DNA from: Escherichia phage JS98
Length of the DNA: 64,000 nt
Reading direction: 5' to 3' (one strand)
Sequence record: NC_010105.1
Part shown: piece by piece, positions 1 through 64,000 of the stretch
How positions within the stretch are numbered: the stretch's first letter is position 1
Layout of the letters: every line of letters starts with the position of its first letter
Notes under the pieces: generated by a model
Database searches by the model: none
What the model was told of the DNA's origin: nothing
The model's input: the letters and a program-made list of their open reading frames with translations, nothing else
Translations under genes and position numbers: made by a program

Positions 1-1701
<1,701 letters not shown>

Positions 1702-1730
1702 ACAATAAAGCATAACCAAGAGGATTCAAA

Positions 1731-3713
1731 ATGGCTTTATTATCACCGGGCATTGAGCTCAAAGAAACGTCCGTACAGAGTACTGTCGTTCGTAACGCAA
1801 CGGGTCGTGCAGCGCTGGTTGGTAAATTCCAGTGGGGCCCTGCTTTCCAGGTAACTCAGATTACCAATGAAGTTGAACTGGTTGATTTGTTTGGAGGTCC
1901 TAATAACGAAGTAGCAGATTACTTTATGTCTGGTATGAACTTCCTCCAGTATGGTAACGACCTTCGTACAGTTCGTGTCGTTAGTCGCGAATTTGCTAAA
2001 AACGCATCTCCTATCGCTGGTAATATTGAAACCACTATTACTACGGCTGGTTCCAACTATGCTGTAGGCGATAAAATTAATATTAAATATAACCAAACTG
2101 TAGTCGAATCTGAAGGTCGTGTGACTTCTGTAGATACAGACGGTAAAATTCTTTCTGTGTTTATTCCGTCAGCAAAAATTATTGCTTACGCACGTTCTTT
2201 AAACCAGTATCCTACCCTAGGCCCGGCTTGGACTGCTGAAGTTACTTCCGCCTCTTCGGGTGTTTCTGGTACTATTACCGTAGGTAAAATTGTTACGGAT
2301 TCCGGTATTCTTTTGACTGAAGCCGAGAATAGTGAAGAAGCTATTACTTCTCTTGAATTCCAAGCGGCCCTTAAGAAATTTGCTATGCCAGGCGTAGTGG
2401 CCCTTTATCCTGGTGAAATTGGTTCTACTCTGGAAGTAGAAATCGTTTCTAAAGCAGCTTATGAAGCTGGTTCTTCTAAAATGTTGGATGTTTATCCTGG
2501 TGGCGGTACCCGTGCTTCTATTGCCAAGGCAGTATTTAATTACGGACCTCAAACAGATGACCAATACGCAATTATCGTTCGTCGTGATGGCGCTATCGTA
2601 GAATCCGTCGTACTTTCTACCAAAGAAGGTGAAAAAGACGTTTACGGTAATAACATTTATCTTGACGACTATTTCGCTAAAGGTACTTCTAATTACATCT
2701 ATGCGACCTCGTTAAACTGGCCGAAAGGATTTAGTGGTATCATTAATCTGTCTGGTGGTATTTCCGCCAACGATAAAGTTACTGCAGGCGATTTGATGCA
2801 GGGTTGGGATTTGTTTGCCGACCGTGAAGCACTCCATATTAACCTGCTTATTGCTGGTGCTGTTGCTGGTGAAGGCGATGAAGTGGCTTCTACTGTTCAG
2901 AAACACGTTGTGAGTATTGCTGATGAACGTCAGGATTGCTTAGCATTTATTTCTCCTCCTAAAGGTCTGTTGGTTAACGTTCCACTGACTCGTGCAGTAG
3001 ATAACCTTATCGACTGGCGTACCGGTGCCGGTACTTTCGATGCCAACAACATGAACATCAGTACCACTTATGCCGCTATTGATGGTAATTATAAATATCA
3101 ATACGACAAATATAACGACGTAAACCGTTGGGTACCACTGGCTGCCGATTTGGCTGGTTTGTGTGCACGTACTGATGATGTGTCTCAACCTTGGATGTCT
3201 CCTGCCGGTTATAACCGTGGTCAGATTCTTAACGTTCTGAAATTGGCAATTGAACCACGTCAAGCACAACGTGACCGCATGTACCAGGAAGCTATTAACC
3301 CGGTTGTTGGTTTTGCTGGTGGTGATGGTTTCGTATTGTTTGGTGATAAGACTGCAACTAAAGTTCCATCTCCGATGGACCACATTAACGTTCGCCGTCT
3401 GTTCAACATGCTTAAGAAAAATATCGGTGATGCCTCTAAATATAAACTGTTTGAATTGAACGATAACTTCACTCGTTCAAGCTTCCGTATGGAAGTTTCT
3501 CAGTACTTAGATGGTATTAAGGCACTTGGTGGGATTTATGAAGGACGTGTGGTTTGTGATACTACAGTGAACACCCCTGCGGTTATCGACCGTAATGAGT
3601 TTATTGCTAATATCTATGTTAAACCTGCTCGTTCTATTAACTACATCACGTTGAACTTCGTTGCAACGAGCACTGGTGCTGATTTTGATGAATTGATTGG
3701 ACCTTTAGTATAA
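1731..3713 (+). CDS. 18: Tail sheath protein gp18
   Basis: 660 aa ORF (T4 gp18 is ~659 aa), position after gene 17, sequence MALLSPGIELKETS... matches T4 tail sheath. Confidence 0.93.
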   Translation: MALLSPGIELKETSVQSTVVRNATGRAALVGKFQWGPAFQVTQITNEVELVDLFGGPNNEVADYFMSGMNFLQYGNDLRTVRVVSREFAKNASPIAGNIETTITTAGSNYAVGDKINIKYNQTVVESEGRVTSVDTDGKILSVFIPSAKIIAYARSLNQYPTLGPAWTAEVTSASSGVSGTITVGKIVTDSGILLTEAENSEEAITSLEFQAALKKFAMPGVVALYPGEIGSTLEVEIVSKAAYEAGSSKMLDVYPGGGTRASIAKAVFNYGPQTDDQYAIIVRRDGAIVESVVLSTKEGEKDVYGNNIYLDDYFAKGTSNYIYATSLNWPKGFSGIINLSGGISANDKVTAGDLMQGWDLFADREALHINLLIAGAVAGEGDEVASTVQKHVVSIADERQDCLAFISPPKGLLVNVPLTRAVDNLIDWRTGAGTFDANNMNISTTYAAIDGNYKYQYDKYNDVNRWVPLAADLAGLCARTDDVSQPWMSPAGYNRGQILNVLKLAIEPRQAQRDRMYQEAINPVVGFAGGDGFVLFGDKTATKVPSPMDHINVRRLFNMLKKNIGDASKYKLFELNDNFTRSSFRMEVSQYLDGIKALGGIYEGRVVCDTTVNTPAVIDRNEFIANIYVKPARSINYITLNFVATSTGADFDELIGPLV

Positions 3714-3838
3714 TCTATTATCCCAGGCTGTAATATAAAGAACCTAAAACCATTATACCATGTGTTTGGTTACAGCGTACATCACGTAGAATTGCGCCTG
3801 GGAGTGATTAACTATCAGGAATATGATTTATCAACTGT

Positions 3839-3846
3839 TATAAATA
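3839..3846 (+). promoter_or_regulatory. Late promoter TATAAATA upstream of gene 19
   Basis: Exact TATAAATA in the 18-19 intergenic region. Confidence 0.55.
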
Positions 3847-3859
3847 AATTAATCAGAAC

Positions 3860-3880
3860 GTTCCTGGTGTGGCCAGGAAC
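3860..3880 (+). other. Perfect 8-bp stem hairpin (GTTCCTGG-tgtgg-CCAGGAAC) in the gene 19 leader
   Basis: Inverted repeat read directly; no U-tract, so more likely an RNA structure/stability element than a terminator. Confidence 0.4.
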
Positions 3881-3898
3881 TGACTTATGAGGCATCCC

Positions 3899-4390
3899 AT
3901 GGAGTTGACAGATATCACTCGTGCGTTTGAGTCAGGTGACTTTGCACGCCCTAACCTTTTCGAAGTGGAAATTCCATTTCTTGGTAAAAACTTTAGCTTT
4001 AAATGTAAAGCAGCACCTATGCCGGCAGGCATTGTAGAAAAAGTACCGGTTGGCTACATGAACCGTAAAATTAACGTAGCTGGCGACCGTACGTTTGATG
4101 ATTGGACCATTACCATTTATAACGATGATGCCCATGACACCCGTCAGGCAATTGTTGATTGGCAAAACCTCTGCCATGGTATGACCAATGAAATTACAGG
4201 TGCAGCACCTGCAGAATATAAGAAACAAGCAGTTGTTCGTCAGTTCCATCGTGACGGTAAGACTGTGACTAAAGAAGTTACAATTTATGGCTTATGGCCT
4301 ACTAACGTTGGTGAAGTCCAGATGGATTGGGATTCAAACAACGAGGTAGAAACTTTCGAATCTACGTTCGCTATCGATTGGTGGGAATGA
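3899..4390 (+). CDS. 19: Tail tube protein gp19
   Basis: MELTDITRAFESGDFARPNLF... matches T4 gp19; start chosen at the internal Met with GAGG Shine-Dalgarno (ORF track begins 3887); 163 aa. Confidence 0.88.
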   Translation: MELTDITRAFESGDFARPNLFEVEIPFLGKNFSFKCKAAPMPAGIVEKVPVGYMNRKINVAGDRTFDDWTITIYNDDAHDTRQAIVDWQNLCHGMTNEITGAAPAEYKKQAVVRQFHRDGKTVTKEVTIYGLWPTNVGEVQMDWDSNNEVETFESTFAIDWWE

Positions 4391-4391
4391 G

Positions 4392-4399
4392 TATAAATA
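4392..4399 (+). promoter_or_regulatory. Late promoter TATAAATA upstream of gene 20
   Basis: Exact TATAAATA immediately after gene 19 stop. Confidence 0.55.
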
Positions 4400-4407
4400 G
4401 AATTATA

Positions 4408-4425
4408 AAGGAGCTTCGGCTCCTT
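4408..4425 (+). other. Stem-loop AAGGAGC-ttcg-GCTCCTT (UUCG tetraloop) in 19-20 intergenic region
   Basis: 7-bp stem with TTCG loop seen directly; sits between the late promoter and gene 20 start. Confidence 0.45.
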
Positions 4426-4447
4426 ATCCCATTCATCGGAGACTCTA

Positions 4448-6022
4448 ATGGCAAACTTTAATACAATATTAAGTTTTCTTAAGCCATGGGCTAATGAAGA
4501 CGAAAAAGAATATAAACAACAAATTAATAACAATTTAGAGTCTGTCACTGCACCTAAGCTTGATGATGGCGCTCGCGAAATTGAAACCCAAGAGCAAAAT
4601 ATTCCTTATAACGCTCTTATGCAACAAATGTTTGGTAGTAATGAGCCTGAAGTTAAAAACACCAGGGAACTCATTGATACCTACCGTAATTTGATGAACA
4701 ACTATGAAGTCGATAACGCAGTTCAAGAAATTGTGTCTGACGCTATTGTCTACGAGGATGATAAAGAAGTAGTTGCATTAAATTTAGACGGGACAGATTT
4801 CAGTCAATCAATTAAAGATAAAATTTTGGCTGAATTTAGTGAAGTTTTGAATCTTTTAAATTTCCAACGTAAAGGCACTGACCATTTCCAACGTTGGTAT
4901 GTAGACTCGAGAATATTCTTTCATAAAATTATAAACCCTAAAAAAATGAAAGATGGCGTACAAGAGCTTCGACGCTTAGACCCGCGCCAAGTCCAATATA
5001 TTCGTGAAATTGTTACACGTATGGAAGATGGTGTTAAAATTGTAGATGGGTACCGCGAGTTTTTCGTTTACGATACTGGTCATGAAAGTTATTGTGCTGA
5101 TGGACGCATTTATTCAGCCGGGACTAAAGTTAAAATTCCTCGTGCTGCTGTAGTTTATGCACATTCTGGATTATTAGATTGTTGTGGTAAAAACATCATT
5201 GGCTATTTGCAACGTGCTATTAAGCCTGCAAACCAGCTTAAATTGATGGAAGACGCAATGGTCATCTACCGTATTACACGTGCTCCTGACCGTCGTGTGT
5301 TTTATATCGATACAGGTAATATGCCTTCACGTAAGGCTGCAGCACAAATGCAACATATCATGAACACGATGAAAAACCGTGTGGTATATGATGCTTCGAC
5401 CGGTAAAATTAAAAACCAGCAACATAATATGTCAATGACTGAAGACTATTGGTTGCAACGTCGAGACGGTAAAGCGGTAACAGAAGTTGATACCATGCCT
5501 GGCGCCACAGGTATGAGTGATATGGATGACGTTCTTTATTTCCGCACAGCACTTTATCGTGCACTGCGTATTCCAGAGTCACGTATCCCTAGTGAATCTA
5601 ATTCAGGCGTTATGTTTGATGCCGGTACAGCAATCACTCGTGATGAGTTGAAATTTGCTAAATGGATTCGACAGCTCCAAAATAAATTTGAAGAAATTTT
5701 CTTAGACCCATTAAAAACAAACCTCATTCTTAAAAAGATTATTACAGAAGATGAGTGGGAAAGAGAAATAAATAATATTAAAGTTACGTTCAACCGTGAT
5801 AGCTATTTCAGTGAAATGAAAGATGCGGAAATCATGGAACGCAGAATCAATATGCTAACGATGGCTGAACCATTTATTGGTAAGTATATTTCACATCAAA
5901 CGGCTATGAAAGATTTCCTTCAGATGACTGACGAAGAAATTAATCAAGAAGCTAAGCAAATTGAAGAAGAGTCTAAAGAGGCTCGTTTCCAAAACCCAGA
6001 TGAAGAAGAAGAGGATTTCTAA
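4448..6022 (+). CDS. 20: Portal vertex protein gp20
   Basis: 524 aa, same length as T4 gp20; gene order 19-20-67. Confidence 0.92.
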
Positions 6023-6297
6023 TGGAAGATTTAATCGAAGCTATTAAATCAAACGACCTCGTAGCAGTTCGTAAAGCAGCAGGCCCGCTTATCGAATCTC
6101 GAGTAGCCGCTTTGATTGAAGCCCGTAAAGCAGAAATTGCTCGCTCCGTTATGATTGAAGGCGAAGAAGCCGATAAAGATGACGAAGACGAAGATAAAGA
6201 CGAAAAATCCGATAAAGCAGATAAGAAAGACAAAAAAGAATCTGACGATGCGGATGAAGGTGATGACGACGATGAAGACGACGAGGACGACGAATAA
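6022..6297 (+). CDS. 67: Prohead core protein gp67-like with extended poly-acidic C-terminal tail
   Basis: Position between 20 and 68; 91 aa; last ~40 aa almost entirely D/E/K. Confidence 0.7.
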
Positions 6298-6725
6298 TGT
6301 TCCTTATCCCTGATGATTACGAATTAACTCTAGAAAGCGTAGAGGCCAAAATTCCAGAAGCACAGGGACGTTTTGCTACTCTTTCTGAAGCCCTCGAGAA
6401 AAGCGATATAAATAATCTTGTAGAGAACATGATTGCTGATGGTGATATCGATACAGCTATCGCCATTGCCTCTTTAAATGAAAATATGGCTCTTAACGAA
6501 TTTATCGTTAAGCATGTCTCTTCTAAAGGTGAGCTTACTCGTACTAAAGATATTAAAACCCGTCAACGCAACGCTTATCAAACGACTGGGTTGTCTAAAG
6601 CAAAACGCCGTCAGATTGCTCGCAAAGCGTCTAAAACCAAACGTGCTAACCCGTCTACTCAAGTACGTGCTGAACGTAAGCGTAAGAAAGCTCGTTCTAA
6701 ACGTAAAGCCTTTGGACTTAACTAA
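6297..6725 (+). CDS. 68: Prohead core protein gp68
   Basis: 142 aa, basic C-terminus, position before gene 21 as in T4. Confidence 0.7.
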
Positions 6726-7360
6726 TGAAACCTGAATTGCTCATCGAACATTGGGGACAACCAGGTGAAATTATCGATGGGGTTCCGATGTTGGAATCTC
6801 ATGATGGAAAAGATTCTGGACTTGCCCCGGGCCTTTATATAGAAGGCATATTCATGCAAGCCGAAGTGGTTAACCGTAATAAACGCCTTTATCCAAAACC
6901 TATTTTGGAAAAAGCTGTTGCTGATTATATGGCAGAACAGGTTGCTACTAAACAAGCTTTAGGAGAATTAAATCATCCGCCTCGTGCTAACGTCGACCCT
7001 ATGCAAGCCGCTATTATTATTGAAGATATGTGGTGGAAAGGTAATGACGTTTATGGACGTGCTCGTATTATTGAAGGCGACCATGGTCCTGGTGATAAAC
7101 TAGCTGCTAATATTAGAGCCGGTTGGGTGCCTGGTGTTAGTTCTCGTGGTCTAGGTTCTTTAACCGAAACCAATAAAGGATATAAGCGTGTAAACGAAGG
7201 TTATAAATTAACCGTCGGTGTTGATGCAGTATGGGGTCCATCTGCTCCTGATGCTTATGTAACTCCTAAACAAATTACAGAATCACAAACGGTAGATACC
7301 GATACCAGTGCCGATGACGCCTTTATGGCTCTCGCAGAGGCCATGAAAAAAGCGTTATAA
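6725..7360 (+). CDS. 21: Prohead core protease gp21
   Basis: 211 aa; [30 protein letters not shown]... matches T4 gp21. Confidence 0.92.
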   Translation: MKPELLIEHWGQPGEIIDGVPMLESHDGKDSGLAPGLYIEGIFMQAEVVNRNKRLYPKPILEKAVADYMAEQVATKQALGELNHPPRANVDPMQAAIIIEDMWWKGNDVYGRARIIEGDHGPGDKLAANIRAGWVPGVSSRGLGSLTETNKGYKRVNEGYKLTVGVDAVWGPSAPDAYVTPKQITESQTVDTDTSADDAFMALAEAMKKAL

Positions 7361-7363
7361 ATA
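7356..7363 (+). promoter_or_regulatory. Late promoter TATAAATA upstream of gene 22
   Basis: Exact TATAAATA overlapping gene 21 stop codon. Confidence 0.55.
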
Positions 7364-7390
7364 TTATTATCTAAACAACAGGACTACAAA

Positions 7391-8206
7391 ATGCTTAAAG
7401 AACAACTGATCGCCGAAGCACAGAATATTGATGCTTCCGTTGCTCTTGACAGTATTTTCGAATCAGTTAATATTTCTCCGGAAGCAAAAGAAACTTTCGG
7501 CACTGTATTCGAAGCTACCGTCAAGCAACACGCCGTTAAACTGGCTGAATCTCACATCGCTAAAATCGCTGAAAAAGCGGAAGAAGAAGTTGAGAAAAAT
7601 AAAGAAGAAGCTGAAGAAAAAGCTGATAAGAAAATCCAAGAAGCTGCCGGTCGTTTCCTTGACCACGTCGCTAAAGAATGGATGGCTGAAAACCAGCTGG
7701 CTGTTGATAAAGGTATTAAAGCCGAACTGTTCGAATCCATGTTGATGGGTATGAAAGAACTGTTTGTTGAACACAATGTGGTTGTTCCAGAAGAAGCAGT
7801 GGATGTTGTTGCTGAAATGGAAGAAGAACTCCAAGAGCAGAAAGATGAAACCGCTCGTCTGTTCGAAGAAGTTGGTAAGCGTGATGCATATATTAATTAC
7901 GTACAGCGTGAAGTTGCGTTGACTGAAGCAACTAAAGACCTGACTGAATCTCAGAAAGAAAAAGTTAGTTCTCTGGTAGAAGGCATGGATTATTCCGATG
8001 CATTTGGTAAAAAAATTGGCGCTATCGTTGAAATGGTTAAAGGCCAGACTGACGTTGAAAAACCAATCACCGAAGCCGCTATAAATAAAACTGAAGACGA
8101 TGCTGCAGCACTGAATTATATTTCGGAAGCAGTTGAAGAAAAAGGCACTAAGCCTACCCTGTCCTTCGCGGACCTGTCTGCAATCGCAGCATCTCGAATT
8201 TCTTAA
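7391..8206 (+). CDS. 22: Prohead scaffolding core protein gp22
   Basis: 271 aa, highly acidic coiled-coil-like; position between 21 and 23. Confidence 0.88.
   Translation: MLKEQLIAEAQNIDASVALDSIFESVNISPEAKETFGTVFEATVKQHAVKLAESHIAKIAEKAEEEVEKNKEEAEEKADKKIQEAAGRFLDHVAKEWMAENQLAVDKGIKAELFESMLMGMKELFVEHNVVVPEEAVDVVAEMEEELQEQKDETARLFEEVGKRDAYINYVQREVALTEATKDLTESQKEKVSSLVEGMDYSDAFGKKIGAIVEMVKGQTDVEKPITEAAINKTEDDAAALNYISEAVEEKGTKPTLSFADLSAIAASRIS
8080..8087 (+). promoter_or_regulatory. Late promoter TATAAATA for gene 23, inside the 3' end of gene 22
   Basis: Exact TATAAATA ~140 nt upstream of gene 23 ATG; T4 gene 23 late promoter also lies within gene 22. Confidence 0.55.
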
Positions 8207-8227
8207 TTTAATAAGGTTATACAACAC

Positions 8228-9787
8228 ATGAAAAAGAATGCATTAGTTCAAAAATGGTCCGCTCTGCTGGAAAACGAAGCTCTTCCTGAAATCGTTGGTG
8301 CTTCTAAACAAGCTATCATCGCTAAAATTTTCGAAAACCAGGAACAAGACATCCTGACTGCTCCAGAATATCGTGACGAAAAAATCTCCGAAGCATTTGG
8401 TTCTTTCCTGACTGAAGCTGAAATCGGTGGTGACCACGGTTATGATGCTACCAATATCGCAGCTGGCCAGACTTCTGGTGCTGTAACTCAGATTGGGCCG
8501 GCAGTAATGGGTATGGTTCGTCGTGCTATTCCTCATCTGATTGCTTTTGATATTTGTGGTGTTCAGCCTCTGAATAACCCTACCGGTCAGGTATTTGCAC
8601 TGCGTGCAGTATATGGTAAAGACCCTATCGCTGCAGGCGCTAAAGAAGCTTTCCATCCGATGTATGCTCCGAACGCTATGTTCTCTGGTCAGGGTGCTGC
8701 TGAAACTTTCGAAGCACTGGCTGCAAGCAAAGTTCTGGAAGTTGGTAAAATTTATTCTCACTTCTTCGAAGCTACCGGTTCTGCACACTTCCAGGCTGTT
8801 GAAGCTGTAACCGTTGATGCAGGCGCTACTGATGCCGCTAAACTGGATGCTGCTGTTACCGCTCTGGTTGAAGCTGGTCAGCTGGCTGAAATCGCTGAAG
8901 GTATGGCTACTTCTATCGCAGAACTTCAGGAAGGTTTCAACGGTTCTACCGATAACCCGTGGAACGAAATGGGCTTCCGCATCGACAAACAAGTTATCGA
9001 AGCTAAATCTCGTCAGCTGAAAGCAAGCTACTCTATCGAACTGGCACAGGACCTTCGTGCAGTACACGGTATGGATGCAGATGCTGAACTGTCCGGTATC
9101 CTTGCTACCGAAATTATGCTCGAAATCAACCGTGAAGTTATCGATTGGATTAACTACTCTGCACAGGTTGGTAAATCTGGTATGACCAACACCGTTGGCG
9201 CTAAAGCTGGTGTGTTTGACTTCCAGGACCCGATTGATATCCGTGGTGCTCGTTGGGCCGGTGAGAGCTTTAAAGCCCTTCTGTTCCAGATTGATAAAGA
9301 AGCAGCCGAAATCGCTCGTCAGACCGGTCGTGGTGCTGGTAACTTCATCATCGCTTCCCGTAACGTAGTTAACGTACTGGCTGCAGTTGATACTTCTGTA
9401 AGTTATGCAGCTCAAGGTCTGGGTCAGGGTTTCAACGTTGACACAACCAAAGCAGTATTTGCCGGTGTTCTTGGTGGTAAATATCGTGTTTACATCGACC
9501 AGTATGCTCGTTCCGATTACTTCACCATCGGTTATAAAGGTTCCAACGAAATGGACGCAGGTATCTACTATGCTCCGTACGTTGCGCTGACTCCGCTGCG
9601 TGGTTCCGATCCGAAGAACTTCCAACCGGTAATGGGCTTCAAAACTCGTTACGGTATCGGTATTAACCCGTTCGCTGACCCAGCTGCTCAGGCGCCTACC
9701 AAACGTATTCAGAATGGTATGCCTGACATCGTTAACAGCCTCGGTCTGAATGGTTACTTCCGTCGCGTATATGTTAAAGGTATCTAA
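8228..9787 (+). CDS. 23: Major capsid protein gp23
   Basis: 519 aa (T4 gp23 521 aa); position and sequence match. Confidence 0.95.
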   Translation: MKKNALVQKWSALLENEALPEIVGASKQAIIAKIFENQEQDILTAPEYRDEKISEAFGSFLTEAEIGGDHGYDATNIAAGQTSGAVTQIGPAVMGMVRRAIPHLIAFDICGVQPLNNPTGQVFALRAVYGKDPIAAGAKEAFHPMYAPNAMFSGQGAAETFEALAASKVLEVGKIYSHFFEATGSAHFQAVEAVTVDAGATDAAKLDAAVTALVEAGQLAEIAEGMATSIAELQEGFNGSTDNPWNEMGFRIDKQVIEAKSRQLKASYSIELAQDLRAVHGMDADAELSGILATEIMLEINREVIDWINYSAQVGKSGMTNTVGAKAGVFDFQDPIDIRGARWAGESFKALLFQIDKEAAEIARQTGRGAGNFIIASRNVVNVLAAVDTSVSYAAQGLGQGFNVDTTKAVFAGVLGGKYRVYIDQYARSDYFTIGYKGSNEMDAGIYYAPYVALTPLRGSDPKNFQPVMGFKTRYGIGINPFADPAAQAPTKRIQNGMPDIVNSLGLNGYFRRVYVKGI

Positions 9788-9802
9788 TATACACCTTATT
9801 AT

Positions 9803-9830
9803 GGGAGACTTCGGTCTCCCATTCTTGTTT
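9803..9830. terminator. Bidirectional rho-independent terminator after gene 23 (GGGAGAC-ttcg-GTCTCCC then T-run)
   Basis: 7-bp GC-rich stem, UUCG loop, followed by ATTCTTGTTT; lies between convergent genes. Confidence 0.75.
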
Positions 9831-9835
9831 CTATA

Positions 9836-10117
9836 CTATGCAATCTTAACACGACGGTTGATGATATCACGGAAGTCAATACGATTTTCTTGGATTTTCA
9901 GCCAGTTACCAGATTTGTCTTTGGTATGGGTAGAGTATTCACCGTTCCACCAGAAGTCGGTAGCATAAGCCATGGCTTCGTATTTCTTAACTAGTGCATT
10001 CACTGCATTACCGTTAGGATTGGAACCATATTTTTCTACCAGGGCTTTGATGTCTTTATCAAGAGCGGAAAGAGTAGTACGAATAAAGTTTAACTTGTTC
10101 ATTTTTAATCTCCTCAT
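9836..10117 (-). CDS. Hypothetical small early protein (93 aa) inserted between genes 23 and 24
   Basis: ORF with its own upstream PeSL-like early promoter; no recognisable motif. Confidence 0.5.
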   Translation of the reverse strand: MRRLKMNKLNFIRTTLSALDKDIKALVEKYGSNPNGNAVNALVKKYEAMAYATDFWWNGEYSTHTKDKSGNWLKIQENRIDFRDIINRRVKIA

Positions 10118-10165
10118 GTTTTGATAGGTCTATAGTAACATGTGATAACCTTGCTGTAAACAACT
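10118..10165 (-). promoter_or_regulatory. PeSL-like early promoter cassette (GTTTAC-N17-TACTAT, then AGACCTATCAA) driving 9836..10117
   Basis: -35 at 10156..10161, -10 at 10133..10138 (minus-strand reading), 17-bp spacer. Confidence 0.5.
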
Positions 10166-10167
10166 TT

Positions 10168-10175
10168 TATAAATA
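10168..10175 (+). promoter_or_regulatory. Late promoter TATAAATA upstream of gene 24
   Basis: Exact TATAAATA ~28 nt upstream of ATG at 10204. Confidence 0.55.
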
Positions 10176-10203
10176 AACATATACCCTCAATAAGGAAAGC
10201 GCA

Positions 10204-11484
10204 ATGGCAAAGATTAACGAATTACTGCGCGAGTCAACAACTACTTCTAGCAACTCATTGGGTCGCCCTAATCTTGTTGCTTTGACCCGTGCTACAACCA
10301 AATTGATTTACCGTGATATTATTGCTGAACAACGTACTAGCCAGCCTATTGCTGCATTGTATGGTGTCAAATATCTTACTCCTGATAATGAATTTAGCTT
10401 CCAAACTGGTGCCGTTTATGGCGGTGAAGTTGGTTCTAAAGACCGTGAAACTATCCCAGAACTCACAGATAAGGCCCAGGCTATTGCCAAGGGTGAATAT
10501 TTCAAGTATCAGAACATAGTTTATAAGGCTCTTCAAGCAAGCCCACTCGCATCCACTAGCGCTACAGAATTGGCTGAGGCCCTTCAAGAAGGTTTGGTGT
10601 CATTAACATGTCGTCTGGTTCCTGATGCGGCTCACACAGAGAAATTCGAAGCAGGTGATGTTGAAATTAGTAATGCAGTATTCCAGGTTAATAAATGGAA
10701 CGCACCTGTTAAGTCTCGTAAACTTAAAACCGCTTTGACTGTAGAACTAGCCCAAGACATGGAATCCAATGGCTTTGACGCCCCTGCGTTCTTAGAAGAC
10801 CTTTTAGCCACTGTAATGGCTGATGAAATCAATAAAGACGTACTACAATCCTTGATTACCGTATCTAAACGTTACAAAGTAACTGGTGTATCTGATAATG
10901 GTATTATTGATTTGTCCTATAATTCCGCCCCAGAAAGTGCACGTAAATTATATGAAATGGTTTGTGAGATGAATTCTGAAATTCAGAAAACCACTTCTTA
11001 TTCAGGTACGTTTGTTGTCGCATCTAGTCGTGCTGCTGCTATGCTCGCTGGTTCAGGTTGGTTGAAACATAAACCAGAAGATGAAGCTTGGCTCCCAGAA
11101 ACTGCTTACGGTTATTTGATTAATGGATTGCCTGTATTCTGTGATGTTAATAGTCCTTTAGATTATGTTATCGTAGGCGTTAAAGAAGATTACGGCGGTA
11201 ATGAAGTAGTTGGTTCTATTTTCTATGCTCCATATACCGAAGGTCTGGATTTAGACGACCAAGAACATGTTGGTGCGTATAAAGTTATTGTAGACCCTGA
11301 TAGTTTACAACCGGCTATTTCTCTGATGGTTCGTTATGCACTTTCAGCAAACCCATATACCGTTGCTAAAGATGATAAAGAAGCTCGTGTTATAGACGCA
11401 ACTAATATGGATTTAATGGCAGGTCAGAGTAACATGTCTTATCTGCTTGGTGTTAAACTTCCTCCGATTATTTACGAGGCATAA
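10204..11484 (+). CDS. 24: Capsid vertex protein gp24 (copy 1, closest to T4 gp24)
   Basis: 426 aa; MAKINELLRESTTT...GRPNLVALTRATTKLIY matches T4 gp24. Confidence 0.9.
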   Translation: MAKINELLRESTTTSSNSLGRPNLVALTRATTKLIYRDIIAEQRTSQPIAALYGVKYLTPDNEFSFQTGAVYGGEVGSKDRETIPELTDKAQAIAKGEYFKYQNIVYKALQASPLASTSATELAEALQEGLVSLTCRLVPDAAHTEKFEAGDVEISNAVFQVNKWNAPVKSRKLKTALTVELAQDMESNGFDAPAFLEDLLATVMADEINKDVLQSLITVSKRYKVTGVSDNGIIDLSYNSAPESARKLYEMVCEMNSEIQKTTSYSGTFVVASSRAAAMLAGSGWLKHKPEDEAWLPETAYGYLINGLPVFCDVNSPLDYVIVGVKEDYGGNEVVGSIFYAPYTEGLDLDDQEHVGAYKVIVDPDSLQPAISLMVRYALSANPYTVAKDDKEARVIDATNMDLMAGQSNMSYLLGVKLPPIIYEA

Positions 11485-12768
11485 ATGAAAAAGATTAATG
11501 CATTAATACAAGAATCAACTTTGACGGCGGCCAACCAGGTCGCCCGTCCTAATCTTCTTTCATATACCCAGGCAACTAATAAAAGAATTTTTAAAGCCCT
11601 TGTTGCTGAACAAAAAACTACTCAACCTGTTGCAGCATTATATGGTGTCCGTGTTTTAAACCCAGACGATAAAATGACTTATCTCGGCGGAGCCACTTTT
11701 GCAGGCGAAATTGGTATGTTCGAACGTAAAAACATTCCTGAGTTCACCGATAAAGACGAAGCATATGCTGTTGGCGATATGTTCCAATTCGAAAGTGTGG
11801 TTTTCAAGGTATTAGAAGCTTCTCCGTTTGCAGGAACAACTGAAACCGATTTGAGTGAAGTTATTTCAGAAGCTATTGCCGCGGGCCATATTCGTATGAT
11901 GTCTGATGCAGCCTTTACCAATAAATTTGAAAAAGGTCATCCTGAGATTGCTGAAGCAGGGTTCCGTATTGATAAGTGGCAGACTGAAGTTAAATCGCGT
12001 AAACTTAAAACTTCTTTGACTGTGGAACTGGCCCAGGATTTAGAATCCAACGGGTTTAATGCACCGGACTTTATAGACAATATTTTGGCTATTCAAATGG
12101 CTGAAGAAATTAATAAAGACGTATTACAGTCCTTAATTACAGTAAGTTCTCGTTTTAAAGTCCAAGGAGTTTCTGAGAAAGGTGTCTTGAACTTAACAGA
12201 CCCACAATACGATAACGCCCAAGACCGAGCACGTACCTTGTATTACTATATGTGTGAAATGAATTCTGCTGTTCAACGCCAGACTTCGTTTGCAGGTACT
12301 TATGCAGTAGCTTCTTCTCGCTGCGCTGCTATTTTAGCTGCATCCGGTTGGGTTGAGAAAAAAGAAGACCAAGACGAATTAGCTTATGGCGTATTAAAGA
12401 ACGGTCTACCACTTTATGCTGATATGAACAGCCCGTGTGATTATGTTATTGTCGGTGTAAATGCTCAGATGGGTGAAGGGCAGACGGTCGCATCTTTGTA
12501 TTATGCGCCTTATACGGAAGGGCTCGAAGAGGTTGATGATGAAGGTGATACTTCAGTAGGTGAATTCAAGGTTATTGTAGACCCGGATTCATTGCAACCT
12601 ACCATATCTTTATTGGCTCGGTATGCATTGACTGCGAATCCTTATACCGTCGCTAAAGACGACAAAGAAGCTCGTATTATTGATGGTGCGGATATGGACA
12701 AAATGGCTAATCAAAGTCAATTGAGTTCTTATCTTGGTGTAAAACTTCCTCCATTGGATAAAAACTAA
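11485..12768 (+). CDS. Capsid vertex protein gp24 paralog (copy 2, divergent)
   Basis: 427 aa, immediately downstream; alignable to copy 1 along full length with conserved blocks (KSRKLKT..TVELAQD, INKDVLQSLITVS, VIVDPDSLQP, ANPYTVAKDDKEAR). Confidence 0.85.
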   Translation: MKKINALIQESTLTAANQVARPNLLSYTQATNKRIFKALVAEQKTTQPVAALYGVRVLNPDDKMTYLGGATFAGEIGMFERKNIPEFTDKDEAYAVGDMFQFESVVFKVLEASPFAGTTETDLSEVISEAIAAGHIRMMSDAAFTNKFEKGHPEIAEAGFRIDKWQTEVKSRKLKTSLTVELAQDLESNGFNAPDFIDNILAIQMAEEINKDVLQSLITVSSRFKVQGVSEKGVLNLTDPQYDNAQDRARTLYYYMCEMNSAVQRQTSFAGTYAVASSRCAAILAASGWVEKKEDQDELAYGVLKNGLPLYADMNSPCDYVIVGVNAQMGEGQTVASLYYAPYTEGLEEVDDEGDTSVGEFKVIVDPDSLQPTISLLARYALTANPYTVAKDDKEARIIDGADMDKMANQSQLSSYLGVKLPPLDKN

Positions 12769-12769
12769 A

Positions 12770-12790
12770 AAGGGACCTTACGGTCCCTTT
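12770..12790. terminator. Bidirectional terminator between gene 24 copy 2 and rnlB (AGGGACC-ttac-GGTCCCT)
   Basis: 7-bp stem flanked by A-run upstream and T-rich downstream; convergent genes. Confidence 0.65.
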
Positions 12791-12796
12791 GTCGTC

Positions 12797-13801
12797 TTAT
12801 GACACTAATTCAATCCATACGGCTCGTAAGGTATCTTTTACGCACTCAACGAGCTGCTTTTTAACTTCAACAGGATTTTCGGCATCAGTTAATTCTAATT
12901 CTTCACGGGCAGCTTCTTCAAGGATATCTTGAACTGTCAAGCCCATTACCTTTCCAAAATCCTTTTTAGATACTTCACCAATCTTACTGATGACATTATT
13001 AATGCGGTTAACAGTCACATAATCAGTGAATTGCCACATCAAATCCATATCATCTTGGGATAAAACCACTGCAGCTTTAATAGGCTTATCAGACTTTTTC
13101 TTCTCGCTGAATTTAGAGTTCTTACATTTAATCGCTACACGATTTCCATTAGGAAGCCAGGTAGGAATATCAGGTTTAAGTACAAAGCCTTCAGCCGTGA
13201 ATACTTTACCTTCTACCTTAGGAATAAAGTCTGTCGAGTTTGCAATAGTTAAGCCAGCGTTATCCACCGCAAAATTGTAATCTGGGATAACAGAATCAAA
13301 ATCATTAGGAAGTTTAATAAGGTCTTCAAAGCTACCAGTAGCCAAACATGGAGCTACCTTAAACTTATGGATAATACAGAAGGCTTCCATCAATGTATCG
13401 GTTAGAACAGATTCAGTGCCATCTTCCTTAGTAACTCGGATATCGAACACATAAAAGTCTTTATCACCGTAGTCCACATTCTTCTGGATACCTGGCCCAG
13501 CTAATTCGCCATAAATCTGGTATGACTGGTAATTAATCGATTCAATTAGATGTTGAACAGATTTAATAGAATCAGCGTAGTTCTTGAGTACAATTTCATA
13601 ACCATAGAAATCTTCAGCAGGGAGGATAGGGCCAGTGCGCTTGGCGCATGTGACTGCGTCACGTTCTATGATTAAACTAAAGTTGGTTCCATGAATCTTC
13701 TCACGTGCTACCCATTCACCACCAGTCAAACCGTTAGTACGGAGTTTTTCGATAAACTTACTGTTGTAGTGGTTTTCGAGACTGCTATATTTCTTGAACA
13801 T
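12797..13801 (-). CDS. rnlB: RNA ligase 2 (Rnl2)
   Basis: 334 aa; [20 protein letters not shown]...EKIHGTNFS matches T4 Rnl2, including the ligase KxHG motif. Confidence 0.92.
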
Positions 13802-13915
13802 AAATCACCATAATAAATATAATTAAATAGAAGAGCTAGTAGTCTTCTGTCACCAAGCCAAATGGTTTAACGGAAGGACCTAGACCCATTATAACACACC
13901 TAAATTTAAAGCATA

Positions 13916-14125
13916 TTAATTTGAACTAGAACGCGCTTTGCGCCGAACCTTGTTGTTCAATCTTTTACGATAAACAATCTTTTCTTTCGCTTTAAATTTG
14001 GCCTTGGCTTGTTCTACATCAACCCATGCTTTGGCCATGTCCTTAGCGGTCCCGCCCATTTTTTTAGCAATTTCTATAAAATTCAACCCAGATTCGTGTA
14101 AAAAATGTACTTTAACCTTATCCAT
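13916..14125 (-). CDS. Hypothetical small basic protein with possible helix-turn-helix (69 aa)
   Basis: ORF in the rnlB-hoc gap; IEIAKKMGGTAKDMAKAW resembles an HTH; lysine/arginine-rich tail. Confidence 0.4.
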   Translation of the reverse strand: MDKVKVHFLHESGLNFIEIAKKMGGTAKDMAKAWVDVEQAKAKFKAKEKIVYRKRLNNKVRRKARSSSN

Positions 14126-14199
14126 AACAATTCTCTCGTTGAGTCGGTAAAACTCATCTTAACATAGAATTTTTAACTTGTAAACAGGAATTTTGTACT

Positions 14200-14226
14200 T
14201 TAATGCAAAATGGGCCTTGCGGCCCT
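14200..14226 (-). terminator. Terminator after hoc (GGGCC-ttgc-GGCCC followed by U-run on minus strand)
   Basis: GC stem immediately after hoc stop; minus-strand continuation ATTTTGCATT. Confidence 0.55.
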
Positions 14227-14229
14227 TAA

Positions 14230-15078
14230 TTAATAAACGTAATCGTATATAATACCAGCTTCTAAAGCGGTGCGATGAATAATTCGTCCATTACGAGATT
14301 CTTGTACATCAACCTCCGGATAATCGGTAATCATTTTTTGAAGTGTATATCGGTGCAAATAATACGGGCTATCTGGGTCATCAGTTTTCCAGTCTTGTCC
14401 GGCAAGAGTCATTTTCTGAATTTCATCCATAACCCACCAACCACACCAGATATAAGCTGAATTACGTACTGGCAATGGATGAACGTAAGGTAATTCGCCA
14501 TCTGGAACAGGTGCGACTTTAGCTGTGACTGTTACATTACCAGTTTTTGTGACAGTTGCCTGGTTATAATCTGTAGCAGATACAACAACAGAAACTTCAA
14601 TTAACTGGGAACCTTCGGCGCTTGTGTCGATTGCTAAAGTATCCGTGGTGCCAACTACAGGAGAACCGTCTTTCTTCCAAGAATAGGCAAAAGTAGCACC
14701 AGCAGGCGCACCGGCTACAGTAGCTTTAAAAGAAGCCGGAGTTCCTTCAGGAACATTAATTGATTCTGGGGTTAATGTAACAGAAACACCTGACATTGTT
14801 TTATTCTGGATAGTTAAAGTTGTCTCAGCCTCAGCAGTTTCCGGTTCACCGTCTGCCGGAGTGGTAGTTGCAACAACTTTAATAGTCTTACTGCCTGCTG
14901 GACCAACAGCGACATAAGCCATTGCTGCAGTTACAGAAGATTGAGGAACGCCATCAACGGTCCAGACAAATGATTCGGTACCTTCAGCTGCAGCACCGGA
15001 ACCAGTCGCAGTGAAATTGGTTGTTGCTCCAATAACGGCCGTAGCCGCCAAAGGAGCAATATCTACGGTATAAGCCAT
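14230..15078 (-). CDS. hoc: Highly immunogenic outer capsid protein Hoc (short variant, 282 aa)
   Basis: C-terminus YVHPLPVRNSAYIWCGWWVMDEIQKM...ESRNGRIIHRTALEAG matches T4 Hoc capsid-binding domain; N-terminal Ig-like T/V/A-rich repeats. Confidence 0.85.
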   Translation of the reverse strand: MAYTVDIAPLAATAVIGATTNFTATGSGAAAEGTESFVWTVDGVPQSSVTAAMAYVAVGPAGSKTIKVVATTTPADGEPETAEAETTLTIQNKTMSGVSVTLTPESINVPEGTPASFKATVAGAPAGATFAYSWKKDGSPVVGTTDTLAIDTSAEGSQLIEVSVVVSATDYNQATVTKTGNVTVTAKVAPVPDGELPYVHPLPVRNSAYIWCGWWVMDEIQKMTLAGQDWKTDDPDSPYYLHRYTLQKMITDYPEVDVQESRNGRIIHRTALEAGIIYDYVY

Positions 15079-15087
15079 AATAAACCC

Positions 15088-15759
15088 TTATTTTAAAGTG
15101 ATAAAAGATGAGTTACGAGTTTCTCGTACTAGAACAGACCCATTACGATTGATGTAATAAATCAAGCTGAATAGCGTTTGGTGTGCGGTAGGATGTTGGA
15201 AACTGGTTGGACGTTCTTTCCAGTCCGGAGTCTCAGAAATCCACTGATAAATCCACCATGGAACAGTACAGAATCCAGGGTTCTTACCGATAAGCAAAAG
15301 ATTAGGACTGAAGTTTTCGGGTAAAGAGAACACAGGTTTTTCCGATTCAATAACCTTGGTTACAGCCTCTTTGAATTTCTCTTCGACAAACGGGACATCC
15401 TCTTCAATAATCTCTACCTTAGGAAGTTCGGCTACCTCTATTACTTCAACAACCGCCTCAGGAGCATCGAACAGCACGGTTGCTTCTTCTTTAGCTGGTT
15501 CTGCACCTTCGATAAAATCGTTATCACCGGTGAGTTCGTCAGCAGCATCAATCAAATCAGAAATAGACAAACCTTCGGTTTCTGGGAGTGGTTCGTCAGC
15601 CAAGGCTTTAAGCCCTTCAGAGATATCGATAATCAAATTATCAAACGAACGGGTTTTCTTAAGTTTTAAACCGAACTGTTCGCCGTATTCGATTAACTTA
15701 GCTTTAGCTTCTTTTTTATCTTCGAGTGCACGAAGCTCTTCAATATATTGAGTATCCAT
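15088..15759 (-). CDS. inh: Probable Inh (inhibitor of prohead protease)
   Basis: 223 aa, position between hoc and uvsW as T4 inh; acidic central region; own late promoter. Confidence 0.6.
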   Translation of the reverse strand: MDTQYIEELRALEDKKEAKAKLIEYGEQFGLKLKKTRSFDNLIIDISEGLKALADEPLPETEGLSISDLIDAADELTGDNDFIEGAEPAKEEATVLFDAPEAVVEVIEVAELPKVEIIEEDVPFVEEKFKEAVTKVIESEKPVFSLPENFSPNLLLIGKNPGFCTVPWWIYQWISETPDWKERPTSFQHPTAHQTLFSLIYYINRNGSVLVRETRNSSFITLK

Positions 15760-15777
15760 AATTAGTCTCTTGTTGGT

Positions 15778-15785
15778 GTATAAAT
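15778..15785 (+). promoter_or_regulatory. Late promoter TATAAATA upstream of uvsW
   Basis: Exact TATAAATA ~30 nt upstream of uvsW ATG. Confidence 0.55.
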
Positions 15786-15791
15786 ATAGTT

Positions 15792-15799
15792 ATATTTAT
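15792..15799 (-). promoter_or_regulatory. Late promoter (TATAAATA on minus strand) upstream of inh
   Basis: Plus-strand TATTTATA about 33 nt upstream of inh ATG, divergent from uvsW promoter. Confidence 0.5.
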
Positions 15800-15814
15800 A
15801 ACTGAGAATTACTT

Positions 15815-17311
15815 ATGCAAATTCAAGTACATTTTGATAATTTTAGTCATGTCCGTATCGAGTGTGATGAATCTACATTCTACGAACTCAGAGACTATTT
15901 TAGCTTTGAAGCTGATGGGTATAAATTCAACCCTAAATTTCGTTATGGGCAATGGGATGGACGTATTCGTCTTCTGGATTATAACCGTAAACTGCCTTAT
16001 GGACTTGTTCCTCAAATTAAAAAGTTCGCTGAACAATTTGAATATTCTCTGTGGATTGACCCACGTATTCTTGAACAGGAAGATATTTCTCGTGAAGATT
16101 TTGACTCATGGGTAGCTTCTCAAGAAATTTATTCAGGGTCTACCAAGATTGAGCCTCATTGGTATCAGAATGAAGCCGTATACAACGGCCTGACAAAACG
16201 TCGCGCAATTCTGAATTTACCTACATCCGCAGGTAAATCATTAATCCAGGCACTCCTGAGTCGATATTACGTTGAGAACTATGAAGGTAAAATCCTTATC
16301 TTAGTTCCTACTACTGCACTTGTCGACCAGATGATTAATGACTTCATTGATTATCGTTTGTTCCCTAAAGATGCTATGCTTGGTATTCGTTCAGGTACTG
16401 CTCGTGATTCCGATGCAATGATTTATGTTTCAACTTATCAAACGGCTATTAAACAACCTAAAGAATGGTTTGCTCAGTTTGGTATGTTTATGAACGACGA
16501 ATGCCATTTGGCAACAGGTAAATCAATTTCTACTATCATCGAAGGCCTAACCAATTGTATGTTTAAATTCGGTTTGTCTGGTTCTTTAAAAGATGGTAAA
16601 GCCAATTTAATGCAATATATGGGTTTATTTGGTGATGTGTTTAAGCCAGTATCCACTTCGCAGTTAATGGAAGAAGGACAGGTTACAGACCTTAAAATCA
16701 ACAGTATTTTCCTTCGGTACCCAGACGAATTCACTGTTAAGATGAAAGGTAAAGATTACCAATCAGAAATAAAGGTCATTACTAAGGCTACTCGTCGTAA
16801 TAAATGGGTTGCTAATTTAGCTGTTAAACTCGCTAAGAAAGAAGAGAACGTATTCCTGATGTTTAAAAACATCGAGCACGGTAAAACTCTTTTTGAAATG
16901 GTTAAAGAGCAACATAAAGAAGTTTATTACGTATCAGGTGAAGTTAATACCGAAACGCGTAATGCTCTGAAAGTAATGGCGGAAAATGGTAAGGGTATTA
17001 TTGTTGTGGCAAGTTATGGTGTGTTCTCTACTGGTATTTCCGTTAAGAACCTTCACCATGTTGTATTTGCTCATCCGGTAAAATCCAAAATCATTGTACT
17101 CCAGACAATCGGTCGTGTACTCCGTAAACATGCTTCTAAATCAACAGCACAAGTTTGGGACATTATAGACGACATGGGCGTTAAGCCTAAATCAGCAAAT
17201 GCTAAAAAGAAATATGTTCATTTGAATTATGCATTAAAACATGCCTTAGAACGTATTCAACGTTATGCTGACGAGAAATTTAATTACGTAATGAAACAGG
17301 TGGATTTATGA
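15815..17311 (+). CDS. uvsW: UvsW DNA/RNA helicase (SF2)
   Basis: 498 aa; helicase motifs PTSAGKS (Walker A) and DECH; position as in T4. Confidence 0.9.
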   Translation: MQIQVHFDNFSHVRIECDESTFYELRDYFSFEADGYKFNPKFRYGQWDGRIRLLDYNRKLPYGLVPQIKKFAEQFEYSLWIDPRILEQEDISREDFDSWVASQEIYSGSTKIEPHWYQNEAVYNGLTKRRAILNLPTSAGKSLIQALLSRYYVENYEGKILILVPTTALVDQMINDFIDYRLFPKDAMLGIRSGTARDSDAMIYVSTYQTAIKQPKEWFAQFGMFMNDECHLATGKSISTIIEGLTNCMFKFGLSGSLKDGKANLMQYMGLFGDVFKPVSTSQLMEEGQVTDLKINSIFLRYPDEFTVKMKGKDYQSEIKVITKATRRNKWVANLAVKLAKKEENVFLMFKNIEHGKTLFEMVKEQHKEVYYVSGEVNTETRNALKVMAENGKGIIVVASYGVFSTGISVKNLHHVVFAHPVKSKIIVLQTIGRVLRKHASKSTAQVWDIIDDMGVKPKSANAKKKYVHLNYALKHALERIQRYADEKFNYVMKQVDL

Positions 17312-17535
17312 AGTCCTTTAAAGAAGTTATCTATGAAGCCTCTATCGAGAGCTTCATGTCTAAAATTAGTTCCTGTCAGACCATGGAAGGTCTGGAGGAA
17401 TTAGAGAAGTATTACAAAACTCGTAGTAAGGAAGCCGAACTTCGTGATTCGGATGATATCAGCGTACGCGATGCATTGGCTGGTAAGAGAGCCGAATTGG
17501 AGTCGATGGACGACGAGGAAGAGGAAGATTTCTAA
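17308..17535 (+). CDS. uvsW.1: UvsW.1-like small acidic protein
   Basis: 75 aa ORF overlapping uvsW stop (ATGA); ends DDEEEEDF. Confidence 0.7.
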   Translation: MKSFKEVIYEASIESFMSKISSCQTMEGLEELEKYYKTRSKEAELRDSDDISVRDALAGKRAELESMDDEEEEDF

Positions 17536-17595
17536 ACAAAAAGGGCCCAACCTTTCGGAAGGGCCAATAACCATAAAATGGCTATACACACTAGA

Positions 17596-17763
17596 CTAAA
17601 GTAATAATTGTGTTTCGTTCAGCTGTTCTTCAGTGTTTTCCGTAACAGGCATGCTTTGAACGTAATTATAACATGAACCCGGATGAACCGGACCTTTTTC
17701 TGTTTCAACAACCAATGCAGCATCGATTGGAGTTTTACAGACAACGCAAATCTTATCTGACAT
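17596..17763 (-). CDS. Hypothetical small cysteine-containing protein (55 aa, below ORF-track cutoff)
   Basis: Hand-translated: MSDKICVVCKTPIDAALVVETEKGPVHPGSCYNYVQSMPVTENTEEQLNETQLLL; CxxC...C suggests zinc-ribbon. Confidence 0.35.
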   Translation of the reverse strand: MSDKICVVCKTPIDAALVVETEKGPVHPGSCYNYVQSMPVTENTEEQLNETQLLL

Positions 17764-17889
17764 GATTGTCTCCTTAGTTTAACTTACATATCTATTTATT
17801 ACTTGCTAAAGCGGCATTAATGAATTCTTGGAGAAGTTTCATCTTATTGGCATCTACTTTAATGGGTTTGGTATTTTTAGTACGTCTCA

Positions 17890-18324
17890 TTATTTGCCAG
17901 CCTCAAATTGTCTCATTTCATGCATGGTCTTAAGGTTAAAACCTCGCGCCTTAATAGCATCCAGTGCCGAACTACAAAAGTCCTGTAATAAAGCCCAATA
18001 CTGGATTGATGTATCTATTTTAATCACGCTAGAATCTGCGGCCATTACAGTCTTTAATTCTGACTTCTCGTATTGGTCCATACAAACCTCATCACCAGGC
18101 TCTCCACGTCCCGTGTAGAAATCTAATCGCTTCTTAAGAGAGGTCTTTTTCTGGATTTCTAATCGCATTATCTCTTTCTTACAATTCGTATACAGCCTTA
18201 GCCATTTGCTGTGCAGCAAAACGTTATTCTGTACTTCATACTGTAAACGAGTCCCATCAATCTTTAAATCTTCATCCAAAGCATCTTGGAATGATTCCAA
18301 TTTATATTCAATCTCTTTACTCAT
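17890..18324 (-). CDS. uvsY: UvsY recombination mediator
   Basis: Matches T4 UvsY (KWL..., EKSELKTVMAAD, TSIQYW..LQDFCS..LDAIK.RGF); start set at internal Met MSKEIEYK (ORF track extends to 18357). Confidence 0.85.
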   Translation of the reverse strand: MSKEIEYKLESFQDALDEDLKIDGTRLQYEVQNNVLLHSKWLRLYTNCKKEIMRLEIQKKTSLKKRLDFYTGRGEPGDEVCMDQYEKSELKTVMAADSSVIKIDTSIQYWALLQDFCSSALDAIKARGFNLKTMHEMRQFEAGK

Positions 18325-18349
18325 CGCATGTTTCCTGTGTAATAACCAT

Positions 18350-18390
18350 AGGACCATTATACACTATTCATTTGAACAGCAATTAACCAC
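18350..18390 (-). promoter_or_regulatory. Putative MotA-type middle promoter for uvsY (ATTGCTGT box plus TATAAT)
   Basis: Minus-strand TATAAT at 18356..18361 with TGCT-containing box ~14 nt upstream; overlaps gene 25 3' end. Confidence 0.3.
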
Positions 18391-18772
18391 TCTGTGAGAG
18401 CTGGATTCTAATTTGCTCTAATGTATCCGGGTCATCAACAATACTAAACTGGACGGTTACTATAATAGAGTTGTCATCATAAACAGGGGTAACGCCTACG
18501 GCAAGGGCAGAAATTCTAGGTTCGAAGTTCCGCACAGCGGAAACTATATTACGCTTAATGGTATCCGTAATTAATGGGGTGATATTCTCAAATAGTTGAT
18601 TACTGATATCACAACCAAATTCAGGCATAAAAGGGCGAGAACCTTTACGAGTAGTAATAATGCCTAACAAACTATTTTTTACTGCACGGGCCCCTGTAGC
18701 TTTAGCGACGTCTCTATTCCAAGACGTCCTCATTTCAGGGTCTAAATCTGAATACATTTTATCGATATTCAT
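18383..18772 (-). CDS. 25: Baseplate wedge protein gp25
   Basis: 129 aa; LLGIITTRKGSRPFMPEFGCD..QLFEN matches T4 gp25. Confidence 0.92.
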   Translation of the reverse strand: MNIDKMYSDLDPEMRTSWNRDVAKATGARAVKNSLLGIITTRKGSRPFMPEFGCDISNQLFENITPLITDTIKRNIVSAVRNFEPRISALAVGVTPVYDDNSIIVTVQFSIVDDPDTLEQIRIQLSQSG

Positions 18773-19395
18773 TACATCACCTTAAAGAACTCTTTAAGTC
18801 CCTCAATAACGTGGACGGTATGCTCACCACATTCACAAGAAATAGGTATGGCCAAAATAGGCTTAGGGGCGACTAGAGCATCATAAATTTCTTTTACATC
18901 TTTTTCTGTTATCACAGAATAAAGGTCGTCTAGTTCCGCATCACTTAAATCAGAAAGAAGAAGCTTTTCGCCTGCAGAAGTTAAAATATAATCGATACAT
19001 CCTGCAACCATCATAGCCCTATTTTTGTCTTCAAAGAGCTTAGGATATCTGAACACTATTTTAAAGTTGCCGAAGTCCTTAATAATATCAGGCTCTTTAC
19101 CTAATGTAGCGCGAGTTAACGTCATAGGGACAATCTGTGAGCGACCACAACTACAAACCCACTCACGTTCTATATTCACTTCAGCTAGTGAATGGGCCCA
19201 CAGGTTTATCACCAGGAGCTCAGATTCTTGCTTGTTTAAACCACGAGCATCTGTGCAATTCAAAATGAGTTCATTGATAAAGGGCTCTATTCTGTCTTCT
19301 AATTTAGCTTGGAGCAAGTCCTTATACTCTCTGAGGGTAAATGCTCTGCATTTTATGGTCTTGTTTTTAATTTTTACGTCAAAAGTATAATTCAT
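18772..19395 (-). CDS. 26: Baseplate hub protein gp26
   Basis: 207 aa (T4 gp26 208 aa); position between 25 and 51. Confidence 0.82.
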   Translation of the reverse strand: MNYTFDVKIKNKTIKCRAFTLREYKDLLQAKLEDRIEPFINELILNCTDARGLNKQESELLVINLWAHSLAEVNIEREWVCSCGRSQIVPMTLTRATLGKEPDIIKDFGNFKIVFRYPKLFEDKNRAMMVAGCIDYILTSAGEKLLLSDLSDAELDDLYSVITEKDVKEIYDALVAPKPILAIPISCECGEHTVHVIEGLKEFFKVM

Positions 19396-19413
19396 TGTCT
19401 TCTCCTTTAAGCT

Positions 19414-19425
19414 TATTTATAAATA
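19414..19425. promoter_or_regulatory. Overlapping divergent late promoters (palindrome TATTTATAAATA) for gene 26 (minus) and gene 51 (plus)
   Basis: TATAAATA readable on both strands, ~20 nt from each start codon. Confidence 0.55.
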
Positions 19426-19445
19426 CATCAATAAGAGGATACCCT

Positions 19446-20198
19446 ATGGCTAATATAGTACGTTGCGAAATGCCTGATGGAGTCCACCGATTTAAACCTT
19501 TTACAGTAGCTGATTATCGTGATTTTATTTTGATTCGAAATGATATGAATAATAAATCACCTGAAGAGCAAAAACAAATTTTAGATGAGTTACTGGAAGA
19601 ATACTTTGGTGAGTACCCTGTGTCATGGCGCCCATACATGTTTATTGAATTGTATACGTCATCTCTCGGCAAGACCAAAATTCCTATCCGATACACTTGC
19701 AGTAAGTGTGAAAAGGATAAACAAGTCTTATTCAATTTGAAGCAGGCCAAGTTAGATAACCCTACAATTGAAGTGGCTGGCTTGAAACTAACATTCAAAT
19801 TTCCGGAAATAGAATATCACGACAAATCTGAATTGATTTTGAACACCCTCCAAACAGTAGAAGATGAAAATGGGACCTATAATTGGACTGACCTTTCTGA
19901 AGAAGACCAGTTAGCCGTAATAGATGCTATAGACTTATCTACTTTAGAGGATATAGTCAAACAAACAAGCCCTATTCATTTCGAGCTCAAATACGGGTGC
20001 TGTAATCGTAGAACAATTACATACACTGACATTTTAGAAGTGTTTAAACTTATAGTCAATCCGGATGAGATATTTTTATTTTACCAAATAAACCATTTAC
20101 TGGTAAAGAACAATTATTCATTAGAAAGCATTATGCAGATGATTCCAATTGAACGCGGCATTGCTTTGTCTTTGGTTGAAAAGGACCTTAAGAAATGA
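19446..20198 (+). CDS. 51: Baseplate hub assembly protein gp51
   Basis: 250 aa from internal Met with AGAGGA SD (ORF track starts 19395); position as T4 gene 51. Confidence 0.8.
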
Positions 20199-21364
20199 GT
20201 TCAAAAACTATGCAGCGTGAAGGCTTTCCTAATATTAGTATACGCCTTTACGAAGATTATGACGCCTGGTTAGAGCATCGTTTTGTTGAACTAGGCGCGA
20301 CATTTACTACCCTAACAATGCGAGATGGTCTTTATGGTAATAATGAAGGATTGCTCCAGTTTTATGATGCAAAAAACCTTCATACTAAAATGGATGGTGA
20401 ACAAATTATCCAAGTTTCTGTTAAGAATGCCAACTCGGAACGTACCCAATCAAGAATTTACGGAAGTAAACACTTTGCAGTAGGGGTGGATTCTAAGGGC
20501 GACAATATCATAACAATACAACTCGCCCCTATCCACTTTTTAGAAAATCTTAAATTCGGACGTATGTTCTTCCCTAGTGTTCAAGAAACATTAACCGAAA
20601 TGATTGGGGTTATTTATCAAGACCGACCACTCCTTGCACCTCCATTGAACGGGATAAACGTTTATGTTCCTAATGTTCCTTGGTGTGATTCTATGGACAG
20701 ATATATGGAATTTGTGCGAGAAGTAGGTATGGCTGTTGAATCCGATAAATTTGTATTTGTCTGGGAAGATATAGATGGTATTTCTATCATGGACTACGAA
20801 TTTATGGTTAATCAAGAGCCTATCAATTTTGTGGTTGGCGAGCCTCGTTTAATAGGCCAATACGTTCAAGATATGGATACTCCTATTGCATTTGATTTTG
20901 AGTGGTTAACTAAAGCCAACCAACATACCCGAAAACCGTACGAAAATGCTACAGTATATGCCCATTCGTTCCTAGATAAAAACGCCACACGAATTACTTT
21001 TGGTGATGGGCAAAACAGTATATTGGTTTCTCGTTCAGGTGGATATTCTGATTATACCTACCGAAACGGGTTTGAAGAAGCTGATAGATTGGTTACTATG
21101 GCCCAGTATGATGGGTACGCTCATTGCAAGGTATATGGGAACTTTGAATTAACTCCGGGTGATAAGATTAATTTCTACGACCCTAAAAACCAGTTCCAAT
21201 ACGATTTTTATGTAGACGAAGTTATTCATGAAGTGAGTAACAATACATCAATTACAAACCTTTATATGTTTACTAATGGTAAGCCTATTAAGATTGAAGA
21301 GCCACCGAAGGTTAAAAATGAACTTAAAACTGATACTCCCGATCAAGAAAATAACGCTGGGTGA
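20195..21364 (+). CDS. 27: Baseplate hub protein gp27
   Basis: 389 aa (T4 gp27 391 aa); ATGA overlap with gene 51. Confidence 0.9.
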
Positions 21365-21839
21365 TAAAGAGATTTCCATTCCTAAATTGGGTCTTAAACA
21401 CCAAAAATTGGTTAAAGATGAAAAAGACCCTTATAAAGCTCTTCATATATTAATGAGTTCCATTTATAAGGGTTTAACTGCAGCCGAAACCGATTTCGCT
21501 GCTCTTCATCTTTTAGAATTCAACGGACGGCTAAAAGAAAAGGTAACTAAGGATGGGTTTACGTATAACCTAAATGACCTTTATATCTGCCAACGTCTTG
21601 AATTCCAATTCCAAGGTAAAACATTTAAATTTAAATCACATGAACCGTTCCAAACATTTGGTCCTGTTGATAGTGTATTACAATCCCTTTACCTTGGGGA
21701 CGATGTACCAGATTTTCTGGATATGCCTGCCTTTGTTGCTACATGGGCCGACGATATAACTTCTACTGTAGCTATCCCTGGTCCTAATGGTCCTATTAAA
21801 GGATTGCTTAAAATCATGGATATCTTAAATGAAGAATGA
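21318..21839 (+). CDS. 28: Baseplate hub distal subunit gp28
   Basis: Start set at [11 protein letters not shown] (ORF track 21276); ~173 aa. Confidence 0.75.
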
Positions 21840-23565
21840 ATCTAATCAGAATAGTTTTCGTCGCAATAAACTGATTGAAGAAATGGCTCCTCAGCGTCGT
21901 GCTGAGGCGCTAGCCCAAACCCAGAACGACGAATTAGGAAATATAACAGAAGCTTTATCAGAAACCCAGGCGGCGTCTGAATTGCTCTCTGAAGTTGTTG
22001 AAACAAAGTCTAATCAGATTATTAATTCTATAGACCGAGTAGATAAAAGTGTTCAAGATGTTGTCGCCGGAACAGAATTAACGGCTGAAGCTATATCAGA
22101 GCAAACCCAACAATCTAAAGCTCTTTCGGATGCATTAAACGAAAAGATTAATAAGCTTTCTAATATGTTGGAGGCTAAATTCTCTGGTATTTCTATTCCG
22201 CCGGAAGGGAGCTCGTTAAAGGTTATTGAAGACTCTATTCCTGAAGAACCTAAGGCTGAAACTCCTAAAGTTCCTGCTGTTATTGAAGATATTCTTCCGC
22301 CTGAAGATAATAAACCTGACGCTGAATTTGTACCAGAGCCTCCTAAAAATTCGGATGAAGGTAAAGAAGGTGATAAGTCTTCTCTTTCCGATAAAATCGA
22401 AGCCCTTACAAAAATAACCGAAAAAGGATTTAAAGCTTCTATAGGCGTCGCTGATAGAATTTCAGGTATGCTTTTTAAGTATACTATTACTGCCGCCGCT
22501 GAAGCTGCTAAACTCGCCGCAGGCCTAGCCCTTTTAATATTTGGTATAGATGCTATTCGTGTATACTTCCAATATTTCATGGACCAATTTAATGAAGGAT
22601 GGAAAAAATTTAACGATAAGTTTAAAGAGTGGGGACCCGTACTTGAAGGCTTAATGACCTGGGCCAAGAATGCTGAAGCTATGTTTAGCGAAAGAAATTG
22701 GCTAGGTCTGGCTGAAGCTATTATTCGCGGTATGGTTAATCTTACCAAAAATATGGCACAACTGTTAATGCTCGGTATTTCTAAATTGATTTCTGCTATT
22801 TTAAGTAAAATACCGGGTATGGGTGATTTGGCTGAAAACGTAGAGGCATCCGCTTTAATGTCGTATCAACAAAATACCGGAGCCACTTTAGATGACGAAG
22901 ACCAAACTAAAGTAGCCAAGTACCATGATAGACGTTCAGCTGAGGCTTTAGAAACAGCCGAGAAAATGAATAAGAAGTATAAGGGTAAACCTGAGCTTAT
23001 AAACCAGGCAGAGAAATACGGTAACCTTACTAAAGAACAAGCCGACCAATTACGCGCTGGTGGAATTGACACAAGCTTCCGTGACCTCCCTGAAGAAGAA
23101 CGTTTAGAGTATTTTAAGAAACGTGATAAAGCCCAGGCTGATATTATTCGTTTAACTCAAACCGCCGATAATATAATGAAGCCTGATTCTAAAGATATCG
23201 AAAATGCCAAGGCATTTAAAGCGGATATCGAGAAACAATTGGCTGACCCTATTATGGCTAAAGGTGGAGCACCTAAGGACCTTAATATCCAGCAATTACT
23301 TGATAAGATGAATAAATCTTTAGAGAAATTTAATGAAGCTGAAAAGCCTAAACCTGCTTCTGTAGCGGAATCTCCTGAAAATACTCAGGTTAAAAAGGTT
23401 GACGAGCAAATGAGAGCAAAGGAAAATGCTAAATATAGTCAGCAAGCTCCAACTCAAATAAATCAGCAAACGAATATCAAGAAAACGAGTAAGACTAGTT
23501 ATAATTTACCACCACAGTCTTCCACTCCTGCTCCTGGTATGCGTCAAGCTACTAAAGTTAATTAG
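21829..23565 (+). CDS. 29: Baseplate hub / tail-length determinator gp29
   Basis: 578 aa, coiled-coil/tape-measure-like, position after gene 28. Confidence 0.85.
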   Translation: MKNESNQNSFRRNKLIEEMAPQRRAEALAQTQNDELGNITEALSETQAASELLSEVVETKSNQIINSIDRVDKSVQDVVAGTELTAEAISEQTQQSKALSDALNEKINKLSNMLEAKFSGISIPPEGSSLKVIEDSIPEEPKAETPKVPAVIEDILPPEDNKPDAEFVPEPPKNSDEGKEGDKSSLSDKIEALTKITEKGFKASIGVADRISGMLFKYTITAAAEAAKLAAGLALLIFGIDAIRVYFQYFMDQFNEGWKKFNDKFKEWGPVLEGLMTWAKNAEAMFSERNWLGLAEAIIRGMVNLTKNMAQLLMLGISKLISAILSKIPGMGDLAENVEASALMSYQQNTGATLDDEDQTKVAKYHDRRSAEALETAEKMNKKYKGKPELINQAEKYGNLTKEQADQLRAGGIDTSFRDLPEEERLEYFKKRDKAQADIIRLTQTADNIMKPDSKDIENAKAFKADIEKQLADPIMAKGGAPKDLNIQQLLDKMNKSLEKFNEAEKPKPASVAESPENTQVKKVDEQMRAKENAKYSQQAPTQINQQTNIKKTSKTSYNLPPQSSTPAPGMRQATKVN

Positions 23566-23567
23566 GA

Positions 23568-24662
23568 ATGATAATGAAAGTAAAAGAAATTGACATTGAC
23601 GTAGCCTCCTTATTTAAAGGAGGTTCAAAAACCTCCGCGGGCCAATCTAAAGCTAAACCGGCCCAAACTACGGTAACTGCCCAGTATCCGGCCGAAAGGG
23701 CCTCCGGCAATGATACCTCTACAGATATGGTGTTAAACGATTTATATAAAAATGGATTACTTTTTACGGCATATAATTTTAGCTCTCGCGTATCACCTGA
23801 TTTACGTAACGACCGCTCAAGCCAAATGACCAAAAAGTTTTCAAAAGCTGCAGGTAAACTTACCAGTAATACTGGAGGGTTCAGTGCTGTTAAAAACCTG
23901 TTTAGTAACAACTCTAAAGGAGTTAAATTTGATAGCCAGGCTTTAGCCAATATTTTGCTCCCTCGTTCTAAATCTGATGTTGATTCGGTTACGCATAAAT
24001 TTAATGATGTAGGCGAATCATTAATTACTAAAGGTGGTGGTACTGCTACGGGTATTTTGAGTAACGTTGCCAGTACTGCTGTATTTGGTGCATTGGAATC
24101 TGTAACTAACGGTGTAATGGCCGATTCCGGTGAGCAAATATACACAACCGCACGTAGTATGTATGCAGGACCAGATAACCGTACTAAGGTATTCACTTGG
24201 GAAATGACCCCTAGAAACGCCCAAGACCTTATTCAGATTATTAAAATATACGAAATCTTTAATTACTATTCTTATGGTGAAACAGGCAACTCTGCCTTTG
24301 CCGGTGAATTAAAAGAGAAGATTGATACTTGGTACCGTTCCACATTTAAAAAAGAAGCTATTGATAACTTTGACGGCAAGCTATTAGGAGAAGGTATCAC
24401 AAGTTTCCTTTCTAATGTTATTGTGGTAAGTAACCCAACTATTTGGTATATTCGAAACTTTGGTAATACAAGTTCATATGACGGACGTGAAGATATTTTC
24501 GGACCGTGCCAAATCCAAAGTATACGATTTGATAAAACTCCCGACGGACATTTTAATGGTTTGGCTATTGCTCCTAACTTACCATCCACGTTTAGTTTAG
24601 AAGTTACTTTCCGTGAAATCATTACTTTGAACCGTGGCTCACTTTATACGGAAGGATTCTAA
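23568..24662 (+). CDS. 48: Baseplate tail tube cap gp48
   Basis: 364 aa, same as T4 gp48; gene order. Confidence 0.85.
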   Translation: MIMKVKEIDIDVASLFKGGSKTSAGQSKAKPAQTTVTAQYPAERASGNDTSTDMVLNDLYKNGLLFTAYNFSSRVSPDLRNDRSSQMTKKFSKAAGKLTSNTGGFSAVKNLFSNNSKGVKFDSQALANILLPRSKSDVDSVTHKFNDVGESLITKGGGTATGILSNVASTAVFGALESVTNGVMADSGEQIYTTARSMYAGPDNRTKVFTWEMTPRNAQDLIQIIKIYEIFNYYSYGETGNSAFAGELKEKIDTWYRSTFKKEAIDNFDGKLLGEGITSFLSNVIVVSNPTIWYIRNFGNTSSYDGREDIFGPCQIQSIRFDKTPDGHFNGLAIAPNLPSTFSLEVTFREIITLNRGSLYTEGF

Positions 24663-25615
24663 TGTATACTTTACAAGAATTTCAAAACCAGGCAATTAAT
24701 ATTGACCTACAAAGGAATAACCTGTTTAGTGTAGTATTTGCTACAGTTCCTTCTTCTAAATCCCAAGCGCTCCTCGACCAGTTCGGTGGAGCTTTATTTA
24801 ACAATATCCCGTTGAATACCGATTTGTTTGGAATTACCCAAGGAGATTTAACCCAAGGTGTTACGACATTAGTGACAGCGGGCACTCAGAAGTTGATTCG
24901 TAAGTCAGGCATAAGTAAATATCTGATTGGAGCTATGTCATCCAGGGTTGTGCAGAGCTTACTAGGTGAGTTTGAAGTCGGAACTTATCTTATGGATTTT
25001 TTCAATATGGCTTATCCTACGGCGGGTCTTTTAGTCCATGCCGTTAAAATTCCGGATAATACTTTGAACTATGAAATGGATTTGAACCACAACTCGCCTA
25101 ATATCAAAATTACCGGAAGAGAATATTCCCCATTGGTATTAAGCTTCCGTATGGATTCTGAAGCTGCTAACTACCGTGCTTTTAATGATTGGGTCAATAG
25201 TGTCCAAGACCCTATTACACAATTAAGAGCATTGCCTGAAGATGTTGAAGCTGACATCCAAGTCAACCTTCATTCTCGTAATGGATTGCCACATACGGTG
25301 GTAATGCTTAATGGATGTGTTCCTGTTAGTGTTTCATCGCCGGAATTATCCTATGATGGTGATAACCAAATTGCTTCGTTTGATGTTACATTTGCTTATA
25401 GAAGTGTGCAGACAGGTGCAGTTGGTAAACAAGCTGCTTATGAATGGCTGGAAGATAAAGTCCTTAAAGGCGTAGCAGGTATAAGTGAGAGTAACTCATT
25501 AAGTGCTTCTGTAGCTAAATTAAGCCGACTTTCAGGAGCTTCTAGTGGATTGACCGGATTGGTTAATACATTTGGTGGGCGTGCTATTAATAATGGAATA
25601 TCCAGGTTGCTATAA
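24662..25615 (+). CDS. 54: Baseplate tail tube initiator gp54
   Basis: 317 aa (T4 gp54 320 aa); gene order. Confidence 0.85.
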   Translation: MYTLQEFQNQAINIDLQRNNLFSVVFATVPSSKSQALLDQFGGALFNNIPLNTDLFGITQGDLTQGVTTLVTAGTQKLIRKSGISKYLIGAMSSRVVQSLLGEFEVGTYLMDFFNMAYPTAGLLVHAVKIPDNTLNYEMDLNHNSPNIKITGREYSPLVLSFRMDSEAANYRAFNDWVNSVQDPITQLRALPEDVEADIQVNLHSRNGLPHTVVMLNGCVPVSVSSPELSYDGDNQIASFDVTFAYRSVQTGAVGKQAAYEWLEDKVLKGVAGISESNSLSASVAKLSRLSGASSGLTGLVNTFGGRAINNGISRLL

Positions 25616-25620
25616 CAAAA

Positions 25621-25645
25621 AAGGAGAGCGTAAGCTCTCCTTTAG
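25621..25645. terminator. Bidirectional terminator after gene 54 (GGAGAGC-gtaa-GCTCTCC then TTT)
   Basis: 7-bp stem, GNRA-type loop, between convergent genes. Confidence 0.65.
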
Positions 25646-25649
25646 GGGT

Positions 25650-25940
25650 TTATTTACGGAACGAAATGAAACCTGCTGCTGTCATTAATGGCTGCTTTTT
25701 AACAAAGACCGTAATAGAAATAGGAGCTTCAGATTCAAGCTGGCCGGTTACTACACCATTAAAGATATTTTCAGTTTGTTCGGGTTGTGAAAAATTTTCA
25801 ATTGGACGTAAGTCGAACTGCTTGTCTTCGCCGAAAACTCGACGTAATTCATTACCGACTGCACTGTCGAACTCTTCAGAAGCAGGGATAACGTTTTCAA
25901 CTACCAGTTCTTGACCGTTAAAGCGGAATGCAGATTTCAT
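25650..25940 (-). CDS. Hypothetical protein (96 aa), alt-downstream small ORF
   Basis: ORF between alt and gene 54, where T4 carries alt.-1/-2/-3. Confidence 0.45.
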   Translation of the reverse strand: MKSAFRFNGQELVVENVIPASEEFDSAVGNELRRVFGEDKQFDLRPIENFSQPEQTENIFNGVVTGQLESEAPISITVFVKKQPLMTAAGFISFRK

Positions 25941-25997
25941 AATGTTCTCCTCATGTTTGTGTAAGGTAATAGTACCACATCCTTGTGGTGTTGTAAA

Positions 25998-28124
25998 CTA
26001 CATTTTGAATTTATTTGGTAAAGAAGAGATGTCCAAAGATGCAGCAAGGATTTCCATAGCCTCATTACTTTCTGAAACAGATTCTGAAACTAGGAATTCT
26101 TTAAACCCGTTCATCAATTTAACTTCACCGGTTTCCATCAGATGGTCACCATCGTAAACGGACTCACTGAGTTCTGAAGGAGATGTCACTGTAGCTTCCA
26201 TAAGGTATTTGTGAGATACTCTATCATTCATAGCAAAAGCCGCTACTTTATCAACCTTCAACAATAATCCTCGCGGAAGGATAATTTCTGCTTCTTCGGA
26301 ATATTCTGTAAGGTCACCAGGAGCGATAACTTTAACTGCTTCAGCACCTCGAATAACCATACCGATTTCAGCAATCCTGTCTGCAGGGCCTTCAGGTGCA
26401 ATTGGATTACCGAACTCGTCTTCTTCCCATTCTACCTCTTCATCATCAACTTCGCCTACATCAGATGAACTACCACTGGCTAATTTAAACAACTCATCAG
26501 CGGAGGATAAAGAACCTTCATCACCAACAAAAACTGCTTGGTTGTCGAGGGCCATATAATTTTTACCAAATTCGCCAAAGATATTAGGCTTTAATGAAGC
26601 AGACACAAAGTTCTTAAAGTAAAATGTTTTGTTATCAATATTATGGCGCAGAATTTTGTATGGTAAATCCTGACCACGATACAAAATAGTACCCTTAGGA
26701 AGTTTAATACCCTTGGTAAATGCTGAGTCTAAATCCTTAATCAATTTAATAGCTGTTGTATTGTTTTCGGATTCAGGTTTACCTAAAAGGAATAAGTTCA
26801 TAGGAGCATATTCAGCCGCACAATATTCAATAATGGCATTGCTTTCGTCTTTGGTCAAGCCCTTAGGTTTAATGAGCTCGCCTGAATAAGCATATGCATC
26901 GCTAATAGAATCGTTAATCAGTTTATAAACGGCTTCCATAGCGAAAGCAATTCGGGATGCTTTCTCTGAAGGAGACCCCTGAAAACGGGCACTCAGGTTA
27001 TTAACAATTCTCTTAATAATATCCAGACTATTGGTAGTATTGATTTGAGAAAGGCCACTTAAAAGTCTATCGACTTCCGTATTAAAAAATGCCATATTAT
27101 TAGAGTAAATTTCAAACCCTTGTTTATCTCTATTAGCATAATTTAGTTTAAATTTACTATCAGTCATTAAAGCGTGCGTGAGAGCAATGGTGTATCTAAA
27201 GTTGGCAAGGTCCTCACTCTTAGATTTAAACTGAGAGGCCTGACGCATTTTAGTAATAGCACCTTTTTTAAAGTTCTGACTAATCTGCTCAATACCTTCG
27301 TTCTCAGGGCCTTCGGCCGAGTGAACAGGGACAGAAGCTTCAAACTCGTTATAAACCTGCAATTCTTTAGGTGATAAAGTTTCAGGTTCGGCAGTAGAAT
27401 ACTGCGCTGCTGCAGCCATACGACGGGAAATCTTAGTACGAGAAATAACAGCCTTATCGGTACGTTTCTCTTCAACCTGTGCAATAGATGCTGCTACGGC
27501 TTCGACCTTACTTACAGCCTGGCCGGTTTTCTTAGAAACATAAACTTCACCGACTTTAGACTCAACCTTGGTATAAAGGTCCGCATCAATTTCAGGCATA
27601 CCCTTGATATCTTCGATATTAGTGCCACGACGTGCTAAAAGAACGTATGTATGTTTACCACTAAACTGGAACATATCATCGACAACTTTAAACTTACCAC
27701 CGGTACGGGCCATCGCCAAACGAGCTAATACACGCTGAACAGTAGGGCCTTTACCTTTCATTTTCTTGGTAGGGAAACGGAATAAAACCGCATCCATTTT
27801 AAGTTTATTTACTTGTTCGTATATCGTATCGAAAATAGTATTCAATGTACCAAGTGGGTCGGAACCAAGGCCACCTTTGAGTTCAGCCGGGGCACCCTTG
27901 CTCGACAAACTCATTAAAATAACATGGACATATTTGTCGCCTGGCTTAACCATTTTAATAGCGTCTCCTTGAGACGCATAAGATACCATACGAGCAACCA
28001 GGTTATCGTTACCCGGTGCATGGATAGAGAAAATCTGTGGAATACCGGAACCCGGTTTAAGATTTGTTACTGGATAGTTTTTAGCGGAATCACTATCAAA
28101 AACCTCGTTTAAATTTTCCATCAT
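25998..28124 (-). CDS. Alt-family ADP-ribosyltransferase, paralog 2 (708 aa)
   Basis: Shares N-terminal (M.E.LNEVF.S) and C-terminal blocks with the upstream alt: RGQ/RAQ, FYFKNFVSASL, EIILPRGLL.K.DK. Confidence 0.85.
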   Translation of the reverse strand: MMENLNEVFDSDSAKNYPVTNLKPGSGIPQIFSIHAPGNDNLVARMVSYASQGDAIKMVKPGDKYVHVILMSLSSKGAPAELKGGLGSDPLGTLNTIFDTIYEQVNKLKMDAVLFRFPTKKMKGKGPTVQRVLARLAMARTGGKFKVVDDMFQFSGKHTYVLLARRGTNIEDIKGMPEIDADLYTKVESKVGEVYVSKKTGQAVSKVEAVAASIAQVEEKRTDKAVISRTKISRRMAAAAQYSTAEPETLSPKELQVYNEFEASVPVHSAEGPENEGIEQISQNFKKGAITKMRQASQFKSKSEDLANFRYTIALTHALMTDSKFKLNYANRDKQGFEIYSNNMAFFNTEVDRLLSGLSQINTTNSLDIIKRIVNNLSARFQGSPSEKASRIAFAMEAVYKLINDSISDAYAYSGELIKPKGLTKDESNAIIEYCAAEYAPMNLFLLGKPESENNTTAIKLIKDLDSAFTKGIKLPKGTILYRGQDLPYKILRHNIDNKTFYFKNFVSASLKPNIFGEFGKNYMALDNQAVFVGDEGSLSSADELFKLASGSSSDVGEVDDEEVEWEEDEFGNPIAPEGPADRIAEIGMVIRGAEAVKVIAPGDLTEYSEEAEIILPRGLLLKVDKVAAFAMNDRVSHKYLMEATVTSPSELSESVYDGDHLMETGEVKLMNGFKEFLVSESVSESNEAMEILAASLDISSLPNKFKM

Positions 28125-30212
28125 TTACCCTTGGATGAATTTTTCTGGTATGCCATAGAGGTCTATGCATGAAGCCAAAAGAGGCAGTACGTCAAACCGT
28201 GTAGATTTAACAAATGAATCAAAAGATACAGGGCTTTCGGAAGTATCGAAGTCATCTTGGTATACGACCAACTCACCAGTTTCCATTAGTACGTCACCAT
28301 CATACACTACAGATTCTTGAAGCTCATCTGATGTCATAACTTCAGCTTGAATAAATTTATTGTTAGACACCGCCCCAGAACCAGTATTGGCTGATGCATC
28401 CACGATTTTATCTATTTTTACAAGTAGCCCGCGTGGTAAAATTATTTCCTTTTCGTTGGCATGCATGCTTAATTGGCCAGGATAAATCACGTTAACCTTA
28501 TGAGCGCCACTAATAGCCCAGCCAACATCAACACGGATTTGATCCGGTGCATACATATGTGTACGCACTTGACTAGCCGAGATGGTAACGCCTTCGTCAT
28601 TATTATCAATGTTTAATTCTTTTCGAACATCATCGGAAGCAAGACCAATAGCCGCATTCTCTTTAAAGCCACCAAAAATGATTGGAGCCAATGAGGTTGA
28701 AACATAGTTTCTAAAATAGAATACCTTATTTTTAACTAATGCTTCGTAGATAGGCGCGCGCAAAGATTGTGCTCTATAAACCATTATTCCTTCAGGTAAA
28801 CGGTCACCATTTTTAAAGGCAGAATCCATTCCATCAATAGCACGTTTAACTTCGCTTTCGTCCAAAACTTCATAAAAGCCCGGTTTATAACGGCCAAGAA
28901 GGACATTGTTAATATCAATATAAGCTGAAGAGGCGTATTCTCTGATAGCTCGTTTTTCTGCAAGTGTATATTGTTTAGGGTCTCGAGATGTTGTTATATT
29001 AAGAATTTCTCTAGTTGATTCTATAGCGTATGTATACATTATCTTAGACAAGAATGAAGACTTACGTTGTTTCCATACTCTTTCACTGTTTTCATTCAAT
29101 ATCTCTTTTTCCAAATGGAAATTGTCTTTTCTATAATCTTCAAACCAATCACTTTTAATAGATTCTGCGATTTCATTAGCAGCTTCAACAAAGGCGGCTA
29201 AAGCTTTAACTGACGTGGTTTTTTCATTTTTAATTTTTTTGACAAATTTTTCTAAAGAAGAGTTAATTTTATCACCGTAAGAAACTTCATCCGCAAATTT
29301 AAATGAATCATCCATAGTATTATAAATTTTAAAATCAATAGCCGTAGCCAGCTTATCCTTAGCTGTTTCGGATGATAATGATAATTCAACTTCGGCTGCT
29401 TGTGGAATTAATTCCGCCGTAGCAGGCGCACTGAACTCATTGGCAGTTTGTTCATATTTCTGAAATAATTCACCTTCATTACGGTCTGCTTCTAATGACT
29501 GGCTTGCCGCAATCGCACGACGAGAAATCTTAGTCTTGGTTATAACCATTTTATCAGTGCGACGTTCTTCAACTTTAGCAATACTGCCGGCAATAGCGGT
29601 TTCTTTAGTAACCTGAGCGCCTTCTTTTTTAGAAATATAAACTTCACCAACATCAGAATCTACCTTAGTATATAATTCGGCATTAATTCCAGGCATACCT
29701 TTGATATCTTCGATATCAGCTTGTTTACGAACTACTAGGATATAAGTATGTTTACCGGTAAATTGGTACATGGCTGGAACTACTTTAAAACGTCCACCGG
29801 TTTTCTGTGCTACCAAACGTTGGATAATCCGTTGGACAATAGGTCCTTGTCCTTTCATTTTCTTGGTTGGAAAACGGAACATCACAGCATCCATACGAAG
29901 CTTTTTAACTTGTTCGAATACTACGTCGAAAATGGTATTAATAGCATCAATAGGAGTAGGGCCTAATCCACCTTTAAGTTCGGCTGGAGTACCTTTAGCT
30001 GATAAACTCATCAAAATAACGTGGGCATATTTATCACCTAATTTAACCTGTTTAATAGCATCGCCTTCAGAGGCATAAGATACCATACGAGCAACTAATT
30101 GGGATTCGGCGTCGCCAATCTTCCAAATCTGGGGTACTTTAAGTTTTGGGTTTAAGTTTACAGTAGGCAGGGTGCCTTCGGACTCAAACACCTCATTCAA
30201 TTGTTCGGTCAT
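28125..30212 (-). CDS. alt: Alt ADP-ribosyltransferase (capsid-packaged, injected), paralog 1 (695 aa)
   Basis: Position upstream of gene 30 as in T4; R-S-E type ART motifs (YRAQ, FYFRNYVSTSL, EKEIILPRGLLVKIDK). Confidence 0.85.
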   Translation of the reverse strand: MTEQLNEVFESEGTLPTVNLNPKLKVPQIWKIGDAESQLVARMVSYASEGDAIKQVKLGDKYAHVILMSLSAKGTPAELKGGLGPTPIDAINTIFDVVFEQVKKLRMDAVMFRFPTKKMKGQGPIVQRIIQRLVAQKTGGRFKVVPAMYQFTGKHTYILVVRKQADIEDIKGMPGINAELYTKVDSDVGEVYISKKEGAQVTKETAIAGSIAKVEERRTDKMVITKTKISRRAIAASQSLEADRNEGELFQKYEQTANEFSAPATAELIPQAAEVELSLSSETAKDKLATAIDFKIYNTMDDSFKFADEVSYGDKINSSLEKFVKKIKNEKTTSVKALAAFVEAANEIAESIKSDWFEDYRKDNFHLEKEILNENSERVWKQRKSSFLSKIMYTYAIESTREILNITTSRDPKQYTLAEKRAIREYASSAYIDINNVLLGRYKPGFYEVLDESEVKRAIDGMDSAFKNGDRLPEGIMVYRAQSLRAPIYEALVKNKVFYFRNYVSTSLAPIIFGGFKENAAIGLASDDVRKELNIDNNDEGVTISASQVRTHMYAPDQIRVDVGWAISGAHKVNVIYPGQLSMHANEKEIILPRGLLVKIDKIVDASANTGSGAVSNNKFIQAEVMTSDELQESVVYDGDVLMETGELVVYQDDFDTSESPVSFDSFVKSTRFDVLPLLASCIDLYGIPEKFIQG

Positions 30213-30234
30213 AATAATTCCTCTTTAATAACCG

Positions 30235-30242
30235 TATTTATG
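30235..30242 (-). promoter_or_regulatory. Variant late promoter (CATAAATA on minus strand) upstream of alt
   Basis: One mismatch to TATAAATA, ~22 nt upstream of alt ATG, followed by GAGGA SD. Confidence 0.4.
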
Positions 30243-30248
30243 CCATAA

Positions 30249-30264
30249 AAGGCCCGAAGGCCTT
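30249..30264 (-). terminator. Hairpin AAGGCC-cgaa-GGCCTT plus U-run on minus strand, upstream of alt promoter
   Basis: 6-bp GC stem; minus-strand TTTT follows. Confidence 0.5.
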
Positions 30265-30433
30265 AAAGTGGTAGCAACGTACGATATACTTCGAATGTCG
30301 GGCCTTTTTCATAGCCGTCAAACACGTCTTTAAAATCGGCAAAAGCTATTTCATCCTCAAACTCTAGGATGATTTGAGAGGCCGCAGTGTTATTTGTGTT
30401 TGTTACAACAATTGTTTCTAAATAAGCTTTCAT
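30263..30433 (-). CDS. Hypothetical small protein (56 aa from internal Met)
   Basis: ORF immediately after ligase stop; start chosen to avoid overlap. Confidence 0.35.
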   Translation of the reverse strand: MKAYLETIVVTNTNNTAASQIILEFEDEIAFADFKDVFDGYEKGPTFEVYRTLLPL

Positions 30434-30434
30434 A

Positions 30435-31958
30435 TTATAGTCCAGTTTGAGACCAATCACCAAATACATCTTCAAATGTATCAGCTTCAGTTTTATCGAA
30501 ACGCCAACCTTTAATAATTGGAAGGAAAATACCTACAGTATCAGTACGTCCTTTAGAATGAACCCAACCATTACATTCACAGTCAGCAATACGTCCAATC
30601 AACTTACCTTCACGAGCTTGTTTCATAAGAAGTTCACGGTCTAAATCAGGGCGGTCTTCTAATGGAATCAACACCTTTTTACCTGATTTATCTTTCTTAT
30701 GGGTAGTATCTTTAAAGCCTGAGCCGCAGTCACTTGTAATTCGACGACAACGTGATACCAACTCGACACCGCCAAGTTTGTTAGGGTCCTTCGAGTGTTC
30801 ATAATAACCTACCACTTCTAAAGCGATATCGATTACTTCTTTGAACTTGATAAGATTCTTAGAACGGCGGTTTTCCCAGTAGGAGTCCATGTTCTTAAGG
30901 ATAATACCTTCCAGGCCTTGGTCGACATATTTCTTATAAACGACTTTAGCTTCGTCAAGATTATTGACCCATTGGTTTTCGATAGCTTCAACACGCGTTG
31001 TACCATGCAATACGACATTATGAGCAACCATAAGTTCTAAGGCAGTAAAGCGTACATCGTACTTATCGCCTTTAATTTTACCTTCGGAATATACGACATC
31101 CAATGGGACATAATCCCACGCCTGTAACACCATACCTGCTGCTTCGGTTGGGGTAATAGTTCCTTGAAGAGCCTTGTTAGCCAACCCGTTTGAAGTAGAA
31201 CGATCGGCTACGGTTTGGAATTCCTTGGCTTTACTTAATTCAGGAAGTTCCTCATCAAACATACTAAACAAATCATTAGATGCTTTAGGTTCTACTTTAG
31301 GAGTGTGGTAAACTAATTCGCCATCAATCATAACACCATTAGGATGGCGCTGTCGAGCTTCTTCGGTCATGGCCATTAATTCGGCCGCCAAAAGATTAAG
31401 CCCTTGGTATTCATTACCACCACGAGTAAGGAATGTTACGCCATCGTTACGAACTTCAGCAAAACAACGAGCACCGTCAGCTTTTAATTGGGCGAACGCG
31501 GGCCATTTAATATTTTTCTTAATCAAATCTTCATCATAAGAACTAGCCAACATTTGAGGTTGTTCAGGGATTAAACCTTTCCAAACCTTGTTAGCAATAG
31601 AAATCGATGCACCACATTCAAGGTCACGCATCATTACGCGACGTAATACCTCAGCGTCAGGACCCTTGGCATCAGCAATAATTTGGGCAAGCTCTTCAAT
31701 AGCAGCATTACCCGTAATCTTACGGGTGGCTAATGTGAACTCAGCGAAATCAAGAAGGTCTTCAAGTGTAATCATACCAAAGGATTGAGACGTAAATCCA
31801 GGTTCAGGCCACTTTTTAATACCGTAGTTCAGACGACGGGTATAAGCCATACGATATACACGTTTCAGAAGCTCGTTATCCTTTTCACGAGCAATAATAG
31901 CTTCTTTAGCTTTAGTAGAATCAATAGAAGCAATTTCGTTTAAAATATCTAAAATCAT
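30435..31958 (-). CDS. 30: DNA ligase gp30 (ATP-dependent)
   Basis: 507 aa; MILDILNEIASI...; adenylation motif KADGARCF; matches T4 ligase along length. Confidence 0.95.
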   Translation of the reverse strand: MILDILNEIASIDSTKAKEAIIAREKDNELLKRVYRMAYTRRLNYGIKKWPEPGFTSQSFGMITLEDLLDFAEFTLATRKITGNAAIEELAQIIADAKGPDAEVLRRVMMRDLECGASISIANKVWKGLIPEQPQMLASSYDEDLIKKNIKWPAFAQLKADGARCFAEVRNDGVTFLTRGGNEYQGLNLLAAELMAMTEEARQRHPNGVMIDGELVYHTPKVEPKASNDLFSMFDEELPELSKAKEFQTVADRSTSNGLANKALQGTITPTEAAGMVLQAWDYVPLDVVYSEGKIKGDKYDVRFTALELMVAHNVVLHGTTRVEAIENQWVNNLDEAKVVYKKYVDQGLEGIILKNMDSYWENRRSKNLIKFKEVIDIALEVVGYYEHSKDPNKLGGVELVSRCRRITSDCGSGFKDTTHKKDKSGKKVLIPLEDRPDLDRELLMKQAREGKLIGRIADCECNGWVHSKGRTDTVGIFLPIIKGWRFDKTEADTFEDVFGDWSQTGL

Positions 31959-32251
31959 TTTACCGTCCTTACAGTTTGTGTACTTCTATTATAAGCTACT
32001 TCATCTAAAAGCTCATTTAAAGTTTTGTGATACGATATAATACGCTTATCTTTAATATCATATTCAGTAACATACATAAATCCACGCCGAACACATTGGA
32101 TAAAGATATCTTCATCTTTGGCTTGGAAATATACAGGGTTCAATCGAAGGAATTGCCTAAAGTTTCCATAATCATGGGATTTAGGGATTCCATCAGTAAT
32201 AGTATGAACAACAAACATATTAACCTCGTGCAATCCATTCAACGGCTGCAT
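31955..32251 (-). CDS. Hypothetical protein (30.1-like position)
   Basis: 98 aa ORF directly upstream of ligase. Confidence 0.45.
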   Translation of the reverse strand: MQPLNGLHEVNMFVVHTITDGIPKSHDYGNFRQFLRLNPVYFQAKDEDIFIQCVRRGFMYVTEYDIKDKRIISYHKTLNELLDEVAYNRSTQTVRTVK

Positions 32252-32858
32252 TATTACGAAGGGATTCGATTGCTGCGATATCGTCCCATGAATTAACCTT
32301 TACGGCTAAATTAGGTTTAAAGTCGCGTTCACCACGGGCTAACCAATAAACTTGGATATCCATGAGAATATTAGATGCGGCGTCACAGTGGTGAGCCAAA
32401 TCGTCAACATAAAACTTAATGCGTTTACCGTATGTATTTTTAGCTCTTATGAACAGGTCTTCTTTTGATTCTGAATGACCACACATCAGAATCTCCTTGA
32501 ATGCGCCAGGGAACAAAGCATTCAAATTGAATTGTCTATTCAGCAGAGCATCAATTGAGTCGCCTAGCGCAGTCACGGCTACAAAATCGAAGTCTTTTTT
32601 GAGCTTGTTGATGTGTTTTAATGCGTCCATGTAAGGGGACAGATAACGAATAAAATCTGACTGGTTATATTTCTCGATTAAACGGGCGCCTAATTCGTCG
32701 TCACAATTAAACAGTTCGCCTGGAGATAAGAAACGTTCGTCCTGAATCATATTCAAAATATGTTCTAAAGGCAAATTATATTTCTGTGCGAAATAAGGCA
32801 AGCCGGACTGCCAACTTAAACATACTCCATCGATATCTGTTAAGATAACTGGTTTCAT
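32220..32858 (-). CDS. HAD-superfamily phosphatase/nucleotidase-like protein
   Basis: N-terminal motif I ILTDIDGV (DxDG) typical of HAD hydrolases; 212 aa. Confidence 0.6.
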   Translation of the reverse strand: MKPVILTDIDGVCLSWQSGLPYFAQKYNLPLEHILNMIQDERFLSPGELFNCDDELGARLIEKYNQSDFIRYLSPYMDALKHINKLKKDFDFVAVTALGDSIDALLNRQFNLNALFPGAFKEILMCGHSESKEDLFIRAKNTYGKRIKFYVDDLAHHCDAASNILMDIQVYWLARGERDFKPNLAVKVNSWDDIAAIESLRNNAAVEWIARG

Positions 32859-33322
32859 AATAAATCTCTCAATTTGTTTAGGATGTCGATAAACTCTTTT
32901 TCAGTTAGTATTGTATCACATTCTTTGAGGTGGCTTGCCATTGAATGCTTTAAAACCTTACCTTTAGTGGCTTGTAAAGCTTCTCGGAATCCTTTGTTCT
33001 GGAGCGCTGCTTCAAAATACGCACTTTCGTAAAGCTCTTTCCACGCTTCGGAATATCTTGAAAACGGGGTCCCAAGCCAGAACAACGTGCCACGGTCCTG
33101 AGCTCTAGCATAAGCTCGACCAGCTTTTTGCGCGTCTAACCCGGACATCCTAAATATACGTCTTTGTTGTTCAACATTTTTCACCTTACACCCTTGGAGG
33201 AATCCTTCGAGTCCACCAAATTGGATACCATCCATAACGAAAGGCCATTTAGCAAAGTTACTTAATGCACATGATGGCCACGGAAAGTTACTTCTAATTT
33301 CTAACTCAGACATCTTTGACAC
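32855..33322 (-). CDS. NADAR/YbiA-like (DUF1768-like) protein
   Basis: Motif LSNFAKWPF..DG...(13 aa)...EGFLQ..K resembles the NADAR core (SNF..P...DG...EhyFQ..K); 155 aa. Confidence 0.5.
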   Translation of the reverse strand: MSKMSELEIRSNFPWPSCALSNFAKWPFVMDGIQFGGLEGFLQGCKVKNVEQQRRIFRMSGLDAQKAGRAYARAQDRGTLFWLGTPFSRYSEAWKELYESAYFEAALQNKGFREALQATKGKVLKHSMASHLKECDTILTEKEFIDILNKLRDLL

Positions 33323-33521
33323 TTATAATTTCAACATCAGCCCAATAACCATAACCCGGCAGTCGGTCTTCAATGGATAAACCACCATCATGTTTAGGCA
33401 TTTTAATTGTCATGATATAAGGTTCTAAATGGTCCGCCGTATGAGGAGAAACATCAGTCACACGATAAGTCACTTCAACCATTTCCGTACCTAACAATTT
33501 CTGAATCAGTTTCTTGACCAT
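33306..33521 (-). CDS. Hypothetical protein (71 aa)
   Basis: ORF in compact minus-strand early array. Confidence 0.4.
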   Translation of the reverse strand: MVKKLIQKLLGTEMVEVTYRVTDVSPHTADHLEPYIMTIKMPKHDGGLSIEDRLPGYGYWADVEIISVKDV

Positions 33522-33522
33522 A

Positions 33523-33717
33523 TTATCCTCGCTTCAAACATTTGATTACAGACAATTCAGAACCCATGCGAACGTCTTCAGTGCCATCGACCCATAGGAC
33601 CGTGTAGGCTTCTTTAATAGTAGCATTACCCAATTTAAAAGCAGGTAAAACCTTTGAAATCATACCAGGAATACCTACACCTTTTAACTGAACGGTTTGT
33701 GATAAGAATAGTTGCAT
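33523..33717 (-). CDS. Hypothetical protein (64 aa)
   Basis: ORF in compact minus-strand early array. Confidence 0.4.
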   Translation of the reverse strand: MQLFLSQTVQLKGVGIPGMISKVLPAFKLGNATIKEAYTVLWVDGTEDVRMGSELSVIKCLKRG

Positions 33718-34004
33718 TAGAACCTCATCTGGAATCCATGTGATTTAACATTACCGCCGTAGATGTCAGAAGTATTGACTTCGCGGGCGACACTTGGGTC
33801 GATGTTAATATCGCGGTTGAGCTTAGTGATTGCTAGGGTGTCACGACCATTGACTGTACGGAATTCTACTGGACAAACCACATCAGCATAGGCCTTAATG
33901 GATTCACGAGTAGGCTGTTTGTCAGCAGGAACATCTTTACCTGCCTTAGAGAAAACAACTTCACAGAAATTTTTACGAGTATCGAAATAAGTGGTCATAA
34001 ACAT
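33717..34004 (-). CDS. Hypothetical protein (95 aa from Met with GAGGA SD)
   Basis: ORF track 33717..34037; internal Met preceded by SD chosen. Confidence 0.45.
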   Translation of the reverse strand: MFMTTYFDTRKNFCEVVFSKAGKDVPADKQPTRESIKAYADVVCPVEFRTVNGRDTLAITKLNRDINIDPSVAREVNTSDIYGGNVKSHGFQMRF

Positions 34005-34018
34005 AATATTTTCCTCAA

Positions 34019-34036
34019 AGGAGGCCGAAGCCTCCA
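34019..34036 (-). other. Hairpin GGAGGC-cgaa-GCCTCC between ORFs
   Basis: 6-bp GC stem with CGAA loop directly after stop of 34046..34411. Confidence 0.4.
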
Positions 34037-34045
34037 TTTTTAAGA

Positions 34046-34411
34046 TTAGATATCAAATTCATTCAGAACTACATCAAAGATTGCTTCCAGGTGTTCAGGT
34101 TTAGCACGGTTGCTCAGGATGTGACGAATCCAGGTTTTAACCAGAAGCTTACGATTATCACCGTTCCAGCAAGGATGGGTACCTAAATCACGTTGACGGA
34201 AATCATCATCCAAAGCGATTTTAAAAGTAGAACCTTCCATAGTGATTGAAACCGTGATACCATTTTCAAAGCGCATATAAACGTAGTTAGGAGTCATGCA
34301 CTGTTCGATTTCGCACACTGTGCCGTTGTTGTGTTTCCACAGACAAATAACTTCAGAAGAACCAGCGATACCGTTAGAAACATATTTACGTTCGAAGTTG
34401 ATGTAGTTCAT
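34046..34411 (-). CDS. Hypothetical protein (121 aa), PeSL-flanked cassette ORF
   Basis: Preceded by early promoter/stem-loop and a leader identical to that of the next ORF. Confidence 0.5.
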   Translation of the reverse strand: MNYINFERKYVSNGIAGSSEVICLWKHNNGTVCEIEQCMTPNYVYMRFENGITVSITMEGSTFKIALDDDFRQRDLGTHPCWNGDNRKLLVKTWIRHILSNRAKPEHLEAIFDVVLNEFDI

Positions 34412-34447
34412 TTTATTCTCCAGTTTGTTTTCGTATTATTTGGTACA
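34409..34447. repeat. 39-bp direct repeat, copy 1 (identical leader/RBS/start of two adjacent ORFs)
   Basis: CATTTTATTCTCCAGTTTGTTTTCGTATTATTTGGTACA identical to 34815..34853. Confidence 0.85.
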
Positions 34448-34484
34448 GGTCTATAATAACACAACCTGTACCAAAGTAAAACAT
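34412..34484 (-). promoter_or_regulatory. PeSL-like early promoter with 12-bp perfect inverted repeat (TTTGGTACAGGT...ACCTGTACCAAA)
   Basis: IR arms 34439..34450 and 34464..34475 flank a -10-like TATTAT; TTTTAC -35-like 17 nt upstream. Confidence 0.45.
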
Positions 34485-34817
34485 TTATTTCACAACATTC
34501 CAATTTTTCATATCAAGTTTACCAACTTTTTTCATCTGAGCAATCAGACGTTCAGCACGTGTACGGGCATTAACGTAATAGAATTCACCAATTTTGTTTT
34601 CTTCAATACGGCCAGTAATTACAGTTTTCAGTTCATAAATCCAACCTGTAAAGAAGTTGTGAAGCTCGATGGTAAATGTGAAATCAGTACCCATACCTTC
34701 AGTTGTTTCAACTTCGATGATATCACCTTCAACTGCAGTCAGGACCCACATGGTTTCTTGATATTCACCGTTGAAACATTTAGCTTTAACAGATGCGTTC
34801 AGGTTTACAGTTTTCAT
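34485..34817 (-). CDS. Hypothetical protein (110 aa), PeSL-flanked cassette ORF
   Basis: ORF with same leader as 34046..34411. Confidence 0.5.
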   Translation of the reverse strand: MKTVNLNASVKAKCFNGEYQETMWVLTAVEGDIIEVETTEGMGTDFTFTIELHNFFTGWIYELKTVITGRIEENKIGEFYYVNARTRAERLIAQMKKVGKLDMKNWNVVK

Positions 34818-34853
34818 TTTATTCTCCAGTTTGTTTTCGTATTATTTGGTACA
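34815..34853. repeat. 39-bp direct repeat, copy 2
   Basis: Exact copy of 34409..34447. Confidence 0.85.
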
Positions 34854-34887
34854 TGTCTATAGTATCATGCCTACCGGAGATGTATAC
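34818..34887 (-). promoter_or_regulatory. PeSL-like early promoter (GTATAC-N17-TACTAT) driving 34485..34817
   Basis: -10 TACTAT at 34859..34864 with conserved GCATGATACTATAGAC core. Confidence 0.4.
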
Positions 34888-34904
34888 CCTTTTTTTAAAG
34901 ATTT

Positions 34905-34931
34905 AGAAACAAAAATGGGACTCCGAAGAGT
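34905..34931 (-). terminator. Rho-independent terminator after 53-aa ORF (GGGACTC-ttcg-GAGTCCC + U-run)
   Basis: 7-bp stem, UUCG loop, ATTTTTGTTT on minus strand. Confidence 0.7.
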
Positions 34932-34939
34932 CCCATAAC

Positions 34940-35101
34940 TTATGCCTGAGGCTTACCAAAGCAAGCAGCATCTGCACGCAATACTGCACGAGCACGAGCT
35001 TGAAGCTTATCAACTACCTGATTGATACGCTTGTTGGACGCACGCTTGTAACCAGCGCGTTTAGAGGTACCGTCAACTACTTTAACTTCTTTCTTAGCCA
35101 T
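34940..35101 (-). CDS. Hypothetical small basic protein (53 aa, below ORF-track cutoff)
   Basis: Hand-translated MAKKEVKVVDGTSKRAGYKRASNKRINQVVDKLQARARAVLRADAACFGKPQA; followed by strong terminator. Confidence 0.4.
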   Translation of the reverse strand: MAKKEVKVVDGTSKRAGYKRASNKRINQVVDKLQARARAVLRADAACFGKPQA

Positions 35102-35453
35102 TTTTAAATCTCTTAAATTAGGATGCAGGACTTATTGACATTGCCTGCGCAAGCCCTCAAGGGGAACATAGGTTTTAGATATTTAACGACAGGATAACCA
35201 TAAACCTCGTCATCATAGCTCTTATCTGTTGCACACCGTTAGCTTAAAGGTTCCGGGTTCGATTTCTCGAGGATAAGATATATACTGATGGATATATAGG
35301 CCTTGAGGCGTACTCCCGATTGGCCATCACCTCGGGGTAGCATGCACTTGCCGCTATAAAATACATTCAAGAGGTACACCGTAAAACTGCTGGGGTCTTA
35401 AAACTATAATGATTCGCAAATCATTAATCAGACAGTTCGACGGCTCCTCGATT

Positions 35454-35702
35454 TTACTTCAGGGTAATAATAAAATGACGTACTGCTTTACGAGCTGCTG
35501 AAGCCAAAGGCTTAGCATATTTCAGTTCATCTTTTGCTTCCAGTTCAGCAGCCAGAGTAGCCTGAGCAGGATTAAGATGTTTGAAATAACGCAGGATTTC
35601 CAGTGCTTCGGCTTCAACATCAATAGATGCGCCGTAGTTTTCGTGACCGTTGTTCCAAGCGTTGCGTTGCAGTTCAAGAGCGTGATTCAGATGTTTGTTC
35701 AT
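35454..35702 (-). CDS. rIII: rIII lysis-inhibition accessory protein
   Basis: MNKHLNHALELQRNAWNNGHENYGASIDVEAEALEILRYFKHLNPAQ... matches T4 RIII; start at internal Met (ORF track to 35756); 82 aa. Confidence 0.82.
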   Translation of the reverse strand: MNKHLNHALELQRNAWNNGHENYGASIDVEAEALEILRYFKHLNPAQATLAAELEAKDELKYAKPLASAARKAVRHFIITLK

Positions 35703-35853
35703 TTTAAATTCTCGATTCGAGATAAAGATTGGTGGACACGTTCTTCTGAATTTCACTTCCTTTCGGCAAGTCTCTCAGTTGTAGTCCACCGCTTAGGATT
35801 AGCTAACCCCATACACCAGCAAAGCTCTGTATGACATTAGCCAATCCATATTA

Positions 35854-35861
35854 TTATTTAT
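35854..35861 (-). promoter_or_regulatory. Late promoter (TATAAATA on minus strand) between gene 31 and rIII
   Basis: Plus-strand TATTTATA directly after gene 31 stop. Confidence 0.4.
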
Positions 35862-35862
35862 A

Positions 35863-36186
35863 TCACTTATAAAGACACGGAATAGCTTTATAGTGACAGG
35901 TAACGAATTTCTGTTTAATTTCTTTAGGCTGTTTAATACCCAATGCAACTAAAGGATGTGGCACGTTAGCAATCTTACCAACAGGAAGTGGAGTCAAATC
36001 GCCTACTTCACAAAACCCTTCAGGGACATCAGGTCCTACAGAATAAATTTCACAAAGTTCAGGGATTTCACCTTGATGAAGTTTGCCAATAACGATACCA
36101 GATGCAGTAGTTTCTTCATCGCCAGCTTGTTTTGGTTCGGAAACGAGAATAACATATTCTCCGACCGCTTTAATAGGAAGTTCCAT
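35863..36186 (-). CDS. 31: Co-chaperonin gp31 (GroES analogue)
   Basis: 107 aa; [22 protein letters not shown]...[33 protein letters not shown] matches T4 gp31. Confidence 0.92.
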
Positions 36187-36244
36187 ATTTAATCCATGTT
36201 GTTTTGTTGATAGATTAATAATAACACGCTATTCTTAAAGCATA
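36187..36244 (-). promoter_or_regulatory. Putative MotA-type middle promoter for gene 31 (ATGCTTTA box, TATTAT -10)
   Basis: Minus-strand ATGCTTTA then TATTAT ~12 nt downstream. Confidence 0.35.
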
Positions 36245-36544
36245 TTACAGGACAAGCAGAGTTTCAGTCTGAAGCCCATTAATAGAAATCAGTTTATCGA
36301 AACGGAACGAGCGCCAGTCATTAACCTTGGTATCAAATACACGAATATAATTAACCGGTTCTTTATTAGCTTCTGGGCCCGGGGCTTGAATTTCTTTATA
36401 CGGGAGGAGGTCCAGGTCGCGAGTACAAGTCATACGACGAACACTACCATCCGCCTTTTCAAACAGAACTTCGTGAGTACCTACAGACAGAATAGTCTTG
36501 GCTTTTTCACGGAGCCGAATAGTTTCTTGTTCAGTTAAAATCAT
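36245..36544 (-). CDS. Hypothetical protein (31.1-like position)
   Basis: 99 aa ORF. Confidence 0.5.
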   Translation of the reverse strand: MILTEQETIRLREKAKTILSVGTHEVLFEKADGSVRRMTCTRDLDLLPYKEIQAPGPEANKEPVNYIRVFDTKVNDWRSFRFDKLISINGLQTETLLVL

Positions 36545-36546
36545 AA

Positions 36547-36780
36547 TTATTCCAGAATAGTTTTAATAGTGGTTGCATTACGCTCTTTTAGAGCTCTTAG
36601 TAGGCTATGGCAATTATCAAGAATAGGCACCGTTTTGTATTTCATGTTGGCATAGACCCACTCAGATTTATAGTACGATTTCCATCGAGAGAAAAAGTAC
36701 TTTTTGTATTCTACCGAATAGGCTACTAAGCTTTCACCTTTTGAATTCAGACCTGAAAACTTCACTAATCGAAATTTCAT
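36547..36780 (-). CDS. Hypothetical protein (31.2-like position)
   Basis: 77 aa ORF. Confidence 0.45.
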   Translation of the reverse strand: MKFRLVKFSGLNSKGESLVAYSVEYKKYFFSRWKSYYKSEWVYANMKYKTVPILDNCHSLLRALKERNATTIKTILE

Positions 36781-37325
36781 TATTCACCACAATAGTTTTG
36801 AATTGATTCCCAGTTCAGAGAACGGAGACCAGTACGGTTATACTGGATAACTTCGATGCCTGATTCACGGAGGATATCATCCCATCCTTCAGGATTTCGG
36901 TCATAGAGTTCAGCATAAACCAGCGTTTTAATTCCGGACTGCGCAATAGACTTAGCACAATCTGCACATGGGGACAGTGTCACATACATCGTAGCACCGT
37001 CAATAGAACTTCCTGTACGAGCTGCAAACAGGATAGCATTCAGTTCAGCATGGATTTCATTTTTGGATGACCACGCGGCATGAGCCATACGATGTTCTTT
37101 AAGAAGAATCGATTTATGGGACATTCGTGCCGTGTCATACACAACACGAGTCCAGTCCTGTTCCACTGCATGGTCGCAACAGTTAACACCACCAGACGGA
37201 GAACCATTATACCCTGTAGAAATAATACGGCCATTCTTTTCAATAACCGCGCCCACTTTCCATGAACAACATTTTGATTCCTGAGAAATCAGATATGCAA
37301 TCTGAAGATATGTACTTGCTTTCAT
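36780..37325 (-). CDS. cd: dCMP deaminase
   Basis: 181 aa; zinc-binding CDA motifs HAE...PCADC; matches T4 Cd N-terminus. Confidence 0.9.
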   Translation of the reverse strand: MKASTYLQIAYLISQESKCCSWKVGAVIEKNGRIISTGYNGSPSGGVNCCDHAVEQDWTRVVYDTARMSHKSILLKEHRMAHAAWSSKNEIHAELNAILFAARTGSSIDGATMYVTLSPCADCAKSIAQSGIKTLVYAELYDRNPEGWDDILRESGIEVIQYNRTGLRSLNWESIQNYCGE

Positions 37326-37555
37326 TCTACGAACACTCGCTGCGCTTCGACCAGACCATCAGAACCAAGTTTTAACTGGGTAATCTGGCTGACATTTTTA
37401 GGATTAACGATAACCAATACCGCACGTGGTGATTCCTGGATTACTCGCAGAGTTGCATCAGGAAAACGTACAGAAACCTTATTAATCAGGGCCTGAGCAA
37501 ATTCTTTAACTTTAACTTGAAACTGCTCTACAGTAATAGGTTGTTCGCTCAGCAT
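37322..37555 (-). CDS. Hypothetical protein (cd.1-like position)
   Basis: 77 aa ORF overlapping cd start. Confidence 0.45.
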   Translation of the reverse strand: MLSEQPITVEQFQVKVKEFAQALINKVSVRFPDATLRVIQESPRAVLVIVNPKNVSQITQLKLGSDGLVEAQRVFVE

Positions 37556-38109
37556 TAGATGGTCTCCAACTTAAGTTGTTTGGTAGTGGTAGCTTGGGTA
37601 ACGTCGCCTTTAACAATATAACACACTTGTTGGAACGAATTAGTCAAAAGCTCTTCGGCTTGACGGTCGGCTTGTTCCTTTGTGTTATGGCTAGAATGAA
37701 CTTCAATCTTACCATTTTTAACGATAAGCACTTTCCAATCCGCAGTGGCTTTTACTGGTTTAGGTCCACCATTTTCAGGAATACTCACCGAGGCCAGTGG
37801 ACGTACTACTTCAATAAAGTAATCGAATTCATGGCCAAAAAAGCCTGAGGAATTAAAAAGAACAGCATTTGCATCATCAGGATTACCTGTGATTTTGCTC
37901 GGGTCGACAAACATCATCTCGTCATATACACGAATTCGGCTTACACGTTCACGCCCATTATGGTAATCAATTTCAACTTCAAACGGATTCATACCTACAT
38001 ACTTGGCAAAAGCTGTATTGAGGCCATAAGCGCCGTTATTAGTGAATTTGTTTTTAGTGTATTCACTACCGAACTTATAAAACTTACGCTCTTCAAAGAA
38101 CTTGCTCAT
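37555..38109 (-). CDS. Hypothetical protein (184 aa from Met with GAGGA SD)
   Basis: ORF track to 38220; internal Met MSKFFEERKFYKF preferred. Confidence 0.45.
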   Translation of the reverse strand: MSKFFEERKFYKFGSEYTKNKFTNNGAYGLNTAFAKYVGMNPFEVEIDYHNGRERVSRIRVYDEMMFVDPSKITGNPDDANAVLFNSSGFFGHEFDYFIEVVRPLASVSIPENGGPKPVKATADWKVLIVKNGKIEVHSSHNTKEQADRQAEELLTNSFQQVCYIVKGDVTQATTTKQLKLETI

Positions 38110-38171
38110 TTCGATTTCCTCATTTGTTTCGGTAGGACTACTATACCACAGTCCTACCGTGATGTAAACAC

Positions 38172-38450
38172 TTAAATTGCTTCGACAACTACCGTTTGTT
38201 TCTGGAAGTCCATTTTGCATGAAATAGCTAAAATGTGGTTATCAATTTTAAACGGAACAATTGCAAATGCTGTACCAGGCGTGAGTTGGACAGTGATTGC
38301 ATCAACTGCATCTGGGAACATGATTTCCAGAATAGCAGACAAACGTCCGTGCACTTTTAATTCAGTCGACGTGTCGACAGGTTCGTATAGGTAATCAGAT
38401 ACAATCTGACTAAAAACCACTTTAACAATTTCAGAATAAGTAGGGAACAT
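38172..38450 (-). CDS. Hypothetical protein (92 aa)
   Basis: ORF. Confidence 0.4.
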   Translation of the reverse strand: MFPTYSEIVKVVFSQIVSDYLYEPVDTSTELKVHGRLSAILEIMFPDAVDAITVQLTPGTAFAIVPFKIDNHILAISCKMDFQKQTVVVEAI

Positions 38451-38457
38451 AATTACC

Positions 38458-38673
38458 TCAGTGTACTGTATGGACCTTCACGTTAACAATAAACCGGTCA
38501 ACGACTTCAGTCAGAGGAACGAACTCAACATAGTACTCACCTTTGTAACGTTCATTCAAATCGTTACGGAGAGCTGCTAGTGAATTAATGAGGGTAGGAG
38601 ACATATTAAGCCCTACCAGTTTCTGAAGCTCTTTATAAGCTTCTTCTTCAACTTCATGGTGTTTGTTATACAT
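38458..38673 (-). CDS. Hypothetical protein (start uncertain; ORF track to 38778)
   Basis: ORF; internal Met chosen to limit overlap. Confidence 0.35.
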   Translation of the reverse strand: MYNKHHEVEEEAYKELQKLVGLNMSPTLINSLAALRNDLNERYKGEYYVEFVPLTEVVDRFIVNVKVHTVH

Positions 38674-38862
38674 AATGTTTTTCCAAGAAGGCAAGGAGTT
38701 CTGGCGCTGATTTAAAAATACCACCATCGACCCTGTCTTCATCTCTATAGTCCATAACATCCAGGCCAATACGTCCATCAGTTAAAGGCCATACGCCGAA
38801 GAAAAAGCATTTACGTTTTTCAATTTCTTCGATTGTGCGAAAAATCTTTTCGATATTATTCA

Positions 38863-38863
<1 letters not shown>
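38666..38863 (-). CDS. Hypothetical protein (start uncertain; ORF track to 38893)
   Basis: ORF; start set at MNNIEKIF overlapping pseT stop. Confidence 0.35.
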
Positions 38864-40084
<1,221 letters not shown>

Positions 40085-40088
<4 letters not shown>

Positions 40089-40546
40089 ACACCAAGCTCC
40101 TTATAAAGCTCTTCACGGCAGGTTTTAAGGATTTTACCAGTTTCATAAGCAACACTTTCAGGAACATCGCCGAGGGTTACTGCGGATTGCATTTGACCAT
40201 GGCGCTTAGCTGCGTATTCAAAACTTTTTACTAGCTCACGAATACGTTCTTTTTCTTCATAAAGCGATTGGTTTTCTTTATAGCACGCCGTAACATCTAA
40301 GATTGAATTCCACACATCAGAAGGAATAGGTTTGGACAATTTCAACACTCGGCTCGGGAAATCATTCCATGGGGCATAGTATTCAACTTCTGTAATAACT
40401 CCACCTTTACATTCTGTAATAAAAAATCGAGCTTTACCTTCCAAAGGTGTTTTACGGCAAGAACCAATTCGGGCCAGATTTTGGAAGAATTCGTCTTTAC
40501 ACTTCATGATATTATTAGCGTTCTCAACATACCATAATATTTTCAT
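40085..40546 (-). CDS. Hypothetical protein (153 aa from Met with GAGGA SD)
   Basis: ORF track to 40582. Confidence 0.45.
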
Positions 40547-40713
40547 ATCCAATTCCTCAATTTTTATAATCCGTAGGAGCATTATACTCTGCTCCCAAGA
40601 GTTTGTAAACTACTTTCCAAAAATACCATTCATACACAGGCTGAACACGATACCAAAGCAAAAACATGCAGCACCGAATTTAAAAACATCCCACCCATCG
40701 ATACAGGCTTCAA

Positions 40714-41004
40714 TCATTTGCACTTCTCCTCTTTTAGTCCGGAACGATAATAACATAACATAGATTTCTGGTCTTGTACATATCTTTTTACGTCGTTCAA
40801 CCAAATACGATGTTCTTGGGAATCTTCAAACGGCATACCAACCCAAGCCTTACCGTCGATTACCTTAACCTGCCATTTAACATTATGTTCGGCAATAGGT
40901 TGTGGCCATGAAGGGTGGAGTTGTTGCTTAGGCGCTACAGGGATGTCCTGGGCACATCCAACTAACAAGCCAATAGATAACATTACAGCAGCCAATTTAA
41001 TCAT
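40714..41004 (-). CDS. Outer-membrane spanin (o-spanin, lipoprotein; PseT.2-like)
   Basis: Signal peptide with lipobox LLVGC; 96 aa; overlaps i-spanin 3' end. Confidence 0.7.
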   Translation of the reverse strand: MIKLAAVMLSIGLLVGCAQDIPVAPKQQLHPSWPQPIAEHNVKWQVKVIDGKAWVGMPFEDSQEHRIWLNDVKRYVQDQKSMLCYYRSGLKEEKCK

Positions 41005-41354
41005 TCTGTGATGCTCCTGAAGTCTTCTGTAAAGGAATCGAAGGACTTGTTGATTTGTTTTTCGACCAATCCTGGCTTACTTGCCACCACGTGCGCCTTC
41101 TTCGAATCTTTACGGAGCTTTTCATTTTCTGCCTTAATTTTATCCATTCGGGCATTCATTTCAGTAGTACGGAATTCAATATCCGAGTATTGACCACGAA
41201 GGTCCTCTACAGCTTCGGCGTTCTGTTTAGCTGTTTGCTGGGTTGTTTTCAGTTCTTCAGTTAATGTATCAATACGGCTTGATTGATACGAAATAAAACC
41301 GTAAGCACCTACTGCAATGGCTCCAGCTAAAAGGTAAATACTTAATTTAGACAT
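41001..41354 (-). CDS. Inner-membrane spanin (i-spanin; PseT.3-like)
   Basis: N-terminal TM helix (IYLLAGAIAVGAYGFI) then coiled-coil; 117 aa. Confidence 0.7.
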   Translation of the reverse strand: MSKLSIYLLAGAIAVGAYGFISYQSSRIDTLTEELKTTQQTAKQNAEAVEDLRGQYSDIEFRTTEMNARMDKIKAENEKLRKDSKKAHVVASKPGLVEKQINKSFDSFTEDFRSITE

Positions 41355-41842
41355 TTGGTAATAATCTCGATGATGTCATCACGTGACAGGGAGTTGATAA
41401 GAACCGTTTTAGGATTTTCACACTGAACTTTGTACGTTTCGAACATAAAACACAATTCTTCAGCGGTATGGTAAGGACTTGAAATGCCAAGGCGATTAAA
41501 CTTGTCGCTTAATGGGTCACAAATCAAATAAAAAGTGATTCCTGCGATTTTGACATTAGGTTGACTGATATTAATGAATACCTCAGCATCATACTTAGAA
41601 AGGTTGTTTTGGAGAAACTCCACCATAGAGTTAACAGCTTCAGGCATGGCTTCACGCTTTTCTTCTGCATAACGAGTAGAGTATTCTTTTTGCTTAATTT
41701 TCTTTTTAGCATTTTTAGCTAAAGTAACACGAAGATCGGTTAGGTAGCCTACTGCACGAGAACCTTTAAAAACTTGGATACCGTCAGTAGAGTCACCAAA
41801 AGCTTTAACAACCATTTCGTTGGTAATCATTTGCATATTCAT
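41342..41842 (-). CDS. alc: Alc-like protein (inferred from position only)
   Basis: 166 aa ORF directly downstream of rnlA, where T4 has alc (167 aa); own early promoter. Confidence 0.5.
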   Translation of the reverse strand: MNMQMITNEMVVKAFGDSTDGIQVFKGSRAVGYLTDLRVTLAKNAKKKIKQKEYSTRYAEEKREAMPEAVNSMVEFLQNNLSKYDAEVFINISQPNVKIAGITFYLICDPLSDKFNRLGISSPYHTAEELCFMFETYKVQCENPKTVLINSLSRDDIIEIITKCLN

Positions 41843-41901
41843 TTTGTTTTCTCCTCATTAGTTGGTAAGTCTATACTAACACATCATGAGGAGATGTAAA
41901 C
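41843..41901 (-). promoter_or_regulatory. PeSL-like early promoter (GTTTAC-N17-TAGTAT, AGACTTACCAACT)
   Basis: -35 at 41896..41901, -10 at 41873..41878, then GAGGAG SD. Confidence 0.5.
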
Positions 41902-43049
41902 TACTCTACCACAATTTCTTTCAAATATTTTTCAGGGATTTGGGCCTTATGATTTTTCAAGAACACAGAGTTAATCTGGTCCATGACCGTATCATAATTA
42001 ATACCGTCTACGTACGCCTGCATAAGAATAGAGAACAGCCCTGGGAAGTCTTTGAGGATTAACTGACCGGTGACAGCATAGTCTTTACGGTCACGGCCTT
42101 TGAGCTGAGAATATGCCGCTTCTAACAAAGCCAAGGACTGTTCTAAGTAGTCTAAATGGATACGTTCAAATGCATTGATTTTCTCGATAGCAAATGAATC
42201 AGTGCTGAACAAACCTCGGAGGTCATCGGTTCCGCCAGCCACTACAACTTCAAACAAACGTTCGTTATTGTTAATGGAATCTTTGGTATGATGCAGTGCG
42301 CTATACCAAGCGGTTTTGAGTTTAAAGAACGTGCCATCTTTAAGTACAAAGATAAAGCCTTCAATACCCTCTTGTTTACGGATATTGTCAACAAAATCGC
42401 CTTCAGAGAGTTCATAGCTTTTAACCAAATGCTTACGCAGAGCGCCATCTTTAAACAGTTCAGCGTAAGGGATATATTCACCCGTTTCGTTATTACGAAC
42501 GTTCAGTAAGATAAGGTTTGTTTCTTGGTAAGCCAGCACAATACGGTTAGTAGGCGAAACATACTCGAGGTTACATGTATAGCCTGCTTTAGTAATTTCT
42601 TCTAAACGAGCAGCGAAGGCCTCGTTTTCAGGGAGTCGAAGGAAACGTAAAGAATCATGTACCATCGACGAGTGGATAGAGCCTTTAGATTTAACAGAAA
42701 GATATTGTCTGTCCATGAAGGTAGAAATCAAGGAACCATCTTCCTTAGCCATTACGAGGTCGATATTTTCTTGTGATAAATCCAAACCAATAGTCAATGG
42801 ATTTTCATCGAGATTAAAGAACTTTTGCATAGGGCGAGCAGCGATACGTACAGGACCGTTCTCGTCCATTTCAAACATAATGCCTCGGCACTCTAGTGCG
42901 CCGTCTTCCAACCAATCACTGTACGATGCATAGTTATAACTAAAGATGCGATAGTTGACTCCTAGCGCACTCTGGAAGTCTTTAAAGAAGAACTTAGATT
43001 TAGTCGAGTTTTTAACCAAAGTCATCAAGTTATCATATAATTCAATCAT
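41901..43049 (-). CDS. rnlA: RNA ligase 1 (Rnl1)
   Basis: 382 aa; YRIFSYNYASYSDWL..ALECRGIMFEM matches T4 Rnl1. Confidence 0.92.
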   Translation of the reverse strand: MIELYDNLMTLVKNSTKSKFFFKDFQSALGVNYRIFSYNYASYSDWLEDGALECRGIMFEMDENGPVRIAARPMQKFFNLDENPLTIGLDLSQENIDLVMAKEDGSLISTFMDRQYLSVKSKGSIHSSMVHDSLRFLRLPENEAFAARLEEITKAGYTCNLEYVSPTNRIVLAYQETNLILLNVRNNETGEYIPYAELFKDGALRKHLVKSYELSEGDFVDNIRKQEGIEGFIFVLKDGTFFKLKTAWYSALHHTKDSINNNERLFEVVVAGGTDDLRGLFSTDSFAIEKINAFERIHLDYLEQSLALLEAAYSQLKGRDRKDYAVTGQLILKDFPGLFSILMQAYVDGINYDTVMDQINSVFLKNHKAQIPEKYLKEIVVE

Positions 43050-43483
43050 TGCTTTATCCTATGTTGGGTATTCCAAGGTGGATTAAATTTCTTTATGAAC
43101 ATTGGCTCTTCAAGAGACATGGTCTCAACTGACATAGTTCCAAGTTCGTTAGTCATCGACAGATTAAAGCACTGTCTAGCATAGAACTCTACCTTTTTAC
43201 CGGCCATTAATGCTTCATGAATCAGAATGGACTTGGTCGAATCCGACGTTTGGTCCTTACGATTAATGGCGGTTCGGTAGTAGTTGATGCGCTTACGAAG
43301 ATTTTTAGTCTTCCCGATGTAGACTAGTATATCATCAACCGCTATAGCATATATGACATTTTGTTTATTTGGAACCGTGATAGGGGCTATAGTAGCATCT
43401 GTTTGGAGCTCCAGTGTAACGTACTTGATAAAGCTAAATTCATCTGCGATTTCTTTCATAGCAATAAGGGGCCGAAGCCCCAT
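43046..43483 (-). CDS. denA: Endonuclease II (GIY-YIG family)
   Basis: 145 aa; NVIYAIAVDDILVYIGKTKNLRKRINYYRTAINRKD matches T4 EndoII. Confidence 0.88.
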   Translation of the reverse strand: MGLRPLIAMKEIADEFSFIKYVTLELQTDATIAPITVPNKQNVIYAIAVDDILVYIGKTKNLRKRINYYRTAINRKDQTSDSTKSILIHEALMAGKKVEFYARQCFNLSMTNELGTMSVETMSLEEPMFIKKFNPPWNTQHRIKQ

Positions 43484-43486
43484 TCC

Positions 43487-44656
43487 TTAAAAATATTTCT
43501 TGTATGACGCCATTACTTTTTCATCGACATCATTATCAATTTGTGCTACAAGGTAAGAACTGATTTCCACTTCCTGAGGAGCAGCCTGTACAGCATCAGA
43601 GTTCAGGTATTCGCGAATCCAAGGATAAGGATGGCGAGTAGGGGCATCAGTAATAGGACATGGTAAGCCACATTGCTTCATACGAGAAACTGTCAGGTAA
43701 TCGACAAAAGCACCCATGTTCTGAGTATTTAATCCAGGGCAAGTACCATCTTTGAACAGGTGAGCGGCCCACTCTTTTTCTTGTCGGTTAACTTCCATGA
43801 AAATATCAACTGCTTCTTGTTCGCACTCTTGAGCAATTTTAACCCATTCATCACCATCCGTACCAAGCTGGAGTTGACGAATAATGTATTGGGTGCCTTT
43901 AAGGTGAAGCTGTTCATCACGTGCAATGAACTTCATAATCTTAGCATTACCTTCCATGATTTCCATATTCTTATGGAAGTTAAAGGTACATGCGAAAGAT
44001 ACGTAAAAACGAATAGCTTCCAATGCGTTGATTACATGGAGACAGAGGTAAAGAGAACGCATTAGTTCGTATTTGGCCTGTTTTACGCCTTCGCCAAACT
44101 CGTGATATTCTTCTAAAGCATTCTGGTAAAGTCGGGTTTTCTCAATAACATCATCATAATAACGACCAATAGATTCAGCACGTTTCATGATAGCTTCATC
44201 TAACAGAATTTCATCAAATACCTTAGATGGGTCTGTATAGAGGTTACGCATGATATGGGTATACGAACGAGAGTGAATGGTTTCACTAAAGGTCCATGTG
44301 GCCACCCACGTATCAAGGCTAGGGTCTGAAATCAATGCTTGGAGTGCAGCAGAAGGAGCACGTCCCTGGATACTATCCAGAAGTGATTGATACTTCAGGT
44401 TATTGGTAAAAATATTTTGCTGGAATTGTGGAAGCTTATTAAACTGGGCAGCATCCATCATCAAGTTAACTTCCTCTGGACGCCAGAAGAAACTCAACTG
44501 CTTTTCACAAAGCTCTTCGAATACTTTATGACGTTGGATATCGTAACGAGCAATACCCAATCCTGAACCAAAGAACATCGGTTCGACTAAAACATCAACT
44601 GGGGTAGTATTAAAAACTGTAGACATGTTATTCTCATTTGTTAGTGACTCATCCAT
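43487..44656 (-). CDS. nrdB: Ribonucleotide reductase small subunit (intronless)
   Basis: 389 aa, single uninterrupted ORF. Confidence 0.93.
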   Translation of the reverse strand: MDESLTNENNMSTVFNTTPVDVLVEPMFFGSGLGIARYDIQRHKVFEELCEKQLSFFWRPEEVNLMMDAAQFNKLPQFQQNIFTNNLKYQSLLDSIQGRAPSAALQALISDPSLDTWVATWTFSETIHSRSYTHIMRNLYTDPSKVFDEILLDEAIMKRAESIGRYYDDVIEKTRLYQNALEEYHEFGEGVKQAKYELMRSLYLCLHVINALEAIRFYVSFACTFNFHKNMEIMEGNAKIMKFIARDEQLHLKGTQYIIRQLQLGTDGDEWVKIAQECEQEAVDIFMEVNRQEKEWAAHLFKDGTCPGLNTQNMGAFVDYLTVSRMKQCGLPCPITDAPTRHPYPWIREYLNSDAVQAAPQEVEISSYLVAQIDNDVDEKVMASYKKYF

Positions 44657-44678
44657 GAGTCAATTATAATCAGATTTA

Positions 44679-46934
44679 TTAAAGCTTACAAGCTGCGCAA
44701 TCATCGGCTTTAGGAGTTTCGATTTCATAATCGTCAGTACCAGAGCCATCACGGGTGTTATGATAGTAAAGGTTCTTACCACCAAAGTACCAGAAATATA
44801 ACAGGTCATCAAGCATTACCGACATAGGAACTTTTCCTTTCTCATAATTCTGAGGGTCATAATACGTATTCGCTGATGCTGATTGGCAAACCCATTTCAA
44901 CATAATTGCCACTTGGGTAAGATAAGGTTTATTACCTTTCTTAGCGAGGCTCCAAGCGTAATCATAAAGGCCTTGGTTATGTTCTACATTAGGAACTACC
45001 TGTCGGAAGTTACCTTCTTTAGATTCTTTAATACTTACCGGGCCACGCGGAGGTTCGATACCGTTGGTAGAGTTGGAAACTTGGCTGCTTGACTCGCATG
45101 GCATAAGTGCTGATAATGTGCTATTACGGATGCCATGTTTAGCCAAGTCTTCCCGCAACGCCGACCAGTCACAAACATAGTTTGGGGCTGCGATTTGGTC
45201 AATCTTTTTATTGTACCAGTCGATAGGAAGCTCGCCTCGAGACCATTTAGTGTCTGAATAATACTCGCAAGGTCCTTTTTCTTCGGCCAACTTGATTGAT
45301 GCTCGGATAAGTCCATACTGTAATCTCTCAAACAGTTCATGAGTTAAATCGTTTGCGTCTTCATAAGAAGCAAAGTTGCTTGCCAGCCATGCTGCGTAGT
45401 TAGTAACACCGACACCCAAGTTACGACGTTTCTTAGCCTTCAGAGCTTCAGGAACAGGATAATCTTGGTAGTCTAACAAGTTATCAAGTGCACGTACCTG
45501 TACTTCAGCAAGTTCGTTGATTTTGTCTTGGTCTTGCCAATCAAAGTTATCCAATACGAATGCAGACAGAGTACACAATCCGATTTCAGCATCAGGACTA
45601 TTCACATCGGTAGTCGGGATAGCAATTTCACAACACAGGTTACTCTGGCGAATAGGAGCCTTTTCACGAATAAATGGTGTGAAGTTGTTAGTGTTATCAA
45701 CGAACTGAGGATAAATTCGTGCAGTGCCTGAACGTTCGGTCATAAACAATTCGAAGAGGTCGCGTGCTTTAATACGTTTCTTACGAATACTAGAGTCTTT
45801 TTCAGCAGCTTCATACAATTCACGGAAACGTTCTTGGTCTTCAAAATAAGAATAATAAAGCTCGCCGCCCATTTCATGAGGACTAAACAGGGTAATGTAA
45901 TCATTTTTACCGAAACGTTCCATCATCAGGTCGTTTAACTGGATTCCGTAGTCCATATGACGAATACGGTTCTCATCGACACCTTTGTTGTTTTTCAAAA
46001 CGAGCAGATTTTCAACTTCCAAATGCCAAATAGGATAATAAGCAGTAGCAGCGCCGCCACGGATTCCACCTTGTGAACATGATTTAACAGCAGTCTGGAA
46101 ATGTTTCCAGAATGGAATAACACCGGTATGTTTGACTTCACCCATGCCAATACGAGAACCTTCAGCACGAATCATACCAACGTTGATACCAATACCTGCA
46201 CGTTTAGAAATGTATTCAATTATTGAGTTGGCAGTTTTGTTAATAGATTTCAGCGAGTCGCCTGCTTCAATAACCACACAAGAACTAAATTGACGAGTTG
46301 GAGTACGTGCACCAGCCATAATAGGAGTAGGCAACGAAACCTGACGAGTACTTACAGCGTCATAAAAACGAATAATATGTGCTAAACGGTTACCTGGCTC
46401 GTCTTGGTGTAAGGCCATACCAATACACATGATAGCGAACTGAGGAGTTTCATAGATTTTACCAGTTGTTTTATCTTTAACCAGATATTTCTCTTTCAGC
46501 TGCATCGCACCAGCATATGTCAATTCGAAATCGCGTTCATGCTTGATATGAGATTCTAAGAAAGTAATTTCTTCTGCAGAATATCGAGACAGCAATTCTG
46601 GGTCATATTTACCTTCGTTAACACAATAGGAAATATGGTCAATAAAACTACGTGGTTCAAACTGACCGTAAACTTCTTTACGCAGTGCAAACATCAATTG
46701 CTTTGCGGCAACATACTGATAGTCAGGCTCTTCAACCGAGATAAGGTTGGCTGCTACCTTAACAGTCAGATTTTGGATATCTTTGGTAGTCATACCATCA
46801 CGAAGGTGGGTTTTGATTTCTTCGTATAATTCATAGGGGTCGATTTGGGTTCCTTCACAGCCCCAAGTCAGAACTTTAATAATTTTTTGTGCGTCAAAAT
46901 CTTGGGATACACCACTACTCTTTTGTACTTGCAT
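44679..46934 (-). CDS. nrdA: Ribonucleotide reductase large subunit
   Basis: 751 aa class Ia RNR alpha; position. Confidence 0.95.
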   Translation of the reverse strand: MQVQKSSGVSQDFDAQKIIKVLTWGCEGTQIDPYELYEEIKTHLRDGMTTKDIQNLTVKVAANLISVEEPDYQYVAAKQLMFALRKEVYGQFEPRSFIDHISYCVNEGKYDPELLSRYSAEEITFLESHIKHERDFELTYAGAMQLKEKYLVKDKTTGKIYETPQFAIMCIGMALHQDEPGNRLAHIIRFYDAVSTRQVSLPTPIMAGARTPTRQFSSCVVIEAGDSLKSINKTANSIIEYISKRAGIGINVGMIRAEGSRIGMGEVKHTGVIPFWKHFQTAVKSCSQGGIRGGAATAYYPIWHLEVENLLVLKNNKGVDENRIRHMDYGIQLNDLMMERFGKNDYITLFSPHEMGGELYYSYFEDQERFRELYEAAEKDSSIRKKRIKARDLFELFMTERSGTARIYPQFVDNTNNFTPFIREKAPIRQSNLCCEIAIPTTDVNSPDAEIGLCTLSAFVLDNFDWQDQDKINELAEVQVRALDNLLDYQDYPVPEALKAKKRRNLGVGVTNYAAWLASNFASYEDANDLTHELFERLQYGLIRASIKLAEEKGPCEYYSDTKWSRGELPIDWYNKKIDQIAAPNYVCDWSALREDLAKHGIRNSTLSALMPCESSSQVSNSTNGIEPPRGPVSIKESKEGNFRQVVPNVEHNQGLYDYAWSLAKKGNKPYLTQVAIMLKWVCQSASANTYYDPQNYEKGKVPMSVMLDDLLYFWYFGGKNLYYHNTRDGSGTDDYEIETPKADDCAACKL

Positions 46935-47000
46935 AATTTCCTCAATATGTTAGGTTCTACAATTATTCTATCATAGAACCTGTTAAGCATGGACTGATAT

Positions 47001-47294
47001 TTATAGGTCTTCTAATGAGAACGTATCTTTGAAAAGTTTGTTAACAACCAGGGCTATCACATCCCCATGACAGTCCTTAGGTTTACAGGTACACGCTATT
47101 CGCATACCTCTAAGGGTTTCAAGGTGTTCTCTTTTAATTTCACCTGATTTTATTTTAGCAATAAAGTATTCTTTAAAGTTCTTGATGTTTTCCTCGCGGG
47201 TACCGTCTTTAAATGGATTACCCCACATGGTTCCACGCTGGATATTGACATCAAAATCTTCTTTATACTTGTTAACAACTCTACAGACTCTCAT
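47001..47294 (-). CDS. Hypothetical protein (start uncertain; ORF track to 47411)
   Basis: ORF between td and nrdA; Cys/His-containing C-terminus (CTCKPKDCH). Confidence 0.4.
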   Translation of the reverse strand: MRVCRVVNKYKEDFDVNIQRGTMWGNPFKDGTREENIKNFKEYFIAKIKSGEIKREHLETLRGMRIACTCKPKDCHGDVIALVVNKLFKDTFSLEDL

Positions 47295-47355
47295 TATAGC
47301 ACCAAATTCAGCCCAATCATAATAACCAAAAATAAGGTACCAGCGATTTGAATTT

Positions 47356-48212
47356 TCATACAGCCATCTTAGCCTTAATAGTAGGGTGCGATTCATAACC
47401 TTTAAGAACAAAATCAGACGGCTTCATTGAATCAACCCAAGACAGTTGTGTCTTAGTGTCCCAAAGAATAAACTCTTCCGGTAAATTAATTTCTAATTCA
47501 CAAAGCTCTTTAGGCTCACGACGAAGAACTTCTTGGCATTGTTCAACGTGATTAGAATAGATATGCGTATTGCCGCCTGAGAACACTAAATCGCCCGGAA
47601 TAAGATTACACATCTTAGCTACAATATGCACAAGAGCGGCGTAAGAGGCGATATTAAATGGCAATCCTAAGAACACGTCAACAGAACGTTGGTACCACTG
47701 GAGGTCAAGATGGCCATTACGAACGTTGAACTGATAAAAACAATGACATGGTGGAAGAGCCATCTGGTCGATTTCAGCCGGGTTCCATGCGGATACGATT
47801 TGACGTCGGTCATTAGGCATCTTTTTAATACGGTCGATAATTTCTACAACCTGGTCGACCCCACCAAAATCTCGCCATTGTTTCCCGTATACCGGGCCTA
47901 GTTCACCACTATGATACCCTAGGTCTTTGGCCTGATTTTCATAGTTCTCGTCCCAAATAGTTTTACCGTCAATTAATGAACCGTGAGTACGGAAACGAAG
48001 GTCGTTAACGTTTGTTGAACCCGAAAGGAACCAAAGGAGCTCAGCAATACAGGCTTTCCATGCTAATTTTTTAGTTGTTACCGCAGGAAAGCCTTTAGTT
48101 AAATCAAAACGTAATTTAGTACCGAACAGTGCAATTGTACCGGTTCCAGTGCGGTCGTCGGTTTCGTAGCCATTTTCCAGGATATCTTTAATTAAAAATT
48201 GATATTGTTTCA

Positions 48213-48225
<13 letters not shown>
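47356..48225 (-). CDS. td: Thymidylate synthase (intronless)
   Basis: 289 aa; active-site PPCHCFYQF; uninterrupted ORF. Confidence 0.95.
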
Positions 48226-49337
<1,112 letters not shown>

Positions 49338-49338
<1 letters not shown>

Positions 49339-49583
49339 TATAGCACCTCAACATGTGTGATATCGTTTGGCCAAATAATGTCATGATGGTTATAATAGGA
49401 AATATCACCCTTAACAAAACGATAATTATTACCACGGCCTTGCTCCCAGGCCAAAGATACCTTATGGAGGTTTTCATAACGGTCCCTGACCCAAAAGGAT
49501 TCGTCATATGCAGTATTATTATAAAGTCTATCCAATTCTGCTTCGGTACCAGTAAACTCTTTTAAATTGATAGTAATTTGCAT
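49338..49583 (-). CDS. Hypothetical protein (81 aa from Met with GAGGA SD)
   Basis: ORF track to 49724. Confidence 0.45.
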
Positions 49584-49593
49584 TATATTTTCC

Positions 49594-49833
49594 TCACGCT
49601 TTCTTAGCGATTTTCCAGTCAGCTTTAAATTGGTCAACATCAGAATGGTGAATCCAGAAACCAGATGAGCTACCATCTTCATAAAGAGGACAACCATCAC
49701 ACTCATCTTTCCAGCCCATTTCACACAAAGCTTGTTCGGCTTTTTCCAGAGCTTCCGGATTGCTACCTTGGATTGTGAAGTACCATTTGCCTTTAACTTC
49801 AGAATCTTTAATTGATTCGCGTTGTAATTTCAT
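49594..49833 (-). CDS. Hypothetical protein (79 aa), PeSL-flanked
   Basis: ORF with own early promoter; Cys pairs (CEMGWKDECDGC). Confidence 0.5.
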   Translation of the reverse strand: MKLQRESIKDSEVKGKWYFTIQGSNPEALEKAEQALCEMGWKDECDGCPLYEDGSSSGFWIHHSDVDQFKADWKIAKKA

Positions 49834-49891
49834 TTTATTCTCCTCAAGTTGATAAGGCTATAGTATCACTACCATAGCCTTAGGTAAACAC
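49834..49891 (-). promoter_or_regulatory. PeSL-like early promoter (GTTTAC-N18-TACTAT, AGCCTTATCAACT)
   Basis: -35 at 49884..49889, -10 at 49860..49865; 8-bp IR AAGGCTAT/ATAGCCTT. Confidence 0.5.
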
Positions 49892-50119
49892 TTATTTTTG
49901 AATTAAGCCCATATAAAATTCAGCGTCTTCAGCATGCATACCATCGCAATATTCATCAGCCATAAAGCGGGTAAGGTCTTCAAGAGGACCTTGAACTTCA
50001 ATTTGCATACTACAGAATTGTGTGTCTTTGATATAAGTCATAGTCAAAGAAGGATAACGATTACGGATAACTTCGTAAGTGTATTCAAAATCAACGATAT
50101 CAATATTAACCTTAGCCAT
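49892..50119 (-). CDS. Hypothetical protein (75 aa), PeSL-flanked
   Basis: ORF with own early promoter. Confidence 0.5.
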
Positions 50120-50182
50120 TTTATTTTCCTCACTCGTTAGTTGATAGGTCTATAGTATCATGCCTATAGACCTTGTAAACAT
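50120..50182 (-). promoter_or_regulatory. PeSL-like early promoter (GTTTAC-N17-TACTAT, AGACCTATCAACT)
   Basis: -35 at 50175..50180, -10 at 50152..50157; 9-bp IR GGTCTATAG/CTATAGACC. Confidence 0.55.
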
Positions 50183-50443
50183 TTATTTTTGAATTTTATC
50201 AAGCCATTTACCAAGCTTAATCATTTCTTTGGTAGCTTTTTCCATACTTCTGAATTTAACCAGTAAGGGTTGAGCATCAACACCCATAACTAAGGTGGTT
50301 ACAAGACTATGTTCGCCTACAAGCCATAACGAATACGTTTGGATATCGAGGCCGTAATTTCGGTCTTTATGAACTCGTACACCCATCACTTCAAATTTCT
50401 CACTGGCTTTTTCTACTGCATCCAGGAAATCATCTTTAGTCAT
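50183..50443 (-). CDS. Hypothetical protein (86 aa from internal Met)
   Basis: ORF track to 50506; start chosen abutting upstream stop. Confidence 0.4.
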   Translation of the reverse strand: MTKDDFLDAVEKASEKFEVMGVRVHKDRNYGLDIQTYSLWLVGEHSLVTTLVMGVDAQPLLVKFRSMEKATKEMIKLGKWLDKIQK

Positions 50444-50444
50444 G

Positions 50445-50828
50445 TTAGGCCTTAAAAGTTTTTTGCAAAAGTTCAATAATTTGGTCGACGTTCTGTTCAG
50501 TGACAATGCAATGGATTTGGGTCACGCCGGTCTTAGTAACAGGTTTGTCAACTTCATCTTGTCCATCATATTCACGGAAGCAATAGAACTCATCTTCATG
50601 CAATTCAAAATATTCCTCTAGTGTTCCGTCTGCACTAAAAATCTTGCCATTAGCACATTTTATTTTAGTTACAAATTTATCCCCATCTGTGGTCGTTGTA
50701 TCCTTTACTTCAAACCACCCACCGTTTTCTTGGATAATATCGACCATATCATTATTATTGATAGGGGTGATATTGATAAAAGCTTTGATACACTCAGGGC
50801 GAAGTTCGTATTTTTTACCAATTTTCAT
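50445..50828 (-). CDS. Hypothetical protein, tandem paralog B (127 aa)
   Basis: Shares conserved positions with 50832..51203 (GKKYEL/GKFYVL, EEYFELHEDEF/DEYFELGEWEF, QIIELLQKTF/EVVALIKATF). Confidence 0.5.
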   Translation of the reverse strand: MKIGKKYELRPECIKAFINITPINNNDMVDIIQENGGWFEVKDTTTTDGDKFVTKIKCANGKIFSADGTLEEYFELHEDEFYCFREYDGQDEVDKPVTKTGVTQIHCIVTEQNVDQIIELLQKTFKA

Positions 50829-50831
50829 TTT

Positions 50832-51203
50832 TTAAATTCCAAAGGTAGCTTTAATCAAGGCAACAACTTCTGCCGCATTTTTGTGATTTACCTGCACATG
50901 AATGGTTTGGGTATCAACAGCAGGAGCATCGCCATCAACTTCCAGGAAGTGACAGAATTCCCATTCACCGAGTTCAAAGTACTCATCAGAATCACCCATA
51001 CTATTCAGGATGGTGCCATCTTTCATTTCAACTTTTTCAACAAAATAAACACCTTCAATACAACGCATATCCAGGACTTTGAAGGAATTGCCATGTTGTT
51101 CCAACAACCTGACTATGCACGAATTATAATTATCATCAGGACTACCAGCGGTGAATTGTTTTTTGGCAGCAGGGTCTAATACGTAAAATTTACCAGTTTC
51201 CAT
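50832..51203 (-). CDS. Hypothetical protein, tandem paralog A (123 aa)
   Basis: Paralog of adjacent ORF; own early promoter. Confidence 0.5.
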   Translation of the reverse strand: METGKFYVLDPAAKKQFTAGSPDDNYNSCIVRLLEQHGNSFKVLDMRCIEGVYFVEKVEMKDGTILNSMGDSDEYFELGEWEFCHFLEVDGDAPAVDTQTIHVQVNHKNAAEVVALIKATFGI

Positions 51204-51270
51204 TTTTATTTCCTCATGTAGTTGATAGGTCTATAGTATCATGTTTAAAGGCATTGTAAACCATTAAATG
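51204..51270 (-). promoter_or_regulatory. PeSL-like early promoter (GTTTAC-N17-TACTAT, AGACCTATCAACT)
   Basis: -35 at 51256..51261, -10 at 51233..51238, GAGGA SD. Confidence 0.55.
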
Positions 51271-51313
51271 CCAAAAAGGGAAGACCGAAGTCTTCCCATT
51301 ATAAATCAATAAC

Positions 51314-52219
51314 TTATAGACCAGCTAACAGGTCGTCCAGACCATCGTCATCAGAAGGACTTACTGATGGCTCAGGAGTAGTGGAACGGGTCGGTGTAGA
51401 CGGTTTAGAATCATATGCATCAAGGTCTGCACTGAATGCGTCCAGGTCATCACCAATCTTATCAGCAGCTGCAGAAGCTTTAGCGGCAGCACCACCAAGA
51501 GCAGCAGTACCAACAACTTTCTTAAACTTGGCTTCGTTAGTTTCAAAAGATTTGAACTCGAGCAGTTTAGAAAGGTCGTGCATTTCTTCCATCAATTTAG
51601 CTTGGTAAGCTTCATCATTGATGTTAGGAATTTCAGACTGACCCATGAATTTGGAATCGTCGTAGTTTTTGAAGTCACCAACTTTCTTAGATTTCAGTAC
51701 GAAGTTAGCACCATCAAACGGACATGTTACGTCAACCGGCACTTCACCAATATCAGTATCAACTTCAACCATCTGGTTGATTTTATCCATAATTTTCTGA
51801 CCGAAACGGAATTTAAACACTTTACCTTCGTTAGCAGGCACTGCACTATCCTTAATAACAAGGATGTTAGCCCAGAAGGAAGTTTTACGTTTCATCAGTT
51901 TGTATTCGGCGTTATTAGTATTATACGTATCGTTCTGGTTCATGTATTTACATACAGGACAAGAATCGAAATCACCGTGAGTAGACGTACAGTTTTCAAT
52001 GTACCATTGACCATTTTTCTTAAAGCCGTGGTTAACGAGCTTAACGAATGGAGATGGATTTTCTTCGTTTTTCGAAGGTAGGAAACGAATTACCGCAGTA
52101 CCAACACCATTGTCATCTTTCAATTTCCATTCAGCTTTATCATCGGAAGAGAAAGAAGAACCACCTTTCATTGCAGACAGTTGAGCAGCCAGTTGGGAAG
52201 GGTCTTTACGTTTGAACAT
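51314..52219 (-). CDS. 32: Single-stranded DNA-binding protein gp32
   Basis: 301 aa, same as T4 gp32; [19 protein letters not shown]..., zinc site (C..H..C..C), acidic C-terminus. Confidence 0.95.
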
Positions 52220-52309
52220 ATTATTTACCTTAGCAGATTTTAGCAGTTGTATTTTATTAACAGTTTTTAACAGATTGAGTTAGTATATTAACACATTTAA
52301 TATGAAGCA
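52220..52309 (-). promoter_or_regulatory. Gene 32 leader; candidate translational autoregulatory operator
   Basis: AU-rich unstructured leader with repeated CTGTTAA/CTGCTAA before SD; T4 gp32 represses its own translation through such a leader. Confidence 0.4.
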
Positions 52310-52963
52310 TTAAAACTTACAAGATTTGATAGTTTCAATGAACAATTTACGAGCTTCTAAATTATCGATTATAAGAATTTTCTTATAAGCATTTAATTTA
52401 GTCGAATACTTAGACCACACTAAATCGTTGGTCTGTTCATCATGTTTATTTATTATATCCATAAATGAATCAAGCAAAATAAACGTTTCGAATGAAATAA
52501 CATTCGATTGGAGGAGCTTAAAAATATAGCTCGAGTTAACTTTTTTATTATACTCAAAAATTTCAGAAAGCGCTTGAACTTCCACTTTCTTACTGAAATA
52601 ATAGATGTTTTTGATATCATCCTCAAAAACTTGTTTTATTCTTTTAAGTCTACCGATATATTCTCGGTAAAAGACTAAGGCGTCAGCATCACTGATGTCG
52701 CCAATCCATGCGTCTTGGTTAGCCACCAAGTTACTCATGAAGATAAGAGCAAGCTCTTTCAAAGTGTATTTATCACTCAATTTCTCGAAGAAATATTTGT
52801 CACGACGTTTTTGGTAAGCCGTATCAGAGATTCGCATGACCCAGTTATATTTTATAACGTCGTATTTGGCATTGAAGTGATGTTTGAGCATTAAGTATAG
52901 TGAATATACGCTCTTACCATTCACCATACGGTTATTGTTTGGTGGCATGCGAATCTTAATCAT
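52310..52963 (-). CDS. 59: Helicase loader gp59
   Basis: 217 aa; matches T4 gp59 (KYDVIKYNW, ANQDAWIGDISDADALVFYREYIGRLK). Confidence 0.9.
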   Translation of the reverse strand: MIKIRMPPNNNRMVNGKSVYSLYLMLKHHFNAKYDVIKYNWVMRISDTAYQKRRDKYFFEKLSDKYTLKELALIFMSNLVANQDAWIGDISDADALVFYREYIGRLKRIKQVFEDDIKNIYYFSKKVEVQALSEIFEYNKKVNSSYIFKLLQSNVISFETFILLDSFMDIINKHDEQTNDLVWSKYSTKLNAYKKILIIDNLEARKLFIETIKSCKF

Positions 52964-53262
52964 AACAAGAAATCCAGGGTATTAGTTTTTTGCGTTCGTG
53001 CCATTGAAGGACGAAGCAAGTTATCATCAATGGCCTCGTTCATAATTTTATCAATAATTCCTGCAGGCAAATAACGAGCAAAGTTACCTTCAGGGATACT
53101 GTTCTCTTCCAACCATGCGGTAGCCGCTTCGAGATAGCTACATCCTTCAGCCTCAACAAAGGCCTCAATATCAAGGCCATTCTGTTGTTTATTTACCAAT
53201 ACATGGACAGGTTCAGAAGCGGTATTAACCGCTCCATCAAAATCATTCAAAGATTGTGTCAT
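52960..53262 (-). CDS. 33: Late transcription co-activator gp33
   Basis: 100 aa acidic protein, position between 59 and dsbA. Confidence 0.75.
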   Translation of the reverse strand: MTQSLNDFDGAVNTASEPVHVLVNKQQNGLDIEAFVEAEGCSYLEAATAWLEENSIPEGNFARYLPAGIIDKIMNEAIDDNLLRPSMARTQKTNTLDFLL

Positions 53263-53497
53263 ACAGTTCTACCACTTCAGTTTTTTCGTCTTCGAAACGT
53301 TCACGAGTGCCTTTATGATACAGGGAGAACAGCTGGTTAAACATTTTACCGTCTACACCAAGTTCAGTCTTAGCACGGTCTTTGATATCTTTAATTTCGT
53401 CACCATATGCTTCCATTTTTAATTTAGTATCGGAAGCAGTTTTAATCAACTGGGCTAGGGTATTACCATGTTCTTCTTGGTTGAATTCAACTTTCAC
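53243..53497 (-). CDS. dsbA: dsDNA-binding protein DsbA
   Basis: 84 aa, position between 33 and rnh. Confidence 0.65.
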   Translation of the reverse strand: MKVEFNQEEHGNTLAQLIKTASDTKLKMEAYGDEIKDIKDRAKTELGVDGKMFNQLFSLYHKGTRERFEDEKTEVVELYDTIFE

Positions 53498-53523
53498 TTT
53501 TTCTTTTAGCCATTATATTCACC

Positions 53524-54471
53524 TTAATAAAAATCAGCTACTGTAGCAGTTAGTTTAGACAAACCTGATTTAACGAAATAAGGATAAACTTTAGATTTCG
53601 AAGGTTTGTTATACGTATTATATCTTTCAGTAATTAAAGCAACAATATCATCTGGAATAAAGTCCATATCAATTAAGATTTGGTTTTCACAGAAACGTTC
53701 ATATTGTTCCTCAGTAAGAAGTGTTTTAATTATATCACGGTCATAATAATTCAGAGCAATTGCTTCAAGTTCCTTAGCACGAGTGCTAGGAGTACGTTCA
53801 CCTTCAACCATTGTCAACCAATAATCACCACGAACTTTAATACTTGCAACGTTATCCTTGCGGTCACCTTTAATAACCTTAGTCACACAATCAAGCAGAG
53901 CATCACCAGATTTTGTTTTGACGAATTTTTTCTGCATTGGAGACCATTGTTTTACACCAGGGAATTTATGAAGTTGGGTAAAGTCACCATCAGAAGAACC
54001 AATCATAACCGGATGGCCTTTAGCCGTAAGGATACGAGTCAACACAGCAATATGGTCATCGGCCTCGATTGTATCGATATTCATAACAATATAAGGCATA
54101 TTTTGTTCCAGTTCATCCACAATAATATGCATTGCAGTGAATAAGCCTTCCCAATCAAATGGTGATTCGTCACGTGCCTTAGCACGGTTTTTCTTATAAT
54201 AAGAAGAATAACGACGACGCCAATAACCTGATTTAGAGTTATCAACACAAATGATTAGTTGGTTGTAACCTTGTTTTTTAAAGTCTTTAATGTTTTTCTT
54301 GATTGAATTCAAGACGAGATGTCGAAGCATTGCTGTTGTTACTTTAGGAAATCCAGCGTTTTCACCAAATTCTTGGAAGGCTGCCGCCATAATGATTTGG
54401 CTGAAATCCAGGAGTAAAAATCCATCTTTTTGTTGGTCTTCTTCAGGAAGTAAAAAATCTAAATCGTTCAT
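53524..54471 (-). CDS. rnh: RNase H (5'-3' exonuclease, FEN family)
   Basis: 315 aa, position before gene 34 as in T4. Confidence 0.88.
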   Translation of the reverse strand: MNDLDFLLPEEDQQKDGFLLLDFSQIIMAAAFQEFGENAGFPKVTTAMLRHLVLNSIKKNIKDFKKQGYNQLIICVDNSKSGYWRRRYSSYYKKNRAKARDESPFDWEGLFTAMHIIVDELEQNMPYIVMNIDTIEADDHIAVLTRILTAKGHPVMIGSSDGDFTQLHKFPGVKQWSPMQKKFVKTKSGDALLDCVTKVIKGDRKDNVASIKVRGDYWLTMVEGERTPSTRAKELEAIALNYYDRDIIKTLLTEEQYERFCENQILIDMDFIPDDIVALITERYNTYNKPSKSKVYPYFVKSGLSKLTATVADFY

Positions 54472-54538
54472 ATGAACCTCTGTCCAATTAGTGTAGAAGG
54501 TTATTATATCATGGCCCTGGAAGAAGTAAACACTTTGC

Positions 54539-54546
54539 TATAAATA
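54539..54546 (+). promoter_or_regulatory. Late promoter TATAAATA upstream of gene 34
   Basis: Exact TATAAATA ~33 nt upstream of ATG. Confidence 0.55.
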
Positions 54547-54578
54547 GTTCTATACCCTGAAAACGAAAAGGAAATAAA

Positions 54579-57500
54579 ATGGCTGATATTTTAAAACCTG
54601 CATTCCGTGCTACATCCGGACTCGATGCTGCGGGCGAGAAAGTTATCAATGTTGCCAAAGCCGATTACAATGTACTAGATGATGGCGTCAACGTTGAATT
54701 CTTTATAGATGAGAACACCATCCAGGCGTACGACGAGACGCGCGGATATAAGAAAGGGTTTGCAGTAATCCATGACCAACGTATTTGGGTTGCTCAACGT
54801 GATATCGCTGCACCAGCTGGAACTTTTGTACCTGGTTATTGGACCGCTACCCGTACTGACCCTAAATGGATTACAGTAGCATCTCCTACGCGCCAGTTGG
54901 CTTCCGGTGAATATATTGCGGTGGACTCAGCTGCTAGCTTTACTACATTTACTCTGCCTCCTAACCCTACTGATGGCGATACCGTCGTAATCAAGGATAT
55001 CGGTGGCCGTGTAGGTTATAATGAAATCAAGGTTCAATCTAGTTCTGCTCCAGGCGGCGGTAATCAGAAAATTGTTCGATTTGGTAACCAGTTCTCTGAA
55101 ACTCTGATAACCAAACCTTTTTCTTATAACATGCTTATCTTTGCTAACCGTCTTTGGCATTTCTGGGAAGCAGGTAACGAAGAACGTGGTATTCGCGTAG
55201 AGCCTAATACTGCACAGTTCCAAGCTCAAGCGGGTGATAACGTTTTACGTCGTTATACTTCAGGTGCAGTAATTAAGTTTACTCTTCCTAAGTATGCGAA
55301 CCAAGGTGACATGGTTAAAACCGTAGATATCGATGGTCTTGGAAGTAAGTTCCACTTAATAGTTGAAACCTTTGATGCATCGTCTTCATTAGGTAAGCCT
55401 GGCCAGCATAGCATGGAATTCCGTACCTCTGGTGATGGATTCTTTGTTTATAACTCTGTTGAAAAAATGTGGTATGTTTGGGACGGTGACCGTCAAACTC
55501 GTCTGCGTGTTATTCGTGATGACGTAGAACTTTTGGCTAACGAAAGTATTATTGTTTTTGGTCCTAATAACACAACTCCACAAACTATTAACATCACTTT
55601 ACCTACTAGCGTAGCGCAAGGCGATACTATTAAAATCGCATTGAACTATCTTCGTAAAGCACAGACAGTAAATATTAAGGCTGCTGTAGGTGATAAAATT
55701 GCTTCTTCGGTTCAATTGCTCCAATTCCCTAAACGTTCAGAATATCCACCAGATACTGAATGGGTGTTGAATGACGTATTGACCTTTAATGGTAATATAA
55801 GTTATACCCCGGTTATTGAACTGAGTTATATCGAAGACACCATTACAGGCGGTAAATATTGGGTTGTTGCCCAGAACGTTCCTACGGTAGAACGTGTAGA
55901 TTCTAAGGATGATTTAACTCGTGCTCGTCTAGGTGTTATTGCCCTTGCGTCTCAGACCCAGGCAAACGTCGACCATGAAAATAATCCTGAAAAAGAACTT
56001 GCAATTACTCCTCAGACTTTAGCTAATCGTGTTGCCACTGAAACTCGTCGTGGTATTGCTCGTATTGCTACGACTGCTCAGGTGAACCAAGACACAACTT
56101 TCGCTTTCCAGGATGATTTGATTATTTCTCCTAAGAAATTAAACGAACGTACTGCAACCGAAACTCGTCGTGGTGTAGCCGAAATTGCTACGCAACAGGA
56201 AACTGATGCTGGTGTTGACGATACCACCATTATTACTCCTAAGAAGCTACAGACGCGCCAGGGCACTGAAAGTCTTTCAGGTATTGTAAAATATACCTCT
56301 ACGGTGGACACCATTCCTGCGACTGCTAGGGACACTGTAGGTACTAACGTTTACAATAAGAACGTAGGCAATTTGGTTATTTCTCCTAAAGCACTTGACC
56401 AGTATAAAGCTACTCAAGCCCAACAAGGTACGGTATATCTTTCTACCCAGTCAGAAGTTAATACTGGACAGTCTGCTAGCGGATTTGCTAACAGTGCAGT
56501 TTCTCCTGAAACGTTGCATGCCCGTGTGGCTCTTGATACTCGTACAGGGTTAATTGAAATTGCTACGCAAGTAGAGACCGATACTGGAACAGATTATACT
56601 CGTGCGGTAACGCCTAAAACGTTAAATGATAGGAAAGCTACGGAAGGATTGACTGGTATTGCTAGAATTGCAACCCAAGCAGAATTTGATGCAGGCACGT
56701 TAGATAATGTTATTTCAACTCCGTTGAAAATTAAAACAAGACTTAATGATACTGCTAGAACTTCTGTCTCAGCAGCCAGTGGTTTGATTGAATCAGGAAC
56801 CTTATGGAACCATTATACACTAGATATTAGAGAAGCAAATGAGACCCAACGTGGTACGGCTCGTCTGGCTACCCAGACCGAAGTCAATGTTGGCACTGAT
56901 GACAAAACCATCATCACTCCTTTGAAATTACACTCTAAAAAATCTACTGAAAGTTCTGAAGGTATTATTCGCGTTGCAACGAATACCGAAACCACTGCAG
57001 GAACTTCTAAAGTTCTGGCTGTAAGCCCTTCTGGTTTAAAATATGTAGTACAGTCCGAAACCACTTGGGAAGCTACTGCACTTCGTCGTGGATTTGTTAA
57101 ATTGACCGAAGGTGCTTTGACTTACTCAGGAAATAAAGTTACCGGTTCTGGTGTTAAATTTAACTCAGGTACAGGCCTTTATGAGAATGACGATACTGTT
57201 CTGAATGCAGCCAACTATCCTAAAACAGGTTATGCGGTTTCATCTTACGAGATGAATAAAACTTTACAGAACTTTTTACCTATAAATGCTACGGCTGTGA
57301 ACTCCGAGAAATTGGATGGTCTGGATTCACTTCAGTTCATTCGTAGAGACGTCGACCAAACAGTTAATGGTTCTTTAACCCTGACCAAACAATTGAACCT
57401 GGCGGCTCCTCTGGTGTCTTCTAGTACTGCTAATATTACCGGCAACACTATTTTAGGTTCTCTGGAAGTAACCGGGAATTCTACTTTTAAAAATGATGTA

Positions 57501-58628
57501 TCTGTTAGCTCAGGTAAATCTATTAAATTTGTAGGACCACAGTCAGGTGCCGGTACTTGGAACTCTCAAGGCGATACTTTAGCTCCGATTTTTGCCGAGA
57601 TAAATTCGACCCCGGATGCCAAGTTCCATCCTATTGTTAAACAACGTTTAGGGCAAGGTACATTCTCTTTAGGCACTGTAAACGATGGAACTCGTGATTT
57701 TAAAATACATTATCTTCCATCGCCGGGTTCTTTAGAATCTTCCTACTGGACCTTTAATACGACTGGTGACTTTGCTGTTAATAGTGGTTCCATTAGTATT
57801 TCTAAGAATGCTAATATCACAGGTATAACCACTTCTAACGGTGTTTCTACAACCACACTAAATGCTTCTGCTCTGTCTTCATTGCAAAACGTAACTACTT
57901 CAGGTACTATCGTTTCTACAGGGCAAGTATCGGCAAACAATGGTTTGGTTGCTCAAAAATACGTCCGCTCTGTTGGTGTTAAACCTACATTAGCATCCCA
58001 GGCCCCTACTGCAGAAACAGTTGGCTTCTGGTCTGTCGATATCAATGATTCGGCTACATTTAACCTGTTCCCAGGTTATTGGACGATGAAAACTAAACGT
58101 CAGGTTAATATCGATACGGTCCAAACTAAACCTGCAGGTGTTTCTGATGAGATATGGAATGCTTCTGGTTGGTTGACAGAAACGGGTGCATTTAGTTCCC
58201 CGGCTATTCGTTATCGTAACGAAGACGGTAGTTTTGGTGACGAAGTTCTCGGTACATCAGGTCAGAAATTACGTGGTACTTGGTTTGATTATTCTGTTCG
58301 TGATAAGGAAGTTAAATATCCTGGTACGTTAACACAGTTTGGTAATACATTGGATTCATGTTATCAGGATTGGGTGTGCTATCCTACAGGATTGAATGGT
58401 GGTACTATTCGTTATACTCGCACCTGGCAGAAAAATAAAAACGCATGGACTACGTTCTCTATGGTCTATACCGCAGATAACCCTCCTTCTGCGGAAGAGG
58501 TTGGTGCATTGCCTGCTGATAACGCTACAATGGGTAACATTACAATCCTTGATTGGTTACGTATTGGTAACGTTCGCATTATTCCTGACCCAGTAACCAA
58601 ATCCGTTAAGTTTGAGTGGATTGAATAA
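54579..58628 (+). CDS. 34: Long tail fibre proximal subunit gp34
   Basis: 1349 aa; internal ~40-aa repeats; position. Confidence 0.93.
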   Translation: MADILKPAFRATSGLDAAGEKVINVAKADYNVLDDGVNVEFFIDENTIQAYDETRGYKKGFAVIHDQRIWVAQRDIAAPAGTFVPGYWTATRTDPKWITVASPTRQLASGEYIAVDSAASFTTFTLPPNPTDGDTVVIKDIGGRVGYNEIKVQSSSAPGGGNQKIVRFGNQFSETLITKPFSYNMLIFANRLWHFWEAGNEERGIRVEPNTAQFQAQAGDNVLRRYTSGAVIKFTLPKYANQGDMVKTVDIDGLGSKFHLIVETFDASSSLGKPGQHSMEFRTSGDGFFVYNSVEKMWYVWDGDRQTRLRVIRDDVELLANESIIVFGPNNTTPQTINITLPTSVAQGDTIKIALNYLRKAQTVNIKAAVGDKIASSVQLLQFPKRSEYPPDTEWVLNDVLTFNGNISYTPVIELSYIEDTITGGKYWVVAQNVPTVERVDSKDDLTRARLGVIALASQTQANVDHENNPEKELAITPQTLANRVATETRRGIARIATTAQVNQDTTFAFQDDLIISPKKLNERTATETRRGVAEIATQQETDAGVDDTTIITPKKLQTRQGTESLSGIVKYTSTVDTIPATARDTVGTNVYNKNVGNLVISPKALDQYKATQAQQGTVYLSTQSEVNTGQSASGFANSAVSPETLHARVALDTRTGLIEIATQVETDTGTDYTRAVTPKTLNDRKATEGLTGIARIATQAEFDAGTLDNVISTPLKIKTRLNDTARTSVSAASGLIESGTLWNHYTLDIREANETQRGTARLATQTEVNVGTDDKTIITPLKLHSKKSTESSEGIIRVATNTETTAGTSKVLAVSPSGLKYVVQSETTWEATALRRGFVKLTEGALTYSGNKVTGSGVKFNSGTGLYENDDTVLNAANYPKTGYAVSSYEMNKTLQNFLPINATAVNSEKLDGLDSLQFIRRDVDQTVNGSLTLTKQLNLAAPLVSSSTANITGNTILGSLEVTGNSTFKNDVSVSSGKSIKFVGPQSGAGTWNSQGDTLAPIFAEINSTPDAKFHPIVKQRLGQGTFSLGTVNDGTRDFKIHYLPSPGSLESSYWTFNTTGDFAVNSGSISISKNANITGITTSNGVSTTTLNASALSSLQNVTTSGTIVSTGQVSANNGLVAQKYVRSVGVKPTLASQAPTAETVGFWSVDINDSATFNLFPGYWTMKTKRQVNIDTVQTKPAGVSDEIWNASGWLTETGAFSSPAIRYRNEDGSFGDEVLGTSGQKLRGTWFDYSVRDKEVKYPGTLTQFGNTLDSCYQDWVCYPTGLNGGTIRYTRTWQKNKNAWTTFSMVYTADNPPSAEEVGALPADNATMGNITILDWLRIGNVRIIPDPVTKSVKFEWIE
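55990..57050 (+). repeat. Tandem ~120-nt (40-aa) tail-fibre repeats within gene 34
   Basis: Recurring ATETRRG(I/V)A.IAT / TESLSGIV / TEGLTGIARIAT / TQRGTARLAT / SEGIIRVAT units. Confidence 0.7.
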
Positions 58629-58636
58629 GAGGTATT

Positions 58637-59758
58637 ATGGAAAGATTTATGGCAGAATTTGGACAAGGATATGTCCAGGTTCCTACATTATCTGAAAACA
58701 ATGCTGTAAGGTATAAACTTAGTATAGCTGGTAGTTGTACTAAGTCTACTAAAAAAGCGTATGTTAAATTTCAAGATGGGGACTTCGGTCCCCAGAATTT
58801 TCAAAATGGACTAAACCTTATAGAAATTGATGTTAGTGCCGAACCTAAAGTGGTGGCTAACAAAACTTATAGCTTTACAAAAGATTTTGATGTTATCTCT
58901 GAAGCTTTTATTACTTACATAAGTTCAATACCGGCCAATAGAATAGTTTGTTTAGTATCTTCCGGTAGATTAAATGCTTCACAAAATCTTATTGATTGGT
59001 TCCGTGCAGCAGGAAGTACTGCATTTCCATCTAAGTGGCTAATAGACCGCTTCGAGCCGTCTTATTCAGCTTTTTACGTGTCCGGTAGAAATACTATAGT
59101 GATGGAACACGTCCTTTATAATGATGGGGTGCTTGTTGAAGATGTTTCTACACCATTAGAAGTCGTTTTTGACGATATCAGTGATGTAGGCGGGACCGGG
59201 TATCCTATAAGAATAGTAGAAGATGAAAACACTTATCTAAGTAATGGTGGAGAAGAAATAAAACGTTTCCCTACCGAATCTCCTACTACTCCTTGCGCCG
59301 ATTATAACATGAAGCCTGGGGAATTCTTTTATCTTAAATTCCAAATGATGTGTGACCAGGAATTAAAAGATTTAGGGACCTCTCAGATGTCTGTTAGATT
59401 TTTTAATGCCTCAGGTGCTTTAACAGGGTCGGTTAATATGGAAGTTCCACCTAATGTCCCTGCTGGGTCTTGGATGACTTTTGAGCGGGTAATTGAAGTT
59501 CCTGCTAATACTGAAACATTTACATTGTATGCAAGAAAAACAGTGGCCGATGGAGTTGGCGGTGTACGTAATGTGATGTTCGGGGAAGTATCAGAGCCAG
59601 AATCTCAACCTAAATCGGCCGAATTTGGTGTAAATGGTATTCGTATGAATTTCGGTACCGAAACTAAGAATATGGGTACTACCATAGCCCAGTTATACGA
59701 TAAAACAGGTACTAAACCAGGACAGGTTTGGGTGTCTGAATTTAGAGAAAAATATTAA
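58637..59758 (+). CDS. 35: Tail fibre hinge protein gp35
   Basis: 373 aa, position between 34 and 36. Confidence 0.85.
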   Translation: MERFMAEFGQGYVQVPTLSENNAVRYKLSIAGSCTKSTKKAYVKFQDGDFGPQNFQNGLNLIEIDVSAEPKVVANKTYSFTKDFDVISEAFITYISSIPANRIVCLVSSGRLNASQNLIDWFRAAGSTAFPSKWLIDRFEPSYSAFYVSGRNTIVMEHVLYNDGVLVEDVSTPLEVVFDDISDVGGTGYPIRIVEDENTYLSNGGEEIKRFPTESPTTPCADYNMKPGEFFYLKFQMMCDQELKDLGTSQMSVRFFNASGALTGSVNMEVPPNVPAGSWMTFERVIEVPANTETFTLYARKTVADGVGGVRNVMFGEVSEPESQPKSAEFGVNGIRMNFGTETKNMGTTIAQLYDKTGTKPGQVWVSEFREKY

Positions 59759-59786
59759 GGAACCTTCGGGTTCCTTTTTCGTTTTC
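59759..59786 (+). terminator. Rho-independent terminator after gene 35 (GGAACC-ttcg-GGTTCC + TTTTTCGTTTTC)
   Basis: 6-bp stem, UUCG loop, T-run. Confidence 0.7.
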
Positions 59787-59794
59787 TACAGCCA

Positions 59795-59810
59795 TAAATA
59801 TATAAAAGGC
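59795..59810 (+). promoter_or_regulatory. Possible variant late promoter (CATAAATATATAAA) for gene 36
   Basis: Near-match to TATAAATA ~30 nt upstream of gene 36 ATG. Confidence 0.35.
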
Positions 59811-59833
59811 TATAACTCCCAAAGGAAACTCAA

Positions 59834-60481
59834 ATGGCAGATTTAAAATTAGGTTCTACAGCAGGAGGTTCGGTATTATGGCACCAAGGTAATTTCCCCT
59901 TAACGCCTGTATCAAATGACCTTCTTTACAAAACGTATAAAGTTTACACCGAGTATAATAAACCTCAAGCAGTTGATAACGATTTCGTTTCAAAAGCTAA
60001 TGGTGGTAATTATAAGAACAACGTGTATTTTGAAAAAGGTTTGACCTTTAATGATACTAATGGATATGGTATTAAATTAGGAGCAAGAACCGGCGGAGCC
60101 CCTTTCACAGCTTCTTTCCGTATTAAAGGTGCTTTTGGATATGAAACGGAAGATGGTACTCCGTTTATGATATTTGACCCAAATACAACAGTTGGTGCTA
60201 AACGTCTTACTGTAATGGGTGATTCGTTATTCCGTCAAGTTTATGATGAATCAGGCCGCGTATTCAGCCCAGGCAACACCCCTACTAAAGCTCAAGTTGG
60301 ATTGTCATTAGTAGATAACGCAAAACAGGTCCAAATAAATAATACTAATATGCAAACAATGACTGGGGTACTTGCGGCTCCTAACTTCATTTCATTAAAT
60401 CCGGCCTCTGACGCAGGACATGTTCCGCGTTTCGACCAGATTGTTATTAAAGATTCTATCCAAGATTTTGGTTATTATTAA
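59834..60481 (+). CDS. 36: Tail fibre protein gp36
   Basis: 215 aa, position. Confidence 0.85.
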   Translation: MADLKLGSTAGGSVLWHQGNFPLTPVSNDLLYKTYKVYTEYNKPQAVDNDFVSKANGGNYKNNVYFEKGLTFNDTNGYGIKLGARTGGAPFTASFRIKGAFGYETEDGTPFMIFDPNTTVGAKRLTVMGDSLFRQVYDESGRVFSPGNTPTKAQVGLSLVDNAKQVQINNTNMQTMTGVLAAPNFISLNPASDAGHVPRFDQIVIKDSIQDFGYY

Positions 60482-60489
60482 GAGGCATT

Positions 60490-63400
60490 ATGGCTACTTT
60501 AAAACAGATACAATTTAAAAGAAGTAAAGTAGCTGGTGTACGTCCTACGCCAGCGCAGTTGGCTGAAGGCGAGCTGGCTATTAACTTAAAAGACCGTTTG
60601 TTATTTACCAAAGATGACACTGGAGCGATTATCGACCTTGGCTTTGCTAAAGGTGGTAATATTGATGGTAATGTTATTCATAACGGTAATTACAATCAAA
60701 CTGGTGATTATACTCTTAACGGTGTATTTACTCAAATTGGTGATTTCAATCTCAATGGCATTGCTCGTGTAACTCGTGACATCATTGCAGCCGGGCAGAT
60801 AATGACCCACGGTGGAGAACTTATTTCTAAGAGTGCCTCAACTTCTCACCTTCGTTTCTTTGATGGCAATGACCGTGAACGTGGTATTATCTTTTCTCCT
60901 AATAACGCAGGAGCAACCAACCAAGTAGTTAATATTCGCGTACAAGATTATTCTACCGCAAGCGAAAGCACTTATGCATTTTCAGGCAATGGTTTGTTCA
61001 CTTCACCTGAAGTATCAGCATGGAAATCTATTTCGTCTCCACAAGTTCTGACCGATAAAGTTATTACAAATGGGAAGAAGACGGGCGATTATGATATCTA
61101 TTCATTAGCAAATAACACTCCATTTGAAGAAGGCGAAACGGCTATTAACCACCTCCGTGTTATGCGAAATGCTGTAGGAGCAGGTATTTTCCACGAAGTT
61201 AATGTTAATGACGGAATAACCTGGTATTCCGGAGATGGCTTAGACACTTATCTTTGGTCGTTTAACTGGGCCGGTGGATTGAAAGCCGGTCATTCTATTT
61301 CTGTAGGTCTTCCAGGCGGTTCTAAAGGATATTCTGAATTAGGAACAGCTTCAATTGCCCTCGGTGATAATGATACCGGATTTAAATGGCATCAAGATGG
61401 GTATTTCTTTAGCGTTAATAACGGCACAAAAACTTTCCTTTCTGGCCCGGCGGAAACCACCAGTCTTAGAAAAATGGTTATGGGTTATTCTGTAAACGGT
61501 GCCGATTTAACCACTCCTCCGGTGGAAAACTATGCTTTGGCTACTGTTGTCACTTATCATGATAATAACGCATATGGTGATGGTCAAACTCTTTTAGGAT
61601 ATTATCAAGGTGGAAATTATCACCACTATTTCCGTGGTAAAGGTACTACAAACGTTAATACCGCTGGCGGTTTGTTAGTTACTCCTGGTAATATTGATGT
61701 TGTTGGTGGTTCAGTTAATATTGATGGTCGCAACAACGCTTCGACTCTTTTGTTCAGAGGAAATACAACAGGAAATAGTTCAGTTGATAATATGACTATC
61801 AGCGTTTGGGGTAACACTTTTACTAATGTTGCCGGCGACCGTAAAAACGTAATGGAAATATCTGATGACGTCGGTTGGATGCATTATATTCAGCGCAAAA
61901 CCGATGGCAAAGTTGAAGCCCATTTAAACGGTACCTTAGGTGTAAATGAAAGTATAAATGTCGGTAAGGAAGTTAATGTCTCCGGTACTATTGCAGGTAA
62001 TGCTGTAAACGCTCTTAGAATTTGGAACGACGATTATGGTGCTATTTTCCGCCGTTCAGAAACAAGTCTTCATATTATTCCAACAGAATTTGGTCAAGGT
62101 AAAACAGGCGATATTGGTTACCTTCGTCCTTTAAGTATAGATTTGAGCAACGGTAAGGTTGTTATTCCTGACCTAGATTTGAGCTATGCTTCTTTTGCAG
62201 CTAACGGTTATATTAAATTTGGTGGTCATGGTGCGGGCGCAGGCGGTTACGATATACAGTATTCACAAGCAGCTCCTATTTTCCAAGAAATTGACGATGA
62301 CGCAGTAAGTAAATATTATCCTATTGTTAAGCAGAAATTCTTACAAGGAAAAGCTGTTTGGTCTTTAGGTACTGAAATTAATTCCGGGACTTTTGTTTTG
62401 CATCATATAAAAGAAGACGGGACCCAGGCTCATACCTCAAGATTTAATGCTGATGGTACAGTTAACTTCCCCGATAACGTGCAGGTTGGTGGTGGTGAAG
62501 CTACTATTGCTCGAAACGGTAATATCTGGTCCGATATTTGGAAAACGTTTACTTCAGCAGGCGATGTAACTAATATTCGCGATGCTATTGCCTCCCGTGT
62601 GGCCAAAGAAGGTGATACGATGACCGGCCGCTTAACTCTTAATGCAAACTCGGATGCTATTGTTATTAACAGTGCTGCAACCGAATCTGGTTATGTGAAA
62701 GGACAAAAAGCTGGTGTTGATAACTGGTATGTAGGCAATGGCGGCGCTGATAACGCCCTATCGTTTTATAGTTTCCGAACTAATTCAGGCGTTAATATTC
62801 ATAATAGTGGGGAAATTGCTTTAGCTCCTCAAGGGTCGGATACTTTTTATTTTAATAGGGACCGTCTTTATATAAAGGGTTCACAATGGGCTGCACACCA
62901 GGCTGGCGATTGGGGAAACCAATGGAAGCAAGAAGCCCCTGTGTTTGTAGATTTTGGTAATGTTGGTAATGATAGTTATTATCCGATTATCAAAGGAAAA
63001 TCTGGTATTACTAACGAAGGATTCGTATCCGGTGTAGATTTTGGTATGCGCCGCATCACTAATACATGGGCGCAAGGTATTATTCGTGTAGGTAACCAGG
63101 AAAACGGTTCCGACCCGCAAGCTATCTATGAATTCCACTCTAATGGTACTTTTTATGCTCCAAGCTTACTTAAGAGCAACAGAGTATCGGCTGGCGGTGG
63201 AGACCCTGTATGGGGTGGACCGTGTATTGTTATCGGCGATAATGACACAGGTCTAGTTTGGGAAGCAGATGGTATTTTCAACGCATATGCAAACGGCCAA
63301 GGCGTATTCAGTTTTAGAGCTGGTCTCGCACAAACGTTCTTTAACGTAGCGTTACACTGTAACGCCGGGATGTATGTTCGTGATAACATCGATGTTAACG

Positions 63401-63732
63401 ACGTTTATATTCGTTCTGATATTCGTTGTAAGTCGGAAATTAAGCTTATAGAGAATGCCCAAGAGAAATCTAAACTCTTAGGTGGTTATACTTATCTGCT
63501 TAAAAACTCTGTCACAGATGAAGTTAAACCATCTGCAGGTTTAATTGCTCAGGAAGTTCAAGAAGTATTGCCTGAACTTGTGACTGAAGATAAAGAGACC
63601 GGCTTACTTCGTTTAAACTATAACGGTATTATCGGTTTAAATACTGCTACTATCAACGAGCATACTGATGAAATCAAGGAATTGAAATCTGAAATTGCTG
63701 AGTTGAAAGCATTAATTAAATCATTATTATAA
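60490..63732 (+). CDS. 37: Long tail fibre distal subunit gp37 with C-terminal intramolecular chaperone domain (T2-type)
   Basis: 1080 aa; C-terminus SDIRCKSEI...[15 protein letters not shown]...LNYNGIIGL matches self-cleaving chaperone (peptidase S74-like) consensus. Confidence 0.9.
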
Positions 63733-63736
63733 GAAA

Positions 63737-63750
63737 GGGCCCTCGGGCCC
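63737..63750 (+). other. GC hairpin (GGGCC-ctcg-GGCCC) between genes 37 and 38
   Basis: Palindrome directly after gene 37 stop, followed by GGAGG SD and T-run. Confidence 0.4.
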
Positions 63751-63761
63751 TGGAGGTTTTT

Positions 63762-64000
63762 ATGGCAGTAGTAGGAATTCCCGGTTGGATTGGAACATCA
63801 GCAGTGGCTGAAACAGGTCAACGTTGGATGACAGCAGCTTCTAGAGAATTGCGTCTTGGTAACCCATCTTGGATGTCGCAATTTGCTGGTCGGTCCCGTG
63901 AGATTATTCACACCCTTGGCGCAGACCACAACTTTAACGGGCAATGGTTTAGAGACCGTTGTTTTGAAGCCGGTGCCGCACCTATTGTGTTTAATATCAC
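63762..64000 (+). CDS. 38: Tail fibre adhesin gp38 (T2-type), 3'-truncated at window edge
   Basis: [23 protein letters not shown]...[33 protein letters not shown] matches T2/T6-type gp38 N-terminus. Confidence 0.85.

Follow-up and report, generated by a model that had tools for sequence, protein, structure and literature searches.

The window analysed here, a stretch of 64,000 nucleotides of Escherichia phage JS98 (NC_010105.1), contains two intact, full-length genes of the gp24 (capsid vertex) type, which its list of open reading frames places head to tail on the plus strand. The stop codon of the upstream gene (TAA, 11482–11484) is directly followed by the ATG of the downstream gene at 11485, i.e., the spacer is zero. 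The gene order gp20-gp21-gp22-gp23-(orf)-24a-24b-rnlB matches the synteny of T4, and the slot between gene 23 and rnlB is common to both phages. However, T4 holds a single gene 24 (427 aa) between segD and rnlB, whereas the window phage holds two. The genes relevant here are:

8228..9787, plus strand: gene 23, major capsid protein, 519 aa, third PF07068 member in the window (E = 5e-123)
10204..11484, plus strand: gp24a (copy 1), 426 aa, canonical capsid vertex protein, ortholog of T4 gp24
11485..12768, plus strand: gp24b (copy 2), 427 aa, member of the downstream-copy clade of gp24

Both copies match PF07068 end to end (326.8 bits for copy 1 and 329.8 bits for copy 2, profile positions 3–376 of 376; cut-off 24.4 bits) as well as PHROG 138 (E = 2e-131 and 7e-124, respectively). 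Aligned with each other from end to end, they agree in 56% of residues (E = 5e-180), and copies 1 and 2 share 70.5 and 55.7% identity with T4 gp24. The solved T4 gp24 structures (1YUE, 5VF3, 7VS5) align end to end with both proteins, e.g., 1YUE with 662 bits for copy 1 (E = 2.5e-198) and with 503 bits for copy 2 (E = 4.3e-150, residues 1–424). Matches to gp23 chains reach 45–48 bits (E of about 1e-11) and cover residues 131/156–390 only, and the window gp23, itself 84.7% identical to T4 gp23, shows only 27–29% identity to the two copies. By score and collinearity, both are consequently of the gp24 (penton) rather than the gp23 (hexon) type. The fold of copy 2 can be regarded as fixed because of its 56% full-length identity to a solved structure; by homology, the whole HK97 fold plus the I domain is conserved and no domain was gained or lost. 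The initial annotation, which had proposed two tandem gene 24 paralogs, a first copy close to T4 gp24 and a full-length, divergent second copy directly downstream, as opposed to one gene 24 in T4, thus described the locus correctly in all of these points.

Duplication of a capsid gene has a precedent in these phages, as the major capsid gene was duplicated into a specialised penton gene and mutations in gp23 can bypass gp24 (PMC3012670, PMC10580926). The same logic, i.e., duplication of an HK97-fold capsid gene and subsequent specialisation of one copy, could apply here. Unlike the gp23/gp24 pair, however, the duplication in the window falls within the penton lineage (503 and 662 bits to gp24 vs. 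about 47 bits to gp23).

Transcription, translation and maturation signals

The following signals were read from the region around the two genes:

9801..9822, plus strand: terminator-like hairpin after gene 23, nine-pair stem followed by TCTTGTTTCT, consensus match only
10168..10175, plus strand: T4-type late promoter consensus TATAAATA, exact match, lying 28 nt ahead of the ATG of copy 1
10192..10197, plus strand: Shine-Dalgarno-like AAGGAA of copy 1, with GGA ending 7 nt before the ATG
11476..11479, plus strand: Shine-Dalgarno GAGG of copy 2, within the 3' end of copy 1 and 5 nt before the ATG
12769..12790, no strand assigned: hairpin AAAGGGACC-TTAC-GGTCCCTTT between the convergent copy 2 (plus) and rnlB (minus)

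A late promoter in front of gene 24 is also common to T4 and the window. The consensus TATAAATA occurs 16 times in the window vs. 6.7 matches expected, and after 10168–10175 there is no further exact match on the plus strand before 15779. Even with up to one mismatch allowed, no late promoter was found on the plus strand between 10176 and 12768, in agreement with the initial annotation, which had seen no promoter between the copies. Sigma-70-like matches in the region stayed below expectation (4 vs. 8.1 expected from shuffles). The gp24 pair would consequently be served by only one late promoter, at 10168–10175, and copy 2 is likely co-transcribed with copy 1, since no other late promoter is present. 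The hairpin at 9801–9822 would part the gene 23 transcript from this gene 24 unit. At the distal end, the hairpin at 12769–12790 looks like the terminator of rnlB because its T-run lies on the minus strand only; read on the plus strand, it would be a 3' hairpin without a U-tract.

The close contact of the two genes is not a peculiarity of the window. The 24a and 24b genes overlap by 1 nt in JS10, S16 and Bp7 and by 4 nt in P545, and the junction of the four FBB1-like loci is a 1-nt overlap in three and a 1-nt spacer in the other. A tight junction, abutting or overlapping, is conserved across genera.

Both proteins also keep the predicted site of the prohead protease gp21 ([LI]-x-E; T4 is cut after Glu10). 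Copy 1 reads LLRE|S at residues 7–11, where mature T4 gp24* begins, and copy 2 reads LIQE|S at the aligned position; the motif [LI]-x-E|S is present in all b-type sequences aligned. Consistently, the mature T4 chains in 5VF3 and 8GMO start at aligned residue 11.

Age, selection and diagnostic residues of the downstream copy

Neighbor-joining trees with 300–500 bootstraps, in which support was determined by counting bipartitions, place the downstream copies, including copy 2 of the window, in a clade of their own (100%). Copy 1 groups with the gp24 of T4, Mosigvirus, Karamvirus and Moonvirus and apart from copy 2 (99–100%), and the clade of all upstream copies together with these proteins and the SP18-type gp24, which leaves out the b-type proteins, has 100% support. 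Monophyly of a and b was recovered in none of the 300–500 bootstrap trees (0%). The indels agree with this separation, and the a subtree mirrors the b subtree at the genus level. According to these trees, the a and b lineages parted before copy 1 diverged from T4 gp24, i.e., the split is ancient; the recent duplication implicit in the initial annotation is contradicted by both trees and indels. Within Dhakavirus and Gaprivervirus, partners were reshuffled: copy 2 of the window is closest to the b gene of UPEC01 (95.5%), and copy 1 to the a copies of VR5, Bp7 and JS10 (about 95%). In a first tree, the gp24 of the Jiaodavirus-like phage Roth16 appeared as sister of the b clade (83%); its support dropped to 10–31% with more taxa and the placement was rejected. 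Roth16 itself looks mosaic.

Purifying selection is equally strong on both copies (dN/dS of about 0.04–0.07), with values of 0.04–0.07 for copy 1 (unsaturated pairs) and of 0.02–0.08 for copy 2. Since dS is mostly near or beyond saturation, the pair has been kept over a long time, and between copies 1 and 2 of the window dS is saturated. GC content is near-identical (0.407 and 0.408) and codon usage is correlated (r = 0.92). No sign of gene conversion was found between the two copies, as DNA identity ranges from 0.48 to 0.73 per 90-nt window and the longest exact shared tract measures 14 nt.

Diagnostic substitutions, defined as copy-specific departures from a residue otherwise conserved to at least 80%, amount to 16 in the b clade vs. 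one in the upstream copies. They comprise L27[FY], R29[KQ], T32N, L34R, Y36F, K56R, Y57V, Y108F, P244Q, Y267F, K328N, E335Q, G338[AS], H356x, M412L and L415Y, and cluster in the N-arm. Copy 2 of the window bears Y27, Q29, N32, R34, F36, R56, V57 and Q335. Its acidic loop, at T4 residues 348–359, is moreover longer than that of T4, which together with the 16 substitutions and the separate clade sets it apart from T4 gp24, of which copy 1 is the ortholog. In the T4 capsid, residues 11–20 of gp24 contact the neighbouring hexamer, residues 26–29 form a beta-pair with an I-domain linker from the subunit next to it, and residues 60–81 belong to linker 1 (PMC9546572).

Distribution of the pair and single-gp24 relatives

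Two gp24 copies are found in about 117–122 of about 1416 gp24-bearing records, or roughly 8% of the T4-like phages sequenced. Pairs were found in Dhakavirus, Gaprivervirus, Gelderlandvirus and Marfavirus as well as in FBB1-like contigs (Erwinia phage FBB1). At a threshold of at least 80% identity, 90 phage records carry an a-type and 90 a b-type gene, and all annotated pair-bearing isolates inspected have the b gene immediately 3' of an A-type gene. Likewise, an a-type gene lies directly upstream in 15 of 15 b-type loci from IMG/VR and in five of five metagenome or FBB1-like loci whose b-type protein is only 67–69% identical. Neither copy was thus found alone, be it in the records (90 of 90) or in the loci inspected (20 of 20), down to 67% identity.

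The gp24 pair as such is already known and ordinary for the JS98 species. Dhakavirus MN04, which belongs to this species like the window, shares 99.3% identity with it over the locus and has both genes annotated, and other relatives list them as 24a/24b (JS10, IME08) or as capsid vertex protein I/II. In print, the pair of the Salmonella phages S16 and Melville is described in one sentence of the Melville genome announcement (PMC6486254). The pairs of MN04, JS10, IME08, S16 and Melville type are the same as that of the window, with orthologous a and b genes, the same order and a tight junction, and nothing structural differs. The searchable literature yielded no functional or evolutionary analysis of the gp24 pair, nor proteomics, cryo-EM or genetics on any pair-bearing phage. 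What the present analysis adds are the selection on both copies, the age and strict partnering of the b clade, its diagnostic residues and the non-universality of the pair.

The latter follows from Dhakavirus MX01, Gaprivervirus SP18, P479 and others (19 records), which carry a single gp24 at the same locus. The reservation that the arrangement could be universal and already characterised applies only in part. The pair is annotated in the species and genus and mentioned in print, but it is not universal, as MX01 and the SP18-like phages carry just one gp24. The flanks of MX01 are mostly 90–100% identical to the window, falling to 80–86% in the last windows beside gene 24, and its gp23 is about 98% identical (97.7% in close single-gp24 relatives). 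The single gp24 of MX01 and SP18 represents a third allele type, 68–70% identical to copy 1 and 53% to copy 2. A deletion chimera of copies 1 and 2 was considered as its origin and rejected, the protein being uniformly A-like along its length. This comparison shows the pair as one of two alternative states of an exchangeable module at the gp24 locus. A second penton is not structurally required by the lattice, because close relatives with near-identical gp23 use one gp24. No co-adaptation of gp23 to the pair was seen, as 0 of 27 variable columns discriminate pair-bearers from single-bearers.

Possible roles of a second vertex protein

The reading we prefer, and which we judge to be slightly on the probable side, is that of one late operon encoding two functional vertex proteins. 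Both genes would be driven by the late promoter at 10168, and copy 2 would be translated from its own GAGG beside the stop codon of copy 1, so that gp24a and gp24b would be made together. Here, gp24a represents the canonical T4-type vertex protein, and gp24b an old paralog lineage which seems to exist only as downstream partner of an A-type gene. The latter has kept the whole gp24 architecture, the protease cleavage motif included, and has fixed substitutions of its own, among them those in the N-arm (27–36) and at 56–57 just before I-domain linker 1. Most likely, both proteins would undergo cleavage by gp21 and be incorporated at the 11 non-portal vertices. Mapping of the substitutions to the T4 contacts, taken from their published description rather than from coordinates (PMC9546572), suggests that gp24b subunits probably assemble with one another into homopentamers of matched contacts and are not a silent spare. 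The locus itself behaves like a cassette that can be exchanged, with sister phages of near-identical flanks carrying the single third-type gp24. A mixed or alternative pentamer composition, as raised in the initial annotation, is a plausible hypothesis.

In T4, the 55 gp24* subunits show no structural difference among each other (PMC9546572), and the model system therefore gives no call for two pentons. This point and the single gp24 of relatives with near-identical gp23 speak against the preferred reading. A farther-reaching and distinctly tentative proposal would be that pair-bearing Tevenvirinae build two chemically distinct pentons and place them non-randomly, the b clade being specialised and the single gene of T4 resulting from secondary loss out of an ancestral state with two pentons. 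Candidate positions for gp24b homopentamers would be one symmetry class of vertices of the prolate head, either the vertex of the axial cap or a single ring of five, with gp24a occupying the others.

An alternative option could be a role of gp24b away from mature vertices, e.g., as prohead assembly or nucleation factor, as decoy for capsid-sensing host defences or as a vertex protein used conditionally, depending on host or temperature. The changes in the N-arm (27–36), a contact arm in T4, make an altered partner choice conceivable, and the invariance of gp23 towards the presence of b would also fit. Several pair-bearing isolates, the VR phages, are known as low-temperature phages, which would fit a conditional role. 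However, translation closely coupled to that of gp24a, a shared codon usage and the conserved protease site argue for a co-assembled structural protein, the HK97 fold plus I domain is conserved at 56% identity to a solved penton, and we regard such a role as unlikely.

Less likely still is a redundant spare or dosage copy, with interchangeable proteins mixing randomly and the second gene raising supply or buffering mutations. In favour of it, all general gp24 features are kept by both copies, relatives of the same genomic background get by with one gp24, and a and b partners were reshuffled within Dhakavirus and Gaprivervirus. Redundancy should, however, lead to frequent loss or decay, yet neither copy was seen without the other and dN/dS of copy 2 is as low as that of copy 1. 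Moreover, fixed changes at otherwise near-invariant residues, 16 downstream vs. one upstream, are a signature of specialisation.

A tandem duplication of gene 24 that arose recently within this phage or genus, with a quickly diverging copy 2, would agree with the adjacency, same orientation and near-identical length of the genes, but the grouping of copy 1, without copy 2, with T4-type gp24 in the neighbor-joining trees, the concordant indels, the presence of the pair in several genera with congruent subtrees, the saturated dS and a longest shared tract of 14 nt make it very improbable. Finally, a mis-called open reading frame or a pseudogene, the latter named at the outset as a possible objection to copy 2, has practically no probability left given a frame that is fully open in every relative examined, constraint equal to that of copy 1 and a match to the solved structure over residues 1–424.

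T4 serves as the reference model of how prolate capsids assemble, and no distinction is made among its 11 gp24 vertices. About 8% of sequenced T4-like phages keep a second penton gene, anciently diverged and strongly constrained, among them the genera Dhakavirus and Gelderlandvirus with their JS98-type coliphages and S16-type Salmonella phages. If gp24b does not sit on defined vertices, the pair would be a well-conserved curiosity. If it does, these phages would be a naturally occurring example of tailed phages with specialised vertex classes and would provide a genetic handle on vertex recognition during prohead assembly.

Two abutting genes of the gp24 type

At 10204-12768, two full-length gp24 paralogs lie in tandem, exactly as claimed in the initial annotation and as seen from the reading frames, the Pfam family and the matches to solved structures of gp24, the capsid vertex (penton) protein of T4. 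The features of this region are:

8228-9787: gene 23, encoding the major capsid (hexon) protein gp23
9801-9822: hairpin followed by a T-run, 3' of gene 23
10168-10175, + strand: T4 late-promoter consensus TATAAATA, 28 nt 5' of the copy 1 start
10204-11484, + strand: copy 1 (gp24a), open reading frame of 426 aa
5 nt before the copy 2 ATG, + strand: Shine-Dalgarno GAGG for copy 2, within the 3' end of copy 1
11485-12768, + strand: copy 2 (gp24b), open reading frame of 427 aa, back to back with copy 1
12769-12790: hairpin between copy 2 and the convergent rnlB

The ATG of copy 2 directly follows the TAA stop of copy 1 (11482-11484), and the proteins are 56% identical over their full length (E=5e-180), in line with the description of copy 2 as a full-length divergent paralog. 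Both match PF07068 end to end and the T4 gp24 structures 1YUE, 5VF3 and 7VS5 from residue 1 to about 424 (E=2.5e-198 for copy 1, 4.3e-150 for copy 2), whereas gp23 chains are matched at about 1e-11 only and the gp23 encoded in the window is just 27-29% identical to either copy. Since the gp24 match is by far the stronger, both are of the gp24 (penton) type and not additional gp23 copies. Identity to T4 gp24 amounts to 70.5% for copy 1, which was rightly described as close to it, and 55.7% for copy 2. The copies are nearly equal in GC content (0.407 and 0.408) and nearly alike in codon usage (r=0.92).

The consensus TATAAATA occurs in the window more often than expected (16 vs. 6.7 copies), and its next exact match on the + strand is found at 15779. 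Consistent with the earlier statement that no promoter separates the copies, the + strand from 10176 to the end of copy 2 (12768) holds no 8-mer with at most one mismatch to it, and sigma-70-like matches in the region are rarer than in shuffled sequence. From these signals, we infer that copies 1 and 2 would share a single late transcript with coupled translation. At two intergenic sites, copies of TATAAATA on the two strands lie close together, either divergent or overlapping, namely 15779-15786 (+) with 15793-15800 (-) and 19414-19421 (-) with 19418-19425 (+).

Between genes 23 and 24, a 93-aa open reading frame on the opposite strand (9836-10117, -) matches PHROG 6003 and had no Pfam match. 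It is kept in Dhakavirus and Gaprivervirus and occupies the slot of the homing endonuclease gene segD in T4; Tequatrovirus JK45 carries between these genes both segD and a hypothetical gene of similar size. Another tandem paralog pair of the window is formed by adjacent frames of 708 and 695 aa (25998-28124 and 28125-30212, both -), which match the single T4 alt (ADP-ribosyltransferase; 33.5% and 43% identity) and also the single alt of phage S16.

Distribution and origin of the downstream copy

Searching 50,697 phage records by tblastn gave 1538 places in 1416 records for copy 1 and 1534 places in 1417 records for copy 2; as places exceed records, roughly 117-122 records (about 8%) carry two gp24 genes. 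Orthologs of at least 80% identity were present in exactly 90 records for either copy, and Marfavirus phages contribute further pairs (73% and 79%). In spread samples, records matched by copy 2 at 79% or above always had two places, and those at 62.7% or less always a single one. In IMG/VR, each of the 15 loci carrying a downstream (b-type) gene has an upstream (a-type) gene immediately 5' of it. Among 5.8 billion proteins searched, there were b-type proteins just 65-69% identical to copy 2, one of them from Erwinia phage FBB1. Four such proteins (67-69%) were looked up, giving five loci, in each of which gene 23 and a further gp24 gene directly precede the b-type gene; three of the four junctions read show a TAATG stop/start overlap and the fourth a 1-nt spacer. 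A solitary b-type gene was seen neither in the phage-record samples nor in the 15 IMG/VR or the five distant loci. Four FBB1-like or metagenome loci (L049 4845-6382, L050 4845-6400, L052 4826-6341 and L048 2676-4506) hold two additional + strand genes between gp24b and rnlB (about 332-352 aa and 165-279 aa, one with a faint collagen-repeat match), which are not present in the window.

Copy 2 is not a pseudogene, a possibility raised by the initial annotation: across seven orthologous pairs, Nei-Gojobori dN/dS was about 0.04-0.07 among upstream copies and 0.02-0.08 among downstream ones, so that copy 2 is constrained as much as copy 1. Synonymous sites were near or beyond saturation in most between-genus comparisons and, together with this constraint, indicate that the pair is old.

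A phylogeny of both copies, proposed earlier as a check, was computed by neighbour-joining with bipartition bootstraps (300-500 replicates). The downstream copies form one clade (100%), and upstream and downstream copies were jointly monophyletic in none of the replicates. Another 100% clade leaves out the b-type genes and unites all upstream copies with the single-copy gp24 genes of T4, Mosigvirus, Karamvirus and Moonvirus and with those of the SP18/MX01 type; within this A clade, FBB1-like upstream copies fall outside a 93% group of T4 and Dhakavirus-type a copies. Subtrees a and b are congruent at the genus level. Indels are consistent with the trees, as the inner A group has a loop shortened at T4 residues about 238-240 and another lengthened at about 290-300, and all b-clade members have a lengthened acidic loop 348-359. 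Trees and indels thus make the a/b split older than the separation of copy 1 and T4 gp24. The simplest reading, neighbour-joining being a limited tool here, would be a single ancient duplication after which several lineages, that of T4 among them, lost the downstream gene; an alternative to such a duplication with losses could be the transfer of the whole cassette.

For Klebsiella phage Roth16 (Jiaodavirus-like), an early candidate sister of the b clade, support dropped from 83% to 10-31% with more taxa. Its single gp24 (L005 3501-4781) has the look of a mosaic: over the first 40 residues, identity is 88% to copy 1 and 53% to copy 2, and residues about 121-320 are nearer copy 2 (58-80%) than copy 1 (34-75%).

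Residues that set gp24b apart

We set 12 proteins of the b clade against 29 gp24 proteins from outside it, distant sequences of Krischvirus, Aeromonas and Acinetobacter phages among them, and counted as diagnostic each position at which a residue common to 80% or more of the outside set occurs in no b-clade member. Sixteen positions qualified, i.e., L27[FY], R29[KQ], T32N, L34R, Y36F, K56R, Y57V, Y108F, P244Q, Y267F, K328N, E335Q, G338[AS], H356x, M412L and L415Y, compared with one in the identical test of the upstream copies; no variation at R29, L34, Y57 or E335 was seen among the 29 non-b proteins. In the prolate-head structures of T4 (PMC9546572), gp24* reaches the adjoining gp23 hexamer with residues 11-20, and its residues 26-29 engage in parallel beta pairing with an I-domain linker from the next subunit of its pentamer; residues 60-81 belong to linker 1, and 348-359 make up a mobile loop. 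Five of the 16 changes lie in the N-arm (27-36), two just before linker 1 (56-57) and the others are spread over the rest of gp24b, in which the mobile loop is also longer. The pattern suggests that subunit-subunit contacts of gp24b may have been re-tuned, most simply towards pentamers of its own, and that gp24a could retain the canonical function. The earlier idea that two vertex proteins might give mixed or alternative pentamers is a reasonable one.

Alternative gp24 modules and prior annotation

A third allele, a single gp24 with 68-70% identity to copy 1 and 53% to copy 2, was found in 19 records, e.g., Dhakavirus MX01, Gaprivervirus SP18, P479 and AnYang; in MX01 (L047) and SP18 (L046), it occupies 3201-4481 in place of the pair. 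In 100-nt windows, the MX01 flanks are mostly 90-100% identical to our window on either side, dropping to 80-86% in the last windows beside gene 24 and 59-76% within it, which points to a clean cassette replacement at the gene borders. A fusion of copies 1 and 2 is ruled out, as this gene is A-like throughout its length. gp23 is about 98% identical between phages with the pair and those with the single gene, and of the 27 columns that vary in it, not one tells the two groups apart; the capsid lattice can therefore be closed by either module.

Compared with S16 (L044) and T4 (L045), positions 1-34411 are a gene-by-gene identity mosaic, with gp19 and gp18 nearer S16 and 30.2 and 30.7 nearer T4 (gp30.7: 92.6% vs. 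45.5% to S16). gp21, gp22, RnlB, Hoc and Inh are also nearer T4, whereas both gp24 copies are much nearer S16 (86% and 84%, vs. 70.5% and 55.7% to T4). Judged by these identities, the history of the flanking genes differs from that of gene 24. The locus behaves as an exchangeable cassette. Copy 2 is 95.5% identical to its UPEC01 (L008) counterpart and copy 1 only 90%; copy 1 is about 95% identical to the a copies of VR5, Bp7 and JS10 and copy 2 about 90-91% to their b copies. These differing nearest relatives imply recombination within or between both genes among close relatives, in which a and b partners have been reshuffled.

Across the 5.6 kb from gene 23 to rnlB, the identity is 99.3% with Escherichia phage MN04 (Dhakavirus JS98), 88-97% with further phages of Dhakavirus and about 83% with those of Gaprivervirus. 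The MN04 record lists 'capsid vertex protein' twice, JS10 and IME08 name the pair 24a and 24b, and VR5 has 'capsid vertex protein I' and 'II'. Annotation of both genes extends to Salmonella phage S16 (Gelderlandvirus); Klebsiella phage P545 (Marfavirus) also has the pair, under the bare label 'hypothetical protein'. T4 has one gene 24, in agreement with the initial annotation. The tandem pair is thus already known, being annotated for the JS98 species and in print for related genera. Of the proviso that it might be universal and characterised, the latter applies as far as annotation in the species goes; the former does not, given the single gp24 of Dhakavirus MX01 and the SP18-type phages. Our full-text literature search found no study of second-copy function.

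Three results go beyond annotation, and they do not by themselves demonstrate a new mechanism. The downstream genes make up a paralog lineage of their own, ancient and never solitary, with a clear signature of specialisation, the pair alternates with a single-gene cassette within one genus, and the single-copy state of T4 may be derived.

What the first reader, a model, noticed from the sequence alone, without database searches (positions are those of the whole stretch)
25998..30212. Tandem duplication of the alt ADP-ribosyltransferase gene
Two full-length Alt-like proteins (708 and 695 aa) are adjacent and co-oriented, sharing N-terminal and catalytic C-terminal motifs but diverged in the central region. 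T4 has a single alt, as far as I recall. The central region may specify packaging or target, so the two copies could modify different host proteins.
Basis: partly seen in the sequence, partly recalled or inferred. Interest (0 to 1): 0.5.

Follow-up and report, generated by a model that had tools for sequence, protein, structure and literature searches.

The report
Two old Alt ADP-ribosyltransferase paralogs in tandem
This JS98-like T-even phage carries two adjacent, intact, long-diverged copies of the injected host-modifying enzyme Alt; the arrangement is already annotated in its relatives (altA/altB) and is also present in phage T2, and T4's single copy results from a deletion.

Summary
Two co-oriented Alt genes lie at 28125-30212 (AltA, 695 aa) and 25998-28121 (AltB, 707 aa from the conserved ATG). 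They are 41% identical, and both match the Alt family end to end.

It is not new. The window is a Dhakavirus, 99% identical to phage MN04. JS10 and IME08 records name the genes alta/altb, and Nolan et al. 2006 described alt paralogs. Phage T2 has the same layout. T4's alt.-1/alt.-2 is a frameshifted, 1.7-kb-deleted remnant of T2's second copy.

Both copies keep the Arg, Ser and ExE catalytic residues; AltB has SAS instead of STS. Both keep the two gp21 protease sites mapped in T4 Alt, and both are under purifying selection (dN/dS 0.03-0.11). They form one unit with a late-promoter-like element, no spacer between them, then alt.-3 and a terminator.

What I add: the genes are modular. N-domains cluster by phage genus, while the central, ART and C-terminal parts of AltB cluster by paralog. 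AltA's central+ART cassette has been exchanged between genera, with breakpoints near residue 240 and the C-terminal cleavage site.

Most likely both are packaged, injected effectors with different targets. Packaging and targets are inferred, not shown.

The parts
30263..30433 (-). alt.1 (56 aa), small gene between the DNA ligase gene (30435-31958) and altA
   Evidence: Annotated as alt.1 in JS10 and KIT01. Pfam PF24647 'Phage blade protein', E 1e-22.
30247..30264 (-). Hairpin AAGGCC-TTCG-GGCCTT plus T-run after alt.1 (terminator-like)
   Evidence: Read from the sequence. The same GGCCTTCGGGCC hairpin sits at the same place in T4, T2, JS10 and KIT01, with a variant in ATK48 and CF1.
30235..30242 (-). 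cATAAATA, positional homolog of the T4 late promoter TATAAATA, about 23 nt upstream of the altA ATG
   Evidence: T4, T2 and CF1 have an exact TATAAATA at the same place after the hairpin. Dhakavirus and Mosigvirus phages have cATAAATA. There is no exact TATAAATA in the locus. Function as a promoter is inferred.
28125..30212 (-). altA (695 aa): R480, S505-T-S, E587-K-E589
   Evidence: It is 97.8% identical to KIT01's upstream copy but only 70.6% to JS10 AltA.
30192..30212 (-). AltA N-terminal propeptide MTEQLNE, predicted gp21 cleavage after LNE-7
   Evidence: Aligns to T4 MELITE, which is cleaved at ITE-6 (PMC5694885; alignment).
29505..30191 (-). AltA N-domain (residues 8-236), genus-specific conserved module
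   Evidence: 98% identical to JS10 AltA, 66-69% to AltB, 46% to T4.
28314..29504 (-). AltA exchangeable cassette: central helical region (28953-29504) plus ART domain (28314-28952)
   Evidence: Against JS10 AltA, nucleotide identity falls from 92-100% to 40-80% between about aa 240 and 616-635, then returns to 98-100%. The cassette is closest to Mosigvirus ATK48: 69% central, 80% ART. dS against KIT01 is 0.03-0.07 in the cassette versus 0.50 in the N-domain.
28128..28313 (-). AltA C-terminal propeptide (62 aa), predicted gp21 cleavage after ELQE-633
   Evidence: Aligns to T4 ELTE-619, after which 63 residues are removed according to mass spectrometry.
25998..28121 (-). altB (707 aa from the conserved ATG at 28121; 708 aa if the ATG at 28124 is used): R482, S507-A-S, E610-A-E612
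   Evidence: It is 99.3% identical to JS10 AltB and 48% to T2's second paralog over the full length.
27408..28103 (-). AltB N-domain (residues 7-238); predicted alpha/beta fold
26862..27407 (-). AltB central all-helical region (residues 239-420), unrelated in sequence to AltA's
   Evidence: 16% identity to AltA but 47% to T2 AltB. Helices at pLDDT 80-89. No Pfam match.
26163..26861 (-). AltB ART domain (residues 421-653)
26388..26483 (-). Acidic insertion specific to Dhakavirus AltB (residues ~547-578; 12 D/E and no K/R in 547-579), predicted disordered
   Evidence: Absent from T2 AltB and from all A-type copies. pLDDT below 50. Composition.
26001..26162 (-). AltB C-terminal propeptide (54 aa), predicted gp21 cleavage after ELSE-653
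   Evidence: Alignment to T4 ELTE-619.
25650..25940 (-). alt.-3 (96 aa, DUF5498), last gene of the unit
   Evidence: Pfam PF17602, E 5e-34. Annotated alt.-3 in JS10. T4 alt.-3 C-terminal extension mutants escape CmdTAC (PMC11618068).
25620..25643 (-). Intrinsic terminator-like hairpin (10 bp stem) followed by TTTGTT... after alt.-3
   Evidence: Consensus scan and the sequence itself.

Best explanation
altA and altB are two ancient paralogs of the T-even internal head protein Alt. They are expressed from one late transcription unit: late-promoter-like element, altA, altB with no spacer, alt.-3, terminator.

Each protein has the same five parts:
- a short N-terminal propeptide ending in L-N-E;
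- a conserved N-domain (~230 aa);
- a helical central region;
- an arginine-type R-S-ExE ADP-ribosyltransferase domain;
- a C-terminal propeptide of about 55-62 aa that begins at an E-L-x-E|S site.

The most likely mechanism has three steps.
1. Both proteins are built into the prohead core late in infection.
2. The gp21 prohead protease trims both at both ends, as shown for T4 Alt. This would leave mature enzymes of about 70 and 71 kDa.
3. Both are injected with the DNA into the next host. There each ADP-ribosylates its own set of host proteins. The target set would be determined by the unrelated central helical domains and the different ARTT-loop regions, and in AltB also by an acidic disordered insertion.

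Shown here: homology, intact catalytic motifs, conserved cleavage motifs, operon layout, purifying selection, the age and spread of the pair, and the modular evolutionary pattern.

Inferred: packaging, processing, injection, enzymatic activity and distinct targets.
For: Family and fold:
- Both copies cover the Alt PHROG end to end and hit PF03496.

Catalytic residues:
- AltA has R480, S505(STS) and E587/E589. AltB has R482, S507(SAS) and E610/E612.
- S507, E610 and E612 are invariant, and R482 is nearly invariant, among 75 homologs.

Processing sites:
- T4 Alt is cut by gp21 at ITE-6 and LTE-619 (PMC5694885).
- The aligned sites are LNE|V in both copies, ELQE|S in AltA and ELSE|S in AltB.
- The same mapping reproduces T4's published mature mass of 68.2 kDa.
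- A gp21-type protease and a gp22-type scaffold are encoded in the window. Both gp24 copies start with an (L/I)xE|S site at residue 10.

Operon:
- A conserved hairpin and cATAAATA lie where T4, T2 and CF1 have TATAAATA.
- The junction CAAGGrTAAATnATGGAA is conserved in Dhakavirus, T2 and the T4 remnant.
- A terminator follows alt.-3.

Selection:
- dN/dS is 0.03-0.11 in every domain of both copies.

Age and spread:
- Synonymous sites between A and B are near saturation.
- T2 has the same pair.
- About 460 of 1220 Alt-bearing phage records hold a near-full-length match to AltB's effector half.

Different specificity:
- Central regions are 16% identical.
- The ARTT-region sequences differ: VNVIYPGQLSMHAN in AltA and VKVIAPGDLTEYSE in AltB.
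- AltB has a 12-D/E disordered insertion.
- T4 Alt is known to have many targets, including RNAP alpha R265, MazF R84 and EF-Tu (PMC8120803).
Against: - No experimental data for either protein of this phage were found. Packaging, cleavage and activity are all inferred from motifs.
- AltB's Ser motif is SAS, where the Thr is at least 90% conserved among homologs and T2's AltB has STS. Reduced or altered activity cannot be excluded.
- The promoter element deviates from the TATAAATA consensus at its first base, and the sigma-70 and terminator scans are no better than shuffled sequence.
Confidence: 0.65

Rival explanations
1. Redundant dosage duplication: the second copy only supplies more of the same enzyme to the capsid.
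For: Same overall architecture, same operon and the same predicted processing sites.
Against: - The copies are 41% identical overall, 16% in the central region and 37-40% in the ART domain.
- Synonymous sites are near saturation.
- AltB is orthologous to T2's second copy across genera (47-58% in the central, ART and tail parts), so the two lineages have been kept apart for a long time.
- Each copy is under its own purifying selection.
Confidence: 0.05
2. AltB is a catalytically weakened or inactive paralog. It would serve a non-enzymatic role, for example as a structural core component, a decoy, or a binder of host proteins through its acidic loop.
For: - STS is changed to SAS in all Dhakavirus AltB copies, whereas T2 AltB keeps STS.
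- A 22-residue acidic disordered insertion lies inside the ART domain.
- T4 and the Mosigvirus phage examined (ATK48) do without a second copy.
Against: - The Arg, the first Ser and both Glu of ExE are retained.
- The ART domain is the most constrained part of AltB among Dhakaviruses: dN close to 0 and dN/dS 0.00-0.04.
- From general knowledge of R-S-E ARTs, not tested here: the first Ser is the conserved one and the motif is often written S-x-S.
Confidence: 0.12
3. Only AltA is packaged and injected. AltB would act inside the producing cell late in infection, as ModA and ModB act within the same cell.
For: Nothing here shows directly that AltB is in virions. The predicted mature AltB is acidic (pI 5.9), unlike mature AltA (7.8) and T4 Alt (8.4).
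Against: - AltB keeps the conserved N-domain and both gp21 site motifs.
- It is translationally abutted to altA behind the late-promoter-like element.
- Its N-domain co-varies with the phage genus just as AltA's does.
Confidence: 0.13
4. The pair arose independently in Dhakavirus and in Tequatrovirus (two separate duplications) rather than once in a common ancestor. This would explain why N-domains cluster by genus.
For: In the N-domain tree T2-A groups with T2-B (bootstrap 84) and window-A with window-B (82). Within-genus identity is 66-68% and cross-genus identity is 42-47%.
Against: - The central, ART and C-terminal parts of AltB group with T2 AltB at bootstrap 100, 91 and 92.
- The gene order and the exact junction sequence are shared.
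- Independent duplication would need the same foreign effector half to be captured twice at the same spot.
- Old gene conversion, or co-evolution of both N-domains with the same genus-specific head core, explains the N-domain tree more simply.
Confidence: 0.1

Closest known systems
altA/altB of Dhakavirus phages JS98, JS10, IME08 and MN04 (GenBank annotations)
   Same: These are the same genes. MN04 is 99.1% identical over the locus. JS10 AltB is 99.3% identical. Gene order is identical: 30, alt.1, alta, altb, alt.-3, 54.
   Different: The window's AltA carries a different central+ART cassette from JS10's AltA: 36% and 62% identity in those parts, against 98% in the N-domain and the tail.
Bacteriophage T4 Alt (gpAlt, P12726), an internal head protein and arginine-specific ADP-ribosyltransferase
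   Same: - End-to-end homology and the same R-S-ExE motifs.
- Both gp21 cleavage sites.
- The same locus and the same upstream hairpin and late-promoter position.
   Different: - T4 Alt is 44% identical to AltA and 33% to AltB.
- T4 has only a decayed remnant of the second gene.
- T4 Alt's effector half is only 52% identical even to that of T2 AltA, so T4's known targets cannot simply be transferred.
Phage T2 alt plus T2_202 (annotated 'hypothetical protein')
   Same: The same tandem layout with the same 3-nt junction. T2_202 is the ortholog of AltB: 48% identity over the full length, including the otherwise unique central region.
   Different: T2's AltB has STS and lacks the acidic insertion. 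T2's N-domains resemble each other (68%) rather than the window's (42-47%).
C3-like, VIP2/iota-like and Vis R-S-E ADP-ribosylating toxins (Pfam PF03496)
   Different: Sequence identity is 16-25%. Alt proteins add the N-domain, the helical central region and two protease-removed propeptides. They are delivered by phage capsid ejection, not by secretion or a binary B component.
Polymorphic toxin and MuF-fused phage effector systems (Zhang et al. 2012, PMC3482391; Iyer et al. 2017 and 2022, PMC5512222 and PMC9503650)
   Same: A conserved N-terminal part is coupled to a variable, recombining C-terminal effector part. In a 75-sequence sample the pairing of N-domain types and cassette types is many-to-many.
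   Different: - No MuF domain.
- No orphan C-terminal cassettes and no immunity gene were identified.
- The variable part is always an ART of the same family rather than unrelated toxin folds.
- The extra copies are complete genes.

Membership tests
T-even Alt family (PHROG 802; PF26846 Tevenvirinae_ADPRT + PF03496) | End-to-end sequence homology to Alt | tested here: met
   Both proteins align to PHROG 802 positions 1-674 of 674, E 1e-252 and 1e-258. All database homologs carry PF03496 plus PF26846.
T-even Alt family (PHROG 802; PF26846 Tevenvirinae_ADPRT + PF03496) | Locus between DNA ligase (gene 30)/alt.1 and alt.-3/gene 54 | tested here: met
   Window order: ligase 30435-31958, alt.1, altA, altB, alt.-3, then gp54, gp48 and gp29 homologs on the other strand.
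T-even Alt family (PHROG 802; PF26846 Tevenvirinae_ADPRT + PF03496) | gp21 prohead-protease sites at both termini (T4: ITE-6 and LTE-619) | tested here: met
   Motifs LNE|V, ELQE|S and ELSE|S align to the T4 sites. This is motif conservation only; cleavage itself was not observed.
T-even Alt family (PHROG 802; PF26846 Tevenvirinae_ADPRT + PF03496) | Late expression from a T4-type late promoter (TATAAATA) | tested here: inconclusive
   cATAAATA sits at the position where T4, T2 and CF1 have TATAAATA. There is no exact consensus in the locus.
T-even Alt family (PHROG 802; PF26846 Tevenvirinae_ADPRT + PF03496) | Packaged in the head (about 40 copies in T4) and injected with the DNA | not testable with these tools
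   Needs virion proteomics. No such data for a Dhakavirus were found in the searchable literature, and the JS98 genome paper is not held.
T-even Alt family (PHROG 802; PF26846 Tevenvirinae_ADPRT + PF03496) | ADP-ribosylates RNA polymerase alpha Arg265 and other host proteins | not testable with these tools
   A biochemical property known for T4 Alt only.
R-S-E (cholera-toxin-like, C3/VIP2 clade) mono-ADP-ribosyltransferases | Catalytic Arg, S-T-S motif and E-x-E motif | tested here: met
   AltA has R480, STS 505-507 and EKE 587-589. AltB has R482, SAS 507-509 (Thr replaced by Ala) and EAE 610-612.
R-S-E (cholera-toxin-like, C3/VIP2 clade) mono-ADP-ribosyltransferases | ART fold | tested here: met
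   [not shown]
Polymorphic toxin systems | Conserved N-terminal delivery region with recombining variable C-terminal effector | tested here: met
   - Sharp breakpoints at about aa 240 and about aa 606-635 in two genera.
- 60 of 134 pairs with N-domains at least 90% identical have ART domains at most 65% identical.
- Pairing of N-domain and cassette types is many-to-many.
- dS differs more than 10-fold within one gene.
Polymorphic toxin systems | Downstream orphan toxin cassettes and cognate immunity genes | tested here: not met
   The extra copies are complete genes with their own N-domains. T4's remnant is an N-terminal piece, not a C-terminal cassette. No immunity-like gene was identified, and alt.-3 and alt.1 have no such annotation.
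GNAT acyl-CoA N-acyltransferases (considered for the N-domain) | GNAT fold with sequence-detectable family membership | tested here: not met
   [not shown]

The most novel reading that the evidence does not exclude
The alt locus of T-even phages is a combinatorial effector locus, with two kinds of part.

1. A delivery frame that tracks the phage genus. It consists of the N-terminal propeptide and N-domain, and in AltA also the C-terminal propeptide. It probably co-evolves with the head core.

2. An effector cassette (central helical region plus ART domain) carried inside that frame. AltA's cassette has been exchanged between genera by recombination near residue 240 and near the C-terminal protease site.

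Unequal crossing-over between the repeated frames would vary the copy number from one to three. Each phage would then inject its own combination of ART specificities, possibly tuned to host defences such as toxin-antitoxin systems.
Probability: 0.5. Interest if true: 0.5.

Novelty: already known. Interest (0 to 1): 0.25.

Why it matters
As a finding it is ordinary. The tandem alt genes are annotated in this phage's relatives and have been discussed since 2006.

It still has some value. All Alt biochemistry comes from T4, which turns out to be the reduced case: it has one gene plus a remnant. T4's effector half is also only about 52% identical even to that of T2's first copy. Results such as RNAP alpha R265 or MazF R84 modification therefore cannot be assumed for AltA or AltB of other T-even phages, many of which are used in phage therapy collections.

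The second paralog (AltB, or T2_202) is present in several hundred sequenced phages. I found no functional study of it in the literature I could search.

Tried and rejected
- **Recent gene conversion between the A and B N-domains: rejected.** Four-fold synonymous sites are 45% identical against 35% expected by chance, and the longest shared word is 23 nt.
- **Family assignment for the central regions: none.** Only noise-level Pfam hits were found.
- **Solved structure of any Alt relative by sequence: none**.
- **NCBIfam and PADLOC:** no NCBIfam hit for any of the four proteins tested. PADLOC gave nothing for the Alt proteins or alt.-3, and only a noise-level hit for alt.1.
- **N-domain fused to a non-ART payload: inconclusive.**
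  - The exhaustive search found only 71 cluster representatives, nearly all Alt-sized.
  - Four outliers have no Pfam domain and match the Alt PHROG only over the N-domain.
  - The best case is P0172, 1142 aa, next to a ligase gene fragment. BLASTP shows a weak ART-like stretch (22-24% identity, E down to 3e-7) right after its N-domain, so it is not a clean non-ART example.
- **Literature on virion proteomics of two Alt copies, or on alt mosaicism: nothing relevant**. The JS98 genome paper and the T4 genome review are not held.
- **Biopython NG86 timed out**. I replaced it with my own implementation.

Full report
**1. Observation**

The two ORFs are present on the minus strand at the reported coordinates: 28125-30212 (695 aa, here AltA) and 25998-28124 (708 aa, here AltB).
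- They are 41% identical over the full length, E = 7e-152.
- Both hit Pfam ADPrib_exo_Tox.
- Both cover the PHROG 'Alt-like RNA polymerase ADP-ribosyltransferase' from end to end.

At the junction the window reads GGG-TAA-ATG-ATG. JS10, KIT01 and T2 have only the second ATG. AltB therefore most likely starts at 28121 (707 aa), as annotated in MN04 and JS10.

**2. Identity of the phage and prior annotation**

- The locus is 99.1% identical to Escherichia phage MN04, classified as Dhakavirus JS98.
- GenBank records of JS10 and IME08 already name the genes alta and altb.
- Several Dhakaviruses carry three tandem copies: KIT01, UGJNEcP3/4, WG01 and fDHCT2.
- Nolan et al. 2006 (PMC1524935) reported that T4 alt.-1/alt.-2, RB49 ORF183c and 44RR ORF188c are paralogous duplications of alt, and that 44RR has a full-length second copy.
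- The T4 record itself notes that alt.-1 and alt.-2 'reflect an old duplication of the first part of gene alt'.

The finding is therefore already known.

**3. Age and spread**

AltB's effector half (central region plus ART plus tail) finds near-full-length matches in about 460 of 1220 Alt-bearing phage records. About 42 of these are Dhakavirus-type (at least 80% identity). Most of the rest are Tequatroviruses at about 49%, including T2.

T2 has the same order: ligase, alt.1, alt (697 aa), T2_202 (685 aa, 'hypothetical protein'), alt.-3, 54, 48, 29. T2_202 is 48% identical to AltB over the full length, including the central region that is otherwise unique to AltB.

In T4 the stretch after alt matches T2_202 residues 1-116 at about 96.5% identity across a frameshift. 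T2 locus positions 4140-5831 are missing from T4. T4's single alt is thus a derived state.

Mosigvirus ATK48 has one copy. Moonvirus CF1 has two, the second split into two ORFs.

**4. Anatomy**

Alignment and AlphaFold2 models give this layout:
- an N-terminal propeptide of 6-7 residues;
- an alpha/beta N-domain, up to about residue 236;
- a helical linker and an all-helical central region, to about residue 420;
- the ART domain;
- a C-terminal tail.

Catalytic residues are intact:

| | Arg | Ser motif | ExE |
|---|---|---|---|
| AltA | R480 | S505-T-S | E587-K-E589 |
| AltB | R482 | S507-A-S | E610-A-E612 |

The Thr-to-Ala change, and a 22-residue acidic insertion that is predicted disordered, are specific to Dhakavirus AltB. 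T2's AltB has STS and no insertion.

**5. Processing**

Mass spectrometry showed that T4 Alt is cut by the gp21 prohead protease after ITE-6 and after LTE-619. This removes 63 C-terminal residues and leaves a 68.2 kDa protein (PMC5694885).

In my alignment both window proteins keep both sites: LNE|V at the N-terminus, and ELQE-633|S (AltA) or ELSE-653|S (AltB). Applied to T4, the same mapping gives 68.2 kDa exactly. For the window it predicts mature proteins of 69.9 kDa (pI 7.8) and 71.1 kDa (pI 5.9).

The window encodes a gp21-type protease and a gp22-type scaffold. Its two gp24 copies both start with an (L/I)xE|S site at residue 10, so the cleavage logo is in use in this phage. Cleavage and packaging of the two Alt proteins remain inferences.

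**6. Expression unit**

- Upstream of altA lie a hairpin plus T-run and then cATAAATA. T4, T2 and CF1 have TATAAATA at the same place. No exact TATAAATA occurs in the locus.
- altA's stop codon abuts altB's start, and this junction sequence is conserved in Dhakavirus, T2 and T4's remnant.
- alt.-3 (DUF5498) follows, and then a strong terminator-like hairpin.

**7. Selection**

Nei-Gojobori dN/dS among Dhakavirus orthologs is 0.03-0.11 in every domain of both copies. Neither copy is decaying.

**8. Modular evolution (my addition)**

Per-domain neighbour-joining trees are incongruent.
- N-domains cluster by genus. T4-A, T2-A and T2-B group at bootstrap 84. All Dhakavirus and Mosigvirus copies group at 82. 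Within-genus A versus B identity is 66-68%, and cross-genus identity is 42-47%.
- The central, ART and tail parts of AltB cluster by paralog. Window AltB groups with T2 AltB at bootstrap 100, 91 and 92.

AltA's central+ART cassette is allelic.
- Window AltA against JS10 AltA is 98% identical in the N-domain and tail but 36% and 62% in the central and ART parts.
- JS10's cassette matches T2 AltA (68% and 93%), although their N-domains are only 47% identical.
- The window's cassette matches Mosigvirus ATK48 (69% and 80%).
- T4 Alt against T2 AltA shows the same pattern: 99%, 52% and 98% for the N-domain, cassette and tail.

The breakpoints are sharp and shared by both genera: about aa 240, and about aa 606-635 next to the C-terminal cleavage site.

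dS within one gene differs more than 10-fold. For window AltA against KIT01 it is 0.50 in the N-domain, against 0.03 in the central region and 0.07 in the ART domain.

In a 75-sequence database sample, 60 of 134 pairs with N-domains at least 90% identical have ART domains at most 65% identical. The pairing of N-domain clusters and cassette types is many-to-many.

Synonymous sites between the A and B N-domains are near saturation, so any homogenisation is old.

In three-copy phages the middle gene has a B-like N-domain (88-89%) and an A-like tail (65%). That is the product expected from unequal crossing-over between B and A, but this is an inference.

**9. The N-domain**

- It is a small, phage-restricted family. 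Only 71 cluster representatives among 1.84 billion match it, always at the protein's N-terminus. The precomputed Pfam name is PF26846 Tevenvirinae_ADPRT.
- Foldseek against viral models finds, besides Alt proteins and split N-fragments, large uncharacterised multi-domain proteins of unrelated phages at E 1e-6 to 1e-4 and TM about 0.45-0.5. Weaker hits (E 3e-3 to 1e-2) are annotated with deaminase or zeta-toxin domains.
- This fits a delivery-module role but does not prove it. The cleanest candidate for a non-ART payload, P0172, turned out to have a weak ART-like stretch.

**10. Verdict**

This is a known, ancient and widespread pair of Alt paralogs, with T4 as the reduced exception.

The most likely function is two packaged, protease-processed, injected ADP-ribosyltransferases with different host targets. 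Confidence is about 0.65 overall: high for the genetics, and moderate for packaging and target divergence.

The cassette-exchange pattern is the only part that may be new. I found no description of it in the searchable literature, but that library lacks the key subscription papers.

Noticed in passing
window 10204-11484 and 11485-12768 (+): The head vertex gene (gp24-like; it hits the PHROG for major head protein) is also tandemly duplicated: 426 and 427 aa, 56% identical. Both copies start with an (L/I)xE|S protease-type site at residue 10.
   Followed up: partly
L004 (T4 KJ477685) 4556-4902: T4's alt.-1/alt.-2 region matches residues 1-116 of T2's second Alt paralog (T2_202) at about 96.5% identity, with a frameshift near residue 55. 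About 1.7 kb of the T2 gene (L007 4140-5831) is deleted in T4.
   Followed up: yes
L003 (KIT01) 5526-7571; L006 (fDHCT2) 8089-10134: Three-copy Dhakaviruses carry a middle Alt gene (681 aa). Its N-domain is B-like (88-89%) and its C-terminal propeptide is A-like (65%), but its central+ART cassette resembles neither. This is the pattern expected from unequal crossing-over followed or preceded by a cassette exchange.
   Followed up: partly
window 26388-26483 (-), AltB residues ~547-578: A 22-residue insertion rich in Asp and Glu (12 D/E and no K/R in residues 547-579) lies inside the ART domain between the Ser motif and ExE. It is predicted disordered, is present only in Dhakavirus AltB, and has no explanation.
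   Followed up: partly
window 25650-25940 (-): alt.-3 (96 aa, DUF5498) is the last gene of the altA-altB unit. In T4, C-terminal extension mutants of Alt.-3 escape the CmdTAC defence system by blocking CmdA degradation, while wild-type Alt.-3 has no known function (PMC11618068).
   Followed up: partly
[not shown]
   Followed up: partly
L009 552-3980 (ENA ERZ27297857 contig k141_536389): A 1142-aa protein lies immediately downstream of a DNA ligase gene fragment, which is the alt position. It has the Alt N-domain, a weakly ART-like stretch at residues ~290-474, and about 670 further residues with no family or PDB match.
   Followed up: partly
L008 (Citrobacter phage CF1) 3350-4528 and 4525-5472: In Moonvirus CF1 the second Alt paralog is split into two overlapping ORFs (392 and 315 aa). 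Several other phages have 'split' or N-fragment-only Alt genes (BFVD hits; P0121, P0122). Decay of the second copy therefore seems recurrent.
   Followed up: no
window 25954-25996 (-), between altB and alt.-3: A small hairpin (ACCACA-AGGA-TGTGGT) lies just after the altB stop codon and before the alt.-3 ribosome-binding site. Its role, if any, is unknown.
   Followed up: no
L007 (T2) 1696-3789 versus L004 (T4) 2504-4552: T2's first alt gene and T4's alt are 99% identical in the N-domain and 98% in the C-terminal propeptide, but only 52% identical across the central and ART regions. The biochemically studied T4 enzyme is therefore not representative even within its own genus.
   Followed up: yes

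Follow-up and report, generated by a model that had tools for sequence, protein, structure and literature searches.

The window analysed here, a stretch of 64,000 nucleotides of Escherichia phage JS98 (NC_010105.1), contains between positions 25998 and 36186 a block in which all genes lie on the minus strand and follow the T4 order alt–alt.1–30–30.1–30.2–30.3–30.4…30.8–30.9–rIII–31. All features described below are on this strand. Over 31900-33600 the sequence shares 98.9% identity with Escherichia phage JS10 (Dhakavirus, Tevenvirinae), and the order alt-30-30.1-30.2-30.3-30.4 is shared by the window, T4 and JS10. An earlier note on this DNA had described a NADAR-like gene and a HAD-family phosphatase gene beside the ligase and alt genes. 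Pfam and PHROG searches bear out these neighbours, identifying gene 30, the ATP-dependent DNA ligase (30435..31958; PF01068, E 1.9e-23; PHROG 114), and alt, the packaged ADP-ribosyltransferase (28125..30212; PF03496, E 1.3e-28; PHROG 802); a second full-length alt paralogue occupies 25998..28124. The two genes of interest are 30.3 (32855..33313) and 30.2 (32220..32858), annotated in JS10 with 459 and 639 nt, respectively. The note had the HAD gene upstream of the NADAR gene, which has to be reversed: with both on the minus strand the HAD gene is the downstream one, and its ATG overlaps the 30.3 stop codon in an ATGA (32855..32858), preceded 7 nt upstream by a GAGAG run that resembles a Shine-Dalgarno sequence. 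On the other side lies gene 30.4 (33306..33521; 71 aa; PHROG 2042), whose final 8 nt overlap the start of 30.3. In a scan of 30000-36500 for promoters and terminators, promoter-like sites were rarer than in shuffles, and the sole notable feature was a hairpin resembling a terminator (34936-34915), situated upstream of genes 30.8 to 30; the scan gave no clue to function.

The open reading frame of gene 30.3 (32855..33322) contains ALSNFAKWPFVMDGIQFGGLEGFLQGCK. Both this frame and the LSNFAKWPF-type motif quoted for it were located as previously described, but the length of 155 aa holds only for a GTG start at 33322, and the ATG at 33313 gives 152 aa. Judged by sequence comparison, the ATG is almost certainly the true start, because the T4 and JS10 genes are 459 nt long and full-length homologues of at least 83% identity start at or just after MSELEIR. 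The LSNFAKWPF motif (residues 17-25; 33239..33265) forms the N-terminal part of the NADAR core and aligns with FSNFAAWPI of YbiA; its S18, N19 and F20 are invariant in the alignment of close homologues and conserved in ten distant phage homologues. The catalytic glutamate E36 (codon GAA, 33206..33208) corresponds to E36 of T4 AdfN and E48 of YbiA, and the phosphate-coordinating lysine K43 (codon AAG, 33185..33187) to K43 of AdfN and K55 of YbiA. Neither residue varies among the close homologues or among ten more distant ones (36-47% identity), which come from Acinetobacter, Vibrio, Aeromonas, Klebsiella, Yersinia, Cronobacter and Agrobacterium phages. H123 (codon CAT, 32945..32947), the last-beta-strand histidine that marks phage NADARs, lies in strand 120-123 of the predicted model and is likewise invariant in close and distant phage homologues. 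The YbiA residue placed opposite H123 differs by method, being the His of VEHT with hhalign and a later His with MAFFT. The C-terminal helix (residues 138-152; 32858..32902) is intact, as seen in the model (helix 138-151) and in the full-length alignment with T4. The internal T4 ORF 30.3' was considered as an additional gene, and only a 53-aa remnant is present in the window; at 55% identity in the alternative frame, compared with 85% for the main one, this remnant probably does not represent a gene.

Gene 30.3 belongs to Pfam family Phage_30_3 (PF08010; E 2.3e-65, 219 bits vs a cut-off of 36), and its product aligns with T4 gp30.3 at 85% identity, gapless and to the last residue, both proteins having 152 aa. 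The 23 substitutions (15% of residues) cluster around positions 55-63 and 125-131, and none affects an invariant position. Single-sequence searches against PDB were non-significant for both gp30.3 and gp30.2, so that profiles and predicted folds were needed. Thus, phmmer with gp30.3 gave E 0.78 for YbiA, and the single sequence had no match to PF08719 (NADAR) at E ≤ 0.1, its Pfam family being the separate PF08010; one member of the gp30.3 family also matches PF08719. With a profile of nine homologues, YbiA (2b3w) was the only meaningful PDB match (E 0.0046), and hhalign of the gp30.3 profile with E. coli YbiA gave 87% probability (E 3.7e-6, 104 columns), pairing E36 with E48 and K43 with K55. 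The AF2 model of gp30.3 (pLDDT 81, pTM 0.78; residues 1-16 at low confidence, pLDDT 45-59) had YbiA 2b3w as its top Foldseek match in PDB (E 1.7e-5, TM 0.63), followed by the Phytophthora NADAR with ADP-ribose (PnNADAR, 8bau; probability 0.99) and the DarG1-type NADAR of Geobacter lovleyi (8bat; 0.96); no other PDB structure exceeded a probability of 0.12. Profile, predicted fold, catalytic residues and literature agree, and membership of gp30.3 in the NADAR superfamily is confirmed, with the alpha+beta YbiA fold in which small beta-hairpins flank the core helices. The NADAR-like assignment of the earlier note, drawn from the motif, therefore stands on a family match, a profile alignment and a YbiA-type predicted fold that retains E36 and K43.

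The function of this family has been studied in T4. The gp30.3 proteins were classed as phage NADARs in work on the NADAR superfamily (PMC11125620, PMC11543638), a subfamily defined by a His in the last strand where YbiA has Glu and DarG1 has Asp. T4 gp30.3 was later named AdfN, for anti-DarT factor NADAR (Johannesman et al., Nat Commun 2025, PMC11825919). The purified T4 protein hydrolyses ADP-ribose off guanine in DNA and is inactive on T-ADPr and C-ADPr (PMC11125620 [Toxins 2024], PMC12945103); the activities that these papers report for it are restricted to guanine-linked ADP-ribose in DNA and RNA (PMC11125620, PMC12945103). Deletion and complementation showed that AdfN is needed for resistance of T4 to the DarTG1 toxin-antitoxin defence, and the E36A and K43A mutants were impaired (PMC11825919). 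In RB69, adfN is inactivated by a frameshift that removes the last 15 residues, leaving this phage DarTG1-sensitive, and expressed AdfN-T4 restores RB69 plaquing on DarTG1 hosts (PMC11825919). During T-even infection, the T4 protein is both necessary and sufficient against DarTG1. In T4 transposon data (HIDEN-SEQ, 2025 preprint), 30.3 is dispensable on K-12, with 27 of 28 sites hit, and essential only with DarTG1, under which insertions are strongly depleted (log2FC -7.25, adjusted p 0; Data S6). Under DarTG1, T4 30.4 shows a mild loss of insertions (log2FC -1.79; HIDEN-SEQ), probably as a polar effect on the adjacent downstream 30.3.

Taken with these reports, the ORF at 32855..33313 is with high confidence the Dhakavirus orthologue of T4 30.3/adfN, encoding a minimal single-domain N-glycosidase of the NADAR/YbiA fold and a predicted guanine-ADP-ribose DNA glycohydrolase. 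In the proposed mechanism, infection would trigger the host DarTG1 system, and the DarT1 toxin would ADP-ribosylate guanine N2 in phage DNA and block its replication. AdfN would then hydrolyse the bond between guanine and ADP-ribose, freeing ADP-ribose and restoring replicable DNA, with E36 expected to bind the distal ribose and K43 the phosphate, and with the phage-specific H123 in the last strand. From the 85%-identical T4 protein we infer that the window allele is a functional adfN that would hydrolyse G-ADPr and confer DarTG1 resistance, because it carries every sequence and structural feature that parts active from inactive alleles. The tentative remark in the earlier note on NADARs reversing the ADP-ribosylation of DNA is correct (PMC11543638), and the anti-defence role it suggested has been shown experimentally for the T4 orthologue, which reverses DarT1 guanine ADP-ribosylation of phage DNA. 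What counts against the full mechanism is that T4 AdfN fails to neutralise DarT1 outside T-even infection (PMC11825919, PMC11125620); its authors state that AdfN-T4 may require an additional T-even protein (PMC11825919). The finding on 30.3 is thus correct, yet already known, since the counter-defence gene has been published and the phage carrying it here is closely related to T4. It annotates the 30.3 gene of this phage as a functional-looking adfN allele and predicts resistance to DarTG1-type defence, which is of use in host-range prediction and phage-therapy design and adds no new biology.

Among characterised systems, T4 AdfN is the nearest to the window protein, with which it shares the length of 152 aa, E36/K43/H123, a complete C-terminal helix and the genomic location between 30.4 and 30.2; it differs in that the window phage is a Dhakavirus (JS10-like) and T4 a Tequatrovirus. 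The NADAR domain of DarG1 (E. coli C7; Geobacter/Trichlorobacter lovleyi, 8bat; Schuller et al., Mol Cell 2023, PMC11543638) shares the fold, the conserved Glu and Lys and the reaction, guanine de-ADP-ribosylation. However, DarG1 has N-terminal extensions that form an electropositive channel and is co-encoded with its toxin, whereas the phage enzyme consists of the core only and is an orphan; DarG1 also has Asp in place of the phage His. The phage enzyme cannot stand in for DarG1 in uninfected cells (PMC11825919, PMC11125620, PMC12945103). E. coli YbiA (2b3w) is the best structural match, and its SNFA...E...K core aligns with gp30.3, but identity is only about 20-27%, and YbiA has a last-strand Glu with an extra insertion after it. 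YbiA acts on riboflavin intermediates and sits in a LexA-controlled operon.

The likeness to YbiA raises the question of whether the phage enzyme acts mainly on small molecules, either as a riboflavin-intermediate N-glycosidase or as a degrader of low-molecular-weight immune signals derived from ADPr. Such a role in immune signalling was proposed for phage NADARs before the work on DarT (Iyer et al., 2022, PMC9503650), and in Aeromonas phage G2 the 30.3 homologue adjoins NAD-salvage genes. In addition, the only NCBIfam match of gp30.3 is TIGR02464, the riboflavin-intermediate N-glycosidase family, albeit a weak one (E 0.036) whose 14.3 bits are far under the cut-off of 73.7. The phage subfamily has replaced the YbiA-type Glu by His (PMC11125620, PMC11543638), and the activity of the T4 orthologue on G-ADPr in DNA, together with its DarTG1-specific phenotype, fully explains why the gene is retained. 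We therefore regard a predominantly small-molecule function as highly improbable and favour the reading of gp30.3 as a DNA-directed AdfN, which may have a secondary activity on small molecules besides DNA G-ADPr.

The position of 30.3 near alt invites a further explanation, in which the NADAR would reverse or limit the modifications introduced by the phage's own ADP-ribosyltransferases, namely the two Alt paralogues here and ModA/ModB elsewhere. The distance of about 2.6 kb between adfN and alt, the presence of two full-length Alt paralogues in the window and the recurrence of the alt-30-30.2-30.3 neighbourhood in an Acinetobacter phage are all consistent with such a homeostasis. However, Alt modifies arginine on proteins, and no NADAR is known to reverse arginine ADP-ribosylation. 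The substrates reported for T4 gp30.3 contain guanine-linked ADP-ribose, with T-ADPr and C-ADPr left uncleaved (PMC11125620, PMC12945103). In T4, which can dispense with 30.3 on K-12 lacking DarTG1, alt was unaffected in the DarTG1 screen (log2FC -0.01; HIDEN-SEQ). Gene order argues in the same direction. In seven of ten distant phages (Phi1, Vibrio, Agrobacterium, two Aeromonas, Yersinia TG1 and Klebsiella Jiaodavirus phages) the stretches around 30.3 have no annotated Alt gene, and apart from Phi1 they have no ligase homologue within 4-5 kb of 30.3 either. Homeostasis of self-inflicted ADP-ribosylation is thus extremely improbable, and of the two roles offered in the earlier note it finds no support, nor does the reasoning from co-occurrence with the phage's own Alt enzymes, the enzyme acting on a DNA modification installed by the host and T4 alt being neutral in the screen. 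As a separate observation from the same data, T4 adfA/61.2 gave a log2FC of -0.34 under DarTG1, which was not significant (HIDEN-SEQ).

The downstream gene 30.2 (32220..32858; PHROG 420, E 2.4e-70) encodes a protein of 212 aa, which its predicted model and its motifs assign to the subfamily-IA HAD phosphatases with a C1 cap. Its ORF starts with MKPVILTDIDGV. HAD motif I, ILTDIDGV (residues 5-12; 32823..32846), lies at the start of the ORF as the earlier note had described, and provides the nucleophile D8 (32835-32837) and the acid/base D10 (32829-32831). In the model (pLDDT 93) a helical C1 cap accompanies a Rossmannoid core of the HAD type, and each of the four motifs occupies the place expected of a HAD phosphatase, which confirms the family proposed for it before. 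Motif I (D8-I-D10-G-V12) follows strand 4-7, motif II (T96) ends strand 91-96, motif III (K132) stands immediately before helix 133-146, its canonical position, and motif IV (D152-D153) ends strand 147-152. Across 46 homologues of 38-98% identity these residues do not vary, except that position 96 is T or S. By established HAD enzymology, a second Asp in motif I points to phosphatases or phosphomutases and not to dehalogenases. Taken together, gp30.2 is predicted to be a catalytically competent HAD-IA phosphatase, most probably a nucleotide monophosphatase.

The closest comparison for gp30.2 is with the 5'(3')-deoxyribonucleotidases cdN and mdN (NT5C; 2jao, 1mh9, 6g2n, 3bwv). The deoxyribonucleotidase-like 3bwv, cdN and mdN were among its best superpositions, and its motif I aligns with NMDGVLADF of cdN (2jao). 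The invariant W16 falls at the position of the Phe in this DGVLADF, which in cdN and mdN stacks on the base; we take the equivalence of W16 and the base-stacking Phe, proposed from the alignment, as a lead. The match to Pfam NT5C remained below the gathering score (E 0.1; 12.9 bits vs a cut-off of 24.8), and neither the gp30.2 profile against 2jao (E 0.14) nor the single sequence against cdN (E 0.19) was significant. Since the NT5C match is sub-threshold, gp30.2 is called an NT5C-like HAD-IA phosphatase and not an NT5C member; the likeness, as it appears in the predicted model, is structural only. T4 gp30.2 has an additional C-terminal tail rich in Pro, Tyr and Asn, and the window protein is the short form without it. 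NCBIfam contained no match to gp30.2, PADLOC none to gp30.2 or gp30.3, and a literature search for the term 'gp30.2' found nothing.

The overlap of the 30.3 stop and the 30.2 start suggests that the two enzymes might form one module, in which gp30.2 would either supply the T-even-specific requirement of AdfN in vivo or remove or reuse the ADP-ribose or nucleotide set free by it. The authors' remark on an additional T-even protein (PMC11825919) would fit such a factor. The two genes are adjacent in all 13 close Tevenvirinae loci (at least 84% gp30.3 identity) as well as in Acinetobacter and Morganella phages, and in a Cronobacter phage only two small ORFs separate them. Their phyletic spread is similar, with 1509 phage records containing 30.3 and 1446 containing the widely conserved 30.2. 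Against a shared function, 71 sites with insertions in T4 30.2 were neutral under DarTG1 (log2FC -0.12, p 0.61; HIDEN-SEQ Data S6), compared with -7.25 for 30.3, and purified AdfN is active alone in vitro (PMC11825919, PMC11125620). Such a two-enzyme module is therefore very unlikely. Similarly, there is a very small chance that the translationally coupled gp30.2 has an ADP-ribose or nucleotide role in counter-defence, directed at a DarT-like or other nucleotide-targeting system absent from the T4 screens, or that it is part of a host- or background-dependent T-even requirement of AdfN.

Gene order was compared more widely for this question. The search of viral contigs for related loci recovered close relatives only (12 loci at ≥84% identity), and the distant contexts were taken individually from the phage collection. 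In Phi1, 30.3 is joined directly to the ligase gene. Together, the adjacency survey and the T4 transposon data rule out an obligatory 30.2-30.3 operon. The linkage of 30.2 and adfN has the look of a T4-type gene order that was inherited, and not of a functional requirement, because the adjacency is lost in seven of the ten distant phages sampled, the same seven as above, in which the 4-5 kb around 30.3 contain no homologue of 30.2.

Insertions in gene 30.4 of T4 were moderately depleted under DarTG1 (log2FC -1.79, adjusted p 0.014; HIDEN-SEQ Data S6). The depletion most likely reflects polarity on adfN, whose start overlaps 30.4; less probably, gp30.4 itself contributes. In the window, the equivalent of 30.4 is located at 33306-33521 (minus strand). 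T4 30.3', annotated as an internal out-of-frame ORF, is represented in the window by a 53-aa remnant (32950-33111, minus strand) without the first 22 residues. Identity to T4 is 55% in the 30.3' frame and 85% in the main frame. It is thus unlikely that this overprinted ORF represents a genuine gene.

The neighboring gp30.2 comprises 212 aa in the window (32220-32858, minus strand), whereas T4 gp30.2 comprises 278 aa (5475-6311 of the T4 locus, L001) and carries a Pro/Tyr/Asn-rich C-terminal tail that is missing from the window protein. The gp30.2 family falls into two length classes of ~200-220 aa and ~260-340 aa.

Homologs of 30.7 (34046-34411, PF06919) and 30.8 (34485-34817, PF06019) are encoded on the minus strand of the window, whereas JS10 has a gap of ~110 nt without annotated gene between 30.6 and 30.9. 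The 30.1-30.5 stretch is nevertheless 98.9% like JS10, which points to local mosaicism. A strong terminator-like hairpin (34915-34936, minus strand; 9 bp stem with 5 GC pairs, T-run) follows a 53-aa 30.9-like ORF. Together with a promoter-like site (34868-34841), this predicted hairpin may mark the start of a 30.8-to-30 transcription unit.

T4 possesses a single alt and the short duplication remnants alt.-1 and alt.-2, whereas the window harbors two complete Alt-type ADP-ribosyltransferase paralogs with PF03496 matches (25998-28124, 708 aa; 28125-30212, 695 aa; both minus strand). They are arranged in tandem, are both full-length and share 41% identity.

The gp30.3-type NADAR family comprises 1091 representatives (50% clustering, E <= 1e-3). 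Among them, some are duplicated in tandem, and some are fused to a GDSL lipase or to BspA-type leucine-rich repeats (proteins P0142, P0145, P0164, P0259). In Aeromonas phage vB_AdhaM_G2 (L022 4965-9500), NAD-salvage genes lie near the NADAR gene, with a ribose-phosphate pyrophosphokinase ~400 nt downstream and a nicotinamide phosphoribosyltransferase farther downstream, beyond the former. This NAD-salvage setting differs from that in the window and is possibly meaningful.

Follow-up and report, generated by a model that had tools for sequence, protein, structure and literature searches.

Two adjacent genes of Escherichia phage JS98 open with the same leader and start region, and the proteins that they encode are unrelated. 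How such a pair arises is the question raised by this locus. The window analysed is a stretch of 64,000 nucleotides from sequence record NC_010105.1. The original prediction, made from the letters alone, took the repeat for the mark left by recombination at regulatory cassettes, by which gene contents are swapped. The explanation favoured here is close to that reading: the repeat is very probably the 3′ half of two tandem T4-type PeSL (promoter-early stem-loop) cassettes, which exchange sequence with each other and act as crossover sites. In the available text of Arbiol et al. 2010 (PMC2839356), PeSLs are described as cassettes of T4-type phages, made of an early promoter and a stem-loop, ending in a Shine-Dalgarno sequence (SD) and an ATG and located in hyperplastic regions.

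The JS98 locus is that of a Dhakavirus, a T4-like phage, with 98.9% identity to Dhakavirus MN04. It is placed between ligase gene 30 and rIII/31; all its genes are of unknown function, and its content differs among genera. Its genes and the downstream junction are the following:

34020..34035, minus strand: promoterless junction to gene 30.6, formed by a GGAGGC-UUCG-GCCUCC hairpin and the UUUGAGGAAAAUAUUAUG that follows it.
34046..34411, minus strand: gene 30.7 homologue, 121 aa, Pfam PF06919 (Gp30.7).
34485..34817, minus strand: gene 30.8 homologue, 110 aa, Pfam PF06019 (Gp30.8), the module that is swapped or deleted in relatives.
34940..35101, minus strand: gene 30.9 homologue, 53 aa, upstream of the first (P30.8) cassette, taken from the ORF list and from its annotation as 30.9 in relatives.

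The two ORFs originally proposed (34046-34411 and 34485-34817, both on the minus strand) are confirmed with their lengths of 121 and 110 aa, and the hairpin-GAGGAAA-ATG arrangement at the 30.6 junction is common to all genera examined. The 30.7 and 30.8 proteins are unrelated by BLASTP, by profile comparison and by predicted fold. BLASTP yields no alignment at E≤100, hhalign of the two family profiles gives a probability of 0.1%, and the confident structure models differ, with 30.8 mostly beta plus one helix and 30.7 built of seven strands followed by three helices. The earlier statement that the two products show no similarity is upheld at all three levels. A literature search on 30.7 and 30.8, limited in its reach, returned no relevant match. 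A scan of IMG/VR with the 30.7 protein gave 13 close loci only, and the wider sampling of relatives was taken from the GenBank phage collection.

The repeat itself lies upstream of both genes, which are on the minus strand:

34407..34461, minus strand: repeat copy A, with the −10 box, start region (3′ stem arm), leader, SD and ATGAA of 30.7.
34813..34867, minus strand: repeat copy B, with the −10 box, transcription start region, 5′ leader, SD and ATGAA of 30.8.

The exact 39-bp repeat first reported over start codon, RBS and leader is real (34409-34447 equals 34815-34853) and slightly longer than claimed. Exact identity spans 41 nt (34407-34447 and 34813-34853), including TTCAT (ATGAA on the coding strand), and near-identity extends over 55 nt at 95%, with 3 mismatches (34407-34461 and 34813-34867). 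The copies are direct repeats 406 nt apart, and each contains a −10 box, the start region, the entire 5′ UTR, the SD and the first five coding bases. Across 818 phage records no genome has the cassette at more than two sites, which makes it a local pair; a dispersed mobile repeat of the MITE-like or homing kind is ruled out by this count and by the lack of any nuclease or transposase gene in the locus.

On the coding strand, each copy falls within a predicted early promoter and its leader:

34859..34887, minus strand: predicted early promoter P30.8, with −35 GTATAC at 34887-34882, TGn at 34867-34865 and −10 TACTAT at 34864-34859.
34453..34480, minus strand: predicted early promoter P30.7, with −35 TTTACT at 34480-34475, TGn at 34461-34459 and −10 TATTAT at 34458-34453.
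34817..34827, minus strand: SD of 30.8, GGAGAAUAAAA, identical to the 11-nt RegB/S1 target consensus.
34411..34421, minus strand: SD of 30.7, GGAGAAUAAAA, identical to the same consensus.

P30.7 was found by a promoter scan, together with its TG element, and its arrangement (TTTACT-16-TATTAT with TGn) fits exactly the T4/PST-type PeSL promoter consensus TTTACW-N17-TAYWAT given in the available text of Comeau et al. 2014 (PMC4122927). P30.8, (G)TATACA-16-TACTAT with TGn, has one mismatch to that consensus; its −35 GTATAC is weak, and it falls below the threshold of a simple sigma-70 scan. P30.8 aligns with other early-promoter-like repeats of the JS98 window, close relatives carry GTTTAC or GTGTAC at the −35 position, and the fPS-65 annotation has a predicted early promoter at the homologous site. 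An A-tract lies directly upstream of P30.8 (34891-34897), and AT-rich segments precede both promoters (CTTTAAAAAAAGG before P30.8, GAAATAAATG before P30.7). With its UP-like A-tract, −35 box, TGn and −10 box, this layout resembles the T4 early promoters (Hinton 2010, PMC2988021). In the annotations of other workers, the homologous sites of TuIa, MP1, fPS-65 and Merlin carry promoters, terminators and stem-loops.

Both cassettes have a leader of about 30 nt that ends in GGAGAATAAAATG, comprising the SD and the start codon. The RegB/S1 endoribonuclease of T4 inactivates early mRNAs, and its target consensus is the 11-nt GGAGRAYARAA, single-stranded, in early mRNA (Durand et al. 2006, PMC1702504). 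JS98 carries this consensus exactly, as the SD of both genes, so that both are putative RegB sites, and the site is predicted to be unpaired in the fold of the P30.7 cassette. From these motifs, P30.8 and P30.7 would be active promoters, and RegB would cleave at both SDs.

Comparison among genera bears on why the two leaders are alike. Within a genome, the two cassettes are 69-86% identical in most genera; the cross-genome background is 64%, and the T4 value is 60%. Dhakavirus and Gualtarvirus MP1 each have a stretch of 39 nt, counted back from the ATG, over which their two cassettes agree exactly, and the stretch of one bears no sequence relationship to that of the other. Shorter stretches, of 21-29 nt, are common to both cassettes in Marfavirus, Moonvirus, Gelderlandvirus and Klebsiella phage RCIP0102. 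This pattern indicates recurrent homogenisation, long leader identity having arisen repeatedly across genera, an outcome that gene conversion, or the Campbell-type re-integration of an excised circle, would be expected to produce.

Rather than recombination, selection for common regulation might maintain this identity, through translation initiation, the RegB/S1 site or the binding of a regulator. Most genera do conserve the proximal block GGAGAATAAAATGAA, which matches the RegB/S1 consensus, before each of the two genes, and 30.7 and 30.8 may need to be co-regulated. However, T4 and its close relatives have both genes behind leaders that share only 11 nt, just the SD-ATG block, so long identity is not required for function. 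The shared segment is identical within a genome and unrelated between genera, which is the signature of concerted evolution, and chimeric cassettes exist in nature. Selection for a common leader is therefore an unlikely explanation of the repeat.

Each cassette is associated with a stem-loop:

34905..34936, minus strand: terminator-like hairpin from a terminator scan, AUGGGACUC-UUCG-GAGUCCCAU followed by UUUUUG, the stem-loop of the 30.8 cassette, upstream of P30.8.
34439..34475, minus strand: P30.7 stem-loop, with 12-bp arms at 34475-34464 and 34450-34439 and a 13-nt loop that holds the −10 box.

As RNA, the hairpin of the 30.8 cassette reads GGGACUC-UUCG-GAGUCCC with a U-run, and the annotations of wV7, G2285, Merlin and fPS-65 have a terminator at the homologous site. 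The arms of the P30.7 stem, TTTGGTACAGGT and ACCTGTACCAAA, form a perfect 12-bp inverted repeat. A perfect 12-bp palindrome had been reported to follow the first repeat copy; its perfection stands (34439-34450 and 34464-34475), and its position is corrected, the first arm lying mostly inside the repeat and not after it. The 5′ arm occupies the promoter spacer and the 3′ arm covers the predicted start region. The RNA fold has a ΔG of −18.8 kcal/mol and a z of −3.7. RNA initiated at P30.7 lacks the 5′ arm, so the hairpin could form only in transcripts that arrive from upstream (30.8), or in the DNA as a cruciform. The stem is AT-rich and, having no U-tract, is not a canonical terminator of the kind described for PeSL stem-loops; action as a strong terminator is unlikely and a classical terminator role is doubtful. 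The best guess is an attenuator or a 3′-end stabiliser on RNA read through from 30.8. The second repeat copy (34845-34856) retains 11 of the 12 positions of the 34439-34450 arm, and its partner arm is absent. Because P30.8 thus carries most of the P30.7 3′ arm without anything to pair with, the 30.7 leader may have been the donor of the homogenised segment.

The P30.7 hairpin is conserved as a structure and not as a sequence. A strong hairpin is present at the P30.7 cassette in ten lineages including JS98 (ΔG −16 to −23.5, z −3 to −7), as assessed by folds and shuffles for each genome, since the stem register shifts between genera. In an eleventh lineage, Klebsiella phage RCIP0102, the stem was seen by sequence inspection only, outside the fold scoring. 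The P30.8 cassettes have weak folds only; in JS98 the P30.8 spacer UCUCCGGU can pair with the SD ACUGGAGA (ΔG −11.6, z −2.2).

This conservation is what weighs on a further proposal, in which a dimeric DNA-binding regulator of P30.7 uses the palindrome as its operator and the repeat carries a half-site. A perfect 12-bp inverted repeat centred on the −10 box would suit such a regulator, and the available text of PMC2839356 includes a speculation by the PeSL authors on a DNA-binding protein. The arms TTTGGTACAGGT/ACCTGTACCAAA are common to Dhakavirus, T4 and Mosigvirus, but they are wholly different in EcS1 (GATTGAGTGT/ACACTCAATC), Potts1 (GGTGTAGGAGTA/TACTCTTACACC) and Morganella phage MP1 (ACTGAGGTTA/TAACCTCAGT), where the pairing is nevertheless kept. 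The Potts1 stem includes one G-U pair, tolerated only on the sense-strand RNA, and the 5′ (spacer) arm of Karamvirus, Moonvirus and Gelderlandvirus has the SD region as its pairing partner. That pairing persists while sequence and position change points to a structure in the nucleic acid and away from a protein site, and an operator is quite unlikely.

Promoters inside hairpins are a known mode of control in the T4 genes e, soc, 49 and I-TevI, where the known cases involve late promoters. The P30.7 hairpin resembles them in that its 5′ arm lies upstream of the start, so that RNA from the gene's own promoter would be open and read-through RNA folded; in Karamvirus, Moonvirus and Gelderlandvirus the resemblance extends to the pairing of the SD. 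In JS98, by contrast, the hairpin ends 17 nt upstream of the SD, which is not sequestered. Elsewhere in the JS98 window, the −10 box of a second promoter (gene start 50119) is covered by a stem of similar kind.

Close relatives record what happens to the gene between the cassettes. The 30.8 gene exists in two allele classes with about 39% protein identity: a short class (110 aa), present in JS98 and T4, and a long class (about 116-122 aa), the common form in other genera. The long class (122 aa) occurs in seven distinct phages among about 43 Dhakavirus-type records (IME08, ABTNLsp5, CLBP2, IME341, CLB_P2, dhaeg and Ec2-ASingh), with flanks 95-100% identical to those of JS98. Aligned with dhaeg or L008, JS98 shows 95-100% identity on both sides and 45-60% only across the 30.8 ORF. 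At sites that distinguish JS98 from Mosigvirus JS09, and on the assumption of a JS09-like donor, the donor-like tract of dhaeg corresponds to JS98 34828-34481 only. The left crossover is placed in the leader, immediately 5′ of GGAG, and the right one inside GTTTACTTTGGTACAGGTT, which is the −35 box plus the 5′ stem arm of P30.7. The exchanged tract in dhaeg thus appears to end inside both cassettes.

Deletions have left similar marks. Ten of the sequenced phages have no 30.8 gene: TuIa, which is filed under Tequatrovirus, and nine with Mosigvirus records. Among the 40 best Mosigvirus records, 8 match the 30.8-less junction of G2285 in one piece, and the remaining 32 have an extra ~444 nt, exactly one cassette-plus-gene period. 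Three different types of 30.8-less junction are found, all between the −10 box and the ATG. In the first (G2285, AV115, AV109 and TuIa), the switch from P30.8-type to 30.7 sequence lies in the SD-ATG block; in the second (SQ17), it lies in the TATAGACTTGTACCA block (−10/+1); in the third (JM10), the 5′ half of a Mosigvirus P30.8 is joined, at the −10 box, to a leader identical to that of JS98, and the 30.7 gene is of the Dhakavirus type. The three junction types thus record no fewer than three independent events, one of them between genera. No loss of 30.8 is seen among about 43 sequenced Dhakaviruses, though the repeat is longest there, and when the predicted 30.8-less Dhakavirus junction was built and searched, no Dhakavirus record matched it. 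The lack of any sequenced Dhakavirus without 30.8 suggests that the gene is maintained by selection against its loss; otherwise, recombination at the repeat would have to be rarer than the model implies.

Insertions occur at the same place. In Dhakavirus C6 an extra 118-aa ORF (ORF219), together with its own terminator, sits at the 5′ edge of the cassette, after the 30.9 terminator and before P30.8. Six further genera or lineages (Kagamiyamavirus, Marfavirus, Karamvirus, Gelderlandvirus, Moonvirus and Klebsiella phage RCIP0102) carry one or two additional genes in the interval from 30.8 to 30.7. The search of relatives for alternative ORFs at the repeats has therefore produced the swapped 30.8 allele in 7 Dhakaviruses, 10 phages without 30.8 and the C6 insertion. 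Swap, deletion and insertion at the cassettes support the original reading of exchanged gene contents, and the relatives show neither an invariant pair of ORFs nor the duplication of a single gene.

How the repeat is built, how relatives differ around it and where their junctions fall are shown directly by the sequences. The repeat might still be a relic of tandem duplication of one gene and its promoter, followed by divergence of the coding regions. Such an origin would account for direct repeats 406 nt apart, each before an ORF of about 110-120 aa. In other genera, the genes that follow 30.8 and 30.7 are weakly similar (BLASTP E 0.002-0.006), and an ancient duplication of a two-gene unit is possible. 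Yet the 30.7 and 30.8 products themselves give no BLASTP alignment, an hhalign probability of 0.1% and unlike topologies in the predicted models, and a 100%-identical non-coding segment beside dissimilar coding regions cannot come from uniform divergence, which makes duplication highly improbable. A match due to chance or to a generic early-promoter consensus can practically be dismissed: JS98 early promoters do share about 20 nt around the −10 box, but the identity continues for 30 nt past the promoter consensus, to the ATG, the 39-mer is found with up to 3 mismatches at two places only in the 64-kb window, and 0 of 100 dinucleotide-preserving shuffles yield any 39-mer match.

The preferred explanation, exchange between tandem PeSL cassettes, would operate as follows. 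P30.8 and P30.7 would be tandem early-promoter cassettes with the repeat as their common 3′ half. Each would consist of an AT-rich segment, a −35 box, TGn plus −10 box, a leader of about 30 nt, an SD equal to the RegB/S1 consensus and an ATG, and each would be tied to a stem-loop, the terminator hairpin upstream of P30.8 or the 12-bp stem around the P30.7 −10 box. Direct repeats at a distance of 406 nt, in a phage as highly recombinogenic as this one, would be expected to exchange sequence. Gene conversion may have made the −10-to-ATG segment identical in the JS98 lineage, or the route may have been excision and Campbell-type re-integration of a circle carrying 30.8, in which re-integration would duplicate the crossover region. 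The same −10-to-ATG segment would then serve as the crossover site for deletion, replacement and insertion of genes between or beside the cassettes. Such exchange presumably uses the general T4-type recombination machinery.

A bolder version treats the P30.8/P30.7 pair as a dedicated, structure-assisted site at which 30.8 repeatedly excises as a circle of about 400 bp and re-integrates, making it a mobile gene cassette. Exchange might start at the hairpin or cruciform around the −10 box, which a structure-specific nuclease could, for instance, cleave. This version is doubtful. If true, it would explain the recurrent re-homogenisation of the pair in several genera, and the occurrence of 30.8 homologues, preceded by similar promoter cassettes, both at other loci (Aeromonas Biquartavirus) and in unrelated phages (Phapecoctavirus).

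The exchange of sequence between PeSL cassettes has precedents. Modular shuffling mediated by PeSLs is already published, according to the available text of PMC2839356 and PMC4122927. The sequence features of a PeSL are all found at JS98: a promoter, an AT-rich segment, a stem-loop, the SD and ATG of a small gene, a hyperplastic location, and indels or replacements. As in the described cases, so far as the available text of the PeSL papers goes, the cassettes stand before small genes of unknown function, and the stem-loop lies between or over the −35 and −10 boxes (JS98 P30.7) or upstream (P30.8). In both, insertions, deletions and replacements in close relatives end at cassettes, with crossovers between the −10 box and the ATG. 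JS98 differs in that its adjacent cassettes are identical over the 41 nt to the start codon, the same pair being homogenised with unrelated sequences in several genera, and in that its P30.7 stem is AT-rich, without a U-tract and unlikely to be a strong terminator. The available portions of PMC2839356 and PMC4122927 make no mention of concerted evolution of one fixed cassette pair, and that of Comeau et al. 2014 (PMC4122927) mentions neither 'gene conversion' nor the 30.9-30.7 locus.

The Botstein-Campbell 'linker' model and integron-like exchange, both invoked in the available text of PMC2839356, share with this locus the principle that short conserved flanks direct homologous exchange of a module; in the linker model, as here, exchange is targeted to a harmless and correctly regulated site. 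Unlike an integron, the JS98 locus has no evident dedicated integrase or attC-type site.

The mechanism is thus one already described, and the locus reveals no new one; its contribution is the recurrent homogenisation of one fixed pair, together with mapped natural junctions. The locus is an unusually clean, sequence-level natural record of the shuffling of small accessory genes in T4-like phages, comprising one swap with both crossovers in cassettes, three independent deletion junctions, one insertion and recurrent leader homogenisation. It supports the PeSL/linker model with many more genomes than could be drawn on when it was proposed. The frequent exchange of 30.8 suggests a role in host interaction.

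A separate observation concerns a 130-nt non-coding element between rIII and 30.9 (35223-35352, minus strand). Rfam (E≤1) and tRNA scans of 33500-36000 and 34800-35800 gave no match, and no E. coli homologue of the element was found. It is absent at this site in T4, RB69 and JS09, and is 85-98% identical across Dhakavirus, some Tequatrovirus, Moonvirus, Karamvirus and Marfavirus (94-98% in all sampled records but one), genera whose proteins are only about 50% identical. Kagamiyamavirus EcS1 has a more diverged copy. The consensus fold of eight sequences comprises 7 helices with 39 pairs in all, and a hairpin in it has a GAAA cap. Changes on both sides are seen in ten of the pairs, against 2.5 ± 1.1 in shuffles (0/500), and slid controls give 0-2 such pairs. 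The element is a candidate for a new structured RNA, unannotated and supported by covariation.

The 30.8/30.7 region, where twin early-promoter cassettes precede minus-strand genes 30.8 (34485-34817) and 30.7 (34046-34411), is enlarged in several related phages. One or two added genes of ~160-175 aa lie between 30.8 and 30.7 in Kagamiyamavirus, Marfavirus, Karamvirus, Gelderlandvirus and Moonvirus and in a Klebsiella phage, RCIP0102 (loci L019-L023 and L025). At these loci a "UUCG hairpin - GAGGAAA - ATG" junction links the added genes, as it does 30.7 and the gene following it, and the products of the added genes show weak similarity to those of the genes after 30.7 (30.6A-type; BLASTP E 0.002-0.006). 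The arrangement hints at either an ancient duplication of a two-gene unit or a second exchangeable slot.

The same kind of junction bears on the start of the neighbouring gene 30.6.

33717-34037, minus strand: gene 30.6, mechanical ORF

The ATG that opens this ORF (34037) sits within the UUCG hairpin, and the PHROG match to the ORF starts only at residue 12. The real start is likely the ATG at 34004, which follows GAGGAAA and gives a protein of 95 aa, the same as in T4.

Deletions have also reshaped the 30.3-30.8 region, with endpoints outside the cassettes. In Mosigvirus G2285 (locus L018, 2001-2225), 30.7 is truncated to 74 aa, with homology limited to residues 1-39; in the database proteins P0014 and P0109, a Gp30.3 domain (PF08010) is fused to fragments of 30.7 or 30.8. 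The short 30.7 and the Gp30.3 fusions are further cases of such deletions.

Homologues of 30.8 occur at other sites as well. Aeromonas phage B614 (Biquartavirus) carries one at a different locus, adjoining primase/helicase genes, and another is found in Klebsiella phage ZCKP1 (Phapecoctavirus), which is not T4-like. In both phages, a promoter-like cassette precedes the homologue, and its start region is shared with the cassette of the neighbouring gene.

Product names in the record of phage ESCO10 (OM386655.1) are unfit as functional evidence because, compared with other records, they appear shifted or wrong; rIII, for instance, is labelled "thymidine kinase", 30.6 "valyl-tRNA synthetase modifier" and 30.8 "ABC transporter ATP-binding protein".

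Upstream of the 30.8 cassette, beyond gene 30.9, lies a conserved element.

35223-35352, minus strand: non-coding element of 130 nt between rIII and gene 30.9

Identity across several genera is 85-98% (mostly 94-98%); T4, RB69 and JS09 have no such element at the corresponding site. The consensus fold comprises seven helices, 39 pairs and a GAAA tetraloop, and 10 pairs show changes on both sides, vs 2.5 ± 1.1 in shuffles (0/500). A weak T4-type promoter (TTTTAC-17-TATTTT) lies at 35386-35358, its predicted start coinciding with the 5′ end of the element, for which no Rfam match, tRNA or E. coli homologue was found. The element is a candidate for a new structured RNA or for a structured leader of 30.9.

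Other repeats are present in the window, among them a second cassette pair.

50138-50185 and 51219-51266, minus strand: early-promoter cassette pair ahead of two genes with starts at 50119 and 51203

The two are 85% identical across 48 nt, at a spacing of 1081 nt. Because a 10-bp stem (AGGTCTATAG/CTATAGACCT) spans the -10 box of the first (50138-50185), they are regarded as a further pair of the PeSL (promoter-early stem-loop) type.

10611-12752 and 27528-30095: long direct repeats that have diverged (two pairs)

The repeats measure 197-292 nt, are 70-83% identical and lie 1281-1287 nt and 2097 nt apart; presumably they are paralogous genes.
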